Assembly (NCBI GenBank): GCA_050951325.1
Contig: JBMNIW010000003.1
Location: forward strand, 1 to 64,000
DNA from: Clostridia bacterium
GTDB lineage: Bacteria > Bacillota > Clostridia > UBA1212 > DUPL01
Direction of reading: 5' to 3'
DNA: 64,000 bases
A program made the position numbers and the translations under genes. This document shows, one piece after another, positions 1 through 64,000 of the stretch (position 1 is the stretch's first letter; every line of letters starts with the position of its first letter). A model generated the notes under the pieces. It was not told the origin of the DNA, did no database searches, and saw only the letters and a list, made by a program, of their open reading frames with translations.

Positions 1-189
1 GACTTCAACAAATTTGAAAAGCCTGTGTTCGTCAAGACTGTCCCTATGTTTATAGGCTAAATAATAATAATTTTTTGTTGGTATTAGTGATATAAAATGG
101 CCATTAAATCCAAAACCATGAACGCATTTATAAGTATCTAATAGTGCCTCGGATAGTTCTAAAGCATCTAAATTCTTAATTTCACGCAT
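1..189 (-). CDS. Hypothetical protein, runs off the left edge of the window (MREIKNLDALELSEALLDTYKCVHGFGFNGHFISLIPTKNYYYLAYKHRDSLDEHRLFKFVEV...)
   Basis: Own translation: strong RBS (GGAGGGG) before the ATG at 189 and 63 open codons to the window edge; not in the ORF track because it is truncated. Confidence 0.7.
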   Translation of the reverse strand, partial: MREIKNLDALELSEALLDTYKCVHGFGFNGHFISLIPTKNYYYLAYKHRDSLDEHRLFKFVEV

Positions 190-327
190 TACATCCCCTC
201 CTGTTCTCTGATTTTTTAAAGCGTGTACAGTGTACCATCACTTTCTTATAACTTCTAGACTTGATATCTGTTTGTTGCATGAAACTATAATTTTTCATCC
301 TTTTATTTTACATCTGCAACAAAAATA

Positions 328-358
328 AAAGCCAAGGGCAAATTTTGCCTTTGACTTT
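328..358 (-). terminator. Probable intrinsic terminator downstream of brxL
   Basis: Imperfect hairpin aaagccaagggc-aaattt-tgcctttgacttt with a U-rich tail on the minus strand, ~40 bp after the brxL stop. Confidence 0.6.
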
Positions 359-396
359 AATATTGCATAAACTATATTTAACTCCATTTATATATG

Positions 397-2439
397 TTAT
401 TCAACTCCCAATGCTTTGTATACTGCATCTTCAGGGCTTTGGTAAAAAGATATCTGAAATTTAGAGAATAATTCTGGCGGAACTGTGTTAATGTCTGCGG
501 CAGAAGCCATAGGTAGGAGTACTTTTTTCGCTCCTGCATCAAAACAAACTTGAAGTGTAGATGCCAGTTCCTCCACCTTATTAATGGTTCCCCCTATGCT
601 CATTGAGCCCAATACCACCAGTTGACTTAATACAGGTTTTTTTAATGCTCCAGAACAAAGGGCAATAAAGGCTGCTAATGTCAATTGAGAAGTCATACCA
701 ATTCCCTGCAAATCTTGAACATGCATTAAAAAGTCATTGTTGTTTAAAGAAATTGCTCCACTAATATTCTTTTTGTTTGCTTTAAAATAGTTAAAGGCAG
801 TATTTAAATTCTCCCTTGCTTCCCTACTAGTCCCCAATCCTGTTCTTTCAAATTTTCCTGTTCCAGAGACAACCTCTGTTTCTATTTTATATACTCCAAT
901 CATACCTGAATCACCATGGGCAACTGTATATATATGGCCTGGTTTTCCCATCCCTTCAGGTATCAGTTTGTCGCCACCTTGTTCCGGAACCGATACGAAT
1001 TCTTCCTCAAAGGTTTCATTATCTATGTAGGAAAAATGAACATCGTAAAACTCCATGCCACCAATTTTCTTTAATTGTTCTTTTACTCGTCTTCTTCCAA
1101 CTAAGGCATACCTTAGGATTTCCTCTATATCTTCTTTATTAAATTCCCCATGGGGATAAATTAATTTGATCAGTCCTGATACAGTTTTCCTTACCGCAAT
1201 AACATCTCTTTGGTTTAGGTTGTTGCCAAGTCTAAAGTATTTATCTATACTATCGCCATAGGATCTTTTTCTCATTTCCCTAAAAAACTCTGCAATATAG
1301 TCAGTAATAAAGCCATATTCGTGAGTGAAAAACTCTGGTCTATATTTAGGTATTTCCCAGCCGGGAATATAACAGTGCATCCTGTCAAAAAAAGCCGAGT
1401 CGTAAGCCATTGCCTCTGGAAATGGTTCAAATAAATGGGATGTTTTTAAAAGAACGTCCACAGATTGATTGATGTTACCAACAAAAACCATAGAGGCAGA
1501 AGCATTCTTCAATTCTTTTCCCCTGGCAAACGAACCTGAAGCCATATAATCCTTCATAATCTGAATACCATCTTTATCTTTAAAGGTAATTCCAGCCACT
1601 TCATCAAAGGCTACTACATCCCATAAGCCGACTAATCCGACTTTTCTGGTGTTCATATTGTAAAATAAATTGGCTACAGTAGTTTGTCCCCCGGATATTA
1701 GAATAGAGTTGGGGGATATTTCCTTATATATATGAGATTTACCTGTCCCTCTTGGCCCCAATTCACAGAGATTATAGTTGTTCTCAACAAGAGGAATCAT
1801 TCGGGCAAGAAGGTGCCACTTAACTTTTTCCTCTAATTGAGTAGGTTCCATGCCCACGGATCTTAAAAGGATATCAATCCATTCATCCTTGGTAAAATAT
1901 TTTCTTCCACTCAATATCTCATCCATATCCAAGTTTGGAATTTGAATGGGTTTCAAACTATTTATAATAAAAGGGTTCGCATTCCTTAACTCTTCGTCAT
2001 AATAGTATTGAATTTTAAGAATACACCATATACCGCCAGCAAGAAGTTTCTCAAATTCTTTCACATAATTCGCTTCTACTTCTACGCCCTTTAACCCTAA
2101 ATTAGAAAACTCTGCCTCATAAACGTCTCTCTTTTCATTGAGCCTTACGGTCAACTTATCAATGACTGTATACTGACCTAATTCTCGAATTTTGGATTTA
2201 ATCTTTTCCGCTTCATCTGGCCTAACATAATTTTCTGCAAGTATTGCTTTTACTCTATTAACTCCTTCATTTATGGAATCCTCATCATCAGTAGCACAAT
2301 ACATGCCAAGTAAATATTCAAGGACGTATATGGGGACATTTGCCCCTTCTTTTATTTTTTGAGTTAGATCCTTACGGACAACCCTGCCCGGAAAGTATTG
2401 ATTCAATTTTTTATTTAAATCTCTATTCTCCCTGTCCAC
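397..2439 (-). CDS. brxL: BREX system Lon-related AAA+ protein BrxL
   Basis: 680 aa; N-terminal GRVVRKDL...NVPIYVLEYLLG, Walker A GPRGTGKS, Walker B VAFDE, C-terminal Lon-like domain; last gene of the BREX operon. Confidence 0.95.
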   Translation of the reverse strand: MDRENRDLNKKLNQYFPGRVVRKDLTQKIKEGANVPIYVLEYLLGMYCATDDEDSINEGVNRVKAILAENYVRPDEAEKIKSKIRELGQYTVIDKLTVRLNEKRDVYEAEFSNLGLKGVEVEANYVKEFEKLLAGGIWCILKIQYYYDEELRNANPFIINSLKPIQIPNLDMDEILSGRKYFTKDEWIDILLRSVGMEPTQLEEKVKWHLLARMIPLVENNYNLCELGPRGTGKSHIYKEISPNSILISGGQTTVANLFYNMNTRKVGLVGLWDVVAFDEVAGITFKDKDGIQIMKDYMASGSFARGKELKNASASMVFVGNINQSVDVLLKTSHLFEPFPEAMAYDSAFFDRMHCYIPGWEIPKYRPEFFTHEYGFITDYIAEFFREMRKRSYGDSIDKYFRLGNNLNQRDVIAVRKTVSGLIKLIYPHGEFNKEDIEEILRYALVGRRRVKEQLKKIGGMEFYDVHFSYIDNETFEEEFVSVPEQGGDKLIPEGMGKPGHIYTVAHGDSGMIGVYKIETEVVSGTGKFERTGLGTSREARENLNTAFNYFKANKKNISGAISLNNNDFLMHVQDLQGIGMTSQLTLAAFIALCSGALKKPVLSQLVVLGSMSIGGTINKVEELASTLQVCFDAGAKKVLLPMASAADINTVPPELFSKFQISFYQSPEDAVYKALGVE

Positions 2440-2463
2440 TGCCTTTTCACCACCTTTGCAATT

Positions 2464-5019
2464 TTATAAACCAAAGTCATCTGTAAATAGCAAATCTATC
2501 GTAAAAGGTATTCGCTCATATATTTTTTCTACTGTTTCATCTTCATCTTCTAAAATTAAATAATATTCCTTGTTCTTGTCATAAGCCATATCCCTTAATG
2601 TAAACTTCTCTCTATAAGTGCGGTTTTCAGGGTTTTTCGACCTACTATCAGCAATTATAATGTTTTCATTAGAGATACGGTTACCTTCTTTATCTACAAA
2701 ATAAAGTTTTAGTTTTAATGGCACTTTCTTTTCGTCTACCACTTCTGTTTGGAAAAACTCCAAATAGGTAATTCTATTTGTAATCTTCCTTGAAATATTG
2801 GTTAACTTCACTTCGACCTTAGTGGCTTTATACTCATCTTTACGGATATTCTTAAATCTTATTACAGGAACAATTATCTCCTGCAAAGATGCTCCACCAT
2901 GGACATAATTGGCTCCTGCCCCTTGAACCTTGTATCTAATCATACCTTTTGGAACAATGGCTTTTAATTTTGTCTCCTGTCCCAAAAGATATTTCATAGA
3001 AATAGGTAATGTATCTGGAATATCTTCATCAATTTCTGCAAGCATATATCTCCTGCCGGCATCTATGGTTTCAGCATCAAATCTGCTAATCTTGTCTACT
3101 TCTGTTAATTGGGAACGCCTGTATATGAAACCATGATCTGCAGTAATTATTATGTTTGTAGCACTTACATGGTTTATTAGGTTTTTGATTAGCGATACTA
3201 AATCTTCAAAAGCCTTTTCTACGGCATCAAAAACCTCTCTTTCCGTCTGAGGCACTTCTCCAACGGCATCTATTGTGTCATGGTATATATAAATTAGTTT
3301 TTTCCCTTCAAAGGCTTCCTTGTAATCTGCCCTACGCATATCTACCATGTCACTAAATGATATTGTCTGAGTATTATCACTATAATTGGCGATTATTTTT
3401 CCTCTATTTGCTGTCCCCTGGGTACTTATACCGTCAATAATAATATCTGATTTATCATTTACTACCAATTCCTTTCTTGGTAGTAAACTTGCCATACCAT
3501 ATTTTGTAGTTGAAGGGATGACTCCTTGCATAAACCCAATCTCTGCCATACCCCTCACCTCTTTATTAATTAGATTAAGGAGTTCTTTTGCTGCTTCATA
3601 TCTTAAAGCATCGGAAATGATTACAAATACTCTTTCGTTATTCCTTGTAAATGGAGAAACAATGTCTTTGTAAAAATCCCTTTGTTGTTTAATACCTACT
3701 AAAGAGTATTCTTCTAACATTTCCTCCTGAACCGCTGCGGACCATTTTATTGAGAGTTCATTCAGATACCAATGGGTATAGGTGTTTTCAACTTTCCTTG
3801 CAAGTTTTTCAAAAGGATCTTTGTCAGTAACTTTATCGTAATGAAGATAAAACTTCCTGTAGAAATAGTCCATTAAATAATATTCTTTAGTATAAGCAGT
3901 AATCAAATCATGGGCAGTTTCAGCCTTAATAACTCCACCAATTCTCTTTTCCATTTCAAGGAGTTCATTAGCAAAGTATAAGGCTTCATATTCATTTCTA
4001 TAGGTTTCAAACCAATGGCTTGTCCTTCTTTTATTGATTAATTTACGGTATCTATCAAATTCTCCGACACCTTCTACTAAGTTCCCAATTATCCTTTCCA
4101 TTATTGCTTCATCAAAAGCCCTCAATGTATCACATTCAATATATTTATCTATATCCCATTTATCTAAATAACCTTTTACATTTAATGTTTCCTGGGCTTT
4201 ATCTGCCAGTAAATCGTAGTATTTACCATCAGTGGAATGATTCATGAAGTTGCTTATAAATACTATGGCATCTGACCTTTTAGGAGATACATACTCTTCC
4301 CATGTAGTTGGCATATCCTCTTCGAGAGTATAAGATAAGTGAGTAACAAGAAGCATAATCGTTAATTTTTCTAATGATCTCTCCTCGAAACTATAGCCAT
4401 ATCTTTTCTCAACTAAATCCCAAAAGGCATCTATATTACCAAAGTTCTCAATAGCCTCTAGATATTTATTTTCTCCTTCTAATTCCTCAATCAAAACCTT
4501 TTTTACAACTTGTTCAAAATCTGCTACAGGTAATCTGCATAGAGTAGATAGAACTGCTATATCTACCTTTTCTTTAGTAAATTTATCTATATGGTAGGAG
4601 GCAAACTTTCTATATCTTTCTTTATTCCCAAAGAATTTTAGATAACCCTTGAAAACATTTCTTAATGAAGGATCCCCCACCTTGAAATCCCTCATTATTA
4701 AGGTTGCCTTGTCAGTTGAAAACTCCTCACTATATTTCAGAATATCCAACAGCCAATTATCCCGTGGCATTGGTTTAGATGAAGGAGAATATAAGAGATA
4801 ATTAGATTCAATATCTTCTTTTTCAAGAAGATACTTTATATGGAAGGAATTATTATCAGCAAGTTTAATAATCTTGGCATTATCCAATTTAAGTTCGTCA
4901 ATATCTTCAGCAAATTCACCCTCATCGTCATACCAAAAAACAATATGTCTCTTTTTCCCATCCATAGGTTCTTTATTAAAGATTTCTTCTAACCTTTTTT
5001 TAACTTCTAATAAATTCAT
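2464..5019 (-). CDS. pglZ: BREX-1 PglZ alkaline-phosphatase-superfamily protein
   Basis: 851 aa; IVFWYD N-terminus, ISDALRYE, PSTTKYGMASLLP, TADHGF and YVHGGASLQEIIVP motifs. Confidence 0.95.
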   Translation of the reverse strand: MNLLEVKKRLEEIFNKEPMDGKKRHIVFWYDDEGEFAEDIDELKLDNAKIIKLADNNSFHIKYLLEKEDIESNYLLYSPSSKPMPRDNWLLDILKYSEEFSTDKATLIMRDFKVGDPSLRNVFKGYLKFFGNKERYRKFASYHIDKFTKEKVDIAVLSTLCRLPVADFEQVVKKVLIEELEGENKYLEAIENFGNIDAFWDLVEKRYGYSFEERSLEKLTIMLLVTHLSYTLEEDMPTTWEEYVSPKRSDAIVFISNFMNHSTDGKYYDLLADKAQETLNVKGYLDKWDIDKYIECDTLRAFDEAIMERIIGNLVEGVGEFDRYRKLINKRRTSHWFETYRNEYEALYFANELLEMEKRIGGVIKAETAHDLITAYTKEYYLMDYFYRKFYLHYDKVTDKDPFEKLARKVENTYTHWYLNELSIKWSAAVQEEMLEEYSLVGIKQQRDFYKDIVSPFTRNNERVFVIISDALRYEAAKELLNLINKEVRGMAEIGFMQGVIPSTTKYGMASLLPRKELVVNDKSDIIIDGISTQGTANRGKIIANYSDNTQTISFSDMVDMRRADYKEAFEGKKLIYIYHDTIDAVGEVPQTEREVFDAVEKAFEDLVSLIKNLINHVSATNIIITADHGFIYRRSQLTEVDKISRFDAETIDAGRRYMLAEIDEDIPDTLPISMKYLLGQETKLKAIVPKGMIRYKVQGAGANYVHGGASLQEIIVPVIRFKNIRKDEYKATKVEVKLTNISRKITNRITYLEFFQTEVVDEKKVPLKLKLYFVDKEGNRISNENIIIADSRSKNPENRTYREKFTLRDMAYDKNKEYYLILEDEDETVEKIYERIPFTIDLLFTDDFGL

Positions 5020-5032
5020 ATGTTCACCTACT

Positions 5033-8000
5033 TTATATCTTTGCTAATAAATCTGCTTTCAGCGGCTTTCTGCCTTTCCCTTGAGGTATCTCCACCCCTT
5101 GGAATTTAGCATAATTAACTTTAACACCATCATCTAAATCAATCTCAATCCTTTGATTGGCCATATGGGCTATGGCCTCATCATATAACCTACATTCCTC
5201 AATCTGCTTTAAAATTGTCTCTTTCTTTTTCCTTGCAGCAGCCTTTTCCCTTTGAGAGATATCCGAATCTATTAAAATATCTAAGTGACTTACTTCTGCT
5301 TCATACTTTTTCTGTAAACTATGCAAATAATCGGTCCTTACCCTTGCAACAGTAGAAGGATCGTAGCGGTGCATGTAAATAAGGGCTTTAAACCCATCCT
5401 GCCTTCCACTATCAAAGAGCCAATAAATAGGTCGCTTTTTATATGTTCTTACATGGTCTTTATAAAAGTCCTTTAGAAAGTATCTTCTGATAGCCTGTCT
5501 TGAAGTTTCATTGGCCTTCCTACCTAAAGTTTCAGCAATGTAATCTAGATTCTCCTCCAATGTTTCTTCACCAAAAGATACCTTTACAAAGTCTACAAAA
5601 CGCTCCAGAATACCATCTTCAAAATAATCTCCATCTACAATAGGAATAACATTATGTTCTACTATGTTTACCCTCGACTTTTTCCAACCTTCTTTAGTCT
5701 TAATCTCCCATTGTCCATCACGTAGCCTGAACTTATCATCAAAATCTCCACCAGCATATATTAGACCTTCTTCATCTAAAGAGTAGCGTCCAAACATACA
5801 GCCAACAGCATAAGAGATAAAGGATTTTATAACATCTTCTCTTGTAAGTACATAATTATTTCCCTTCATACTCTCTGGTATATCTTCTTTAGAATCATAT
5901 ATTCTTGTAATGGTTACATCTTTGTCATCTACATCGGGAGTTAGTTCATCCTGGAGTCCGTAGATATCTATGAAAATTCGGTTTAGTTCTTCTTCGTTGG
6001 CCTTAAGTTGGTTAAATTGTTGGTTAGCAAAGGCTGACCAGTTGTTAAAGGCTCCTTCTATGATATCTGCTTCATTTTTATGGTTAATAAAGGATGATTT
6101 TTAAAGTCCCAAGAGGTTTCGAAGGAATCCCAATCGGAACGGGCAATATTGATATTATGCTGAACCACTACGCTTAATAATTCATCATCAAATATGCTTT
6201 CCACTACAGGAGTAAGCCCCAGTGAAATAAGATTAAAATCCAATGTTGGTGCTGTAAACTGAAAAAACATTTCCGCAACCCTAGAATTTAATAAACCTAA
6301 TAGGATAAAAATATTTTTGGCTTCATAAACGTAGCAAAGTGGCCCTTTACTATCACATAAAAATCCTTCCTCGCAATACCTAGCATTAAATTTATTTGTC
6401 AAAGCAGACCAGGTAATACCTTTTTTAAAATAAAATGAGGGATCCCTTAGCCTATAATTGTTGTTTTTACCTGAGTATTTGATTTCATACCCCTTGTTTT
6501 GCATATTTACAACATAATATAAGTTTCCATACCACTTCCTTATTTCCCCACCTTTATTATATGGATACCATCTAGTGTGTTTACTAATAGTATCCTCAAC
6601 ATTATCACACATGAAATTTATCTTTTTTATTTCAATTTCATGCCAAAATCTCAGAAATAATTCATTATTTCCGGTCATTATTCCCGACTTAGGTTCCGCA
6701 AATTTTATGAGGCTATTAGAATTGCTATAAATTTCATAAATTCGTCTGCTAGTCCAATATGCTATAGGCTTTCCAGGTATTTTATTGAAACTATCACTGG
6801 CACAACTGAATCTATATATTGTATTGCTATTTGATATTGATTCCACAGCCTTGGATTCTTTTTGCTGGGCATTACCAAACTCCACCAACCTTATATAAGG
6901 TGCTTCATACTTATTTATCCTTTTGTTTCTTAATACAAATGCAGTTGATTGAACAACTTCCCCCCCAATTTCTTCAAACGTTCTTGTTCCCAAATGCAAC
7001 ATGTTATAGATAGTCTTATTTAATAAGATGTATTCCCTTAATCCTTCGAACGATGTTAAAAACATCCATGCTTGTTGATTTATCATGGCAATATAACCCC
7101 TATTATTTGCGAATCCTAGTTCCATAAACACTGAGAATAAATCACTTTTGCTATTAGTATATTTATCATCAATATACCTAGCCAGTCGTGGACTCATACC
7201 CCTCCTTCCCATATAGGGCGGATTAGTACAAACCACATCATACTTCTGACTCATTATCTTCGCTTGTTGGATCAGTGGGGGAATTTTCTCCAATATTACC
7301 TCTTTATATTGGAGTTCAAATATATCTTCTGGAGCATTATTCCTTATTTCTTCAATTCTGTTTTCTAAGGCCTCAAAATCTATTTCCTTAACATCAAGGA
7401 TTGAACCATATTCCTTAGCATCATGGAAGACTTCAATTAAGTACTCAATATCTTCTCTATGGAAATGCTTCTCTATTTCTGTTTCCTTGGAACTAACCAA
7501 GTATTCGATAGCATCTTTGGGGATATCGTTACTTTCTTGGATAGAGCATAGGTTCATCTGTGGTTTATTTCTAAATATCCTTCTGTTTTTACTTCTTGCC
7601 TTCATGAGAAGGGCAAAGGAGGCCAGTTGGCCTGCACGATCATCTATATCAAGGCCATAAAGATTCTTTTCTAAAATAAGGCTTGGTATCTCCCTTTCTG
7701 AATAACCCGCTGATAAATATATCTCATATAGAAGGTCAAAAGCATAAACTAAAATATGGCCACTGCCCATGGCAGGATCCAATACTTTAATATCTTCTGG
7801 ATTTAAGTTGGGGTCTTTGAGTTCATCTAATTGTTTTTGAACTTCAGGTTCTTGTTCTGCTTCTTCCAAATAATATTTCCACTGAGCCTTTAATTCTTCA
7901 TTTGGATGGGATTCCAGCCATAGCCTACCTAATGAATTCTCTACCATATACTTTACTATCCATTTAGGTGTAAAGAGTTGGGTAGCAGCAGGGATATTTT

Positions 8001-8763
8001 CCTTTGTAATCTTCTTATTCTTTTTAAGGCCTGCAAAAACTTCGTCTTTCTTTTCAGAAATATAATACTGATATAGCCAACCAATAATTTCTATACCGTG
8101 TTCTCCCTTTTCTTCTTCCTGCTTCTGTTCTTCCTCATTCAGTTCTATTTTCCAATCATATTCCTCTATTTCTTCCACTAAATCTCTGATTACAGAGCCT
8201 TCAGCAAGAAGTTTGTCAGGAAGGAGTAATTCCGTATAATCAGCGATTTCCTCAAACACAGAAGGCATAATTTTTCCTAATTGATTGCATTGCTTAACTA
8301 GCAAATATCTATATAAATCCTCTGTATCGTTACTGTCTTGAAGTCTATACACTATTTCAGGATCAAGATCTAAATCTATGTTTAGAGCCTCTTGGATAAT
8401 ATCAGGCTCAGTCTTACCTTCTTCTATTGAGGATAGTACCCTAACCCCAGTAGGAAGATAGTTGTTAACTTCCATAAAACGCAGAGCAATAAAACGGTTA
8501 AACCATGTATAGGCAACCTCTTCTATAACTTGGTCAAAACCCTTATGTTTAATATTTTGAATTAACTTATCACGCTGCTTTAATTCATATTTCTTAAAGG
8601 TTTTCCCGTTTTCTCTACCCTTTACTCTAAAACCACCCTCAAAGGTTTCGATATCTAAGATTTTATCTTTTGTTATCCCTATCTCATAGGCCTTATGGGT
8701 TATATCTTCTATTAGTTTACGCCTTGCTTTTACCGCAAAGTTTCTGATGGCTGTTTTATCCAT
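5033..8763 (-). pseudogene. pglX: BREX-1 adenine methyltransferase PglX (BrxX), split by a 1-nt-deficit frameshift near 6075-6084
   Basis: ORF 6058..8763 has ATQLFTPKWIV, motif I DPAMGSG and motif IV NPPY; after ...DFKNHPLL the PglX-like sequence continues in another frame ([15 protein letters not shown]...[18 protein letters not shown]) straight into ORF 5033..5869 ([19 protein letters not shown]). Confidence 0.9.
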
Positions 8764-8780
8764 TATATCCCCTCCTCAAC

Positions 8781-11700
8781 TTAAATTAATTTCAATATGG
8801 TATTTTCCTTTAGTTCCATTTTTAATTGCTTTCTTAAATAATCAAGAAGTTCTTCTATATCTTCTTCACTTTCAATGGTTTTTGCACCATGGAATATATT
8901 TGCTATGCTTATATTGACAGTTTTTTTGGTGATGTATGAACCCATTATCTTCTCCAGTTGTATCTGGTTGTTTTTCACTGTCCCTTTCTTTTCTCTTTTC
9001 CAAGGCAGTCTTCTTGATTCCCTCAAAGCATCTCATTTTCAGTCTGTCTGACTCTTCTTTCATAGCAATGGCTTCATAGAAATTGTGGGATGAATCTAAT
9101 CTGTCCAAAAGTTCCCTAAACTTATTGCTAAACGCACCTGCCAATTCATCCTTAAAATCATATAATTCAAGTTCATCCTTAACCTTGTTCCAATCACTTT
9201 CTATTACAGCCCTTACAGGTTTACACTCTTCTTCTAACAAGATAGTAAATCTGCTAACAAACTCATTTATTAGGTTAGGCAGTCTTGAAATCTGATTATA
9301 TGGTTTTGGTGATTTAACTATTGTTTCTATTTCCTTAACGATATTTATGGTCTCCGGATCTAAAACATAGGTTTTATTCTTTTCATATATATCAAGTTGT
9401 TTAAGGGCTTTATCAAACTGGTCTCTTTGGTTTTTAAAGAATTTTTTAACGTCAAAAACTTCTTCCTCATAGTCTAATAATTCGTCTTTTACTTCATATA
9501 GTTTTTCAAAGAAGGCTGTAGCATCATTAATCTGCAAAATCTCCTTGAAGAGTTTCTTGCCTCTTTCCAGCACATCTTTACCCGGATAGTTTTTGTCTTC
9601 ATAACGAACTAATAGTTCCCTGATTTTTGACAGTTCATAGTTTGATAACTCCTTGAAACGCCTCATTAATCCATCTTCATCCCCTGGCACTGATGCGTAG
9701 TTGAAAACTTCTCTAATCAACATCCTGGCATTATTTAAATACTTTTCAGGGGTTTTAGTTCTTTTCTTTATTAGCAATCTATCTATATAATCTTTTTTCG
9801 TCATATATTGGATTAGGTTTTTATCCGAAGGATTAATATATTCGCTACCTAATTGTATCTTAATTTCCTGTGCTCTAAATAATCTAATCACTAACCCCCT
9901 GATATCATCTGGCAGCCAGCCATAAGGCGGTTTATCATATAGTTCCAATAGAGTTTTCATAGTTACAGGAATATGCCGTTGGGTGTTTCTTTCGATATAG
10001 TGGAGCATTTCATCTATGGCTAGTTTGTTTGGGATTTCTTCTTCCCCAAATATATTTATCTGGATATTTTCATCAAACAGCAGGTCATGAAGTTCTTTGG
10101 TGCTTTCAATAAAATCAGTAATATAGTTTAACTTGTCATAGATATTTTCAATAAGTACTTTCAGCCCACTGTTTATTCTTTCAACAGGATTTTTTGATTT
10201 TATATCAATTTTTTGCATATTTACATAGAAGTCTGCTTCTTGCAATGCTTCCTTAAGTAAGGATACAACTCTGTCCTTTCGCTCAGCAACTTCTCTTGAT
10301 TTTCTTATCTTTATTTCTTCAATTTCTTCCGTTTGTATAGTACCTGCTTTCCTTGTAAGGTAGGTCTGTATCTTTAATATATTCTCCATCTCTTCAAGGA
10401 AAGAAGTATCTTGAGGTAGTTTAATTATTAGATTATTTTCTCTGGCTGACATCATTCTTAATTCATGGTCAGTAAGTTCAACACCAGTATCATAATAAGG
10501 GGTAATTACTTTTACTCCTATATCGTGTTTTTGGGAGGACATATACCTATCGTCTATGATTTTGTTAAAATCAAAATGGTATCTAACGTTATAGCGAAAC
10601 TTCTTTTCACTGTAAATTCCTGTGTATATTTCCTCACCAATCTTCAATATTATCTCACTGATATCAATTGAAATATTTTGTATTTCTTTATTTACATCCT
10701 GTTCTTCATGAGTTAAGAAGATATACTCATTTCCATTTTTCTGAACCAGTGTCTCTTTTACAAGCCTGTCCAAAGATGCTTCTATTTTTTTCTTTAATTC
10801 AATTTTGTCTTCGTCAATATTTGAAACCATTAATGTTGCAATGTTTTCCAAGTTCTTTGGCATTTCTTTTACCCATTTTATTAAAAATAGGACCTTCAGT
10901 ACTTCTACATCCATACTACTGAGCCTATCGTTATCTTCTGCATGAATAAAAACTGTCCTAATATTGTGGTCTAGGAAAGTTTCTATAGTTTCGTAGAATG
11001 CAAAAAAAGGCACTAATGCTCCCACTTCTTTATCCATATATTTGATAGCAGCCTCTTGGAATGCAGATAAAAGAGACCTCTCTCCTTCTGAAAGATGTTT
11101 TCCACTAGCACCATGCTGTCTAATTGCTGTAAAAACAGACTGCAGTAATCTAAATTGATAAGGTATAAAAGGGTACACATCTATAAAGTCTTCTGCTGTT
11201 TTAAAAATTTTCATTTCCGGTGTATCAGCGGAAAAGGTGATAAGGTTTTTTATAATTGCTTCCTTGTCTGCATAGTAGAGTTTTAAAGTCTCTTTAGCGG
11301 TTTCGTTTTTATAAAGGATTCTCCTTTTAATTACTTCATCCACGTTGGCACTGGATAAACTAAGCCTTGTATTAAATCTACCTTGGATTTTAGAAAAGTC
11401 ATTACCCCTTACCTTCGTAACAGTATCTATATCTTGCTGTGAGGTTACAATAACCCACGCTTTACCCCCACAATAAGTTCCTAAATCTTCAACAACTGTC
11501 TGCAGGTTAAGCATTAAACCTACATCATCCCCTATGTATTGACCCATCTCATCCACCAAAAAGATGACATGGTGCTCTCTGTCCTTGGACTCAATATATT
11601 CTTTTACTTTATTAGCGAACTTTTCAACACTTAAAGAGTAGTTATCTTCAGCCTTGTTGTACCAATTTCGGGCTGCTTCTATACTCATTTTAGTTGTATC

Positions 11701-12336
11701 TGCTAAAGCCTTTACTATATTATCTTCTTCAAAATAAAAATCTTCTCTTGCTTCAATCCATGATTCCCCTGATAATTCCTCAAATCTTGACTTAAAGGCT
11801 TCATAAGAACCTTCTTTAACCATTTGTGCTTCAAGATCTGCAAGCCATGGCAAAGACCCGCAGAAACCTTGCATTTCATTGAACACTTTATTGAATACAT
11901 TAACTATTGATTCCTTATTAGTTCTAGAATCTGAATCGGCTTTTGAATCTATGTTAAATAAAATAACATCGGCACTTACATCCCCTGAGGCTTTGATATC
12001 TGCTAAAACAGAAGCATCCTCTATTTTATCGTCAAAATAGGATATAGCACGTTTACCCTTTACCTCTTTATTCTCAAGAAGATAAGATAAAATCTTTAAG
12101 AAATGGGATTTACCAGAACCAAAGAATCCTGATATCCAGACTCCCATTTTGTCAGTATAATTATTAATCGCTTCTCTGTAGGCCTCAAAAAAAGTGCTAA
12201 AATGTCTAGCCAATTCTCTAGTAACTACATATTCCTCTAACTCTTGATGAACATTTGCCTCATCATCTTGTCCAATCTTAATAACGCCCTTAATAGGTCT
12301 ATCAATTTCCTTATAAAACATTTTCTTTAATTTCAT
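8781..12336 (-). pseudogene. brxC: BREX P-loop ATPase BrxC, with a frameshift ~50 codons before the likely natural C-terminus
   Basis: Walker A GFFGSGKS, Walker B FLVDE, DFSKIQGRF, YPFIPYQF; the BrxC-like tail (SYITKKTVNIS...ESEEDIEELLDYLRKQLK...) is in the frame of ORF 8781..9026, which ends just before the pglX RBS. Confidence 0.85.
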
Positions 12337-12352
12337 AGTCCAATTCCCTCCC

Positions 12353-12934
12353 CTATCTTTCTACCAGTTTAAAAGCCCTATAATAGTTTTGGTCAGAAAT
12401 TTCATCAAAAAGATTTAAGTCTTGTCCTGAATAAGTCCCAGGATAAAACATGATTAAAGGTACATGATCTATTACAGAATGTAGAACATTTAAAATAGTG
12501 TGAGATCGGATAATTGGCCATATTTTCCCCACACCTGTTAAGAAAACAATATCATTTTCCTGTACTCTTTCTCTGATATACTCTACAACTAAATCATTTT
12601 TCTGGGTGAGTCTTAAAGTATTCTTTATAGGCTTAAGGATTGCATCTGTACCTTTTTTCTTCTCCATTTCAAAGACTTTTTTCAAATATCCCTTTTCCGC
12701 TAATATTTCAATCATTATTTCATAAAGGTCAATTTCTCTAATAGAAAAATCCATTCCATCATTATTTATTTTCTGCTTTAAGAACTTTATATGTTCTCTA
12801 ACAATGATTTCATCCTCAGGATCATAATCAAAAATGTAGTAGCCTATTTCATTGCCTAATCCTTTGTTCTCCCTAAATCTTTTATCTGTAATAATAGGTA
12901 GAATCTCATCAAGCCTTTCATAAATGGTCTTCAT
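12353..12934 (-). CDS. brxB: BREX BrxB (DUF1788)
   Basis: 193 aa; GLGNEIGYYIFDYDP, TGVGKIWPIIRSH, MFYPGTY, NYYRAF. Confidence 0.93.
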   Translation of the reverse strand: MKTIYERLDEILPIITDKRFRENKGLGNEIGYYIFDYDPEDEIIVREHIKFLKQKINNDGMDFSIREIDLYEIMIEILAEKGYLKKVFEMEKKKGTDAILKPIKNTLRLTQKNDLVVEYIRERVQENDIVFLTGVGKIWPIIRSHTILNVLHSVIDHVPLIMFYPGTYSGQDLNLFDEISDQNYYRAFKLVER

Positions 12935-13531
12935 TTATATCCCTCCTAACATAGCCTGCAGGTATATGCCGTCACCTTTTTCATTTAAATGATCTATTAA
13001 TTCTTGCTCCATTAAGGGTCTGGTTATTTCAACATCTTTTTTATTCTTCTTTACAAATCCGGCTTCAGTTAAGATTCTTTTGTAAACCTGCTTTAATTTA
13101 TAAAAGGTATAATCTTTCCACTCTGCCACTTTTTGACTTTGTTCTGCTTTTCTTTGGAAGAAAATAGCAAAATCCTTATCTGTAATTAAATAATCTCTTA
13201 TAAGGTATTTATCTCTATATACCTCCTGCATGAACTCAAAAAAAAGCCTGTCTGTTTTCAAAATAGCATATAGGGCTACCTGTTTGCTTGTTTCAAGGTT
13301 TCCATTTACTAATTTATCAAGTAACATTTCATCCAAGGCTTCTAGTCTTTCCGAAACGGTTGAAGCAATTTCCTTAATTCTGTTCTCTGAATTTAATGAA
13401 AATATATTTTCATCTAATGCTTTTTGTCTTATATCATCTATAGAAAACCCTTGTAAATAAAGGCTTGCAGCCTTTTTCAATTCTAAATAAAGATATGATC
13501 TTGCCTTAATTGTTGACTTATAATCTAACAT
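12935..13531 (-). CDS. brxA: BREX BrxA (DUF1819)
   Basis: 198 aa; first gene of the operon; DRLFFEFMQEV...W...T.YKLKQVY.RIL.EAG pattern. Confidence 0.9.
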   Translation of the reverse strand: MLDYKSTIKARSYLYLELKKAASLYLQGFSIDDIRQKALDENIFSLNSENRIKEIASTVSERLEALDEMLLDKLVNGNLETSKQVALYAILKTDRLFFEFMQEVYRDKYLIRDYLITDKDFAIFFQRKAEQSQKVAEWKDYTFYKLKQVYKRILTEAGFVKKNKKDVEITRPLMEQELIDHLNEKGDGIYLQAMLGGI

Positions 13532-13578
13532 GATTTACCATATCACCTCTTTTTCGTGGCCATTTTTTGTATATATAC

Positions 13579-13608
13579 ATTATACCACTATTTAATCATA
13601 AATGCATT
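13579..13608 (-). promoter_or_regulatory. Probable sigma-A promoter of the BREX operon (extended -10)
   Basis: Minus strand TGGTATAAT (TG-n-TATAAT) ~50 bp upstream of brxA; -35 poorly defined. Confidence 0.55.
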
Positions 13609-13819
13609 GAAAAACCAGAATTAATTGTGAGTTAATTCTTTAATATAAAATCCTCCCCTTATAAAACTTGAAATATTGCGATTAAAAAGAGATTAGATTT
13701 TTTATCTCTTTTATTTAATTTTTTTCTTCCTTTTCCTCATTAAATCTATTTTATTTATTTTGATGGATTTTTTATTATGTAATCTTCCATTATTTTTAGG
13801 AGCATATCGAAAATTGAGC

Positions 13820-13863
13820 AAAAAAAATAACCGTTTTGTAGTTGATAACAAAATGGTTATTTT
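13820..13863. terminator. Bidirectional terminator-like hairpin
   Basis: aaaataaccgttttgt-agttgata-acaaaatggttatttt flanked by A/T runs. Confidence 0.6.
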
Positions 13864-14095
13864 AAAAAAGTCTATTTTAGCCGATTTATACTGATTTAGC
13901 CCTATATTAGCCTACTGGGATTTTATATGAATTTCTTTCTATTTCTTTTTATTTTATTCTTTTTATTTATTTTATTTATAGCATAGTCATCCTCTATAGC
14001 GATTTTTTTCGGCACGAATAAAATAATTAGGAAAATCAACTCCCTCTACGCTTAAGCAGGCAGTATATCTCAATATATCCGCCAATATTGAAAGT

Positions 14096-14292
14096 TAATA
14101 ATTATCACTAATAGCCCTTAACAGTTTATACCCAGTAATAACTACTAACAATGGTTCTTAACTGTTATTAACCACTATCTAACAGGCTTACAATGCACTT
14201 ATCAAAGTTTAATAATGGCTAACATGCAGTAATAACGGCTAATATTGATTATTATTGGTCAACAATTGTCATTACCTTAACCTTGGTTATCA
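14096..14292. repeat. Array of degenerate TAAYA-like units with ~10-bp period
   Basis: TAACA/TAATA-like cores at 14096, 14109, 14119, 14136, 14146, 14159, 14169, 14180, then every 10 bp at 14200, 14210, 14220, 14230, 14240, 14250, 14260, 14270. Confidence 0.7.
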
Positions 14293-14457
14293 GTTTTTTT
14301 CACCTGAAAATGCTACCTTAATCAATTTAATAAATGCTACTGCTGCCAGTGTAAAAATTATTAAAGATTTGCTTCCTAACATATTATAAAGTTGTATGGA
14401 TGCACTTACTATAAGGCAGATTGAAATAATAAACGTTATTATTAAAATCTTGAACTA
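14290..14457 (-). pseudogene. Small two-TM membrane protein whose start-codon position reads TAG
   Basis: Perfect RBS AGGAGGTGA (14461-14469), TAG at the ideal start spacing, then 54 open, mostly hydrophobic codons FKILIITFIISICLIVSASIQLYNMLGSKSLIIFTLAAVAFIKLIKVAFSGEKN*. Confidence 0.55.
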
Positions 14458-14555
14458 ATATCACCTCCTGTAATCATATATGTTCTTATTGATGTCGGTA
14501 TTTTTACAATATGCAAAGTTGTTTTATCTTACATGCCTGATATACCATAATCCTA

Positions 14556-14708
14556 CTATCCTCTTTTTATCCAATCACTAAAATCTTCTCCAGTGTATAA
14601 ATTAAACCATAGAATTCTCCAATATTTTAAATGGCTTGGTATAGTTTGTCCATTGGGGAATATTAGTATTTTATCCTTTTCTAAAAACCATTTTTCTATT
14701 TTTCTCAT
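14556..14708 (-). CDS. Small hypothetical protein, 50 aa (MRKIEKWFLEKDKILIFPNGQTIPSHLKYWRILWFNLYTGEDFSDWIKRG)
   Basis: Own translation; protein-like composition, purine-rich upstream sequence; below the ORF-track length cutoff. Confidence 0.4.
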   Translation of the reverse strand: MRKIEKWFLEKDKILIFPNGQTIPSHLKYWRILWFNLYTGEDFSDWIKRG

Positions 14709-14761
14709 CCCTTTTTTGCTCCATTATATCATGGGCCTAATTGCTATTTCCGCTCCTAAAT

Positions 14762-14792
14762 AAAAAAACCGGCCTGTTAATGGCCAGTTTTT
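14762..14792 (-). terminator. Intrinsic terminator directly after the ParR-like fragment
   Basis: Minus strand AAAACTGGCC-ATTAACA-GGCCGGTTTTTTT. Confidence 0.75.
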
Positions 14793-15042
14793 AGATTCTG
14801 TCAAATATTTGGAAGACCTCATCAGGTATTTGACTTTCTTCTGTAAAATAACAATCCTTGTCTGCCGTAAGATTCATATCCTGCAAAACTTCTCTAAGTG
14901 CCCTTTTAATCCTTATTAGTTCCCTCTCCTCTTGGGTGACACCTTCACAGGCTAATATGGCTTTGATAATATAGGCTGTTTTCTGTCTTTTTGACCTGAT
15001 AATATTGTAAGCAATCCGATCATTTTCTCTTTGTAGGTTAAA
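14791..15042 (-). pseudogene. 5'-truncated ParR-like (type II partition, centromere-binding) protein
   Basis: Open frame without a start: FNLQRENDRIAYNIIRSKRQKTAYIIKAILACEGVTQEERELIRIKRALREVLQDMNL...EESQIPDEVFQIFDRI*; by eye it resembles clostridial ParR adaptors (RHH-like N-part, 'IP.E....F..' C-terminal helix); followed by a terminator. Confidence 0.55.
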
Positions 15043-15291
15043 TATTCGCCAAAGATATCAGCAAATAGATTTCTACTTTTAGAAACAACTGATGTATTAG
15101 AAAATGAGCAATGGATGATTGAAAAATGGAAAGTTGACAATAAGGTTCTTATAGACAAAATCAATAAATTATCTGAGTTTCAGGCTTTCGCAATGATTAT
15201 GATTATCTACAAATTTTGGAGAGATACAGATCGATACAAAGATGATTTATCCCTTTTGTTTAAGGATGATACTGAAAAAACTCTTATTTAA
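15040..15291 (+). pseudogene. 3' fragment of a hypothetical gene (KYSPKISANRFLLLETTDVLENEQWMIEKWKVDNKVLIDKINKLSEFQAFAMIMIIYKFW...)
   Basis: 83 open sense codons preceded by an in-frame TAG, with no RBS or start at the 5' end; ends just before the RBS of ORF 15319. Confidence 0.55.
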
Positions 15292-15318
15292 AAAATATTA
15301 TGAAAGGAATGATTATTT

Positions 15319-15858
15319 ATGGCAAACCTTACATTACCAACAAAATTATTGTATGAACAGATGAAAACTGGTCAGATGTTATCAATAAGAATTTATAGTC
15401 CGCAACTGAAGAAACATCAAACTGCTTTTGTAATAAAAGATTTTGCAAAAAATATAAAGTATATTCTAAATAACACTAACACTGCAAGCGCACGATGTTG
15501 CGTAAATGTTTCCGGAAATGCTGCTTCATTAATTTATTTAATAGGTTTTGGTGAGCATAACAACCCCCTCTATAACTATTGGTTTAACTATCATTCAAAG
15601 TCAATAAACACACACGAATTAGAAGATCTTTCATATCAAGACACTGTAGATTATTTATTAGTTGATCACAAAAATAAATTGAGAGAGGTATTAAGAATTA
15701 AGAATATTTTAGTTGATGCTGCTCCAATATATGTTAATCTTGCAAAAGAGATGTATTGGACCCCTTCCGAATTCAAACAACTACAAAATAATATAATGAG
15801 AGACTTTAAAACTTATAGAGAAATCTGGAATTCCATCCCAGTGAATATGAGTGCATAA
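15319..15858 (+). CDS. Hypothetical protein (179 aa)
   Basis: ORF with RBS AAAGGA; no motif recognised. Confidence 0.75.
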   Translation: MANLTLPTKLLYEQMKTGQMLSIRIYSPQLKKHQTAFVIKDFAKNIKYILNNTNTASARCCVNVSGNAASLIYLIGFGEHNNPLYNYWFNYHSKSINTHELEDLSYQDTVDYLLVDHKNKLREVLRIKNILVDAAPIYVNLAKEMYWTPSEFKQLQNNIMRDFKTYREIWNSIPVNMSA

Positions 15859-15903
15859 TCTTCAATTTCAAGTATATTAACATCCTTCAACCCTGTTGTC
15901 CCC

Positions 15904-17182
15904 CTAGGGTGGAGGATGTTTATTATTTTCATTTCTTCTTAAGAAATCATAAACAGTAGTATGGCTTGTCCCCATTAATTTTGCCACCGTTGGCACGCTG
16001 TTATACTTTAATAGCCGTATTAATTCCTCTCTCCAATAATCCCCGAAATCCACAATCCGAGAATATCTATACTTGTCTTCTTTTTTCGTATCAGGTCCAC
16101 GTCTCAAATATGAAAAGCCACAATTTGGACAGGTAAAATATCCTATTGGACTCTTGTTTTTATAACTATTTCTAATTTCTACATTCTCGATGACCTGTTT
16201 CTTATATTGTTTGCAAACAGGATTTAGACACGGATACGGCCCTTTCCCAAAAGGTAGGTACCCTACATTTTGATTAAATAACACTTCTGGTGATAGACCT
16301 AAAAATCTCATAAATAATATATGTTTTAATGGATCTTCGATAGTTGCTTTATTCCATCCCATTTTTAAAAGCCAATTACTGTTATTAGTCTTCCTAATTG
16401 TATTGTGAGTCATCTGAAGTATCTCACTGCCCCAAAAGGTTTCAAAATCAGTAATAAGATTTTTCTGGCGTAGACCTCCATTCACTGTAGCATACTCTAA
16501 TATCTTTAACTGATTTAGATACTGCTCTTTTATGTTTGTTTTAATTTCAGGATTATTCAAAATCCAGTTCATATCCTCTGCAATAATCAGTAATTTTTCA
16601 TAGGTCTTTGGCTCATACACAACCTCAGTTTCAACAACACAGTTTCTTTCCGTTGCTGCTATATATTTATATTTATTGTCCTCAAATGATACACTGCTAT
16701 TATAAATAGGTATTTTATGGTGAGGACAAATATAGATGCCTCTTATCTGATGAACCCTATGCCAATATAATTCGCCATATCTTTCCATATCTTCTTTATT
16801 GCATTTTGGACAAAATCTTAGAAATTTATTTTCAGCCAGTGGGTTTATTATTCCTGTTATTTTGTTGTATATTTCAACATCCCCATGCAACATATACCGT
16901 CTTATTATTTCCCTGTTCTCAAGGCTTAAAAAGACCGTGTAATAGGGAAATAGGGTATGTTCAAGTATTAGCCTATCTACATCAAAAGGACTGTTTAAGG
17001 GCATATTGTCGGACCAAATTTGCCAATAATGTTGGGAATTCCAGGCTACAAACTATACGCTTTACATTAAACAGATCCCTCGCAGTTTCACTTCCATTGA
17101 AATTTGGACTTTTTTCATGATATCTGGCAAAAACACTATATAATATTTCATCTGTATACGGTGTAGGAAAAAAAGTCATCAT
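15904..17182 (-). pseudogene. tnsD: Tn7-like target selector TnsD/TniQ, frameshifted near 17011
   Basis: N-part FFPTPYTDEILYSVFARYH (ORF 16982..17182) plus HTLFPYY, FCPKC...YWHRVHQ...CPHH, PLKHIL, PFGKGPYPCLNPVC and CPNCGFSY (ORF 15904..17004); removing one base at GTCCGAC fuses them (..LVDNMPLNSPF..). Confidence 0.9.
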
Positions 17183-18561
17183 ATAACTTCAAATCCTTTA
17201 ATTAACCCATGATTTTTCAATATATCATAAGCAGTTAGATCTTCCTCCTTATTCTGCACCATAACTCTAATATCATTTTCTGCACTTGGAGGCACCTTCT
17301 TGGTTCTAACTTTCACTGGCTTTTCATTATTTTCTACTGTAGATGCCTTGGAAGTGGTAGGTATTACAAACCTATTCCGATTAGGCAATTCATAACTTAA
17401 ATCAATGTTCCCAGTATATATGTCAGGATATTTTACTATTTCCATTACATTACCTGTCCTTAATGCATTTAGCATTGGCTTTACCAGCCTTAAACTTTCG
17501 TCAGCCACTTGTTTAATTAATTCAGGTGTTATTGTCTCAATCCCGCTTGAAATTGCCTTTGTTTGAGCAAGGGCATAAAGTTTCACTGTTATATCAATTA
17601 TTCCTTGGGATTGATCATATAGGGTCTCTATTAATTCATCAGTCAGAGCAGTAGGCCTTTTCGTCCATTGATAGCCCCATATTGCACTTACAAGTAGTTT
17701 GAAGTTAATATCATTATCTAACCTTTCAAATACCAAATCCCCTTGCCCTGAACCCCTTCTTGCCTGTCGGAACTTCCCTTGCAATACTCCCATAGCCTCA
17801 GGAGTTCCTATTAATAATACTGGTAAGCCAATAGTATTGACTAGAGTAACAAAAAAATTCAGCATCCTGTCGGCTCCTCCAGACTTAGACTTGCTAAGAT
17901 TTTGTATCTCATCAATTACTAATAACCCTAATGAAATACTTTTAGCAATATTGCTCATGGCAACGAGCATATTATCCACTGAAAGTTTACCACTACCAAA
18001 TCGTGAATAATAGTCTGTCCCTAATATCTCATCAACCTTACTAAAAAATGATAGACAAAGTCCTTTAATGCTTCCATCGTAAGAGCATTCAAGCCTTAAA
18101 TATACTACCTGATATCGTGAAAGTGGGCTATCTTTGTATTTAGAGTGAACGATTACTTGTGGATACATGGATAATATTCTGTTCACAACTGTTGTTTTCC
18201 CCATACCTGATACTCCAAGTAAAGTAAAAGAGCCTGCGGTGCTGCGATAATTGTTTGAAACAAAGGACTTATCCAAAACATTTCTTGCTACATAACCCTG
18301 TCTTATAACTCTACTGATTCTACTTTCTAAATCTAAATGTATCGCTAGTGGCTGAAAGACATCATATAGACGTCCCACTAAATGGGCTCTGTATTGATTA
18401 TCTAACTGTCTTTCTTCTTTATTATAGGGAGGAAAATTTGCTAACTTTGATACTACCTCTTCAGAAGATGTGATTTCAGGCAATGCCTCTATAAATGGAT
18501 TACCTTTATATTCTGAAATAATCTGCTCTTTGTATTGGGCATTATGTATCAAATCCAGCAC
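17179..18561 (-). CDS. tnsC: Tn7-like AAA+ ATPase TnsC
   Basis: EYKGNPFIEALP N-terminus, Walker A GVSGMGKT, Walker B LLVIDEIQNL, FRQARR; overlaps tnsB and tnsD. Confidence 0.93.
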   Translation of the reverse strand: MLDLIHNAQYKEQIISEYKGNPFIEALPEITSSEEVVSKLANFPPYNKEERQLDNQYRAHLVGRLYDVFQPLAIHLDLESRISRVIRQGYVARNVLDKSFVSNNYRSTAGSFTLLGVSGMGKTTVVNRILSMYPQVIVHSKYKDSPLSRYQVVYLRLECSYDGSIKGLCLSFFSKVDEILGTDYYSRFGSGKLSVDNMLVAMSNIAKSISLGLLVIDEIQNLSKSKSGGADRMLNFFVTLVNTIGLPVLLIGTPEAMGVLQGKFRQARRGSGQGDLVFERLDNDINFKLLVSAIWGYQWTKRPTALTDELIETLYDQSQGIIDITVKLYALAQTKAISSGIETITPELIKQVADESLRLVKPMLNALRTGNVMEIVKYPDIYTGNIDLSYELPNRNRFVIPTTSKASTVENNEKPVKVRTKKVPPSAENDIRVMVQNKEEDLTAYDILKNHGLIKGFEVI

Positions 18562-20605
18562 GATCTTTTCCCTCCTTCTGTGCCTTTAATAGTAATTCGA
18601 CCAAATTTTGCTCGGCATCACCATAGGCTTTTTCTTCAACTACTATATTTGGTTCTTCTGGTCTTATTTCGATAATATTTTGTTTCCTCTCCTGCTGCTT
18701 CTCAAAATGGCGATTATCTCTGATATTCTGAATGCGTCTCTTTTTGCTTATGCCTTCTTCAACTTCATTTTTTGTCTCTTCTTTTGCCTGTTCAATGATT
18801 TCTTCTATGTCATTTAATAAATCTATTTTATTTTGCAATTCTACTTTTTTTGAGGCTTTAGCCTGCATTTTTTCATATTCCATTAGATATGTTACTTCTT
18901 CAATGGGCTTTTCTTTGTATCTTGACTGGTGTTCTAATAAAAAACACTTATCAAATTTTCTCCCATCTTCATATTTGATATAAATAAAACTCATATCCCT
19001 TGGATCATATGATATGTCAACTTTCCAAGATCCATTGTTCCTTGCTTTCTCGAACCATCGTTCTTTTAATGAGGTTTTAGAACCAAATAGCATCCCTTTA
19101 AACTTAATCCCATGCTGTGTCACAGTTGCTTTGTCTCTTGGCAGTAGATTTAATTTCAATAAATCTTCATCAACAGTTCTTAACCTTCCTGTTCTATTAG
19201 CAACACCCCATTCCCAGATTAACTTGGGTATAGGTTCTACACCGTCTGCAATCATATCTTCGCTTCGGGTATAGTTAGATAAATAGTGATGATTATTATG
19301 ATACAATACACATTTTATTATAATTTGAGTAAACTGCCTTAAATCAAGGGCTGCTGATAGTCTGTAATCTTGCTCTCCTCTTTCACGGTATTGACTTTTA
19401 ATTGCACCAGGCATGAAAGGCTTGGTATGTTGGTTTATAGTATTAAAATACCTCTCTATAATCCCCTTCATGTCACCTCTGTAAGGGCTGGTATTTAATA
19501 CTTTTATTCCAAATGCTGATATTAATGACTCTATGTTTTCCCCTTCCAATTCTCCTCTATCGGCAATAATTGCTTCGGGCAGGGTGCTGCAGTAATTCCA
19601 CTCATCATTGCCAATCTCTATACCGTACTTCCTGCAAAAGGTTACTTTATCTGACGCAGCATTAATTAATGCGATACTCGCCCCAATCCAACTTGGACCT
19701 TCCAAAGATATATTAATTCCTACGACACAACGTGAAAATACATCCATAACAGTATATATAACCGGCCTTCCTATAATCCAATTTCGATTATATTGGGATA
19801 CTAAATAAACATCTCCTACTGTTGCATCTATTTGAAATATTGCTCCCGGTCCAAATGCTTCTTCAGTAGAAGAGCCTGTTAGCCCCCTATGTTGTAATTC
19901 ATATCGCTTTGCACTTTGCCTGGTAGATACTTCTTTTTTAATGTTTCTCTCCTTATTAAACCAATACCTGAATTGTCTTAATGTAGGAATGGCTTCATTT
20001 ACTATTCCATTATCACTAAAGTATTCCTTAATCATAAGTTCATAGGTTAATGTTAAAGTCTTTCTTGAAGAATTGTAATAAAACCTATTAAGTGCTGTAT
20101 TAAAAATCTTTATCGTTTCGGGGGTAATAACAAAAGTATTATCTTTTTCTTTGTTCCCTTGTTTCCCACCACAATTATGATAATCAGGAAGTAAAGAGTT
20201 TTTGTGCATACCTCTCTGCCAAAATCGTTTTAAATATCTCATTACAGTTGCTTCGTGGATATTTTCAACATATTCTCTGACAAGTTTAGCCCTCTTTTCA
20301 GCAATGTAAATATCAGGCTCAATTGTAACAATCTCTTTAATGGCATTATAGGCCTTATCTCTTATGGCCTTATGTTTAGGTAGGATATCCTCTTCATCTT
20401 TAATGATCATATATGGTTCGTTATCTAAAACATATATAGTGCCATCATTTAACCCACTCTGAATAAAGGTTTCTGAAACTGTAATAGGCATTGAGTTACC
20501 GTAAATATCAATTAAATAGATGATATCTTTATAGTAATACAGAATTCGGTAATATATTTTACCCTGACTTGTTTCATATAAGATTACACTATTGATTGGA
20601 AGCAT
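18542..20605 (-). CDS. tnsB: Tn7-like DDE transposase TnsB
   Basis: GPGAIFQIDAT (D), IIADRGE (D), KGIIERYF (E), Mu-type C-terminal ISYDPRD; start taken at MLPINS behind GGGGTG. Confidence 0.93.
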   Translation of the reverse strand: MLPINSVILYETSQGKIYYRILYYYKDIIYLIDIYGNSMPITVSETFIQSGLNDGTIYVLDNEPYMIIKDEEDILPKHKAIRDKAYNAIKEIVTIEPDIYIAEKRAKLVREYVENIHEATVMRYLKRFWQRGMHKNSLLPDYHNCGGKQGNKEKDNTFVITPETIKIFNTALNRFYYNSSRKTLTLTYELMIKEYFSDNGIVNEAIPTLRQFRYWFNKERNIKKEVSTRQSAKRYELQHRGLTGSSTEEAFGPGAIFQIDATVGDVYLVSQYNRNWIIGRPVIYTVMDVFSRCVVGINISLEGPSWIGASIALINAASDKVTFCRKYGIEIGNDEWNYCSTLPEAIIADRGELEGENIESLISAFGIKVLNTSPYRGDMKGIIERYFNTINQHTKPFMPGAIKSQYRERGEQDYRLSAALDLRQFTQIIIKCVLYHNNHHYLSNYTRSEDMIADGVEPIPKLIWEWGVANRTGRLRTVDEDLLKLNLLPRDKATVTQHGIKFKGMLFGSKTSLKERWFEKARNNGSWKVDISYDPRDMSFIYIKYEDGRKFDKCFLLEHQSRYKEKPIEEVTYLMEYEKMQAKASKKVELQNKIDLLNDIEEIIEQAKEETKNEVEEGISKKRRIQNIRDNRHFEKQQERKQNIIEIRPEEPNIVVEEKAYGDAEQNLVELLLKAQKEGKDRAGFDT

Positions 20606-21410
20606 ACCTAGCACCCCAATCAATAATAATTTTGGGACGACTTTTTGCTATATCTATTGATTCATTCATATCAATGTAAATATGTTTAGATGCTAGAAGG
20701 TATTTAAAAATGTATAACCCTGTTCCATCTGACACATCATTTTCTTTATCAAAATCAGAAGTTATTTTTCTAATTGAATATTTACTATCCCTAAATTTAT
20801 CAATTAGAATGTTACAATAATTCTCTAATGAATTTTCTGTTAAGCCTCTTTCTTCATAGGTATACAAACTTGAGTGTATCCACTCTATGTTTTTTACCAT
20901 TTTAGTAGGTATTTCTTTTTGTGTAATTATGCCAAAATCAATTTGCTTCGCTGCCCAATATCTTCTCTCTATTTCCAGTCTTTCTAGCACCGACTTCTTC
21001 TCTAACTCACCTGCTGATTTTATTGTTCTTGCAATATATTTGTGATTTCGTAAAGTTAGTAGAAATGTTGTGGTTAATATATATGGAGGTTCTTTATTAG
21101 TAAAAAACTCTTGTTTAAGGTCTTTATTGTCTTTTACTACCTCTGCTAAATCTAAAAGTGGATAATGTTCTCTAATATCTACTATTTCATCATCCCATTC
21201 AAACATGTAGAAACATCTGGTTTGTATATCTGAAAAGAAATGATGTATTCTGTTTGTCTTCCAGCCTTTTATGCGTGACACCCTACCATTTGACGGGAAG
21301 TCTTGTATGGATAACCAGGGCTTATAGGAGGCTAATTCCCCTGCACCACGGTTTTCAGACAGGAATCTTTTATACTTTGCCATAGTCCAAGAAGTATCTC
21401 TTTTGGCCAT
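20589..21410 (-). CDS. tnsA: Tn7-like endonuclease TnsA
   Basis: RGAGELASYKPWL, R.HHFFSD, DIREHYPLL, LEIERRYW motifs; start MAKRD at 21410 behind GGAAGG. Confidence 0.93.
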   Translation of the reverse strand: MAKRDTSWTMAKYKRFLSENRGAGELASYKPWLSIQDFPSNGRVSRIKGWKTNRIHHFFSDIQTRCFYMFEWDDEIVDIREHYPLLDLAEVVKDNKDLKQEFFTNKEPPYILTTTFLLTLRNHKYIARTIKSAGELEKKSVLERLEIERRYWAAKQIDFGIITQKEIPTKMVKNIEWIHSSLYTYEERGLTENSLENYCNILIDKFRDSKYSIRKITSDFDKENDVSDGTGLYIFKYLLASKHIYIDMNESIDIAKSRPKIIIDWGARYASNQ

Positions 21411-21445
21411 ATAAACCTTCCTTTCTTTCATACTTCTTGGATGTG

Positions 21446-21474
21446 ATGTTAACGTAGTATACTGGGATTTTCAA
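21446..21474 (-). promoter_or_regulatory. Sigma-A promoter of tnsABCD
   Basis: TTGAAA-17 bp-TAACAT, ~35 bp upstream of the tnsA start. Confidence 0.6.
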
Positions 21475-21595
21475 CAGGGATAATGCTTTATTTTATATAG
21501 AAAACTTATTAAACGGCTGAATATTGGCGTTTGGTTACTATAAAATTTTTTCTGAAATTTACCCTTATTTTTGTGCCATTTTTTATTTATTACTA

Positions 21596-21809
21596 TGTTC
21601 AGTTACAAATAAGTTTGCTCACGGAGTGACAAAGTTTGCTCGTGTTGAAATGTAGTTGTTGCAAGGCTTCTCGCTGTTTCTTCCCTTGTAGTGACAAAGT
21701 TTGCTCGCGGGTTTTATTACCTTAAAAAATATAAAAAAAGATATAAAAAATGAGAAAATGACAAGCGAGTTTGCTCGTGAGCAGTGAAGAATGACAAAGT
21801 TTGCTCGTG
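21596..21809 (+). repeat. Tn7-type end (left-end-like) with five TnsB-site-like repeats, reading inward toward rpsI
   Basis: Starts TGTT at 21596; sites TTACAAATAAGTTTGCTCA 21603, TGACAAAGTTTGCTCG at 21627, 21692 and 21792, TGACAAGCGAGTTTGCTCG 21759; resemble the Tn7 TnsB site core GACAATAAAGT. Confidence 0.8.
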
Positions 21810-21967
21810 GAAGGTTTACTAATAAAATGAGTATTCATACGCAGGGTATAACCTACGGGAGGAAATATCGAAACCACCTACACATCTGAATTCTACTTGC
21901 TTTCGAGGGATTAAAACTGCGTCCGGATTTCATATTTTATACATTGTTATATGCTTTTTTACACAAC

Positions 21968-22005
21968 AAAAAACCGCCAAAGGTTTTTATACCTATGACG
22001 GTTTT
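21968..22005 (-). terminator. Intrinsic terminator inside the transposon end, serving rplM-rpsI
   Basis: Minus strand AAAACCGTCATAGGT-ATAAAA-ACCTTTGGCGGTTTTTT. Confidence 0.85.
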
Positions 22006-22059
22006 GTAAACTCGTAAACAAACTTTGTAAGTTTGAACAAACTCGTGTGTAATGAAACA
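22006..22059 (-). repeat. Tn7-type end (right-end-like) adjacent to rpsI
   Basis: Minus strand TGTTTCATTACACACGAGTTTGTTCAAACTTACAAAGTTTGTTTACGAGTTTAC; 19/26 identical to the 21596 terminus, first site at position 8 in both ends. Confidence 0.8.
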
Positions 22060-22064
22060 ATATG

Positions 22065-22454
22065 TTATCTCTTTGAAAACTGTGGAGCACGACGAGCTTT
22101 TTTCAAGCCGTACTTCTTTCTCTCCTTCATTCTTGGATCTCTTGTGAGGAATCCAGCTTTCTTGAGAGGTTCTCTAAACGAATCGTCGGCATCATTAAGC
22201 GCTCTTGCAACACCATGTCTAATAGCTCCAGCCTGTCCGGTGAATCCTCCACCTTTAACACTGGCAACTATGTCATACTTACCTTCAGTATTTGTAACCT
22301 GCAATGGCTGTCTTACAATTGTTTTCAAAGTCTCAAGACCGAAATAATCATCAATGGATCTGCCATTAATGGTAATCTGACCTGTACCTGGATAAAGTCT
22401 AACCCTGGCTACAGCTTTCTTTCTTCTACCAGTTCCGTAAAAATATTCTGCCAT
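22065..22454 (-). CDS. rpsI: 30S ribosomal protein S9
   Basis: [38 protein letters not shown]. Confidence 0.99.
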
Positions 22455-22473
22455 CTAAATAACCTCCTTCCAG

Positions 22474-22884
22474 TTAGATTTCATAAACTTCGGGCTTTTG
22501 AGCCTGATTCTTGTGTTCAGGACCTGCATATACCTTGAGTTTCCTAAACATGGCTCTTCCAAGAGAATTCTTTGGCAGCATTCCCTTGACAGCCGCTTCT
22601 ACTGGAAATGTTGGACGTTTCTTGATCATGTCTTTAAAAGGTGTCTCCTTGAGTCCACCAGGATATCCAGAATGACGTCTGTATATTTTATCAGTGTATT
22701 TCTTTCCAGTAACTATAACCTTGTCTGCATTGATAACTATAACATAGTCACCATTATCCGCATGAGGTGCGTATGTGGGCTTGTGTTTTCCCATAAGCAG
22801 TCTTGAAACTTCTGTTGCCAATCTGCCAAGGGTTTTGCCTTCTGCATCAACCACATACCACTTTTTTTCATTGTTGTTTGGCAT
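22474..22884 (-). CDS. rplM: 50S ribosomal protein L13
   Basis: [35 protein letters not shown]. Confidence 0.99.
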
Positions 22885-22930
22885 GGTTTTACCTCCTATT
22901 CTATTGTTAAGCCATAAAAGGCACTAGAAT

Positions 22931-22959
22931 ATACTACTTGATTTTATTAAGCATGTCAA
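22931..22959 (-). promoter_or_regulatory. Sigma-A promoter of rplM-rpsI
   Basis: TTGACA-17 bp-TAGTAT. Confidence 0.7.
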
Positions 22960-23126
22960 CTAACTTTTTGATAAAATTCAATATATATCTCTTATTCTCT
23001 TTATTTCTCTTTAAATATCTCTTTTTCTCTCGTTTTCTCACTCTCTGTCCTATTAATTTGGACAATATACATAAAAAGCGTTTTGTGCTATACTATCTGC
23101 GAATAATATATATTCTGGAGGTATTT

Positions 23127-24074
23127 ATGTATAGGATAGGAATTGATTTGGGTGGAACAAATATTGCAGCTGGATTGGTGGATGAAAACGGAACACTGAT
23201 TCACAAGGACAGTACTCCAACAAACAAGAATGCAAAAGACACCGAGATAGTATATAACATGTGGGAACTGGTGTCAAAGATTATAAATGATAACAACTTG
23301 CAGGAAAACGATATAAAATCCATAGGAATTGGATGTCCGGGATCTTTCGATGCGGAGAAAGGAGTTATTATGCTTACAGTAAATCTCCCCTTCAGACAGA
23401 CTCCTGTAAGAGAAGTGTTTGCAAAACATACTTCGATTCCTGTATATCTCAACAATGATGGAAACTGTGCAGCTTTGGGAGAATTCATTGCAGGCGGAGC
23501 GAAGAATTACAAAAACTCCCTCACCTTTACATTAGGAACAGGAGTTGGTGGTGGAATCATCATAGATGGCAAGATATATAATGGATTCAACTTTGCGGCA
23601 GGAGAACTTGGCCACATGGTTATAAGGGTGGATGGAGAACCCTGCACTTGTGGTCGTCTTGGATGCTTTGAGTCTTATGCATCCGCTTCAGCTTTGATAC
23701 GTGAAACTGTAAAGTCTTTGAAGGAAAACAAGAGTCCCGTTATAGCGGAGCTGTGTGATGAAGATCCAGCCAAAATAAATGCCAAGACTGCATTTGATGC
23801 AAAGAGAATGGGAGATCCGGAAGGAACAAGAATTGTTGATGAGTATATAAAGAATCTGGGAGAGGGATTAATAAACTATATCAACATATTCCAGCCTGAG
23901 ATAATTTTGATAGGCGGCGGTGTATCAAAAGAAGGAGAGTACCTTTTGGAACCGCTTAGGAATTACATTAATAAATTTGTATACGGCAGCGGGCTTCTTG
24001 ATCATACTAAAATTGAAATTGCGCTTTTGGGCAACGATGCAGGTATTATCGGCGCTGCAATGCTAGATAGTTGA
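23127..24074 (+). CDS. ROK family sugar kinase (glucokinase-like)
   Basis: IGIDLGGT, NNDGNCAALGE, TLGTGVGGG, GELGH, CTCGRLGCFE; start at MYRIG behind GGAGG. Confidence 0.92.
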   Translation: MYRIGIDLGGTNIAAGLVDENGTLIHKDSTPTNKNAKDTEIVYNMWELVSKIINDNNLQENDIKSIGIGCPGSFDAEKGVIMLTVNLPFRQTPVREVFAKHTSIPVYLNNDGNCAALGEFIAGGAKNYKNSLTFTLGTGVGGGIIIDGKIYNGFNFAAGELGHMVIRVDGEPCTCGRLGCFESYASASALIRETVKSLKENKSPVIAELCDEDPAKINAKTAFDAKRMGDPEGTRIVDEYIKNLGEGLINYINIFQPEIILIGGGVSKEGEYLLEPLRNYINKFVYGSGLLDHTKIEIALLGNDAGIIGAAMLDS

Positions 24075-24814
24075 TTATGAATATTAGGCTTGTCTTGCAG
24101 TTTGATGGAACCAGATATTGTGGATGGCAGAAACAGAAAAGCCACATAACTGTGCAGTCGGTGGCAGAAAAGACTCTGTCAAAACTATTAGGTCACAAGG
24201 TCGACGTAATAGGCTGCAGTAGAACCGATGCCGGCGTGCACGCTCTTTGCTACAATGCAAATTTCCATACAGATACTAACATTCCTCCGGACAAGATATC
24301 TTATGCTGTAAATCCTCTTCTTCCGGAGGATATTGTTGTACTTGAATCATGCCTTGTTAGCGACGATTTTCACGCAAGATACGATGCGAAAAGTAAAACC
24401 TACAAGTATCTGGTGCATGCATCTCCAAGAAGAAATCCACTTTTAAATAATAGGGTCTGGCATGTAAATAGAGAGCTTGATTTGGCTTTGATGCAAAAAG
24501 CGGCAATGCATATTCAAGGAAAAAGAGAGTACGATGCCTTCAGGGCCCAGGGAGGATATGCAAAAACTACCACCCGTACTGTATTCCACACTACGGTCAA
24601 ACAGGAGTATCTTCCTAATATATACTCCATTGAAGTCTGTGGAGATGGATTTTTATACAACATGGTAAGAATAATTGCCGGAACTCTTGTATATGTTGGC
24701 CTTGGAAAGATTGCACCTGACAACATACCTTTTATTATTGAATCAAAAGACAGAACAAAAGCGGGGATAACCGCCCCGCCCCATGGTCTGTATTTGTATG
24801 ACGTCAGTTATTGA
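24071..24814 (+). CDS. truA: tRNA pseudouridine(38-40) synthase
   Basis: FDGTRYCGWQKQ, SRTDAGVHA, GFLYNMVRI, TAPPHGLYL. Confidence 0.96.
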   Translation: MIMNIRLVLQFDGTRYCGWQKQKSHITVQSVAEKTLSKLLGHKVDVIGCSRTDAGVHALCYNANFHTDTNIPPDKISYAVNPLLPEDIVVLESCLVSDDFHARYDAKSKTYKYLVHASPRRNPLLNNRVWHVNRELDLALMQKAAMHIQGKREYDAFRAQGGYAKTTTRTVFHTTVKQEYLPNIYSIEVCGDGFLYNMVRIIAGTLVYVGLGKIAPDNIPFIIESKDRTKAGITAPPHGLYLYDVSY

Positions 24815-25988
24815 CAGACACTTCCCTGACACCATCTCCTATTCTGCAAATATAAAAGTCTGCTTGTAATCCTGTTCTTTCTGTGTATTTTCCGCCCACA
24901 TTCTTTTTAAAACTTTCAATCTTATCTTTGTGGACAATATTGACAGTGCAGCCGCCGAAACCGGCTCCTGTCATTCTGCTTCCTATGCACCCTTCCTCTT
25001 CCATTGCCAAATCAAATAACGTATCAAGTTCGATACCTGTAACTTCATACAAATATCTGATGGAATCATTAGCTTCGCACAAGATTTGTCCAAAACTTAC
25101 AAGGTCTCCTTGCTTTAATACCTTTGTTGCGTGCAAAACCCTTTCATTCTCATATATCACGTGTTTTACACGCTTCCTTATTATATCATCTGTTATATAT
25201 TCATCATACTTTAAGTAATCTTCCACAGTATAGTTGCATAAATATGGACGTTTGTCATCAGGAGCTGCAGTGTGAATATACGAAAGACCTTTCTCCACTT
25301 CCTGCCTTCTTTCATTGTACTTGGAGCTCCCCAATTTATGTTTCACATTAGTGTTGGCCAATATCAACACATAATCACCAAGGTCAAGAGGCACGTATTC
25401 ATATTCCAATGTATCGCAATTAAGAAGAATTGCACAATCCTTTTTGCCCATGGCGGAAGCAAACTGGTCCATGATACCGCAGTTTACACCAACAAAATTG
25501 TTTTCACATCTCTTCCCCATTAACGCAATCTCAATACGATTGGGCATTTCATTTGCAAATAAGCTGGCAAGCGCATAGCCTGTGACCACTTCAATAGAAG
25601 CTGATGAGGACAAGCCCGCTCCAAAAGGCAGTGTGCTGTCATATAGCATGTCCACGCCTCTTACGTTTATACCAGCTTCAAGCAGTTCTTTTGCCATGCC
25701 TGCCTGGTAGTTCCCCCATTTCAGCTCTTTGGCCTTATCTATATCTGACAAATCAGCAGTATATACACGCGCAAGATCAGTTGCACACATATTCATTTTG
25801 CTTGTGCCGTTTTCCCTTACAGCAACAACATTGTCCAGAGTAAGTGCTGCAGGAAATACATAACCACCGCAATAGTCGATATGTTCGCCTATCAGATTAA
25901 CTCTTCCGGGCGCAGCAAAAAATCGAATCTGTCTGTCTGATTTTCCAAACATTCTAATGAATTCTTCTGTTAATTTCTTCATCCTCAT
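24804..25988 (-). CDS. galK: Galactokinase
   Basis: APGRVNLIGEHIDY, GAGLSSSAS, CGIMDQF, RMTGAGFGGC. Confidence 0.96.
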   Translation of the reverse strand: MRMKKLTEEFIRMFGKSDRQIRFFAAPGRVNLIGEHIDYCGGYVFPAALTLDNVVAVRENGTSKMNMCATDLARVYTADLSDIDKAKELKWGNYQAGMAKELLEAGINVRGVDMLYDSTLPFGAGLSSSASIEVVTGYALASLFANEMPNRIEIALMGKRCENNFVGVNCGIMDQFASAMGKKDCAILLNCDTLEYEYVPLDLGDYVLILANTNVKHKLGSSKYNERRQEVEKGLSYIHTAAPDDKRPYLCNYTVEDYLKYDEYITDDIIRKRVKHVIYENERVLHATKVLKQGDLVSFGQILCEANDSIRYLYEVTGIELDTLFDLAMEEEGCIGSRMTGAGFGGCTVNIVHKDKIESFKKNVGGKYTERTGLQADFYICRIGDGVREVSVNN

Positions 25989-26104
25989 TTCTCCATTTAT
26001 CCCCTTTTCATTGTTGTTGATTTTCCGATAATAATAGTATATAATGTAATATGGATTTAGTATATACCTTTTAGGTAAATATTTACTTGCTAGGAGTTTT
26101 TAAA

Positions 26105-26593
26105 ATGAATTACTCTATAGGAGACAGAATAGTGTACCCAATGCACGGAGCCGGTGTAATAACTTCGATTGAAACAAGAGAAGTAATGGGTGAAATGAAG
26201 GAATATTATTTTCTCGAGCTCCCATATGGCAGCACTGTTCTTATGATACCGGTGGATGGTCTCGAGGCCAATGGTGTACGAGACATAATTGATCAGAATG
26301 AGGTTCCAAACGTACTTGAACACTTTAGGACTTCTTGTCTTGAATGTAACAGCAACTGGAACAAGAGACAAAGAGAAAACCTGGAAAGACTGAAATCGGG
26401 TAACATTTTTGATGTTATCGATGTGTACAAGGCTCTTTATATCAGAGAACTTGATAAGAACCTGTCCACAGGCGAAAAGAAGATGCTTACTACTGCAAGA
26501 AACATTTTGTTTAGCGAACTGATGCTGTCGACAGGAAGAACAGAAGAAGAAGTTGAAGAACTTGTGAATAACGCAATGGGGCTTGATGACTGA
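26105..26593 (+). CDS. carD: CarD family transcriptional regulator
   Basis: GDRIVYPMHGAG, NWNKR, LSTGEKKML. Confidence 0.92.
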   Translation: MNYSIGDRIVYPMHGAGVITSIETREVMGEMKEYYFLELPYGSTVLMIPVDGLEANGVRDIIDQNEVPNVLEHFRTSCLECNSNWNKRQRENLERLKSGNIFDVIDVYKALYIRELDKNLSTGEKKMLTTARNILFSELMLSTGRTEEEVEELVNNAMGLDD

Positions 26594-27069
26594 TGAATGA
26601 CTCGAAAAATTACGGACAGATTCTACTATATTCTTTTCTTGGAGGACTTGGCGGTGCGATACCCTTTTTGGCTATTAACTTTTTCGCCAAAACACTGATT
26701 GGGCCTTTGTATCTCCTTGTCGGCTTTTCAGCCTATTCCCTTTACCTGTTTTTTGTTGATAAAAGAGATAAAAAGGCTTTAAGCCTGTTGTTTGTGATTA
26801 TTGGAATATTGATGTCAGTTGTTATTTCCCAGCTGATTTTCTTTTCCTTTGATCCTACTTTTACAAAACAGGCTTCCGGGAATGTCATAGACAAGGCAGT
26901 CGAAATTCTTTCCAACAGCCTATCGATGTATTTATTGGCAGTTGGACTATATTTCATACTTTCCCTTATAGGTTTGTTAATCACATATTATGTATTCAAG
27001 TTCTTGAAATATGACAAGGTAGTATACAAGGAGTACAGAAAGAGAAATGCCAGAAAGAAAAAGATTTAG
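26593..27069 (+). CDS. Hypothetical membrane protein
   Basis: 158 aa, ~4 hydrophobic segments, coupled to carD. Confidence 0.75.
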   Translation: MNDSKNYGQILLYSFLGGLGGAIPFLAINFFAKTLIGPLYLLVGFSAYSLYLFFVDKRDKKALSLLFVIIGILMSVVISQLIFFSFDPTFTKQASGNVIDKAVEILSNSLSMYLLAVGLYFILSLIGLLITYYVFKFLKYDKVVYKEYRKRNARKKKI

Positions 27070-27868
27070 TTATTTATTCAGCGAAGCTGTGAACATATTC
27101 AGAAGGAATATTTCAATTTTCCTATTATTGACACTGTTTGTATTTTTGCCGCTTTCATTGGCAAACGTTTACATTGCAGACAGGATAATCGATACAGAAC
27201 TGTTAAATGATTATCTTTCCAATTTTGAGTCCTATCTCAATACTACGGATTATGAGAAAATTGCAAACATATCTGCTCTGACAAAACAGTTCACAACATA
27301 TATTCTTGTATCCTTTATTCTGTCGTTGTTCTCCCTTGTAGGAGATATAGTGGTAATTAAAACTACATATGAAAGGCAGAATGGAATACATAGGTCCTTT
27401 TTCGAGGTCTTTGAGGATTCTGTAAAACAGTTTCCCAAAGTTCTCGGAATATTTCTCATTACTAGATTTTTTATCTCTCTGGGAATCTTTCTGATAATCC
27501 CAAGTCTTTACATGATCTTTCTGTTTGGATTTGTAATCCAAGTGGTTGTAATCTACAACATTGGAGGATTCAAGGCATTAAGGCATGCGGTTAGAGTATC
27601 GAGAACCGATCTTCTAAGAGTCGTGGGATATAAATTGTTTCCAGTGTTACTACTTGTTCCGCTCACTTTTGTTTCATCAATCTTGTTTGAATTTATATCA
27701 AACAAGTACGTTATTGATGTTATAAATGTAATAAAGCTGTCTTTAGACAGCCTCATTATGTGCATAGGAACAATTCTTGTTACACTCTTGTTCTTCGACA
27801 TGCAAAAGCTTGTCGGAGAACCTGTAGATATCATGTCTGCTCAGAATTACTCAAGCGGCCAATCATAA
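27047..27868 (+). CDS. Polytopic membrane protein
   Basis: 273 aa, multiple TM segments, overlaps the upstream gene. Confidence 0.75.
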   Translation: MPERKRFSYLFSEAVNIFRRNISIFLLLTLFVFLPLSLANVYIADRIIDTELLNDYLSNFESYLNTTDYEKIANISALTKQFTTYILVSFILSLFSLVGDIVVIKTTYERQNGIHRSFFEVFEDSVKQFPKVLGIFLITRFFISLGIFLIIPSLYMIFLFGFVIQVVVIYNIGGFKALRHAVRVSRTDLLRVVGYKLFPVLLLVPLTFVSSILFEFISNKYVIDVINVIKLSLDSLIMCIGTILVTLLFFDMQKLVGEPVDIMSAQNYSSGQS

Positions 27869-28407
27869 AGGATACCTTTGCGTACCTTTTCGGCCTCTTC
27901 TTCCTTTCCAAGGGATTTGGCAATAAGTAATGCAAAATCAATAGCACCGCCTACACCACAGCCGGTAACGACATTGCCATCCCTTACTGCTTTTACTTTT
28001 TTGTAATTCACAGCGCTTTCATCAATGCAATTAGGATATGCAGTAACATTCTTGTTTTTTAATACACCCGCTCTTTCGAGTATGCAAGGTGCGGCACATA
28101 TTGCTGCAAGAACCTTGCCATTTTTGTCATACTCTTTTACAAGATTAATAACCCTTTCATCATCCCTTAAATTGTGTGCGTTTGGTAGTCCGCCAGGGAG
28201 AAGCAAACCATCATAACCCTCTGCATTCAAATCTTCAATCAAGGTATCAGTAACCATTTTGATATCATGAGCTCCGGTTATTTCTCTGCTTCCTGTTATG
28301 CTTGCAACATCAACCTCAATATCACATCTTCTCAAGATATCAATGACCGTTATTGCCTCAATCTCCTCAAAACCGTTTGAAATTAGCATCAATGTCTTCA
28401 TAAACAA
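27847..28407 (-). CDS. DJ-1/PfpI (YajL/ThiJ) family protein
   Basis: GFEEIEA, LLLPGG, AAICAAP nucleophile Cys. Confidence 0.92.
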   Translation of the reverse strand: MFMKTLMLISNGFEEIEAITVIDILRRCDIEVDVASITGSREITGAHDIKMVTDTLIEDLNAEGYDGLLLPGGLPNAHNLRDDERVINLVKEYDKNGKVLAAICAAPCILERAGVLKNKNVTAYPNCIDESAVNYKKVKAVRDGNVVTGCGVGGAIDFALLIAKSLGKEEEAEKVRKGILYDWPLE

Positions 28408-28418
28408 TCATCCTCCCT

Positions 28419-29774
28419 TTATTTTAACAACAATTCATTCAGCTCCTGAATAGAGCTTATTGAAACTATTTTATCACTATCTTGTGACTTTAGCTTGTTT
28501 CCTTTAGGAATAATGCACTTCGTAAAACCAAGCCTTATGGCTTCAGATACCCGCTTGTCCACATGGCTTACAGTCCTTATCTCCCCCGTCAAACCAATCT
28601 CACCACAGAATACCATCCCAGGATCCAGGCTCAAATCCCTGTAGGATGACAAGATAGCAGCCACAACGGGCATGTCTACAGCGGGCTCGGTAATCCTAAT
28701 ACCCCCTATAACGTTCACATACACGTCGAAATTGGACAGTTTCAAGCCCAGCCTTTTTTCCATTACAGCAATGAGCAATGACAGTCTGTTCACATCAAAA
28801 CCCGTTGCCATCCTTCTGGCATTCATGAAACCGGATCTGGTCACCAGAGCCTGTACCTCAATAAGCATGGGCCTTGTACCTTCCATGGTACATACAACGG
28901 CTGTGCCTGGACAATCCACAGGACGTCCAGAGAGAAGCGCCAGTGAAGGATTCTGAACCTCGACAAGGCCATTTTCCTTCATTTCAAATACGCCTATTTC
29001 ATTTGTGGAACCAAACCTGTTTTTAACACTTCTTAAAACTCTGTAAGTTTGGTGCCTTTCACCTTCAAAGTACAGTACGGTATCTACCATGTGCTCAAGC
29101 ACCATAGGACCAGCAATTGCTCCTCCCTTGGTTACATGACCGACTATGAACACACTTATGCCCTGCGTCTTTGCAATCTGCATAAGAGTATTTGTAGTCT
29201 CTCTAACCTGGCTTACACTACCTGGTGCTGATTGTATTGCATCATCATACAATGTCTGTATGGAGTCTACAACAAGATAACCCGGCTGGAACTCTTCAAT
29301 CAGCCTTGTAACGGAGTCTATATTTGTCTCCGAAACCAAATACAACTCTTTTGCATCCACATTAAGCCTTTTGGCACGCATCTTGATCTGCCGTACAGAT
29401 TCTTCTCCAGATACATACAAAACCCTGTTGCTTTTTGCGATATTTCCGGATAGCATGAGCATAAGAGTTGACTTTCCGACACCGGGGTCTCCCGCAATCA
29501 AAATCATCGAACCCTTGACAACTCCCCCACCAATAACTCTGTCCAGCTCATCAATGGATGTGCTTAACCGTTTCTCATCCTCGATGGATACCTCATTGAT
29601 GGATACGGCTTTAGGAGTGTTTCTGATGCCTGTATTGCCGGCACCAGAAACCTCCTTGGTTATCTTCTCTTCCACAAATGTATTCCATTGGGTACAGCCT
29701 GGACACTTGCCAAGCCAGCCTGCGGACTCGTATCCGCATTCGGTACAATAGAATTTTGTCTTGCTCTTCGCCAT
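28419..29774 (-). CDS. radA: DNA repair protein RadA/Sms
   Basis: C4 zinc finger, GDPGVGKS, KNRFG. Confidence 0.97.
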   Translation of the reverse strand: MAKSKTKFYCTECGYESAGWLGKCPGCTQWNTFVEEKITKEVSGAGNTGIRNTPKAVSINEVSIEDEKRLSTSIDELDRVIGGGVVKGSMILIAGDPGVGKSTLMLMLSGNIAKSNRVLYVSGEESVRQIKMRAKRLNVDAKELYLVSETNIDSVTRLIEEFQPGYLVVDSIQTLYDDAIQSAPGSVSQVRETTNTLMQIAKTQGISVFIVGHVTKGGAIAGPMVLEHMVDTVLYFEGERHQTYRVLRSVKNRFGSTNEIGVFEMKENGLVEVQNPSLALLSGRPVDCPGTAVVCTMEGTRPMLIEVQALVTRSGFMNARRMATGFDVNRLSLLIAVMEKRLGLKLSNFDVYVNVIGGIRITEPAVDMPVVAAILSSYRDLSLDPGMVFCGEIGLTGEIRTVSHVDKRVSEAIRLGFTKCIIPKGNKLKSQDSDKIVSISSIQELNELLLK

Positions 29775-29776
29775 GG

Positions 29777-32236
29777 CTATTCTGTCTTTCTGTACTTGGG
29801 AGTACCGTCTTCAATATAAATTGTTATCATACCCTTGTCTATATCCCCTCTTAACATGCCTTCGGACAATTTGTCCTCAAGATGTGTCTGTATAGCCCTC
29901 TTGAGAGGCCTTGCGCCAAAAACAGGGTCAAAACCTTTATCAGCGATAAACTCTGCAACGCCTTCATCAAAGGACAACTCTATGTCATTCAGTCTTGCTC
30001 TCTTCTTCAAGTCATTGAGAAGCAGGTGAGCAATCTTCACTATCTGTTCCTTGTTAAGAGGCTCAAATACAATTATATCGTCCACCCTGTTCAAAAACTC
30101 TGGTCTGAAAGTCTTCTTAAGCTCTTCCATGACATTCTTTTTCATATTCTCATAGTTCTCATGCTCGGAGATGTCAGGGTCAGCAAAACCAAGACGTTTT
30201 GGTTCTGTAATATTCCGTGCACCTACGTTTGATGTCATGATTATTACTGTATTCTTAAAGTCCACGACTCTTCCATGGGAATCTGTAAGCCTTCCATCCT
30301 CCATTATCTGCAACAGAATATTGAACACATCAGGATGGGCTTTCTCTATTTCATCGAACAGAACGACTGAATAAGGTTTTCTTCTAACCTTTTCAGTCAG
30401 CTGTCCCCCTTCATCATATCCCACGTAACCTGGTGGTGAACCAATCAGCCTGGATACGCTGTGTTTCTCCATGTACTCAGACATGTCAATTCTTATCATG
30501 GATTTCTCATCACCAAACAACAGTTCGGCAAGAGCCCTTGACAACTCTGTCTTTCCAACACCCGTTGGTCCAAGGAAGATAAACGAACCTGTAGGTCTCT
30601 TTGGATCCTTCAAACCCATTCTTCCGCGCCTTATAGCCTTCGAAACTGCCTTTACAGCTTCCTCCTGTCCTACAACCCTTTCATGCAGTTGATTTTCCAG
30701 ATTAAGGAGTCTTGCAGCTTCGTCCTCATTCAATCTGGTTACAGGAATACCTGTCCAGTCTGCTACGATTTCTGCGATGTCGTCTTCTGTAACAGTACCG
30801 GATATCATTGCCTTTTTCTTATCCCACTCGTTCTTCTTTTCCTCGAGTTCTCCTTTTATCTTTCTTTCTTCATCCCGTATTTTTGCCGCTCTCTCAAAAT
30901 CCTGATGGTTTATTGCCTCTTCTTTTTCCGCCTGCAACTTTGCCAAAGTCTCCTCCAAATTCTTCAGATCTGGAGTCAATGTATATGAAAGCAGACGTTT
31001 CTTTGATGAAGCCTCATCAATCAGGTCTATGGCCTTGTCAGGGAGAAACCTGTCATTAATGTACCTGTGGGACAAATGTACCGCAGATTTCAAAGCCTCA
31101 TCCGTAATTGTTACATTATGGTGAGACTCGTATTTGTCTCTCAAACCATACACTATCCTTATAGTATCCTCGGGACTTGGCTCATCAACCATGATGGGTT
31201 GAAACCTTCTTTCCAACGCCGCATCCTTCTCAATGTGCTTTCTGTACTCATTGAGAGTTGTCGCACCAATAATCTGAAGTTCTCCTCTGGATAGAGCCGG
31301 TTTCAATATATTTGCAGCATCCAGGGCACCCTCTGCACTACCTGCACCAATGATCGTATGGAGCTCATCTATAAACAGGATGATGTTCTTACTCTTTATG
31401 ACCTCGTCTATAGCCTTCTTGATTCTCTCTTCAAAGTCTCCTCTGTATCTGGTACCAGCCACCATGCTGGACAAATCAAGAGTGATAACTCTTTTGTCCC
31501 TCATAAGCTCTGGAACATCACCTGACGCTATCAGTTGAGCAAGGCCTTCTACAATTGCAGTTTTACCAACACCAGGCTCTCCGATGAGGCATGGGTTGTT
31601 CTTTGTCCTTCTGCTGAGTATCTGCATTATTCTCTGGACTTCCTTCTCGCGACCAATAACCGGGTCAAACTTCTTTTCACGAGCCATCTCAGTAAGGTCT
31701 TTACCGAATCTCAAAATGGTTAAGTCCTCCTGCTTTTTCGTGTCGCCGCCAACATTATTCATATTCGGCATGCCACCTACATTCTCCCCTGACATCATCT
31801 CCTGACCAGTAAGTATCTTGTTAAGATCCATAAGGAACTTCTGCGGTTCCACACCAATTTCAATAAGGATTTTAACGGCAATACTATCGGGTTCAGAAAC
31901 AAGGGAAACCAAAAGATGCTCTGTTCCCACAAACTTCTGTCCCCTCATGGATGCTTCCCTGAAACTGTTATCTATGACTCTTTTTGTTCTTGGTGTGTAT
32001 CTTGCCTGTTCTATGCTGACTTTCTGTCCTACATTGTCTCCAGCCAGCCTGTTAAGAAAAGGTTCAAGTTTTTCAGGTGTTACCCCATGCTTTGCAAAAA
32101 GCTTGCCCGAGATGCTTTTTGCTTCTGAAACGATACCGTATAGTATATGCTCGGTACCCACATATGGCAATCCTAATGATATCGCCTTGTTTATTGCTGT
32201 ATTTATAGCGTTTGACGCACTATCTGTAAATCTCAT
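29777..32236 (-). CDS. clpC: ATP-dependent Clp protease ATPase ClpC
   Basis: Clp-N repeats, GEPGVGKT, UVR domain, GPTGVGKT; in the ctsR operon. Confidence 0.97.
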   Translation of the reverse strand: MRFTDSASNAINTAINKAISLGLPYVGTEHILYGIVSEAKSISGKLFAKHGVTPEKLEPFLNRLAGDNVGQKVSIEQARYTPRTKRVIDNSFREASMRGQKFVGTEHLLVSLVSEPDSIAVKILIEIGVEPQKFLMDLNKILTGQEMMSGENVGGMPNMNNVGGDTKKQEDLTILRFGKDLTEMAREKKFDPVIGREKEVQRIMQILSRRTKNNPCLIGEPGVGKTAIVEGLAQLIASGDVPELMRDKRVITLDLSSMVAGTRYRGDFEERIKKAIDEVIKSKNIILFIDELHTIIGAGSAEGALDAANILKPALSRGELQIIGATTLNEYRKHIEKDAALERRFQPIMVDEPSPEDTIRIVYGLRDKYESHHNVTITDEALKSAVHLSHRYINDRFLPDKAIDLIDEASSKKRLLSYTLTPDLKNLEETLAKLQAEKEEAINHQDFERAAKIRDEERKIKGELEEKKNEWDKKKAMISGTVTEDDIAEIVADWTGIPVTRLNEDEAARLLNLENQLHERVVGQEEAVKAVSKAIRRGRMGLKDPKRPTGSFIFLGPTGVGKTELSRALAELLFGDEKSMIRIDMSEYMEKHSVSRLIGSPPGYVGYDEGGQLTEKVRRKPYSVVLFDEIEKAHPDVFNILLQIMEDGRLTDSHGRVVDFKNTVIIMTSNVGARNITEPKRLGFADPDISEHENYENMKKNVMEELKKTFRPEFLNRVDDIIVFEPLNKEQIVKIAHLLLNDLKKRARLNDIELSFDEGVAEFIADKGFDPVFGARPLKRAIQTHLEDKLSEGMLRGDIDKGMITIYIEDGTPKYRKTE

Positions 32237-32251
32237 TCAGTCAACCTCCAT

Positions 32252-33292
32252 TCATTCTGTCTTCGACTTTAACTTTTCTCTAATTATGTTTGCTCTTAAA
32301 ATATCTCGTTCTCCTGGTGATAGTATTTTACCAGAAATCTTCTGCAAGGATGCAGGTTGAACATTCGACATAAGAGCAATTATATCAGTAGTGTCATATT
32401 CTGCAAACATTCCCAGGTCAATACCCAGTTTAAGCTCCGACAAAAGTCTCAAAGCTTCTTCTGATGTAAGCATTCTGGCATTGGTCAGTATTCCGTATGC
32501 CCTGAAAATCATGTCGTCAAAAGTTATTCCAAACTTTGACCTTAACGTCTCTCTAGCTTCCCTTTCAAGCTGTATTATGTTTTTTATAAGATTGTCAATG
32601 CCTGAAATTATTTCATGTTCAGTAAACCCCATGGTAACCTGGTTTGATATCTGATAACAGCTTCCAAGACTTTTTGTGTTTTCTCCATGAAAACCTCTTA
32701 CTGCAACACCCATTTTCCTGCATTGATCAATCAAAGATTCCATCTTGTCCGTCTTTTCGAGGGCAGGCAGATGAACCATTGCAGATGCTCTAAGGCCTGT
32801 ACCTGTATTGGTAGGACAGCTGGTAAGGTACCCAATCTCATGACTGAAAGCATATTTGGGTTGAAACTCTGCAATACCTTCAAACTCAAGACATTGCTTG
32901 TATGCATCCTCCAGCTGCAAACCAGGCATCAGGCTTTGTATCCTCAAATGGTCCTCTTCATTAACCATAACCGCCAGGTTTTCATTTCCTTCTTTAATAA
33001 CCAAAGCGGTAGGTATCTTTTTTCCGACCATATCGGTACTCATCATATGAATCTCGACAAGATACTCCTGATCAAGCTGAGGAAGGCTGCCTAGATCAAT
33101 AACCTTGAAATTGAGATTCTTTACCGAATCCACAGCTTTTTTGACTATGGATATACTCTCTTCCGCACTCTTAATATTCTCCGATGTAGGAAAAGGCAAA
33201 CTCTTGAAATTCCTGGCAAGTCTTACTCTGGAACTTATGACCACATCCTGCATCGGACCGCTTTTGGTAAACCAACCCGACATATTATTCAC
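32252..33292 (-). CDS. mcsB: Protein arginine kinase McsB
   Basis: SSRVRLARN, NEEDHLRIQ, CPTNTGTG. Confidence 0.95.
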   Translation of the reverse strand: MNNMSGWFTKSGPMQDVVISSRVRLARNFKSLPFPTSENIKSAEESISIVKKAVDSVKNLNFKVIDLGSLPQLDQEYLVEIHMMSTDMVGKKIPTALVIKEGNENLAVMVNEEDHLRIQSLMPGLQLEDAYKQCLEFEGIAEFQPKYAFSHEIGYLTSCPTNTGTGLRASAMVHLPALEKTDKMESLIDQCRKMGVAVRGFHGENTKSLGSCYQISNQVTMGFTEHEIISGIDNLIKNIIQLEREARETLRSKFGITFDDMIFRAYGILTNARMLTSEEALRLLSELKLGIDLGMFAEYDTTDIIALMSNVQPASLQKISGKILSPGERDILRANIIREKLKSKTE

Positions 33293-33794
33293 CTTCCTCG
33301 ATAGCCTTTATTCTATCCCTTAATTCGGCCGCTTTTTCAAACTCTTCACTATCCACCGCTTCCTGCATAAGTTGCTTCAGTTTAACCAGCTCCATCTGCC
33401 TTTTGCTAACATCAGCAATGCTCTCGCCAGCATCATTTTTCGCCACCACATAAGGAGTAGCACCCTTGTGCGCACAATTGCCGTGAATCTTTCTTAACAG
33501 AGCGCGTACTTCCTTGTTAAAGGTATCATAACATTCTGAACAACCAAATTTACCTGTCTTGTTGATTGTATTAATGCTGGAGTTGCAAACAGGACATTTT
33601 TTGTCAAAGGCCCCAACACCATTGTATATATTGTCCATGTTCAGCAAAGTAGAAAACAAAGAACCGATGTTGTTGCCAATATATCCGAGTTCAACTGCAC
33701 ACTGGTTACACAAATTCATCTCCTGCTTATGAAAATTGACAACCTGTATCTTTCTGATAGTGGCATTTCTTGCTTTGCATCTGTCACACAGCAT
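33285..33794 (-). CDS. mcsA: McsA (zinc-finger/UVR activator)
   Basis: Four CxxC motifs, C-terminal EEFEKAAELRD. Confidence 0.93.
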   Translation of the reverse strand: MLCDRCKARNATIRKIQVVNFHKQEMNLCNQCAVELGYIGNNIGSLFSTLLNMDNIYNGVGAFDKKCPVCNSSINTINKTGKFGCSECYDTFNKEVRALLRKIHGNCAHKGATPYVVAKNDAGESIADVSKRQMELVKLKQLMQEAVDSEEFEKAAELRDRIKAIEEGE

Positions 33795-33796
33795 TG

Positions 33797-34279
33797 TTAA
33801 TCACCCCTTTGTGTCAATAAAGAAGTAAGCATATTCCTCAATAACGAAGCCCTCACCTTATCTCGCTCTACAGTGGGCAGGAACTTCAATATTTTGTCGC
33901 TTGTAGCAGCCTCCATGATTCTTGCTTCCCTTTCAGTAATAATTTCATACTCAAGAAAGTTTCTAATGAATATCTGACAATGGTACTGTGATAGACTCTT
34001 GCCCATACCACCAATTACATGCATGGTATAGTGGTCCTTATTCTTGTCCTTGTCAAATCTAATCCTACAAATCTTGATATATCCTCCGCCTCCCCTTCTG
34101 CTCTCGACATAATAGCCTTTTTCAGGAGAGAATCTTGTATCTATAACATAATTTATTTGAGAAGGTACACAGTTAAAATAGTTTGCAAGCTCATTCCTCT
34201 GTATCTCAACATGTTCCGGATCATTGTCATCCAACAAACCTTTGATGAATTCTTCAATCAAATCACTTAAATTGCTCAA
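33797..34279 (-). CDS. ctsR: Class III heat-shock repressor CtsR
   Basis: CVPSQINYV, ESRRGGGGYI. Confidence 0.97.
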   Translation of the reverse strand: MSNLSDLIEEFIKGLLDDNDPEHVEIQRNELANYFNCVPSQINYVIDTRFSPEKGYYVESRRGGGGYIKICRIRFDKDKNKDHYTMHVIGGMGKSLSQYHCQIFIRNFLEYEIITEREARIMEAATSDKILKFLPTVERDKVRASLLRNMLTSLLTQRGD

Positions 34280-34298
34280 TTATACCCCTCCTTTTGTC

Positions 34299-34345
34299 CT
34301 TGACTTTCTTTGACTATTATACCATAAAAATATTTTATAAGTCAA
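34299..34345 (-). promoter_or_regulatory. ctsR operon promoter with CtsR box
   Basis: TTGACT-18 bp-TATAAT (extended -10) immediately followed by AGTCAAA-GAA-AGTCAAG (34299-34315), matching the CtsR heptad direct repeat. Confidence 0.85.
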
Positions 34346-34374
34346 TATTTTATAGTCTAACCAAAAAAAAAAAT

Positions 34375-34409
34375 TAAAAAAGACAGAATGATCAAAATCA
34401 CTCTGTCTT
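34375..34409 (-). terminator. Terminator after the EF-G paralog
   Basis: aagacagaatgat-caaa-atcactctgtctt hairpin with a U-tract on the minus strand. Confidence 0.7.
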
Positions 34410-34434
34410 GGTATTCATATCGTTTTCTATTAAT

Positions 34435-36507
34435 TTAACCTTCCAGATTGCCTGAAGCTTTTGCTTCTTCAACAATCTTTTGAGCTATATTCATAGGCAC
34501 TTCTTCGTATCTTACAAACTCAGAAACAAACTCTCCCCTTGCTTGGGTCATGGAGCGGAGGTCTGTAGCATACTTGAACAACTCAGCATATGGAACCTCA
34601 GCTTCGATTTCCTGCATTCCATTCTCAAGAGGATTCATGCCAAGGACTCTGCCACGCCTCTTGTTAAGGTCACCGATAATGTCTCCCATGTATCTTTCTG
34701 GCACATATACCTTGATCTGATAAATAGGCTCGAGAAGGACCGGACTTGCTTCTGCAAGACCCTTCTTATATGCAAGGGATGCTGCAATCTTGAACGCCAT
34801 TTCCGAAGAGTCGACTGGATGGTAGGAACCATCAACCAAGGTAGCTTTCAGATAAAGTACAGGATATCCAGCAAGAACGCCTTTCCTTATGGCTTCCTGC
34901 AATCCTTTCTCAACTGCCGGGAAATAGTTCTTTGGAACTGCTCCACCGAAAATCTTCTCGCCAAACTCCAGCTCTTCTTGTGTTCCTGGCTCAAACTCAA
35001 TCCATACATCACCGTATTGGCCGTGTCCACCGGACTGTTTCTTGTGCTTACCCTGAACCTTGACTTTCTTTCTAATGGTTTCTCTGTATGGTACCTTTGG
35101 ATCGCTAAGATCAACTTGAACCTGGTACTTGCTCTTGAGTTTACCAACTATGACATCAAGATGCTGCTCGCCCATACCGGTTATGAGAAGTTGTGCAAAT
35201 TCAGGATCGTTTTCATATTTGAATGTCAAATCCTCTTCAGCAAGTCTTGACAATCCGTTACTTATCTTCTCCTCGTCACCTTTTGCCTTTGGAGTAACAG
35301 CAAGTGTAATCTGTGGCTGTGGGAAATTGATTCCTTTTACTTTCACAGGCTTTGATTTCAAGCACAATGTATCGTTTGTAGTTGTGTTGGACAGCTTTGA
35401 AACTGCTCCAATATCACCAGCAACAAGCTCTTGTACAGGAATCTGCTTCTTGCCCATCATAGTGAATACATTGGATATCTTCTCATCAGCACCCTTGTTG
35501 GGGTTATGCATTGTAGTGTCGCCTTTCATAGTGCCTGAGCAAACCTTGAATAGTGACAATTTGCCAACGAATGGGTCTGCAATAGTCTTGAATACAAACA
35601 ACACCGGTTCTTTAGAGCTGTCTGGTGTAATATCAATCTTGTTTCCGCTTGCATCTTCAGCCTCAAATTTGCAAACTTCAGCCGGATTTGGCAAATAGTC
35701 TACTATGAAGTCATTGAACTGAGCAACTGCCATGTTTTCAAAAGCTGAACCCAAAAGAACAGGGTAACAGCTATTGGAGTTAATGGCTTCCTTTACACCC
35801 TTCTTAATTTCATCAGGTGTGAAAGATTCACCTTCAAAAAACTTCATCATAAGTTCATCGTCAGTCTCAGCAACAATCTCCATTATCTTCATGTTGAGTT
35901 CTTCAACCTGAGCCTGAAGGTTTGAAGGTATATCAGTATCTGTTACTTTTCCATCCTTGTCAAATTTATATGCTTTTTGATTCAGAACATCAACGAATCC
36001 TTCGAATTTTCTATCGGTTTTTATTGGTAAATGAAACGCAACGCATTTATTTCCAAAGAGATTAACAAGTTCATCGTAAATCTTATTAAAATCAGAAGTT
36101 TCTTCATTCATTTTGTTTACATAAAATACCCTGGGTATATTATGTAACTCACATGCATCAAAAGCTTTTTCAGTTCCAACAGCAACATCACCCGCAACTA
36201 CTATGACTGCAGAATCGGCAACAAAAATACCTTCATACATTTCTCCCACAAAGTCAAAATAACCTGGAGTATCGATAATATTAATTTTTGATTTTTTCCA
36301 TTCAAAAGGTGCAACAGCAGTATTTATAGATACTTGCCTTTTTTGTTCTTCTGCGTCGTAGTCAAGCGTTGTATTGCCATCTGCTATACGACCCAATCTG
36401 TCTATAGCTTTGGCATTGAACAGCATAGCTTCAGCAAGAGTGGTTTTGCCGACTCCACCATGTCCCAATAATACAACGTTGCGTAAATCAGTAGTTTTCA
36501 TACACAT
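34435..36507 (-). CDS. fusA: Elongation factor G paralog (EF-G2 type, outside the str operon)
   Basis: GHGGVGKTT, DTPGYFDF, KKQSGGHGQYG, GSYHPVDSSEMAF; no rpsL/rpsG/tuf neighbours. Confidence 0.92.
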   Translation of the reverse strand: MCMKTTDLRNVVLLGHGGVGKTTLAEAMLFNAKAIDRLGRIADGNTTLDYDAEEQKRQVSINTAVAPFEWKKSKINIIDTPGYFDFVGEMYEGIFVADSAVIVVAGDVAVGTEKAFDACELHNIPRVFYVNKMNEETSDFNKIYDELVNLFGNKCVAFHLPIKTDRKFEGFVDVLNQKAYKFDKDGKVTDTDIPSNLQAQVEELNMKIMEIVAETDDELMMKFFEGESFTPDEIKKGVKEAINSNSCYPVLLGSAFENMAVAQFNDFIVDYLPNPAEVCKFEAEDASGNKIDITPDSSKEPVLFVFKTIADPFVGKLSLFKVCSGTMKGDTTMHNPNKGADEKISNVFTMMGKKQIPVQELVAGDIGAVSKLSNTTTNDTLCLKSKPVKVKGINFPQPQITLAVTPKAKGDEEKISNGLSRLAEEDLTFKYENDPEFAQLLITGMGEQHLDVIVGKLKSKYQVQVDLSDPKVPYRETIRKKVKVQGKHKKQSGGHGQYGDVWIEFEPGTQEELEFGEKIFGGAVPKNYFPAVEKGLQEAIRKGVLAGYPVLYLKATLVDGSYHPVDSSEMAFKIAASLAYKKGLAEASPVLLEPIYQIKVYVPERYMGDIIGDLNKRRGRVLGMNPLENGMQEIEAEVPYAELFKYATDLRSMTQARGEFVSEFVRYEEVPMNIAQKIVEEAKASGNLEG

Positions 36508-36535
36508 TCCTCCTAGAAATTAAAATTTATTCAAT

Positions 36536-37201
36536 TTAATTTTTTCCGTTTTTTCTTAATTCAGAAATTCTATAACCTAAAACCATTAAATTATCTGTAA
36601 GATGAACATTTTCTACGACCGTTCCAAACTCTTCTTCAATGTTGTGCAAGTCGGTAGATGAAAAATTCCACAAGCCATGTATACCAAGAGCAGCGACTCT
36701 TCTTGCTATTTCCATTGCATTTTCCTTGGGAATACACAGTACAGCAATATCTGTTTTGTTTTCTTTTACGAAATCTTCAAGAGTATCAATATGAGCAACC
36801 TTAACCCCATTTATATCTTGACCAATAACATTGGGATTCTTGTCGAATATACCGGTGAATACAAAACCTCTTTTATTAAAATTCTCGTACTTTGCAATTG
36901 CTTGTCCCATGTTACCAGCACCGATAATAATTACATTAAAAGGATCAGGAATTCCTAAAATTGAAGCAATTTCTTTGTGAAGCACTTCCACGTTATAACC
37001 ATAACCTTGTTGACCAAAACCTCCAAAACAATTCAAATCCTGTCTAATTTGAGAGGCTGTTAAATTCATCCGTCTACTTAACTCTTGCGATGACACCTTC
37101 GCGATCCCATTTTCGAGCAACTCTGTAATATATCTGTAATACCTTGGTAATCTTTTAATTACCGCTATAGAGATCTTTTTATTGCCATCCATCTGCATCA
37201 A
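36536..37201 (-). CDS. rex: Redox-sensing repressor Rex
   Basis: KRLPRYYR, SQIRQDL..FG.FGQQGYGY, GAGNMG. Confidence 0.95.
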   Translation of the reverse strand: MMQMDGNKKISIAVIKRLPRYYRYITELLENGIAKVSSQELSRRMNLTASQIRQDLNCFGGFGQQGYGYNVEVLHKEIASILGIPDPFNVIIIGAGNMGQAIAKYENFNKRGFVFTGIFDKNPNVIGQDINGVKVAHIDTLEDFVKENKTDIAVLCIPKENAMEIARRVAALGIHGLWNFSSTDLHNIEEEFGTVVENVHLTDNLMVLGYRISELRKNGKN

Positions 37202-37313
37202 TCCTTTTTTTATGTTTTCTCAGGTTAAAAGCTCATGTACGATTTATTCTATCATTTGTTATTAACACTTGTCAATATTGTTTTTAAATTGTAAAATATC
37301 ACGGGAGGTTTAT

Positions 37314-39146
37314 ATGACTATATTTTCATGCACAAACATAAACTTGAGTTTTGGAAATTTAACAATATTTGATAATCTTGATATAAACATATATGAAAAA
37401 GACAAAGTTGGAATAGTTGGTGTAAATGGAGCTGGCAAAACCACTTTTGTGAAACTACTACTCGGCATGCTTCCGCCCGACAAGGGAAACGTTTTCGTAT
37501 CCAGCAAGGTTGAAATCGGATATCTTGAACAAAACTCCGGCCTTGACTCAAACAACACTGTCATGGACGAGTTTCTTCTACCCTTTTCCCACCTTATTGA
37601 ACTGGAAAACCGAATTAAATCAATTGAAAGGGAGCTGCAAAAGGAAAATACGGACAAGATAAAACTTTCAAACACTCTGGCAAACCTCTATGAGGAGTAT
37701 AATGTAAATGGCGGTAATGAATACAAAAACCGTGTAAGAAGCATTCTGCAAGGATTAGGATTTCCAGAAGAGAGTTGGAATATGCAAATTTCCACCCTTA
37801 GCGGAGGTCAAAAAACACGCCTTGCACTAGCAAGACTTTTAGTAAGAACGCCTGATGTTCTTGTATTGGACGAGCCTACGAACCACCTGGATACACAGTC
37901 TATTGAATGGCTTGAATCCTTCCTGAAAAGCTACCAGGGAACACTACTAGTAATATCCCATGACAGACAGCTTCTCACTACAGTAACCACAAAGACTCTA
38001 TTAATAGACAACCAGGAAGCATATGTTTACAATGCTCCCTATGACAAGTATGTGGAACTAAGAGAAGCAGACAAGGCCTATCAGGAAAAACGATATATCC
38101 AGCAGCAGAAGGAAATTGATAGAATAATGGCTTTCGTTGAACAGCAAAAACGCTGGAACAGGGAAAGAAACATTATTGCAGCAGAAAGCAGACTTAAAAA
38201 GCTTGAAAAAATAACCCTTGTTGAAAAGCCACAGGATGAAAAGAAAATAAATCCTATAAATCTGAAAATAAACTACTTGGGAGGCAAAGAAGTACTTGTT
38301 GCTGACAACCTTTCCTTTGGCTATACCGATGAAATGCTTTTTGAAAACCTCAGCTTTAAAGTTTTCAGAGGCGACAGAGTATTTATAACCGGGCCGAATG
38401 GTTGTGGCAAGACTACCCTTCTCAAAATCCTTACAGGAACCCTTGAAGGCTACAATGGCAATTATAAAATCGGGGATGGAATAGAGTTTGCCTACTATTC
38501 TCAAGACATGTCCGATTTGAATTGGGAAAACACCATATTCGATGAACTATATGACAATTTTGACAATGTAACACCGGTTGAGATAAGAAACAGTCTTGCA
38601 GCTTTTGGTTTCAAGGGAGATGATGTTTTTAGAAAGATAGGTGTTCTAAGCGGTGGTGAAAAAGCAAGGGTACAACTGCTTAAAACAATATACAAAAACG
38701 CATCATTCCTTATACTTGACGAACCTACAAACCATTTGGACATATACACAAGAGAAGTACTGGAAGACGCCCTTCTTGAGTTTGAAGGTACCATCCTTTG
38801 TGTATCCCATGACAGGTTCTTTGTAAATAAAATCGCTACATCATTTATTGATATGGGTAATAATGAAGAAGCAGACCAGAAAAATGAAAAAGACGAGTCA
38901 GCAAAGCTTGCTTATCTCAAAGCAAAAGAAGAAAGAGCAAGACAAAGGAGAAACAAAGCTCAAAAAGAACGAATGGAAAATGAAATGCAGAAAACCGGAG
39001 AGAGAATAAAGGTTCTGGAAGAAAAACTGCACACTATTATCGATTATGAAGAAATCCAAAAACTCTACACTGAATGCGAAGAGCTGAAAAAATACTTAAG
39101 ACAAACAGAAGACGAATATCTGCTTCTTTTGGAAGAAGACCTTTAA
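37314..39146 (+). CDS. ABC-F family ATP-binding protein
   Basis: Two ABC domains (GVNGAGKT/LSGGQ; GPNGCGKT/LSGGE), DEPTNHLD twice, no TM segments; start MTIFS behind GGAGG. Confidence 0.93.
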   Translation: MTIFSCTNINLSFGNLTIFDNLDINIYEKDKVGIVGVNGAGKTTFVKLLLGMLPPDKGNVFVSSKVEIGYLEQNSGLDSNNTVMDEFLLPFSHLIELENRIKSIERELQKENTDKIKLSNTLANLYEEYNVNGGNEYKNRVRSILQGLGFPEESWNMQISTLSGGQKTRLALARLLVRTPDVLVLDEPTNHLDTQSIEWLESFLKSYQGTLLVISHDRQLLTTVTTKTLLIDNQEAYVYNAPYDKYVELREADKAYQEKRYIQQQKEIDRIMAFVEQQKRWNRERNIIAAESRLKKLEKITLVEKPQDEKKINPINLKINYLGGKEVLVADNLSFGYTDEMLFENLSFKVFRGDRVFITGPNGCGKTTLLKILTGTLEGYNGNYKIGDGIEFAYYSQDMSDLNWENTIFDELYDNFDNVTPVEIRNSLAAFGFKGDDVFRKIGVLSGGEKARVQLLKTIYKNASFLILDEPTNHLDIYTREVLEDALLEFEGTILCVSHDRFFVNKIATSFIDMGNNEEADQKNEKDESAKLAYLKAKEERARQRRNKAQKERMENEMQKTGERIKVLEEKLHTIIDYEEIQKLYTECEELKKYLRQTEDEYLLLLEEDL

Positions 39147-39161
39147 CAGAACAGTGGCAGT

Positions 39162-39854
39162 CTACAAGTCCTTTCTTCCTGATGCAAAGACTGCAGCATA
39201 TATCTTGTTTGCTCCTTTATCCAGGAGAAGATTCGAAACTTCATCAAGAGTGCTACCTGTAGTAAGGATGTCATCGATAACAAGGATGTTATTGCCTTGT
39301 ATTTTTTCCTCATTTATCGCAACAAACCTGTCTTTTATTCCAAGCCTTTCTTCCTCCGTTAATTTCGACTGGGTTTGTCCCTGCATGGGTCTTGCCAACA
39401 CTTCCTTATATGGAATGTCTGAAAGCTTTGATATTCTTTTTGCCAGCAGTCCACTTTGATTGTATCCTCTCTGTGCAAACTTCTTGCCGCTTAGAGGTAC
39501 AGAAGTAATAAAGTCAATATCCATGTATGCATTCTCATACTCAAGCATTCCATGCATAAGGACGGCAAAAGATTTATATACGGTTACATCCCCTCTGAAC
39601 TTATACTCTACAAAGGTTTTCTTAACAGCTCCGGAGTATTCAAACAGACAATACACCTCTTCAAACTTCCTAAATCCTCTATGTTGTTGCCGTTTATTAC
39701 CTTTGAACTGTCTGTACTCTTCCTTGTAATATGGCAGCTTTATATTGCATTTTTTGCATATATTGGTTGTGCTGTCCACGTCATCCATGCAGCCGCAGAA
39801 TGTACACTTTGCAGGAAAAACAAGGTCAATAAATGCATTCAATAGCTCCCTCAT
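39162..39854 (-). CDS. comFC: ComF family protein (double zinc ribbon + PRTase)
   Basis: CTFC/CKKC, RGYNQS, VIDDILTTGST. Confidence 0.9.
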   Translation of the reverse strand: MRELLNAFIDLVFPAKCTFCGCMDDVDSTTNICKKCNIKLPYYKEEYRQFKGNKRQQHRGFRKFEEVYCLFEYSGAVKKTFVEYKFRGDVTVYKSFAVLMHGMLEYENAYMDIDFITSVPLSGKKFAQRGYNQSGLLAKRISKLSDIPYKEVLARPMQGQTQSKLTEEERLGIKDRFVAINEEKIQGNNILVIDDILTTGSTLDEVSNLLLDKGANKIYAAVFASGRKDL

Positions 39855-42046
39855 TCTCTTAACAACCCCGTATACCTTAATTCTTCGGTATTGTTGTTAA
39901 TCATATGAACAAGGCAGTCTTCTTTGCCAATCAGGACGACCATCTTCTTTGCCCTTGTTATGGCAGTGTAAAGAAGGTTTCTGGTCATCAGAATGGGAGA
40001 GGTGTAGAACAAAGGCAGTACAATATAGTCAAATTCGCTACCTTGGCTTTTATGAACTGTAATGGCATAACACAGCTCCAGGTCGTTCAGCTGCTCAAAT
40101 TCATAGCGTACGATTCTTTCATCATCAAATACAACATGAGCAATTTTACCCTTAGTGTCAATACTGGTCAGTATGCCCATTTCACCATTGAACACACCTT
40201 TCCCGTACTCTAAAGTACTTTGTCTTTCCCATTCAATGTTGTAATTATTCCTTATCTGCATCACCCTATCCCCTTCCCTGAAGAGGATATCTCCAAACAG
40301 TCTCTCCTTTTTATGTTTACTGGGAGGGTTTAGATAGCTTTGCAGAACTTTATTGACGTTTAACACACCGCATATTCCCTTTTTGGTTGGTATCAAAACC
40401 TGAATATCCCGCCTCGGATCAATATTATACGTCTGAGGAAGTCTGTTCACGCAAACATCAACGAGGGTGTCAAGACACCTTTCCTGATTATCCCTTTTTA
40501 TTAAAAAGAAATCCTTGTCACTCACATTCAACTTAGGTAATTGACCATTGTTTATCCTGTGTGCATTTACTGTAATCAGGCTTTCACTCTCCTGCCTGTA
40601 AATCTCATTAAGCGTGACAGTTGCAAACAGCTCGGAATCCAGCATGTCCTTTAACACTTTGCCAGGACCAACAGAAGGCAGCTGATCCTTATCGCCTACA
40701 AAAACAACCCGACAACCGTCATTTACGGCTTTGAGCAGATGATACATAAGAATTATGTCTATCATGGAAGACTCGTCCACTATCAATACATCACATTCAA
40801 GAGGTTCGTTTTCATTCTTTTTGAACATAACGTAATAATCGTCGTCGTTTTCAATATCGGAACTTACTTCAAGAAGTCTATGGATTGTCTTTGCTTCATG
40901 ATTGCACATTTCCGACATCCGCTTGGATGCCCTTCCTGTTGGAGCGCAAAGGAACACATCTTGCCCAAGAGATGTCATAAGATTCAATATGCCTTTTATT
41001 ATGGTTGTCTTGCCTGTTCCAGGACCGCCTGTAATAATTGAAACACCATTGCTTGCCGCAGTCCTTATGGCCTCTTTTTGCAGAGATGCCAGTATGTACC
41101 CTGTCTGCTGCTCAAAGGATTGTATTCCTCTTGCAACCTCGTCTTCATTCAAATGATATATGTTTGCAGAAAGCTCTTTAAGTTTTTTTGCAACAAAGGA
41201 CTGGCATTCGTACATATAGCGGAGATATACATGCCTGTCGTCTTCTCCATCTATAACAACTATCGAGCCTTCTTCTTCCAAAATGCCAATACAATGCACG
41301 ATATCCTCTTCCGATACATTTATAACTCTTACGTTATAAACAATATCCATAAGAGGCAGGTAAACATGTCCTCTTATGTAGCTGCTTTTTAGAATATAAA
41401 TTATGTATGCACAGACTCTTCTATATGAGTTTTCAGGATAGTCCAGCTGCAGAGCCAAGGCATCAACTTTTTCAAATCTTATTCTAGGAATATCCTCAAG
41501 CAGTCTGTATGGATTGCTCTTTATCAAGTCTGTGGCCATGCTCCCATATTTCTTATACAGTTTGACTGCATGCTTTGCATTTATGCCATGCTTGGTCAAA
41601 AAGCCCACTAGATTGGACATATCCTTGTGAATCATGCAAGCGTCACTGATTTTGTATGCCTTTTCCTCACTTATTCCTTTAACGCAAGTCAATTGGAGAG
41701 GATCATTTATGATTATATCTATGGATTCATCGCCAAACTCGTCCACTATGTATTTAGCTGTTTTTATCCCTACTCCTGGAATGAGTCCTGAAGACAAAAA
41801 ACCAATTATTTCATCATATCCAGTTGGAAGTTCCTTGGTGTAGCTTTCCACAACAAATTGTTCACCATAGCGTTTGTGAACCTCAAATTTGCCAACAGCA
41901 GAAATTGTCTCACCAACTTGCACGGAAGGCAAACTTCCTTTTATTGTAATGAGACAATCCCCTGTATCAAGATCACATATTTTAAAGCCATTATCAGTTT
42001 CAAACACTATGGATACAATTGTTCCATGAATGGTTTCCTCATTCAT
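39851..42046 (-). CDS. recD2: ATP-dependent RecD-like helicase RecD2
   Basis: HhH N-region, GGPGTGKT, APTGRA, VDESSM, TVHKSQGSE. Confidence 0.93.
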   Translation of the reverse strand: MNEETIHGTIVSIVFETDNGFKICDLDTGDCLITIKGSLPSVQVGETISAVGKFEVHKRYGEQFVVESYTKELPTGYDEIIGFLSSGLIPGVGIKTAKYIVDEFGDESIDIIINDPLQLTCVKGISEEKAYKISDACMIHKDMSNLVGFLTKHGINAKHAVKLYKKYGSMATDLIKSNPYRLLEDIPRIRFEKVDALALQLDYPENSYRRVCAYIIYILKSSYIRGHVYLPLMDIVYNVRVINVSEEDIVHCIGILEEEGSIVVIDGEDDRHVYLRYMYECQSFVAKKLKELSANIYHLNEDEVARGIQSFEQQTGYILASLQKEAIRTAASNGVSIITGGPGTGKTTIIKGILNLMTSLGQDVFLCAPTGRASKRMSEMCNHEAKTIHRLLEVSSDIENDDDYYVMFKKNENEPLECDVLIVDESSMIDIILMYHLLKAVNDGCRVVFVGDKDQLPSVGPGKVLKDMLDSELFATVTLNEIYRQESESLITVNAHRINNGQLPKLNVSDKDFFLIKRDNQERCLDTLVDVCVNRLPQTYNIDPRRDIQVLIPTKKGICGVLNVNKVLQSYLNPPSKHKKERLFGDILFREGDRVMQIRNNYNIEWERQSTLEYGKGVFNGEMGILTSIDTKGKIAHVVFDDERIVRYEFEQLNDLELCYAITVHKSQGSEFDYIVLPLFYTSPILMTRNLLYTAITRAKKMVVLIGKEDCLVHMINNNTEELRYTGLLRE

Positions 42047-42050
42047 TTTG

Positions 42051-42155
42051 CTACCCCGAATCACATTCTTCCTGTCGATACAGCCAAATACTGAGAAGAA
42101 TCACCAAGTGCATTGTAGTCAGCATGATGATTACCGAGTAAAGAAAAAACAGCAT
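42051..42155 (-). CDS. Small single-TM protein, 34 aa (MLFFLYSVIIMLTTMHLVILLSIWLYRQEECDSG)
   Basis: Own translation; GGAGG 9 nt before the ATG, hydrophobic core plus charged tail, stop 4 nt before the recD2 ATG. Confidence 0.55.
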   Translation of the reverse strand: MLFFLYSVIIMLTTMHLVILLSIWLYRQEECDSG

Positions 42156-42217
42156 GACACTACACCTCCAATATCATTATATGATATCAGTTATGGGTAT
42201 GTGTAATGCTGCATCTC

Positions 42218-44014
42218 TTATTCTGCCATGATTCTATCAAATTCATCCCCTTCGATTTTCTCTTTTTCGAGTAGGATGTCAGCAAGCTTGTTAAGTTTAT
42301 CAATATTTTCTGTCAGTATCTGCTTTGCTTTATCATAGCAGGAATCAATAACTTTCTTGACTTCATTGTCTATTATTGCAGCAGTTTCCTCTGAATAATT
42401 TCTGGTATGGGCATAATCCTTTCCTATGAATACCTCGTTGCTGCCAGTGTCCACAATCATATTGCCGAGATTCTCACTCATACCATACTTGGCCACCATG
42501 TTGTGAGCAATTTTGTTTGCTCTTTTAAGGTCTGAAGACGCTCCGGTACTTACCTCGTTCAGTACAAGCTCTTCGGCAGCCTTGCCACTTAGAGCAATAA
42601 CTATTTCTTCAAGAAGTTGAGACTTTGTAGTATATGCCCTGTCCTCATCAGGTCTGGAGGCGGTATAACCTCCTGCCAATCCTGCAGGTATTATTGAGAT
42701 CCTGTCAACCCTCTCAGTACTTGAGATAAGTTTTACGGCAATTGCATGTCCAGCCTCATGAAGTGCAGTCAGTCTCTTGTCCTTATCGGTCATTACCCTG
42801 CTCCTCTTCTCAGGACCTACGATGACCCTGAAGGTGGCTTCCTTAATATCCTCGTTGATAATCTCGTCCCTTTTGTTTCTCGCAGCCAATAGTGCAGCCT
42901 CATTCATGAGATTTTCCAGGTCAGCAGCAGTAAATCCTGATGTATTCTTTGCCACGTCAGAAAGGTCCACATCACTGCTTAACGGCTTGTTCTTTGCATG
43001 CACCTTGAGCATGAGTTCACGGGCCTTAATATCCGGATAACCAACGGTTATTTTCCTGTCAAAACGTCCCGGACGAGTCAATGCAGGGTCCAGTATGTCC
43101 GGCCTGTTTGTAGCAGCCATGATAATTATACCTTCATTTATACCGAAACCGTCCATTTCAACAAGCAACTGGTTCAGCGTCTGCTCTCTTTCGTCATGAC
43201 CGCCGCCAAGTCCTGCACCTCTATGTCGTCCCACAGCGTCAATCTCGTCAATAAAGATTATGCATGGGGTGTTTTTCTTTGCTTGTTCGAACAAATCCCT
43301 TACCCTGGATGCTCCAACTCCGACGTACATCTCTACAAAATCAGAACCACTGATTGAGAAGAATGGAACCCCGGCTTCTCCTGCAACTGCTTTTGCGAGA
43401 TATGTCTTACCTGTACCAGGTGGTCCAACCATTAAAACACCTTTTGGAATTCTGGCTCCCAATGAGGAATATCTTTTTGGATCCCTCAAAAAAGACACCA
43501 GTTCCATAAGTTCTTCTTTCTCTTCATCAGCTCCAGCAACATCCGCAAAGGTTATGTTACTGGTCGTATATATTCTGGCTCGGCTTTTTCCAAAGTTCAT
43601 GACTCTGTTTGCGCCGGCATTTCCTTGATTCATAAAGATAAACAAAAAAACCAGGAAAAGTACAACCATGAGAATGTATGGCAACAAGGTCACCCAAAAT
43701 GGAATTTCCCGTACGGTAGTAGAATATTTAAAGTCTTCTGCTTTTCTGCTTGCTTCAATCATTAATTCTTCAAAGACTTCCTGGGAATATATTGTTACCT
43801 TATACTCTTTCGCACCTTTAACCGGCTCTTTTAACTTTACGTTTGCCGTGTTTTTTTTCAGCTTGACTTCAGCCACATTATCTGCATCCAGCTGTTGTAT
43901 GAATTCCGTGTAGCTAAGGGTATTTACCGATATAATATTTTCGAGCATTATGACAACAAAAATAATCAGTGCTCCAATTATAATATATACCGATATATTT
44001 TTAAACGCCTTCAC
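42218..44014 (-). CDS. ftsH: ATP-dependent zinc metalloprotease FtsH
   Basis: 2 [18 protein letters not shown]. Confidence 0.98.
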
Positions 44015-44076
44015 AATCTACCTCCAATGTGTTTATTAAAAATCGTACCATAATAATTGGGTTTTATCAACTTTTT

Positions 44077-44649
44077 CTACTTGACATACACGGACTTCTT
44101 GAGGATCCTCAAGTCAGGCAGATTCCTAAACAATCCATTGTAATCAAGTCCGTATCCCACCACATATTCATCAGGTATTACAATACCACTGTACTCAACA
44201 TCAACTTCAACTTTTCTTCTGTCAGGCTTGTCAAAAGCTGTACATACTTTGACACTTAATGGATTTCTAGTAGAAAACAAATTCTTCAGGTAAGACAAAG
44301 TCAACCCTGTATCTATTATATCCTCTACGATAAGAACATGTTTGCCAGTTACAGGTGTATCGGTGTCTTTTACCAAACGAACAACTCCTGATGATTTTGT
44401 TGAAGCACCATAACTGGATACAGCAATAAAATCCATCTCGACAGGTATGGATATATTCTTTGAAAGGTCGGACATGAACATAAATCCGCCTTTTAGAACA
44501 CATATCAAGATCAAAGGTTCCCCTTTGTAATCATTACTTATTCTTTCACCAAGCCTCTTACACATTTCAGCAATTTCTTCTTTCGTAGCCACTATTCCTT
44601 CTGTGTAATCCTCCAATGGTACATCGCATTCATATATTTCATTGCTCAT
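44077..44649 (-). CDS. hpt: Hypoxanthine phosphoribosyltransferase
   Basis: VLKGG, VEDIIDTGLT, VVGYGLDY. Confidence 0.97.
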   Translation of the reverse strand: MSNEIYECDVPLEDYTEGIVATKEEIAEMCKRLGERISNDYKGEPLILICVLKGGFMFMSDLSKNISIPVEMDFIAVSSYGASTKSSGVVRLVKDTDTPVTGKHVLIVEDIIDTGLTLSYLKNLFSTRNPLSVKVCTAFDKPDRRKVEVDVEYSGIVIPDEYVVGYGLDYNGLFRNLPDLRILKKSVYVK

Positions 44650-46034
44650 TTGTCTTCCTCCAATATTTTGTAGTGCAACCTGAATATTATAACATTTTGT
44701 GTGTTTTTATCAATAGGTGCCACATTGCTTATTCTCAAATTTGGTATCCAGAGTATGTTGTTTTCATGTGCAAGAAGCATAATTTTATTTCTTTCCGATA
44801 CAGGTATTTTTTCATCTATAAAAAACTTTTTAAGTTTCTTTGTTCCTCTGAAACCAAAAGGCCTGAATATGTCACCTTCTTGTCTTGTTCTAATCTCCAA
44901 CTGATCCATATTTACTTCCTTTAACAGTTTGTCATAATCAAAACATGCACATCCCATATCCTTCAAAAGCTCTTTGTCAAAGGAATTGCCAGAAACAACC
45001 TCATGTGTGAAATAATAGTCGGATTGCTCATTCTGAACATCCTCGTCAAAAGCAAATATTAAAGCATCATATTCTTTCCTTGCGACAACTCCCTTGGATA
45101 CGTCCACATGTTTACCAGAATAACCAGAAAGAGCGAACTCGTCCACCCGTTTAATAATCGACATCTCAATACCTTTTCCAGCTTCAAAAAAATGTCTGCC
45201 ATTCTTGTCAATAAGCTGACTTAAAGCAATCTTTAATATTCTTCCCCTTATTGCCACATGGTACTTTGAATACCTTGCTGTATCTATTTTTACATTTGAA
45301 TCTGGAATAATGCATTCAAGTGCCTTTTCATATGCAACAGAATTTAGAAATTCACTATCCTCCATGCTTAAATCAGAAAGACGGATTATGGATTCTTTTA
45401 TGCTGCCATACTCACTTTCCAAAAAAGGAATGATATTATGCCTTATCCTGTTTCTTGTGTATGTCACATCAGCATTTGTACTGTCTACTTTGAACTCGAT
45501 ATTGTTTTGACTTAAGAATTCTTCAATTTTCTTACGGCTAATATCAAGCATCGGCCTGATTATATTACCTCTCGTATAAGGGATGCCTTTCAAGCCATCA
45601 ATGGATGTACCTCTTAAAATATTGTGAATGACAGTCTCAATCCTGTCATCCCTGTTGTGGGCAACACAAATTCTATACCCTGTTTCTTTTGCAACCTTTT
45701 CAAAAAATTCATACCTTGCAATCCTTGCTGTTTCCTCTATACCCTTGTTAAGCTTTTTGGCAAGAGAAGGTACATCCCCCGACTCACAATAAAGCTTTAT
45801 GCCAAGTTTTTTGCAAACATCTTTTACAAACTCCATGTCGGAGTCCGATTCCTTTCCTCTTATGCAGTGATTGAAGTGGGCACATACCAAATCAACATCA
45901 TGTTTTCTGCAATAGTCAAAAAGAAGATACAGCATGCATATTGAGTCAGCTCCACCCGATACGCATGCTATCACACCTTTGTCTATCATGTTGTATTTGG
46001 TTATCGTTTCTTCAAACCTCTCATATATGTCCAC
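44646..46034 (-). CDS. tilS: tRNA(Ile)-lysidine synthase
   Basis: SGGADS PP-loop, RNRIRH, TilS-C domain. Confidence 0.96.
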   Translation of the reverse strand: MDIYERFEETITKYNMIDKGVIACVSGGADSICMLYLLFDYCRKHDVDLVCAHFNHCIRGKESDSDMEFVKDVCKKLGIKLYCESGDVPSLAKKLNKGIEETARIARYEFFEKVAKETGYRICVAHNRDDRIETVIHNILRGTSIDGLKGIPYTRGNIIRPMLDISRKKIEEFLSQNNIEFKVDSTNADVTYTRNRIRHNIIPFLESEYGSIKESIIRLSDLSMEDSEFLNSVAYEKALECIIPDSNVKIDTARYSKYHVAIRGRILKIALSQLIDKNGRHFFEAGKGIEMSIIKRVDEFALSGYSGKHVDVSKGVVARKEYDALIFAFDEDVQNEQSDYYFTHEVVSGNSFDKELLKDMGCACFDYDKLLKEVNMDQLEIRTRQEGDIFRPFGFRGTKKLKKFFIDEKIPVSERNKIMLLAHENNILWIPNLRISNVAPIDKNTQNVIIFRLHYKILEEDK

Positions 46035-46050
46035 TTAAATATCTCCAACC

Positions 46051-47397
46051 TTACTTAGAAAACGCCATGTTTTTGAAAGTAATGTGTTCAGGGTCAAACA
46101 TAAGTTTAACAGTTCCAGTTGAACCGTTTCTGTGTTTTGCCACAATAACTTCCGTTACGTTTTTGAACTCTGTATCCGGGTTGTAATAATCGTCCCTGTA
46201 TAAAAACATAACGATATCGGCATCCTGCTCTATTGCTCCTGATTCTCTCAAGTCACTGAGCATGGGTCTTTTGTCTCCTCTTTTCTCAACATCCCTACTC
46301 AACTGGGAGCCAACGATTACAGGCACATTAAGCTCTTTGGCCATGATTTTCAACGACCTGGAAATATCGGATACTTCCTGTACCCTGTTGTCTGTACGTT
46401 TGCTTCCCGACATAAGCTGTATGTAGTCTATTATAACCAATTTTATATCTTTTTCCAACTTGAGTTTTCTGCACTTTGCCCGGATGGATGAAACGTTTAC
46501 ATCCGTTGCATCGTCAAAGTAAATTGGAGCTTCCGACATTGGACCCAAAGCTTCAGCAAGTCTTGTCCAATCATCGTCCTGAATCTGGCCGCTTCTGAGC
46601 TTTTCACTGGCAACCTGCGATACACTGCTTAGCATTCTAGTCGCCAGCTGCTCATTAGACATCTCCAAGTTAAATACTGCAACAGGTACCTTTCTGTTAA
46701 TGGCTGCATATTGTGCAATATTCAACATGAATGCGGTTTTTCCCATACCTGGACGAGCAGCTATAAGGATAAGGTCCGAGTCATGAAGACCTGAAAGCAT
46801 TTTGTCCAGGTCATGATAACCTGTTGGTATTCCTGGGATGCCTTTCATTAGGGATATCTCTTCGAGCTTGTTGTATACAGTTGTAAGGACATCCCTCAGC
46901 TGAACATAGGATTTCCCGGTTCTGTTCTGGGAGATACCGAATACAAGCTGTTCTGCCATTTCAAGAGCCTGAGAGATATCTCCTTCAGGTTCATAAGCAG
47001 TTTTCGATATTTCATATGCAGCTTTAATAAGTTTTCTCTGAATTGATTTCTCAGCAACGATTGTTGCATACTGCTTTGCATTTGAAGACAAGGGAACACC
47101 GTCTGCCAAAGAAGCGATATATGGAATTCCGCCAACGGTTTCAAGAATTCCCTTCGTTGCAAGTCTTTCCGTTACCGTAACCACATCCACGGGCAGGTTC
47201 TGGTTGAACAGTTCAATTATTGTCTCAAATATGGACGCATGGTTACGGCTGTAGAAGTCGTCAGGTTTTACAATATCAACAACATCCATCAATACATCCG
47301 ATGTCAGGAGTACTGCCCCTATAACGGATCTTTCTGCATCCAGATTGTGTGGCGGAATCCTGTTGGTTCCAACTGCGCTACTGGCATCCATTCGCAC
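46051..47397 (-). CDS. dnaB: Replicative DNA helicase
   Basis: PPHNLDAE, ARPGMGKT, DYIQLM, SDLRESGAIEQDAD. Confidence 0.98.
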   Translation of the reverse strand: MRMDASSAVGTNRIPPHNLDAERSVIGAVLLTSDVLMDVVDIVKPDDFYSRNHASIFETIIELFNQNLPVDVVTVTERLATKGILETVGGIPYIASLADGVPLSSNAKQYATIVAEKSIQRKLIKAAYEISKTAYEPEGDISQALEMAEQLVFGISQNRTGKSYVQLRDVLTTVYNKLEEISLMKGIPGIPTGYHDLDKMLSGLHDSDLILIAARPGMGKTAFMLNIAQYAAINRKVPVAVFNLEMSNEQLATRMLSSVSQVASEKLRSGQIQDDDWTRLAEALGPMSEAPIYFDDATDVNVSSIRAKCRKLKLEKDIKLVIIDYIQLMSGSKRTDNRVQEVSDISRSLKIMAKELNVPVIVGSQLSRDVEKRGDKRPMLSDLRESGAIEQDADIVMFLYRDDYYNPDTEFKNVTEVIVAKHRNGSTGTVKLMFDPEHITFKNMAFSK

Positions 47398-47401
47398 TCA
47401 C

Positions 47402-47848
47402 CTATTCTTCTTGTATACTTACACTAAACCTTGCAGAAACACCAAGGTGAACCTTTACTTCCAAGTCAAAGGTTCCCAACTGCTTTATAGGTTCGTTCAT
47501 AACTATTTTCTTTCTGTCTATATCCACACCTGTTGCGTCCTTTATTGCATCTGAAATATCCTTATTGGAGATGGCACCAAAAAGTTTTCCACTTTCACCA
47601 GTTTTTGCTTTTATGACAAATTGCTTACCCTCAATTTTCTTCGCAAGCTGTTTTGCTTCCTCCAGTTCTTTTGCAGCCTTTGCATCTGCCGCCCTCTTCT
47701 TGTTTTCCAAAGTTCTTAAATTGGCATCAGTTGCTTGTAATGCAAGCTTTCTTGGAATAAGATAATTGTTCGCATACCCGTCACTAACATTCACTATCTG
47801 ATCCTTTTTACCTAAAGACTTTATATCCTGTAACAATATTACCTTCAT
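47402..47848 (-). CDS. rplI: 50S ribosomal protein L9
   Basis: MKVILLQD..SLGK, GYANNYLIP, GKLFGAI. Confidence 0.98.
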   Translation of the reverse strand: MKVILLQDIKSLGKKDQIVNVSDGYANNYLIPRKLALQATDANLRTLENKKRAADAKAAKELEEAKQLAKKIEGKQFVIKAKTGESGKLFGAISNKDISDAIKDATGVDIDRKKIVMNEPIKQLGTFDLEVKVHLGVSARFSVSIQEE

Positions 47849-47866
47849 TACATAATCCTCCCCAAA

Positions 47867-49864
47867 TTAATTGATATAACTTTCAATTGCTTCTATCAAG
47901 CTCTTTTTTGCGTATTGTATTGATACGTCTTTTATTGCAGCGCCAGCAGCAGTCAAATGACCGCCTCCTCCCAGTTTCTCTAGAATAACTTGAACATTGA
48001 TTGCCCCTAAAGACCTGGCGCTTATGTAAACAACTCCACCTATTTCACACAGGACAAACGTAGCATCAATACCTGCCACATTCAGCATCTGATCCGCAGC
48101 AAGAGCTGATATGAATTTCGGATTCTTTATGTCCGAACCACATACGGCAATGGACATGTTTCCGTACACAATCTCCGCACTGGTTGCCACATCACAAACC
48201 TGTATAAAGGTTTGAATATCAGGCTGGAAGTATTGCTTTACGGATATTGTATCAACACCCTGTGCTCTTAAGAAGGAAGCCGCTTCAAAGGTTCTTGTGC
48301 CGGTTTTGAATGTAAAGTTCTTGGTATCAACAAGTATCCCGGCATAAAGCGCTTCAGCCTCTATGGGTGGTATTGTTACATTCGGTTCAAAATACATGAG
48401 TATTTCCACTAGCAGCTCGCTTGTGGATGATGCGTAAGTTTCCGCATAATCTATTACAGTATTTTTGATGAAGTCGGAACCTCTTCTATGGTGGTCTATA
48501 AGTGCTATTCTGCTTGCATAATCAAGAAGCTTTGGACACTCCGTAAGCTCCTTGTTATATGTGTCCACAACAATAACAAGAGTGTTGTCATCGATTATAT
48601 TCAAGGCGTAACTTGAGTTAATAAATACTTCCTCGTATTCCTCCATGGTGGACAGCTTTTCCATAATAGCTGCAATGGACTGGTTTACTGAGTTCAGAAC
48701 AATATTGGCTTTTACACTTCTTAAACAACATGCCCTGTAAAGCGCAAGGGATGCCCCCAGACTGTCCATGTCACAGTTATTATGACCCATTATGATTACC
48801 CTGCTGCTTTTGTCTATCTCTTCCTTCAGAAGATTGGATATGACTCTTGCCCTTACCTTTGTACGGCGTTCCATTTCAATATTGCTTCCACCATAGTAAG
48901 TGTCCTTGTTGTTCGACCTGACTATGGCCTGGTCTCCGCCTCTTCCAAGCGCAAGCTCGACAGCCATTTCTGCATTTTTGTAGTTTTCTTCTATTGTTTC
49001 TCCATCTTTCGCAATACCTATGCTAAGAGATACCGGTATCTTGTTTCCTACATTAATGTTCTTTGCCTTGTCCAATATTACAAACTTGTTCTTCTCAAAC
49101 TCTTTTAACTCATGATTTTCAGCAAGCAAAACATACCTGTCTCTTATTAATCTTCTGATTATTGCGCCTTTTCCTTTAAGCCATTCGTCAAATATTCTAT
49201 TAAGTTCAACAAATATTTCATTTACAACAGCTTCTCCACTTGAACGATATATTTCTTCATAACTGTCTATTACAATTATTCCTACTGCCAGTTTCTCATC
49301 TTCGTACTTCTGCCTTAATTTGACCATCTCGGTTATATCAATGAAATACAGCATGATATAAAAGCCGCGTTTTTCTTCCTTTTCTGCTTTTATAATATTG
49401 CCCAGCATCTGATAAGTTCTGCCTTCAAGATATACCTCGCTCACAAGGTTAGTATCGTTCTCTATAAGCTTGCTTTTTATTTTCAATAGAAATAGTTCGT
49501 TGACAGTCTTCCTTATTAGCTTCTTTTTTTCAAAAATATTGGCAAAATGCTTGTTGTGCCATATAAGTTCTCCACTTTCATTTATAAACAAAAGCGGCAA
49601 ATGGAAATCCCTTATCGAACCTTCCTTTCCTTCCTTCATGTGGAAAGATATGCCCGACACAATTTTTACTATGGCTTTTCTTTTTAATATGGCTATAACA
49701 ATATTCAATAAAATAACAGCGACAAGCAGCAGAATGTAAACCAGCACATTCGTATAAATCTTCTGCACTGCACTAATATAAATGCTGTTTGCAATAAACG
49801 CTGCCGCTATCACAAAATTAATCAACGCCATATTTACTTTTCGGATTGAAAATTTACCTTTCAT
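47867..49864 (-). CDS. gdpP: Cyclic-di-AMP phosphodiesterase GdpP (DHH/DHHA1)
   Basis: 2 TM, degenerate GGDEF (ALGRGGDQ), DHH, GGGH; conserved position before rplI. Confidence 0.93.
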   Translation of the reverse strand: MKGKFSIRKVNMALINFVIAAAFIANSIYISAVQKIYTNVLVYILLLVAVILLNIVIAILKRKAIVKIVSGISFHMKEGKEGSIRDFHLPLLFINESGELIWHNKHFANIFEKKKLIRKTVNELFLLKIKSKLIENDTNLVSEVYLEGRTYQMLGNIIKAEKEEKRGFYIMLYFIDITEMVKLRQKYEDEKLAVGIIVIDSYEEIYRSSGEAVVNEIFVELNRIFDEWLKGKGAIIRRLIRDRYVLLAENHELKEFEKNKFVILDKAKNINVGNKIPVSLSIGIAKDGETIEENYKNAEMAVELALGRGGDQAIVRSNNKDTYYGGSNIEMERRTKVRARVISNLLKEEIDKSSRVIIMGHNNCDMDSLGASLALYRACCLRSVKANIVLNSVNQSIAAIMEKLSTMEEYEEVFINSSYALNIIDDNTLVIVVDTYNKELTECPKLLDYASRIALIDHHRRGSDFIKNTVIDYAETYASSTSELLVEILMYFEPNVTIPPIEAEALYAGILVDTKNFTFKTGTRTFEAASFLRAQGVDTISVKQYFQPDIQTFIQVCDVATSAEIVYGNMSIAVCGSDIKNPKFISALAADQMLNVAGIDATFVLCEIGGVVYISARSLGAINVQVILEKLGGGGHLTAAGAAIKDVSIQYAKKSLIEAIESYIN

Positions 49865-49865
49865 G

Positions 49866-50099
49866 TTAAACTTTTCTCAACCTTAATTTTCTTATTACCT
49901 TGTTGCTTATTTCGTCCTGATCAAGTCCCAGTTTCTTTCCGAGTGCATAAGAAAGAACTATTAGCTCAGATATGTCCTCGTTCACTTCGTCGATTATTAT
50001 TTCGTCGGCTGAAAGGTCTTTGTACAGTTTTCCTACCGCCAGTACCAAGTCGGCTTTACAATTGTCAATTTGTCTGACATTACCAAAAACATTCAACAT
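49866..50099 (-). CDS. Small MazG-like family protein
   Basis: 77 aa helical protein at the usual clostridial position between rpsR and gdpP. Confidence 0.6.
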   Translation of the reverse strand: MLNVFGNVRQIDNCKADLVLAVGKLYKDLSADEIIIDEVNEDISELIVLSYALGKKLGLDQDEISNKVIRKLRLRKV

Positions 50100-50168
50100 A
50101 CTAACCCCTCATTCCGTTTTTTATATACAAAAAGAGCGCAACTATGGAAGCTGCGCTTTTTACTTATA

Positions 50169-50441
50169 TTAATCAGAAGAAAATGGCATCAACGCAACGT
50201 GTCTTGCCCTCTTTATAGCGTTGGTAAGCTGTCTCTGATGCTTGGCGCAGTTTCCGGAAATTCTTTTTGGCAGAATCTTGCCTCTTTCGGAAACAAACTT
50301 TCTAAGCTTTGCAATATCTTTATAATCAATATGTTCAACTTTGTCAACGCAGAAAGGACATACCTTCTTTCTTCCTCTTCTTTGTCTTGTAAAGTTTCTA
50401 ACTTCCTTTTCGCCATCTTTGTTGCCTTCTTTTTTCACCAT
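50169..50441 (-). CDS. rpsR: 30S ribosomal protein S18
   Basis: CPFC, IDYKD, ERGKILP, AIKRAR. Confidence 0.98.
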
Positions 50442-50477
50442 GATTTCGCCTCCTTCTTTCGAGATAGGTAATATTAC

Positions 50478-50903
50478 TTAGAATGGTATATCTCCATCAT
50501 CTTCGTCTAGAACAAAGAAGCCAGCCTGTTGAGGTTGTGATTCAGCACCGTAACCCGGCATATTGTCGTTAGTAGGTCCATCATGGCGTTTGCTGTCTGC
50601 AAACTCAACTTCATCAATAACTACATCTGTTGAATAACGCCTCTTGCCTTCCTGGTCCTCCCAGGAACTCGTCTCAATTCTACCAGCCACAGCTATTCTA
50701 GAGCCCTTGGTAAAATACTTTGATATAAATTCAGCAGTACTTCTCCACGCAACGCAGTTTATAAAATCTGCGGTTTGCTGTTGGTTTTCCGACCTGTATC
50801 TGCGGTCTACCGCCAAAGTTATACGGCAAACTGGAATATTGGACGGAGTATACCTCAGTTCCGGATCTTTTGTAAGCCTTCCGATTAAAACTACTTTATT
50901 CAT
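50478..50903 (-). CDS. ssb: Single-stranded DNA-binding protein
   Basis: MNKVVLIGRLTKDPELRYT, C-terminal DIPF. Confidence 0.98.
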   Translation of the reverse strand: MNKVVLIGRLTKDPELRYTPSNIPVCRITLAVDRRYRSENQQQTADFINCVAWRSTAEFISKYFTKGSRIAVAGRIETSSWEDQEGKRRYSTDVVIDEVEFADSKRHDGPTNDNMPGYGAESQPQQAGFFVLDEDDGDIPF

Positions 50904-50911
50904 AACATCAC

Positions 50912-51208
50912 CTATCCTTTGTTTCTTCTGATGACAAGGTACCTTAAAATACCTTCAGTAATTTTGAAGTTTCTTTCAAGTTCCGCTGGAAAATCGGACT
51001 CGGAACTAAATGTCGCCAATACATAATGACCTTCGGTTACATAGTTAATTGGATAAGCGAGACGTCTCTTGCCCCATTCTACAAAGGATTCAAGAGTCGC
51101 TTGAGATTCTATCAGGTTTTTGAATTTTTCAACTATTTCATTTACTTTCTCTTCACCTGGTACTGGATTAACTATGAACATTACTTCATAATTGTTCATC
51201 TGTTTCAC
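50912..51208 (-). CDS. rpsF: 30S ribosomal protein S6
   Basis: YEVMFI, WGKRRLAYPI, ILRYLVI. Confidence 0.98.
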   Translation of the reverse strand: MKQMNNYEVMFIVNPVPGEEKVNEIVEKFKNLIESQATLESFVEWGKRRLAYPINYVTEGHYVLATFSSESDFPAELERNFKITEGILRYLVIRRNKG

Positions 51209-51252
51209 CTCCTTTTGGACTAACGGCCCTGTTATAACTAACAGAGCAAGGA
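51208..51252 (-). promoter_or_regulatory. S6:S18 ribosomal protein leader (rpsF leader)
   Basis: Minus strand TCCTTGCTCTGTTA...TAACAGGGCCGTTAGTCCAAAAGGAGG: hairpin, CCG in the internal loop and a basal stem covering the SD; promoter TTGTAC-17-TATAAT just upstream. Confidence 0.8.
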
Positions 51253-51362
51253 ATTACAATATAGAATTATATCACACAAATGTCAATTGTACAAGCAATA
51301 TTTTTTCGTGTGCCTATCCCTACATAATATTATAACTCATTTCCATCACCTGTCAATTGGTG

Positions 51363-51397
51363 CAACCAAAGTTAACAAAATCTGTTACATATGGTTG
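51363..51397. promoter_or_regulatory. Inverted repeat, likely operator of the XRE regulator
   Basis: CAACCAAAGTTAACA-5 bp-TGTTACATATGGTTG (11/15 symmetric) ~50 bp upstream of the XRE gene. Confidence 0.5.
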
Positions 51398-51448
51398 GTT
51401 TCAATAATAAACAATTTATTGTATTATACAGACAGGAGGTTGAAAAAT

Positions 51449-51901
51449 ATGAAAAGTATGAAAAATATTATTTCAGCAAATCTTAGATACTTGAGAAACA
51501 TACAGGGATGGTCCCAGGAAGATATTGCGGAAAAAATCGGAGTAAGCCGCCAATCAGTCGCAAAATGGGAAAACGGAGAAACCCTACCAGATATACTAAA
51601 GTGTGAAGCTTTGGCTGAACTATTCGATGTAACTCTTGATGATCTGGTACGTTACAACTCGGATGAACAAGGATTGCCCATACCACCCAAAAACAAGCAT
51701 TTTTTTGGTATTGCAACCATTGGAGAAAGAGGTCAAATAGTTTTGCCTAAGAGTGCAAGAGAAACAATGGGACTAAAACCTGGAGACAAGCTTGTCGTGC
51801 TGGGCGACACCTCCCAAAATGGCAAAGGTATTGCTTTGATTGAAAGCGATCAGTTCTTGAAAATGACCGGACAGATTGTTGATAAGATTTTTAAAGAATA
51901 A
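51449..51901 (+). CDS. XRE-family HTH regulator fused to an AbrB-like C-terminal domain
   Basis: SQEDIAEKIGVSRQSVAKWENGE; TIGERGQIVLPK..R..MGLKPGD. Confidence 0.9.
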   Translation: MKSMKNIISANLRYLRNIQGWSQEDIAEKIGVSRQSVAKWENGETLPDILKCEALAELFDVTLDDLVRYNSDEQGLPIPPKNKHFFGIATIGERGQIVLPKSARETMGLKPGDKLVVLGDTSQNGKGIALIESDQFLKMTGQIVDKIFKE

Positions 51902-51911
51902 AGGTGATAAA

Positions 51912-52658
51912 ATGATAATATTGAAGGTTGATAATCTTAGTAAAAAATATCCTGGTTTTCTTCTTGATGATATTTCTTTCTCCATATCTGAGGGGAAAAT
52001 AATGGGCCTTATTGGAAAAAACGGTGCAGGAAAATCCACGACATTGAAAGGAATGCTTAACCTTGTGAATCGCGATGGCGGTATGGTCGAAATGTTTGGT
52101 ATGGATTTTTTCAAGCATGAAGAGGAAATCAAGCAGCAACTGGGTGTGGTGCTTGGAGGTATTGACTTTTACAACCATAAAAAACTTTCCGATATAACCG
52201 CTGTTACAAAAAGATTCTATAATAACTGGGATGATGATGCGTATGAGAATTATATGGAGGTCTTTTCACTAAATCCCAATAAGAAAGTAAAGGAACTATC
52301 AAGCGGCATGAAAGTAAAATACATGCTCACACTGGCCTTATCCCACAATGCAAAACTCCTTATTCTGGATGAACCCACCAGTGGACTTGATCCTGTAGCA
52401 AGGGATGACCTGCTAACACTATTCCGTCAGCTGGTAGAGAAAAAGAATATTACTGTTCTATTCTCAACTCATATAATCACAGACCTTGAAAAATGCGCAG
52501 ACTATATTACCTATATAAAAGATGGAAAACTCCTCAAAAGCGCTGAGAAGGATGAATTTATAGATTCTTTTCAATATTTGAGAGAACCAGATGAGAACAC
52601 CCGTCTTTCATTGGAGGATATTATGATAAGAACGGAAAGGAGAGAATACAATGTTTAA
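51912..52658 (+). CDS. ABC exporter ATP-binding subunit
   Basis: GKNGAGKST, LSSGM, LILDEPTSGLD. Confidence 0.92.
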   Translation: MIILKVDNLSKKYPGFLLDDISFSISEGKIMGLIGKNGAGKSTTLKGMLNLVNRDGGMVEMFGMDFFKHEEEIKQQLGVVLGGIDFYNHKKLSDITAVTKRFYNNWDDDAYENYMEVFSLNPNKKVKELSSGMKVKYMLTLALSHNAKLLILDEPTSGLDPVARDDLLTLFRQLVEKKNITVLFSTHIITDLEKCADYITYIKDGKLLKSAEKDEFIDSFQYLREPDENTRLSLEDIMIRTERREYNV

Positions 52659-53292
52659 TATGTTATATAAAGAAATCAGGCTTTCCGCCCATCCAAACCT
52701 CTTCATATTTACACTGCTTGGCATGCTGGTGATAGTGCCTGCTTATCCTTATGGAATGGTTTTCATCTTCGGATGTCTTGGTCCATATATAACCATGATG
52801 TATGGCAGGGAAACAAATGATATTTACTACACTGCCCTGCTTCCTGTAAAAAAGACAGATATTGTAAAAACAAAGTGTCTTTTATTCGTTCTTGCACAAA
52901 TGACACAAATACTGATATCCCTACCCTTTGCCATATTGAGAGTATATATCCTGCCTGATGGCAATCCTGCAGGCATTGAAGCAAATCTGGCATATTACGG
53001 TTTTGGTTTCATAATATATGCAGTATTCAACATGATATTCCTTACCACGTTCTTTAAAACTGCATATAAGGCAGGCAAAGCCTTCTTGCTTGCAATAATT
53101 CCAGCTACTTTTTGCATGATTTTGATGGAAGTTCTTGTCCACTTTCCTAAATTCAAGTGGCTTGACAGTACAAAAGCATACGATTTGCTTAAACAGAGTC
53201 CCATACTTGTTATTGGCATTGTATTCTATACCATAGTCATGTTACTAACTTACAGAGTATCTGCAAATAGGTTTAAAAAAGTTGATCTTTAA
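52651..53292 (+). CDS. ABC-2 type permease
   Basis: ~6 TM segments, LLPVKK..IV..K motif, overlaps the ATPase gene. Confidence 0.88.
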   Translation: MFNMLYKEIRLSAHPNLFIFTLLGMLVIVPAYPYGMVFIFGCLGPYITMMYGRETNDIYYTALLPVKKTDIVKTKCLLFVLAQMTQILISLPFAILRVYILPDGNPAGIEANLAYYGFGFIIYAVFNMIFLTTFFKTAYKAGKAFLLAIIPATFCMILMEVLVHFPKFKWLDSTKAYDLLKQSPILVIGIVFYTIVMLLTYRVSANRFKKVDL

Positions 53293-53359
53293 TGGTTGAC
53301 GGTAGTCGCCTTCTAATGTAATATAAGTTTCAAAAGCGACGAAAACCAGAGGTGTATAA

Positions 53360-54898
53360 ATGAAAAGAAAAATTATTATCCTTGTTCTACTGATTATTGC
53401 AATTCTAGCCACTTCATGCTCATCCAGCGTAAAACTTACGGAGAAAGACAAGGAATTCATAAGCAAATACTACACAGAGTACGAAAGCGAGCTATTTGAT
53501 ACTGAAAACATAGTTCTTTCATTTGCAGCCATGAGCGACCTCCATATAGGAGGAAAGAACCAGCCTGAAAAACTTGCAAAAGCCATAAATTTGCTTAATA
53601 AAAGGGTAAAGCCAGGTCTGGATGCTTTGTTGTTTGCTGGAGATCTTACAGATCTTACAGGTTACAAAGTACAGGAAGATGAAATCAAAATATTTAAGAA
53701 AGTTATAGATGAAAACCGGGATAAAAATACTTCAATATTATATGTCCTTGGCAACCATGATGAAAACAGCGAAGTTTCAATGAGTCCCAGCTTCTACAGA
53801 ATCTTTGGCGAATCTTTTTATAATGCTGATGTTCTTGACAAAGAAGAAATTTTCTCAGGTAGACATCACTGGATCGTAAATGGTTATCATTTTCTTGGGG
53901 CTGATTTTGACTGGAGTTCTGATGACTATGTTGGCAAGAATCTTGAATGGATTGACACAAAACTTAAGGAAATAACAGAAAAAGAGCCAAACAAACCTGT
54001 TTTTGTCACAGTTCACGCCCCAAGGAGCAATGTAGACAAAACGCTTTCCAAGTATCCGCAGGTAATATTATTGACAGGGCACACCCATCTGCCCCTCAAT
54101 TCAGACAGAGCAATAAAACAAACAACCTACACTCACCTGCATTGCGGTGGCATGTATTACTACCGTCAATATACTGTTGACGGTAAGCTTATGGAAGAAC
54201 TGGGAGAAATACATAATTTCATGCAAGGATACCTCGTGGAGGTCGACAAGAATCAGAATGTAAGAGTTATAAGAATGGATTTTTACCACGAAAAGGCCTA
54301 TGAGCCTGTGTGGATTATCCCTGCACCTAAAGAAGATAAATCTCATCTTCTATACACTGAAGTGCTTAAGGACAAGAGCAAGAGACCGTATTTCGAGGAT
54401 ACTGAAATCGATCTAAGTGACTCCTTGACATACACCTTTATAGGCAGATTCAAAACAGCAAAGACGGAAAGCACAAATCCAATTGAGCTTTATGAAATCA
54501 CTCTGTGGCAGACTGACAAGGTTGAAACAAAGTATATCTCCACCTATTATGCCATTACAGAAATTGATGATTTTCCTGATGAGTATGAATTTCGGTTCAT
54601 AAATGTTGATGCAGACACCCATGCTGTAAGCATCTCTGCCTACGACTGCCATGGAAGTTCGTCCAACAACATCCTCTACAATAAAGGCTTGTACTTTGTT
54701 GATATAAGATCCAATGTCCCTGGTAATGCAAATATTAAAGCTTACAAACAAGGAGAAAAAGTTAGAGTAAGAATAACTCCTCCTGCAGGTTACAGTATCG
54801 AGAACATAACCGCAGAAGGAATAGAGCTTGATGATTCAATGTCATTTGACATGCCGGACAACAATGTGATTATTAACGTAACTTATTCAAAAAGATAG
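53360..54898 (+). CDS. Calcineurin-like metallophosphoesterase lipoprotein
   Basis: Signal peptide with LATSC lipobox; SDLH, AGDLTD, GNHD, GHTH. Confidence 0.88.
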   Translation: MKRKIIILVLLIIAILATSCSSSVKLTEKDKEFISKYYTEYESELFDTENIVLSFAAMSDLHIGGKNQPEKLAKAINLLNKRVKPGLDALLFAGDLTDLTGYKVQEDEIKIFKKVIDENRDKNTSILYVLGNHDENSEVSMSPSFYRIFGESFYNADVLDKEEIFSGRHHWIVNGYHFLGADFDWSSDDYVGKNLEWIDTKLKEITEKEPNKPVFVTVHAPRSNVDKTLSKYPQVILLTGHTHLPLNSDRAIKQTTYTHLHCGGMYYYRQYTVDGKLMEELGEIHNFMQGYLVEVDKNQNVRVIRMDFYHEKAYEPVWIIPAPKEDKSHLLYTEVLKDKSKRPYFEDTEIDLSDSLTYTFIGRFKTAKTESTNPIELYEITLWQTDKVETKYISTYYAITEIDDFPDEYEFRFINVDADTHAVSISAYDCHGSSSNNILYNKGLYFVDIRSNVPGNANIKAYKQGEKVRVRITPPAGYSIENITAEGIELDDSMSFDMPDNNVIINVTYSKR

Positions 54899-56044
54899 TT
54901 CCAATATACTTATCGCTTCAACTCCATGCTCGAGAGGCTTGCTCCTCTCGAGTATTACATTTATGCATTCTTGTTTTTTTGTATCTTCCAAAGGGGTTGG
55001 TCTGAAGTTGTTTGCCAGAACACCCTTGAAATTAAGATCATTAGTAGATGTTATGTAGCATGGGACAACAAAGCTGTCGTCTCCTAAAACTTTCCCGCCC
55101 TTTACCGTCCATTCATGTACATATATCATGGTTTCAGGGTTTGTTGCACTTCTTGATCCTCCGAAAGCAAAGTTACCAAGACTGTATACAATATGTTTTC
55201 CTTTGTAGTTTTCAATTCCCTGAAGAAGATGAGGATGGTGTCCGACTATCAGGTCCGCTCCTTCATCTATATACAAATGAGCTACATCCCTTTGTGCTTT
55301 TGGGGGAACTTTTTCAAGTTCCTTGCCCCAATGAAGGTTGACTATTACAATATTGTCCTCTTTCTTGTTGTCCCTTATCAATGGAAGAACATCCTCGTAC
55401 CTCTCTGCCATGACATTGGTGTCTTCAACTAATATGAAGTTTGCAGCTATAAAGACAATTTCAACACCTTTTACAATAACCTTGTAAACTTCATTATGCC
55501 CTATCGGTTCAACACCATGGCTTTTAAAAGAATTCCGAGTTTCAATATACCCTTCCTCCAAGTAATCATAAGAGTGGTTGTTGGCAAGAAGTGCAATTTC
55601 TACACTTGATTCTTTTAATATGTTGGCATATTCAGGCTTTCCTCTGAAGCGCCAGGGTTTGTCCGCCTGCTTTGTATGATTTGTCAGGGTCCCCTCATAA
55701 TTAATAACAGTAATGTCGTCACTTTTGAAATAGTCAAGAACGTAATCAAAGGGGTATGTTACACTGTTTGATCTTTCATACACCTGCGGAAACAGGTCAG
55801 GCAGATCATATTCGTTTTGCATTCCAAACATGCAGTCCCCGACAAAACTTATTCTGATTGTCTGTTCGACTTCGGGCTTCTCTGTTGGCTCAAGAGTGGG
55901 AGATGGCGAAGGTGTTAATGTATGTGTAGGCAGCAAAGCATCTGTGGGCACAGGAGTTAAATTTACTCCACCTTGCCCACAGGAAGACAGTACAAATATC
56001 AAGACAATAATAATGAAAATAAATGATTTTCTTTTCATAATCAA
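54887..56044 (-). CDS. CapA (poly-gamma-glutamate synthesis protein) family lipoprotein
   Basis: LSSC lipobox, P/T linker, VGD, NYEG, ANNHSYDY, HWG.E, GHHPH, YSLGNF. Confidence 0.9.
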   Translation of the reverse strand: MIMKRKSFIFIIIVLIFVLSSCGQGGVNLTPVPTDALLPTHTLTPSPSPTLEPTEKPEVEQTIRISFVGDCMFGMQNEYDLPDLFPQVYERSNSVTYPFDYVLDYFKSDDITVINYEGTLTNHTKQADKPWRFRGKPEYANILKESSVEIALLANNHSYDYLEEGYIETRNSFKSHGVEPIGHNEVYKVIVKGVEIVFIAANFILVEDTNVMAERYEDVLPLIRDNKKEDNIVIVNLHWGKELEKVPPKAQRDVAHLYIDEGADLIVGHHPHLLQGIENYKGKHIVYSLGNFAFGGSRSATNPETMIYVHEWTVKGGKVLGDDSFVVPCYITSTNDLNFKGVLANNFRPTPLEDTKKQECINVILERSKPLEHGVEAISILELSF

Positions 56045-57006
56045 AACTCAAACTTTGTTTCTCTGATGAACATGCTGTCCAACATTTCTTTCGCATCCTT
56101 GTCTTCAAAAAGTACATTGTAAACTGCTTTTGAAATTGGCAGTTCCACATTGTACAACTCTGATAACCTTACCAATGCCTTTGCAGTGTCGACACCTTCT
56201 GCCAGCTTGTTCATCGGGATACCCTTTATATAGTTCTCACCGAACAATCTATTGTGACTGTATTCGGAGAACAGCGTAGCCTGGTAGTCGCCAAGATGGG
56301 AAAGACCGTAAGCTGTAAGTTCATTGCCTCCCATTGCCCTTACCAGCCTTGAAATCTCTCTTGCTCCTCTTGCCATAAGAGCACCTTTCAAGCCTGGCCA
56401 GTCAAAACCGTCAAGCATGCCTGCGGCAATACCCATGACGTTTTTTGCAGCAGCACCTACCTCACACCCTATTAGGTCCTGACCGTAATAGAACCTTATC
56501 AGAGTGCTGTTAAGCTCAGAAACCAAAAGCTTTGTAACCTCAATATCATCGGACCCAATAATCATGCAGCTGGGTCTGCCGTTGTAAAAGTCCTGCACAT
56601 GGCCAGGTCCCACCCAAATGGCAACCTTGTTGCCAGGACCAACCTCCTCATGGAATATCTGTGTAAGTCTTTTTCCGGTTTCACTTTCAAGACCCTTCAT
56701 ACATAAGATGAAAATTTTATCTTTAACTTCAATACGATTAACCAAGTCCTTTAAAAATGCTCTGAACTGCTGTGCCCCAATAGAAACAACAACCACTTTT
56801 GAATAACTCATCGCATATTCCAAATCATCTGTCAATTCTATATCATCAGGAAGAGTAATATAATCGTTCTTTCTTGTTTCCACAAACCTAACATAATCAC
56901 GTGTACCTTTTAGGCCGTAGAGCAGCACATCATGTTTTTTTATCGCTTGACAGTACCATGCAATGCAACTGCCCCATCTGCCACAACCAACAACTGTTAT
57001 TTTCAT
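56041..57006 (-). CDS. gpsA: NAD(P)H-dependent glycerol-3-phosphate dehydrogenase
   Basis: GCGRWG Rossmann, KGLE, AAKNVMGIAAG, GD, SHNR. Confidence 0.9.
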   Translation of the reverse strand: MKITVVGCGRWGSCIAWYCQAIKKHDVLLYGLKGTRDYVRFVETRKNDYITLPDDIELTDDLEYAMSYSKVVVVSIGAQQFRAFLKDLVNRIEVKDKIFILCMKGLESETGKRLTQIFHEEVGPGNKVAIWVGPGHVQDFYNGRPSCMIIGSDDIEVTKLLVSELNSTLIRFYYGQDLIGCEVGAAAKNVMGIAAGMLDGFDWPGLKGALMARGAREISRLVRAMGGNELTAYGLSHLGDYQATLFSEYSHNRLFGENYIKGIPMNKLAEGVDTAKALVRLSELYNVELPISKAVYNVLFEDKDAKEMLDSMFIRETKFEF

Positions 57007-57073
57007 TCTGAAAATCAATCCTTTATTCTTTTTTCATTACTATTTAGTATACCATTTTCAAGCAAAAATGCAA

Positions 57074-57742
57074 CTAATCAAACGTATATTTATCAATCAG
57101 CTTGTCAGATCTTTCTTTATACTCTTCTTCAGATATTCTCCGCCAATCATACTTCTTCTTAAGGTTTTTTAATTTGCCTTCAAGAATCTCAGCATAAAAC
57201 AATTCCTTCATATCATGGATATCCTTTGCTGTAAAGGAAAGCAGTATGAAATATCCTGCAAATGGAGTCAGCATAATTCCGCTTGTAGAATATTCAATTG
57301 TAGATAAAATTATGGTTGTCCAACCCAATATATTTGCTAATACTACATCTTCAAAATCATGTAGAACTATATACAAAGACAACAACAGACAAAAAGACAG
57401 AATTGTAGTAGCAAGGTTGTCCGAACAGACATAAGATTCATTGTATTTCATGCAATATGTCACATTACGCATAATAATTGTTGCGCTCATAAGTCCCCAC
57501 GAAGCAATCAGACAACACTTCCTGTACAACATGTTCAAGAGCAGTATGCAAAAAGCAATAATGAGCAAAAGACTTGTTATATAACAAGCACTTGTTAAAA
57601 AATACAGTATGAAATAGTAGATGTCTTTAACAAGTATCTTAAAATCTGCCGCACTATATAGCAATGTAGGCAAACTCCACAAAATAGCAAGTAAATAAAT
57701 ACAAATCTGTAGAAGAAGTTTAGTTTTCAAACTGGTTGTCAC
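57074..57742 (-). CDS. Membrane protein with a C-terminal SHOCT-like motif
   Basis: Several TM segments; LKNLKKKYDWRRISEEEYKERSDKLI tail. Confidence 0.7.
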   Translation of the reverse strand: MTTSLKTKLLLQICIYLLAILWSLPTLLYSAADFKILVKDIYYFILYFLTSACYITSLLLIIAFCILLLNMLYRKCCLIASWGLMSATIIMRNVTYCMKYNESYVCSDNLATTILSFCLLLSLYIVLHDFEDVVLANILGWTTIILSTIEYSTSGIMLTPFAGYFILLSFTAKDIHDMKELFYAEILEGKLKNLKKKYDWRRISEEEYKERSDKLIDKYTFD

Positions 57743-58028
57743 ATTTATCCTCCGTGTTTGTTTCGAATGTTTGCTCCCTAATTTCTAATAACTGCAAAAT
57801 TCTTTCATTTGATTCGGCAGTTTTTTCTGCATTTTCTATGAGTTCTCCAAATCCAAAGACAAGCCATGATGCAAACAATGTACTAATAAAAACAAGAATA
57901 GCAATTAAAAATCCTTCATCATGCTCATCTGTAATGGCTTCTAAAAAAAGAATGAAAGATGCAAATATGCCTAGTGTTAGAATTAAGACAGCAATTACCT
58001 TAATTTTTGCAGAAATATTATTGAACAT
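57720..58028 (-). CDS. Small two-TM membrane protein
   Basis: MFNNISAKIK..A...FGFGELIE pattern, RBS GGAGG. Confidence 0.75.
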   Translation of the reverse strand: MFNNISAKIKVIAVLILTLGIFASFILFLEAITDEHDEGFLIAILVFISTLFASWLVFGFGELIENAEKTAESNERILQLLEIREQTFETNTEDKCDNQFEN

Positions 58029-58174
58029 ATGTACCTCCGAAAATGCCGATTGTTTTTTTCATTATATGATAAAAACCAAAATAGTCAAGTATTAGAAATT
58101 TACTCGTCTTGCAATATGATAGTAATGCTGTTAAAATATATCCGATGCCTACTAAAGGAGCCTGGAGGGTACAA

Positions 58175-59143
58175 ATGAGATTACAAAAGATAGCATCAGG
58201 AATTGCAATTTTCTTCGCAGCAATAATTTATGTAGTATTCGCTCCACAAACGGTTTATTCGGATACGGTGGGATTCGAATCCGCCAAACTTTTGAGCGAA
58301 CTTGGCATCTTTTACATAGACAAAGACATGAGCGACAAGGAACTTTCCGATTTCCTAAAAGAAAAATCCACCAAGGCAATTGCATACAATCTGGCTTTTG
58401 GTCTAACCGGGGCTGTCAAAGATCCATACACTGGATTAATTGACGCAAGTTTTTCGCTACGCTTTTTCAAAAGCGAAAATTTGTCTGTTTACACCAATAT
58501 GCTTGATACAAGGGAATACATCTCATCCACTGAATTAAGTTCTGCCGACTGTTATAGGGTTTTTCTTGATGTGCTGGGTTATGAATCAATGAAGGGTAAG
58601 AGCAACGAGGAAGTTCTTTTGGCAGCACAAAATGCAGGCTTTGGATACTTCCAGCCGGTTGATAATAAAGAAAATATAACCAACGGAGAACTTGTGAATA
58701 CCGCCTTCGAAGCTTTATATCTTTGCGGTGTGAAGACCAAGATACCAACAATACATTCACTATCGCAAATTAATCCAGATTTGAAATCCAAAGCTGTAAA
58801 ACTTGGCATGATAGATTTGTTCCCCGAAGATATCCCCATGTTTACCGAAGGACCATACAAAACCCAGACTTTTTCTGAACTTATTGGTACGGATGTAACA
58901 ACAAATGTTAAAAAGCATGAATGGTCCGCCGAATATTTGAATGTAAATTTGGCAGGTTATGAAAATTATAAAAATAAACTTGTTAATTCCGATTGGCTAT
59001 TTGAAGTTGAATTCTACAAAGAATCGGAAGACTTTGAGGATCTTTGCGTATTGTACTATAAAGTAATTGATGGTTTGGAACACTATGTTACGCTTGTATT
59101 CAATAAAGAATCGAAAACCTTGGAACTCTGGTATGCTTATTAA
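58175..59143 (+). CDS. Secreted hypothetical protein
   Basis: Start MRLQK behind GGAGGG; N-terminal signal-peptide-like segment. Confidence 0.7.
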   Translation: MRLQKIASGIAIFFAAIIYVVFAPQTVYSDTVGFESAKLLSELGIFYIDKDMSDKELSDFLKEKSTKAIAYNLAFGLTGAVKDPYTGLIDASFSLRFFKSENLSVYTNMLDTREYISSTELSSADCYRVFLDVLGYESMKGKSNEEVLLAAQNAGFGYFQPVDNKENITNGELVNTAFEALYLCGVKTKIPTIHSLSQINPDLKSKAVKLGMIDLFPEDIPMFTEGPYKTQTFSELIGTDVTTNVKKHEWSAEYLNVNLAGYENYKNKLVNSDWLFEVEFYKESEDFEDLCVLYYKVIDGLEHYVTLVFNKESKTLELWYAY

Positions 59144-59718
59144 GCATTCTTGAGTTTTCTTTTTACCCTTTGCAATGCATTGTCAATAGCCTTGGGGTCC
59201 TTGTTTAATGTGCCTGCAATGCTTGCATATGAATCCCCATTAAGAAACATAATAAGGACCTGTTTTTCAAAATCACTAAGAAGTGTGTCTATCTTTTGTT
59301 TAAATATCTCAGTCGATTCCTTGCTTATCGCAATCTCCTCAGGGTTTGACAAATCCGAAGTGGTAAGACAATCCATATCACAGTCGTCATCATTCTCCTT
59401 GTAAATCGATACATAAGAATTAAGAGGCAGGTGTTTAAGCCTGTTTGCTGATTTAACAGCGCTTATCACCTGTCTCTTTATACAAATTTCCGCATATTTT
59501 CCGAAATTGACATTCTTGCCCGGGACAAACGACAGTATAGCCTTGTACAAGCCTATCATACCTTCCTGCAGCAAATCCTCGCCATCAGCTCCGGTTAGAA
59601 AATAAGCTCTTGTAACAGTCCTGACAAGACTTTTGTACTTAACCAACAAAGATTCCATATGCTGGTCGCTGCCCTGTTGAGCAAGCATTACCAATTTTTC
59701 GTCATTCATAGATATCAA
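59140..59718 (-). CDS. sigH: RNA polymerase sigma factor SigH
   Basis: EDLLQEGMIGLYKAI, KHLPLNSYVS, KAIDNALQRVKRKL. Confidence 0.93.
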   Translation of the reverse strand: MISMNDEKLVMLAQQGSDQHMESLLVKYKSLVRTVTRAYFLTGADGEDLLQEGMIGLYKAILSFVPGKNVNFGKYAEICIKRQVISAVKSANRLKHLPLNSYVSIYKENDDDCDMDCLTTSDLSNPEEIAISKESTEIFKQKIDTLLSDFEKQVLIMFLNGDSYASIAGTLNKDPKAIDNALQRVKRKLKNA

Positions 59719-61115
59719 TCCACAATTTTCGTTCCTTCAGGAGTATCAATTATCTTGATGCCCATCTCTTTCAATTGGTCCCTGATAGCATCAGCCCTGG
59801 CATAATCCTTGTTCTTTTTAGCCTCTGCCCTAACGCGTATAAGCTCATGAACCTCTTCACTAACTTTGCTTTTTGCATTCTTCTGAGCTTCTTCCCTCTT
59901 GATAACCTGATTCTCCATATCAAGCCCCAATACATTATCAGTCTTAATAACAAAATCATATATCTTTCTACTCTTTTCGGAGTTCCTTAGCGCCTTCCAT
60001 ACAACACCCAATGCCTGAGGGATGTTCAAATCGTCATTTACAGCGTCAAGAAAATCTTTTTCAAAATCCTTAATCAACTCATCAGAAACATCATCCTGGC
60101 CTTCCTTGTGTTGCATTAATGCATCATAGAGTCTATCCAGTGCTTTGGATGCTGCTGTCAAAGCGTCAAAAGTAAAGTTTAGCTTGTTCCTGTAATGACC
60201 GTTCAGACAGAAATACCTGTAGGCAAGTGGCTCATATCCTCTTTCCTTAAGGTCCTTTATTGTGTATGTGTTGCCAAGACTTTTTGACATCTTGCCGCCG
60301 TCAACCAAAAGAAATTCGGCATGCATCCAGTACTTGACAGTCTCCTTTCCAGTCAAGGCTTCAGACTGAGCAATTTCATTCTCATGGTGTATGGGTATGT
60401 GGTCCACACCGCCAGTATGGATATCAAATTCATCACCAAGATAATCCCTTGCCATGGCAGAGCACTCGATATGCCAGCCTGGATATCCCATTCCCCAAGG
60501 GCTTGCCCATTGCATGATGTGCTCTTTCGGAGCCTTTTTCCACACTGCGAAATCTGCAGGGTGTCTCTTTTCATCATTTACAGAAACCCTCGCTCCGGCC
60601 ATCTGGTCCTCCAGGTTTATTCTAGAAAGCTTGCCGTACTCTGGAAACTTTTCAATATCAAAATATATTCCATCACTGGTTTCATAAGCATATCCCTTTT
60701 CTACCAACGATACAACAAACTCAATCATGCTTCTTATGTGTTCAGTTGCCTTCACAACAATCTCAGGTGTTTCAATGTTCAGGCTCTTTATATCATCAAA
60801 AAATACATTTGTATAATACTCTGCAATTTCTTCCGGTGTTTTTTGCTGTGCTTTTGCAGCCTTTGCCATTTTATCCTCGCCTTCATCCGCATCGGACACA
60901 AGATGGCCTACATCGGTAATATTCATTACATGCTTCAGCTTATACCCATTCAGCCTCAACACTCTTCTAAGGGTGTCCATGAAGATATATGTTCTTAAGT
61001 TGCCGATATGGGCATAATTGTACACGGTAGGACCGCAGGAATAAATTCTTACTTCGTTGCCTTCCAAAGGTTTGAATTCTTCTTTTTGTCTACTCAGTGT
61101 GTTGTATATCTTCAT
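59715..61115 (-). CDS. cysS: Cysteine--tRNA ligase
   Basis: CGPTVY, HIGN, PGWHIECSAM, KMSKS. Confidence 0.98.
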   Translation of the reverse strand: MKIYNTLSRQKEEFKPLEGNEVRIYSCGPTVYNYAHIGNLRTYIFMDTLRRVLRLNGYKLKHVMNITDVGHLVSDADEGEDKMAKAAKAQQKTPEEIAEYYTNVFFDDIKSLNIETPEIVVKATEHIRSMIEFVVSLVEKGYAYETSDGIYFDIEKFPEYGKLSRINLEDQMAGARVSVNDEKRHPADFAVWKKAPKEHIMQWASPWGMGYPGWHIECSAMARDYLGDEFDIHTGGVDHIPIHHENEIAQSEALTGKETVKYWMHAEFLLVDGGKMSKSLGNTYTIKDLKERGYEPLAYRYFCLNGHYRNKLNFTFDALTAASKALDRLYDALMQHKEGQDDVSDELIKDFEKDFLDAVNDDLNIPQALGVVWKALRNSEKSRKIYDFVIKTDNVLGLDMENQVIKREEAQKNAKSKVSEEVHELIRVRAEAKKNKDYARADAIRDQLKEMGIKIIDTPEGTKIVD

Positions 61116-61824
61116 TTTTATCTATCTCCATTTTCTGTTCATATTTCTTTTTCACGCATTCCAGTTCACTAATCTTGTGATTGAGTTCTTCAATCAATGC
61201 CTGAAGGTGTTTCTCCCTTTCCTTTATCGTTTCCATTATCTTCATCAATTCCTGATTTATAGGATCAGGAACTTTTGTATGCTCAAGTGTTTCAGAGGGA
61301 GCTACCTTCTGTCCATCCATCTTTACAATCCTCGCTTTCATTCCTGTTACAGTGCAGTTGTCAGGAACATCATTCAGAACAACAGAACCGGCACCTATCA
61401 GTGAGTTATTTCCAATCGTGACAGGACCCAGTATTTTGGCTCCTGCACCGATAAGTACATTGTCACCAACGGTTGGGTGCCTTTTTTTATGTTTTTGCGT
61501 ACCAGTTCCGCCCAGAGTTACCTGATGATATATCGTACAGTTGTTCCCTATTTCAGCCGTCTCGCCTATTACTACACCATTCCCATGGTCAATAAACAAT
61601 CCTTCACCGATTTTTGCGCCAGGATGTATTTCAATTCCAGTTTTTCTACTTGCTCTTTGTGACAAGTATCTTGCTATAAAATACATCTTGTGTCTATAGA
61701 AGAACGATGAAAATCTATGATATAAAAGAGCCTTGAAACCTGGATATAGAAGGATAACTTCCAAGGTGCTTCTAGCAGCAGGATCTCTTTTATATATTGA
61801 CTTTGCATCTTTTAATAATCCCAC
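61090..61824 (-). CDS. cysE: Serine O-acetyltransferase
   Basis: RDPAA, GIEIHPGA, FIDHG, VTLGGTG, RHPT; GTG start at 61824 behind AGGAGG. Confidence 0.95.
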   Translation of the reverse strand: MGLLKDAKSIYKRDPAARSTLEVILLYPGFKALLYHRFSSFFYRHKMYFIARYLSQRASRKTGIEIHPGAKIGEGLFIDHGNGVVIGETAEIGNNCTIYHQVTLGGTGTQKHKKRHPTVGDNVLIGAGAKILGPVTIGNNSLIGAGSVVLNDVPDNCTVTGMKARIVKMDGQKVAPSETLEHTKVPDPINQELMKIMETIKEREKHLQALIEELNHKISELECVKKKYEQKMEIDKNEDIQHTE

Positions 61825-61841
61825 AAAAATCCTCCTATTAT

Positions 61842-61885
61842 TATAATTGTGAATACAATTATACAACATGGTACATGTAAAGTAA
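61842..61885 (-). promoter_or_regulatory. cysE promoter overlapped by a perfect 9-bp inverted repeat
   Basis: TTTACT-17 bp-TATAAT; TATAATTGT-ATTC-ACAATTATA at 61842-61863. Confidence 0.6.
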
Positions 61886-61924
61886 AGAATAAACCGGATG
61901 AAACATAAGTTTAGTTTCATCCGG
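61886..61924 (-). terminator. Terminator after 6S RNA
   Basis: CCGGATGAAAC-9 nt-GTTTCATCCGG followed by TTTATTCTTT. Confidence 0.8.
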
Positions 61925-61945
61925 CCAGACATAAACAGAAGAAAA

Positions 61946-62137
61946 TATCCCAAAATGCCGCCACCTTATTTTGACACCTAGCCTCGCTAGGTGGGTATCC
62001 TATGGTATACTTCTGCCTTCCCCTGATTCTTGCGAATGGCATTTGTGCCTGAGGCCTGACATCCGTATCCCAAGTCGGATTCCCTTTTTTGTCATGTAGG
62101 TTCAAAATTAAGGTTCCTCGTCGAACATTTCAGGATA
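61946..62137 (-). ncRNA. ssrS: 6S RNA
   Basis: ~190 nt; ends pair (TATCCTGAAATG...CATTTTGGGATA); Firmicute 6S-like segments TTTTGAACC, GGGA, ACCCACCT, TCAAAA, CGGCAT; own extended -10 promoter (TGATATAAT) and terminator. Confidence 0.8.
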
Positions 62138-62196
62138 AGTTATTTGGTTTTTCATTAGTATTATATCATGTTTTTCGCAAAACGCAACAAGCAAAT

Positions 62197-63102
62197 TCAG
62201 GTTACTTCAACTTTCAGAAATCCTTCGCGTATTGCGTAGAATAAATACTGCTGCGCAAACCCGGCAATACTTCCAAAATATTCTTGCACAAACTCATCAA
62301 TTTCCTTGTGGGTCGACACATTATAAAGGTTTGTCATAACTTTTCTCACCCACACATCCACAGGAAAAGCATTGTAATAACTTCCTGTGAAAAGTAGTAT
62401 GCAGTCTGCGACTTTAGGTCCAACGCCTTTATATTGTCTCATAAACCTTCTTGCGTTTGCAATGTCAATTTTTTGAAAACTTTCTTTTGAAAAAGGTTGT
62501 TCGACAAACAAGCGCGAAGCTTCTACAATATAATTACACCGATAACCCGCTTTTATACAGTCAGACAATTCGTTTTCACAAACATTGGCAAGATTATGGG
62601 GTTTTGGAAAAGCATACACATCATCCTTGATTTTTTCTCCATAGTTTCTGCAAAGGTTTTCAATGCACTTCTTTATTCTCGGAATGTTGTTATTTGCAGA
62701 AATTATAAACGATACAAGTGTTTCAAAAGGTTCCTGGCGTAGAATTCGAATACCCTTGCCAAATTCTATGGCCCGCCTCATATACTCATCTTTTAAAGAT
62801 AACTCACCCTTTATTTTCGAATAATCTCTTTCCAGATCGAAATAATCCAACCAGAAAGTATAAAATTCTTCTTTTGTGGAACCAATAATCTCAAGCACCC
62901 CATCTGAATATTTAATCTCTGCGTAATTCTCACCTGCTACACCACAATAGTGTCCCATGGGGTTTAGATTCCACCTGAAACACTGACCGCATTCGAATAC
63001 GTGTTTAGGGTTGAAGTCTTTTACACCATATACCCTGATTCCCTTTTTCGTTTCCTCAACTTTGTACATGTCCTTCACTCTTTCAACTATATCAAGCATC
63101 AA
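62197..63102 (-). CDS. ogg: 8-oxoguanine DNA glycosylase (OGG1 family)
   Basis: FECGQCFRW, GIRILRQEPFE, SANNNIPRI, GVGPKVADC, FPVDVW. Confidence 0.92.
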   Translation of the reverse strand: MMLDIVERVKDMYKVEETKKGIRVYGVKDFNPKHVFECGQCFRWNLNPMGHYCGVAGENYAEIKYSDGVLEIIGSTKEEFYTFWLDYFDLERDYSKIKGELSLKDEYMRRAIEFGKGIRILRQEPFETLVSFIISANNNIPRIKKCIENLCRNYGEKIKDDVYAFPKPHNLANVCENELSDCIKAGYRCNYIVEASRLFVEQPFSKESFQKIDIANARRFMRQYKGVGPKVADCILLFTGSYYNAFPVDVWVRKVMTNLYNVSTHKEIDEFVQEYFGSIAGFAQQYLFYAIREGFLKVEVT

Positions 63103-63192
63103 TTTTACGCCAACACAACTGCATTGTCAATCATTCGTTTCTGTGCTAGAATAGATGCTGACAACTTTAATGTGGGAGGTACCAAAAGACTT

Positions 63193-63939
63193 ATGAAAGA
63201 AACTATTTATACAATCCCTGTAAATGAAGTTTTTGCTGAAAAATGCGAATGTCCCTTGTGCGAATTGGAATCACGTTTTGAAAAAGAAACAGTTGACTAC
63301 TATTTGGGACCTTCCTTAATGGAACCTGACAACAGAATTGAAACAAACGATACAGGTTTCTGCGCAAGACATTATGGAATGATGTACAACACACAAACCA
63401 ATCGTTTGGGACTTGGTCTCATTCTTGACACCTATTTGCTTGAGCAAAACAAAAGATTGTCCAAACTGATGCGAGTTGAAAGCAAATCCCAAGGTGAAAA
63501 AAGAGGTCTTTTTGGTAGAGGTAAAAAGTCCTCAGGCAATGTCGACGAAGTATACAAATATATTTCAGAGCATCTTGAAGAATGCTGCATTTGCAGCAAG
63601 TTGTCGTATACTATGAGCAGGTACATTGAGGTAATCTTTTACCTGTATGTAAGAGAGAAAGAGTTCAGAGAAAGATTCAATGACGGACTTGGTTTTTGCA
63701 TGCCTCACTTGAAGCTGTTGATTGAAGGAGCAAAACAACACTTAAGTTCATCCCAGCAGGATGAGTTTTTCAGGAACCTGTTTTCCATGCAAGTTAACAA
63801 CCTTGAGAGACTTGAAAAGGAAGTTTCCTGGTTTACACAAAAGTTTGATTACAGAAACAACGACAAGCCTTGGGGCACTTCAAAAGATGCATTGATAAGA
63901 GGTATTAAGAAAGTATCAGGGTTGAAAGAACTGGATTAA
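63193..63939 (+). CDS. Conserved clostridial Cys/His-rich protein (DUF6062-like)
   Basis: MKETIYTIPV..CECPLC, GFCARH, CCIC, FCMPH, WFTQKFDYRN. Confidence 0.75.
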   Translation: MKETIYTIPVNEVFAEKCECPLCELESRFEKETVDYYLGPSLMEPDNRIETNDTGFCARHYGMMYNTQTNRLGLGLILDTYLLEQNKRLSKLMRVESKSQGEKRGLFGRGKKSSGNVDEVYKYISEHLEECCICSKLSYTMSRYIEVIFYLYVREKEFRERFNDGLGFCMPHLKLLIEGAKQHLSSSQQDEFFRNLFSMQVNNLERLEKEVSWFTQKFDYRNNDKPWGTSKDALIRGIKKVSGLKELD

Positions 63940-63953
63940 GAGGTGTATGTATT

Positions 63954-64000
63954 TTGGAGGTATATGCGCTTGTAGGAGCAAGTGGTACCGGAAAAAGCCA
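63954..64000 (+). CDS. P-loop protein, 5' end only (MEVYALVGASGTGKS...)
   Basis: TTG start behind GAGGTG; Walker A motif; truncated by the window edge. Confidence 0.65.
   Translation, partial: MEVYALVGASGTGKS

Follow-up and report, generated by a model that had tools for sequence, protein, structure and literature searches.

The genome of a Clostridia bacterium (G000; GenBank assembly GCA_050951325.1) presents two inverted Tn7-type ends only 464 bp apart beside rpsI, with a tnsABCD operon lying outside them, which raises the question of what the transposon at this locus actually is and how it moves. The window analysed is the first 64,000 nucleotides of contig JBMNIW010000003.1 (C3), to which all positions refer unless they are given for a second contig, C2. 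A preliminary description of the window had proposed that the two ends bracket a mini-element, and a recount of the sequence bore out its principal structural observations: the termini at 21596 on the plus strand (TGTTCAGTTACAAATAAGTTTGCTCA) and from 22059 on the minus strand (TGTTTCATTACACACGAGTTTGTTCA) are identical at 19 of 26 positions, with site 1 beginning at position 8 in each; the inner end has dispersed sites and the outer end packed ones; tnsA, tnsB, tnsC and tnsD all lie beyond the inner end; and the 5-bp flanks differ, TACTA (21591–21595) against ATATG (22060–22064), with no 5-bp duplication around the unit itself.

Positions 21596–22059 are a complete mini-Tn7-type unit without genes, organised as L′–interior–R and referred to here as the proximal mini. 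Its inner, left-type end (L′, 21596–21810, plus strand) has a TGT terminus facing tnsA and five TnsB-type sites, all on the same strand, at approximately 21603–21621, 21624–21644, 21689–21709, 21757–21779 and 21789–21809. The right end (R, 22000–22059, minus strand) consists of the terminus TGTTTCA (22059–22053), two clear sites, R1 (22052–22034) and R2 (22029–22013), and a possible third at 22012–22000, giving TGT…ACA ends whose TnsB-type sites are spread out at the left and crowded together at the right. Both ends are present in 14 of 15 aligned mini copies, the exception (G031_mini0) having lost its left side to a contig start, and the five L′ sites are complete in 12; the first site is a variant in G031_dist and G033_prox. 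One 15-mer, GACAAAGTTTGCTCG, occurs in three exact copies in the window, all inside 180 bp, and the array of sites exceeds chance, because exact copies of this 15-mer are confined to two places in the 3.08-Mb assembly, namely the proximal mini and C2:3015–3194.

The interior of the proximal mini (21811–21963) is of one type, A, a second type (B) being found in other copies, and an Rfam scan of 21300–22200 returned no match at E ≤ 1. Adjoining the right end is a hairpin with a U-run resembling an intrinsic terminator (21964–22005, minus strand, in the rpsI-sense direction; hairpin 21970–22005), which folds at −18.4 kcal/mol on the minus strand versus −14.0 kcal/mol on the plus strand, and in which 4 of the 11 pairs show compensatory changes across 13 copies compared. 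This putative terminator would block read-through from rpsI into the element. A promoter and terminator scan missed the hairpin and gave no excess of matches over shuffled sequences. Summed contig depth, which is not a copy number, is higher at the mini than at either tnsA or rpsI.

The window starts inside a larger island that continues leftwards on C2, where C2:1 abuts C3:1, both of which map to one shared position in the colinear islands of G031, G033, G034 and L079. At C2:2759–3227 there is a second mini in direct orientation, 93% identical overall to the proximal mini, with approximately 330 central bases identical and a divergent right-hand block; G000 carries these two mini copies and a single tns operon. 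The island is 25.3 kb long and reads chromosome, [L–interior–R′], integrase/DUF7662, BREX, tnsD-C-B-A, [L′–interior–R], rpsI, its cargo including a type 1 BREX set (brxA, brxB, brxC, pglX, a 278-aa ORF, pglZ and brxL; 1–13531, minus strand). It has four ends. The tns genes are enclosed by the outermost two (L at C2:3227, R at 22059) and lie outside the L′–R unit and outside both minis. The inner flanks, TACTA before L′ and ATGAA after R′, are not a duplication. A tyrosine recombinase is encoded in several islands (C2:920–1783 in G000, and in G031, G034 and L105), and none was seen near R′ among the ORFs scanned in G033 or G030.

The gene for ribosomal protein S9, rpsI (22065–22454, minus strand), serves as the attachment site. 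In G000 the element ends 5 nt after the rpsI stop codon, in six genomes compared the R terminus lies 4–6 nt downstream of it, and among metagenome loci 15 of 34 R termini fall no more than 20 nt from an rpsI stop; insertion is site- and orientation-specific, just 3′ of a conserved gene. A distal left end with the outer flank ATATG had been anticipated to the left of the window, and such an end was found on C2, but its flank is GTATG (C2:3228–3232, other strand), which agrees at four of five positions with the pentamer separating the rpsI stop from the R terminus. Duplications at the outer ends are perfect in three of seven composites (ATTAT in G030, AAATT in G034 and CCAAT in L069/L101); the outer flanks of G031 and L079/L074 share a pentamer offset by 1 nt, and those of G033 show no target duplication. 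Exchange of flanks by recombination between the two G000 copies was considered as the cause of a missing duplication and rejected, as the flanks do not cross-match. The genome set contains same-order genomes, with rpsI at about 70% DNA identity, and no closer relatives of the host. In run X5 there is a loose end at 22061 resembling an unoccupied site that bears the terminator, and it is not assignable to the G000 species.

The genes of the operon, all on the minus strand, are tnsA (20589–21431), the transposase gene tnsB (18542–20623), tnsC, encoding an AAA+ regulator (17179–18561), and the target selector gene tnsD/tniQ (15904–17170). Pfam matches comprise the N- and C-terminal domains of TnsA, the C-terminal domain of Mu transposase, AAA_22/TniB, and TnsD with TniQ, and the gene content of the island is that of a Tn7-like element. 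TnsB aligns with Tn7 TnsB at E = 6.6e-109, with the DDE columns conserved. The reading of tnsD as broken holds, a one-base indel near 17010 causing a frameshift as judged against two relatives, which encode 420–421 aa. Between the L′ terminus and the start of tnsA is a leader of 164 nt (21432–21595, minus strand), which adjoins L′ in relatives too, all full elements carrying the L′ array at this distance upstream of the gene. Within this leader a tnsA promoter had been proposed at 21446–21474; a promoter-like match is present there (21474–21446), but it is weak, agreeing with the consensus at only 9 of 12 positions, and a scan of the region gave two matches against 2.8 expected, located in the L′ array and in the leader.

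Aligned with Tn7 TnsA, whose catalytic residues are E63, D114 and K132, the TnsA of G000 has Gln70 and Thr122 in the columns of the catalytic Glu and Asp, and retains Lys138. The same Gln and Thr are found in all the relatives compared at 88–99% TnsB identity with a full-length TnsA, as well as in L021, L033 and L054–L059; L060 and L061 keep Glu and Asp. The nuclease triad of TnsA is given as Glu/Asp/Lys in one report (PMC13598128), and the G000 protein does not have this triad, which characterises the TnsA of cut-and-paste Tn7-like elements. From these substitutions, the TnsA of the G000 family is predicted to be without nuclease activity.

The layout is not peculiar to G000. An arrangement of mini–X–mini, where X denotes the intervening tns and cargo genes, is seen in five of six fully examined genomes of relatives, which belong to different Bacillota and have TnsB 88–99% identical; direct mini pairs surround tns and cargo genes in G000, G030, G031, G033 and G034, and both minis are found on each of three long metagenome contigs (L069+L101, L074+L079 and L077+L103). 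The sixth genome, G032, has two tandem minis adjoining rpsI. In the comparison of tnsA-upstream regions that the preliminary description had called for, an inverted, left-type TGT terminus, accompanied by two or three sites at the least, lies approximately 160–185 nt upstream of tnsA at 77% (L033) and 68% (L021) TnsB identity. In L017, L018 and L020 the L′ terminus joins the equivalent of window position 21369, the deletion beginning exactly at the TGT, which suggests that the inner terminus has been used. The architecture is confirmed at TnsB identities of at least 68%; in relatives at 35–52%, the element boundaries could not be placed by k-mer and repeat scans, and these relatives include L060 and L061, the two Glu- and Asp-keeping elements that might have served as a canonical outgroup. 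Upstream of tnsA, L053 has inverted sites in pairs, with the look of operators rather than ends.

The small unit also occurs on its own. In G095 a solo mini at rpsI is bounded by a perfect TAAAC/TAAAC duplication, a stand-alone copy of the kind that the preliminary description had proposed to search for, and no TnsB homologue was detected in that genome at E ≤ 1e-40. Mini-like DNA is present in 26 of 398 genomes of the class. With both ends, no transposase gene and several copies, some of them in tandem, the unit is a MITE-like non-autonomous mini-Tn7, as the first of three options put forward for this locus had it. The second, a nested element mobile either at 464 bp or as the entire island, came closest. 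The outer ends of entire islands carry perfect duplications in three of the seven composites, but the twin on C2 makes four ends and not the three envisaged.

On balance, the arrangement is probably best read as a cointegrate-type Tn7-like island generated by replicative transposition, in which the outer ends move the island and the inner ends define mobilisable minis. TnsD would bind the conserved 3′ end of rpsI as target, and TnsB would nick the element and then join its 3′ ends; with two of the three catalytic residues of TnsA absent, the 5′ strands would be left uncut. A TnsA unable to cut these strands would make transposition replicative, so that donor DNA is brought along, and we infer a circular donor, comprising one mini with the tns and cargo genes, whose integration would produce mini–X–mini. 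The outer L and R ends could later move the whole island, the L/R′ and L′/R pairs would stay usable as minis mobilisable in trans, and recombination between the minis could delete X, only one mini staying behind. The R end would itself provide the rpsI transcript with a terminator. Consistent with this, the carried segment lies between two direct copies of the unit, and such duplications as occur are confined to the outer flanks. Set against the simplest form of such a product, the copies are not identical (93% in G000), and in G031 and G033 the two minis of one island differ in left-end and interior types, for which later recombination might account. The two right-end variants of G000, that of the proximal and that of the distal mini, recur as a pair in G031, which an inherited, ready-made composite fits better than duplication anew with every integration. 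A junction of the kind expected of a circle, tnsA leader–mini–DUF7662, was found once among 46 metagenome loci (L105), and may represent a circle, a tandem form or a short-read misassembly induced by the repeat.

A more radical version, which we put forward tentatively and regard as doubtful, is that of an inside-out Tn7, in which the gene-less 0.46-kb unit is the true transposon, tnsABCD and the defence cargo lie outside it as a circular translocatable unit, the unresolved cointegrate is the normal integrated state, and the catalytic loss in TnsA is no decay but an adaptation that enables this way of life. With TnsA nuclease-dead, the mini would transpose replicatively to its site at rpsI and drag the whole circle in, recombination between minis would free it again, and a solo mini would mark the site while providing the rpsI terminator.

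Three other explanations have to be weighed against the replicative origin. The most substantial, albeit an unlikely one in our estimation, is that the layout is a frozen scar, in which minis and a canonical element were inserted at rpsI and suffered deletions once in an ancestor, the island now moving by its outer ends only and the inner R′ and L′ being inert passengers whose likeness to the outer ends is maintained by gene conversion. At rpsI, minis in tandem and remnants of ends are indeed common (G032, G031 mini0, the G034 remnant, L087 and L090), the copies are mosaics of shuffled blocks and so attest to frequent recombination, the right-end variants shared by G000 and G031 suit a single ancestral event, and the outer duplications are compatible with movement as one unit. 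However, the own ends of the supposed canonical element were not found adjoining tnsA or cargo in any island, and the inner TGT/ACA termini and their sites are intact in every island examined, with the deletion in L017, L018 and L020, three hosts, starting precisely at the L′ terminus. A scar from tandem insertion and deletion, the third option of the preliminary description, is a possible origin, but leaves unexplained both a layout that persists down to 68% TnsB identity and the loss of the TnsA catalytic residues.

That the five L′ sites are chiefly a regulatory array, either an operator for autorepression or a sink enforcing target immunity, with the likeness to a terminus being secondary, seems quite improbable. 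In Tn7, TnsB sites of the right end overlap the tns promoter, which counts in favour of such a role, as do the constant position of the array relative to tnsA and the location of the sole promoter-like matches within array and leader. These matches are no commoner than in shuffles, however, and the array has a conserved TGT terminus, is paired with a right end as a unit, and is found facing tnsA yet also in the distal copy far from that gene and in the solo, duplication-flanked mini of G095. Regulation by the array does not exclude the cointegrate explanation, with which it is compatible. Scarcely credible, finally, is an assembly artefact in which a collapsed or misjoined repeat mimics a mini next to rpsI: the mini is a repeat, C2 and C3 break within the island, and many metagenome contigs end in a mini, but L015 and L016 are colinear with G000 through rpsI, mini and tnsA, and each junction is spanned by a contig from another run, the inner-end one by record 15 of run X15 and the rpsI one by record 32 of run X5, which is 40 kb long. 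Moreover, an L terminus stands no more than 400 nt from the tnsA start in six of the 46 metagenome loci, and in four of the six (L074, L095, L101 and L102) that copy has its R terminus directly against rpsI. At the level of assembled contigs, the form in which all sequencing runs were examined, mis-assembly is thus nearly refuted.

Tn7-like elements are usually delimited by their outermost arrays of TnsB sites, and the presence of tnsA is usually taken as a sign of cut-and-paste movement (PMC8649781); the G000 family breaks both rules, the first by placing the tns genes beyond a complete small L–R unit and the second by having a tnsA that lacks two catalytic residues. Should the replicative reading be true, this would be the second natural nuclease-dead TnsA after that of the Streptomyces telomeric elements, and the first at a chromosomal attachment site; it would show a Tn7 machine integrating a whole gene-carrying circle, and offer a natural system for cointegrate tolerance and resolution, an open problem for type V-K CAST tools (PMC11406308). 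The family adds rpsI to the attachment sites, no Tn7-like element linked with this gene having been found in the main texts partly covered by a literature search, and is widespread in the Bacillota of anaerobic digesters as a carrier of BREX and CBASS defence genes. Annotators are also alerted by it to the many solo minis and right-end remnants beside rpsI that would otherwise be overlooked.

Among known systems, the island resembles Tn7 and other TnsD-type elements in its TnsA, TnsB, TnsC and TnsD/TniQ content, its TGT…ACA ends with dispersed left and packed right TnsB sites, the 5-bp duplications around some members of the family and its fixed insertion point 3′ of a conserved gene. It differs from Tn7 in using rpsI as attachment gene, in a TnsA without the catalytic Glu and Asp, and in having four ends instead of two, with the tns genes outside each small L–R unit. 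In the pseudo-compound transposons and translocatable units of IS26, small direct repeats flank a passenger segment, the structure is formed by cointegration, and its loss by recombination leaves one copy. The G000 island is similar in its small direct repeats around passenger DNA, but the IS26 transposase is encoded inside the repeat, whereas the repeats of the island contain no genes and those for transposition belong to the passenger segment; it is as a pseudo-compound transposon of this kind, a product of replicative transposition unlike canonical Tn7, that we consider the structure, on present evidence, rather likely to be explained.

The Tn5053/Tn402-type relatives of Tn7 have no tnsA, are predicted to use a replicative pathway and possess a dedicated res/resolvase (PMC8649781); the G000 family is likewise predicted to be replicative, with a tyrosine recombinase in several islands, but retains tnsA, and among the ORFs scanned in G033 and G030 the recombinase does not accompany R′. 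A TnsAB mutant in the TnsA active-site Asp (D106A) yielded cointegrates in 149 of 150 cases (PMC9881144), and type V-K CASTs, which lack TnsA, also form cointegrates (PMC11406308). As in the island, the donor backbone of these products is bordered on each side by a direct copy of the transposable unit; unlike them, the G000 arrangement is natural, chromosomal and inherited, its repeated unit is a gene-less mini of 0.46 kb, and its "backbone" holds the tns genes and cargo. The telomeric Tn7-like transposons of Streptomyces have altered TnsA active sites (bioRxiv 10.1101/2024.11.13.623437) and similarly keep a TnsA without catalytic residues alongside non-canonical ends and a proposed replicative route. 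Those elements are one-ended and reside at the telomeres of linear replicons, whereas the G000 family, in Bacillota, has both end types in paired form, occupies an internal site next to rpsI, and carries its mini in duplicate.

Re-reading of 21200-22500 bore out the end sequences, coordinates and flanks that the preliminary description had given for the gene-less Tn7-type unit adjoining rpsI (the mini). The plus strand from 21596 starts TGTTCAGTTACAAATAAGTTTGCTCA and the minus strand from 22059 starts TGTTTCATTACACACGAGTTTGTTCA; counted from the sequence, these inverted termini agree at 19/26 bases, and the 5-bp flanks are TACTA and ATATG, both as described. At the left-type end facing tnsA (L'), 21603-21810 is filled by five sites in one orientation, and the right end facing rpsI (R) has two clear sites, perhaps three, crowded within 22000-22052 on the opposite strand. 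The 15-mer GACAAAGTTTGCTCG occurs exactly three times inside 180 bp of the window, with exact copies in only one other place in the whole 3.08-Mb assembly.

Pfam matches, all on the minus strand, identify rpsI (22065-22454), rplM, tnsA (20589-21431), tnsB (18542-20623), tnsC (17179-18561), a shortened tnsD (15904-17004) and a type 1 BREX set (397-13531). The BREX set looks complete (brxA, brxB, brxC, pglX, a 278-aa ORF that no Pfam family matched, pglZ and brxL) and forms the main cargo of the island; this BREX recurs in one related genome, G033, at about 94% DNA identity, and another, G031, has CBASS-type genes in its place. Between brxA and tnsD lies an AT-rich stretch of ~1.8 kb without long ORFs (13531-15319), portions of which are 85-99% identical in G031 and a further relative, G032. 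A one-base indel near ~17010, relative to the related loci L015 and L016, splits tnsD and leaves a 366-aa ORF that is missing ~55 N-terminal residues of the 420-aa protein (420-421 aa in relatives). Barring a sequencing error at the indel, the island is probably no longer able to target rpsI by its own means.

Contig C3, of which the window is the opening 64 kb, begins within the island interior. Contig C2 of the same assembly has a second full, directly oriented mini (2759-3227), which shares 93% overall identity with the window copy (444/476 aligned), with ~330 identical central bases and a ~100-base divergent block just before the right terminus. The genome holds a single tns operon. As C2:1 and C3:1 map to one and the same base of the G031 and G033 islands, which are colinear with this one, we infer that the contigs abut head to head with a one-base-pair overlap; G034, with alignments starting at C2:6 and C3:23, and the locus L079, with a single 2.1-kb alignment, are consistent with this. 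The island thus assembled runs from C2:3227 to C2:1 and then from C3:1 to C3:22059, about 25.3 kb, of which ~3.2 kb, with the distal mini, is on C2. Its order is the distal mini (left end L, interior, right end R'), DUF7662 and tyrosine recombinase genes, BREX, tnsD-C-B-A, the proximal mini (L', interior, R) and rpsI. The recombinase gene adjoins that of the DUF7662 protein, which has a weak GIY-YIG match (C2 920-2742, locus L001; also in L027, L105 and L022); the pair is directly beside R' in the host genome (G000), G034 and L105, and the recombinase, which may act in resolution or cargo exchange, is deeper in the island of G031. A tyrosine recombinase with GIY-YIG is mentioned in 'Tsy' elements (Faure et al. 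2023).

A TnsB scan of species genomes returned eight loci, seven of them 88-99% identical, in different Bacillota, and one 68% identical; the hosts include Tissierella, Lachnoclostridium, and Dethiobacteria and Desulfitobacteriia MAGs, among others. Colinearity with the window extends from rpsI through the mini into tnsA in L015 and L016. When the mini was searched against five of the relatives' genomes (G030, G031, G032, G033 and G034), a second direct copy was present at the far end in G031, G033 and G034 and on a different contig in G030; G032 has two tandem minis beside rpsI, and a distal copy was not found there. The R terminus lies 4-6 nt past the rpsI stop in all six genomes compared, G000 included. 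The loci L021 (68% TnsB identity) and L033 (77%) have a TGT-first left-type terminus facing tnsA, about 160-185 nt upstream, on contigs that end before the right end. The ends of relatives at 35-52% were looked for and could not be delimited; one 52% relative, L053 (G152:C94), has two inverted CTTTGTAA/TTACAAAG site pairs 300 nt upstream of tnsA, with a toxin-antitoxin-like pair further upstream.

Both outer flanks are known in seven composites. Left and right pentamers match perfectly in G030 (ATTAT/ATTAT), G034 (AAATT/AAATT) and L069+L101 (CCAAT/CCAAT), and at 4/5 bases in G000 (GTATG/ATATG); G031 and L079+L074 have a common pentamer shifted by one base (AAATA and CAAAC, respectively), and G033 has a 3-base overlap only (GCACC/ACCGA). 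The G034 composite adjoins an older right-end remnant, with AAATT again between them. Inner flanks never match one another in the composites compared, L' being preceded by ...TTATTACTA and R' followed by ATGAAC.., CTGAAC.. or AAGAAC... The first bases outside every distal R' are NNGAAY (for example L001 2752-2758), followed by about 6 further similar bases, though the cargo beyond varies; GAACA is complementary to TGTTC, with which the left terminus starts.

A 27-base stretch of the mini, which does not vary among the aligned copies that span it, apart from an N in the distal copy of G031, matched 46 metagenome stretches. Among 34 right termini recognised in these, 15 lie within 20 nt of an rpsI stop, 15 are of the distal R' type (NNGAAY, then varied cargo), one leads into another left end (tandem) and three have other contexts. 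For six left termini, tnsA starts no more than 400 nt away, and another two are flanked by the tnsA leader; three long contigs carry both mini copies, 37-46 kb apart. In a sample of the class, mini-like DNA is present in 26/398 scored genomes and any TnsB homologue (E <= 1e-40) in 21/398, only two of which, besides G000, exceed 68% identity. In the genome G095, a lone mini occupies the rpsI site, flanked by a perfect TAAAC/TAAAC duplication, and the G000 TnsB query found no TnsB there at E <= 1e-40; G038 keeps the mini with 76 bp of tnsA leader, and G346 the mini with tnsA only. In L091 (2764-5290), a full and a partial mini beside rpsI enclose a Na+/H+ exchanger gene, with no tns genes present, the arrangement being either a tns-less composite or host DNA caught between two insertions.

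An 11-pair hairpin and U-run, 55-90 nt inside the R terminus, is common to 13/13 copies folded together, with compensatory changes in 4/11 pairs. Its folding energy on the rpsI-sense strand versus the other is -18.4 versus -14.0 kcal/mol in the window copy and -26.4 versus -14.0 kcal/mol in the C2 copy, and it would stop the rpsI transcript at the element border. A second rpsI-sense hairpin, with a U8 run, immediately outside the distal left end in G000, is probably the displaced native rpsI terminator. About 14 genomes keep mini positions 355-464 alone (the last ~100 bases, comprising terminator and right end), and in the two loci inspected, L113 and L114, remnants of the right part adjoin rpsI; such a remnant may be retained as the current rpsI terminator.

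The window TnsA aligns with Tn7 TnsA (PDB 1f1z/1t0f; E about 1e-35), with SDIQ in place of SDLE and LTTTF in place of MSTDF; its (Q/E)xK motif retains the Lys. We take the Tn7 triad to be E63, D114 and K132. The catalytic residues of TnsA are described as Glu, Asp and Lys (PMC13598128). In an alignment of 19 sequences, Q and T occupy the Glu and Asp columns in every full-length 88-99% relative and in L021, L033 and L054-L059; L052 and L053 keep E and have S or T in place of Asp, both E and D are present in L060 and L061, and the L019 ORF diverges from the others near the Lys. In TnsB, the IDAT, ADRGE and GIxE columns of the Tn7 protein are conserved.

Genes outside the ends, two direct copies of the unit and a duplication at the outer ends only make up the pattern that replicative transposition leaves behind, and a transposase set whose TnsA is unable to cut the 5' strand would be expected to transpose in this way. 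With moderate confidence, we interpret the island as a Tn7-like element of the cointegrate (pseudo-compound) type, mobile by its outer ends, whose inner ends still define mobilisable minis. A mini on a circular molecule with tnsABCD and cargo would have transposed replicatively into the rpsI site, TnsA being predicted not to cut the 5' strand; the island would now be movable via its outer ends, and the inner ends would continue to delimit mobilisable minis. Just one junction is of the circle type, in L105 (tnsA leader, mini, DUF7662), and it could reflect either a tandem arrangement or a misassembly. Fresh duplication at each integration is argued against by the difference between the two copies within one island, and the proximal and distal right-end variants shared by G000 and G031 indicate that at least some spread occurred as a ready-made composite.

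Were the layout instead a frozen scar left by tandem insertion and deletion events, this would account for the mosaic make-up of the 15 aligned copies, in which two interior types and left and right variants are shuffled, a structure indicating frequent recombination among copies. We consider such a scar less likely, as it leaves unexplained the TnsA residue changes, the intact inner termini in 68-99% relatives, and a deletion precise at the L' terminus. In L017, L018/G034 and L020, in three hosts with different rpsI flanks, that terminus directly meets the position corresponding to window 21369, with loss of 226 bp, tnsA start included, beginning exactly at TGT. This is what would be expected of an event at the terminus, be it an attack made by the end itself or the insertion of a mini and subsequent recombination, and falls short of proof of cleavage. 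Occurrence of this lineage at rpsI in three different hosts indicates that defective derivatives spread, presumably helped in trans; further IS insertions are found in its tnsB/tnsC (L017, L018/L027 and L020).

The sole match for Tn7-like elements together with rpsI was, judging by its title and abstract opening, a review of streptococcal mobile elements, and supplements may list attachment sites; the main text of Faure et al. (2023) mentions neither rpsI nor ribosomal proteins. The opening lines of abstracts on non-autonomous Tn7-like elements and TnsB describe no natural gene-less minis. Within the searchable literature, natural loss of the TnsA active site was found solely in Streptomyces telomeric Tn7-like elements (bioRxiv 10.1101/2024.11.13.623437). 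The presence of tnsA has been taken as a sign of cut-and-paste transposition (Benler et al., PMC8649781). In a type I-D CAST, an Asp-to-Ala change in the TnsA active site gave cointegrates in 149/150 cases, versus 0/150 for the wild type (PMC9881144).
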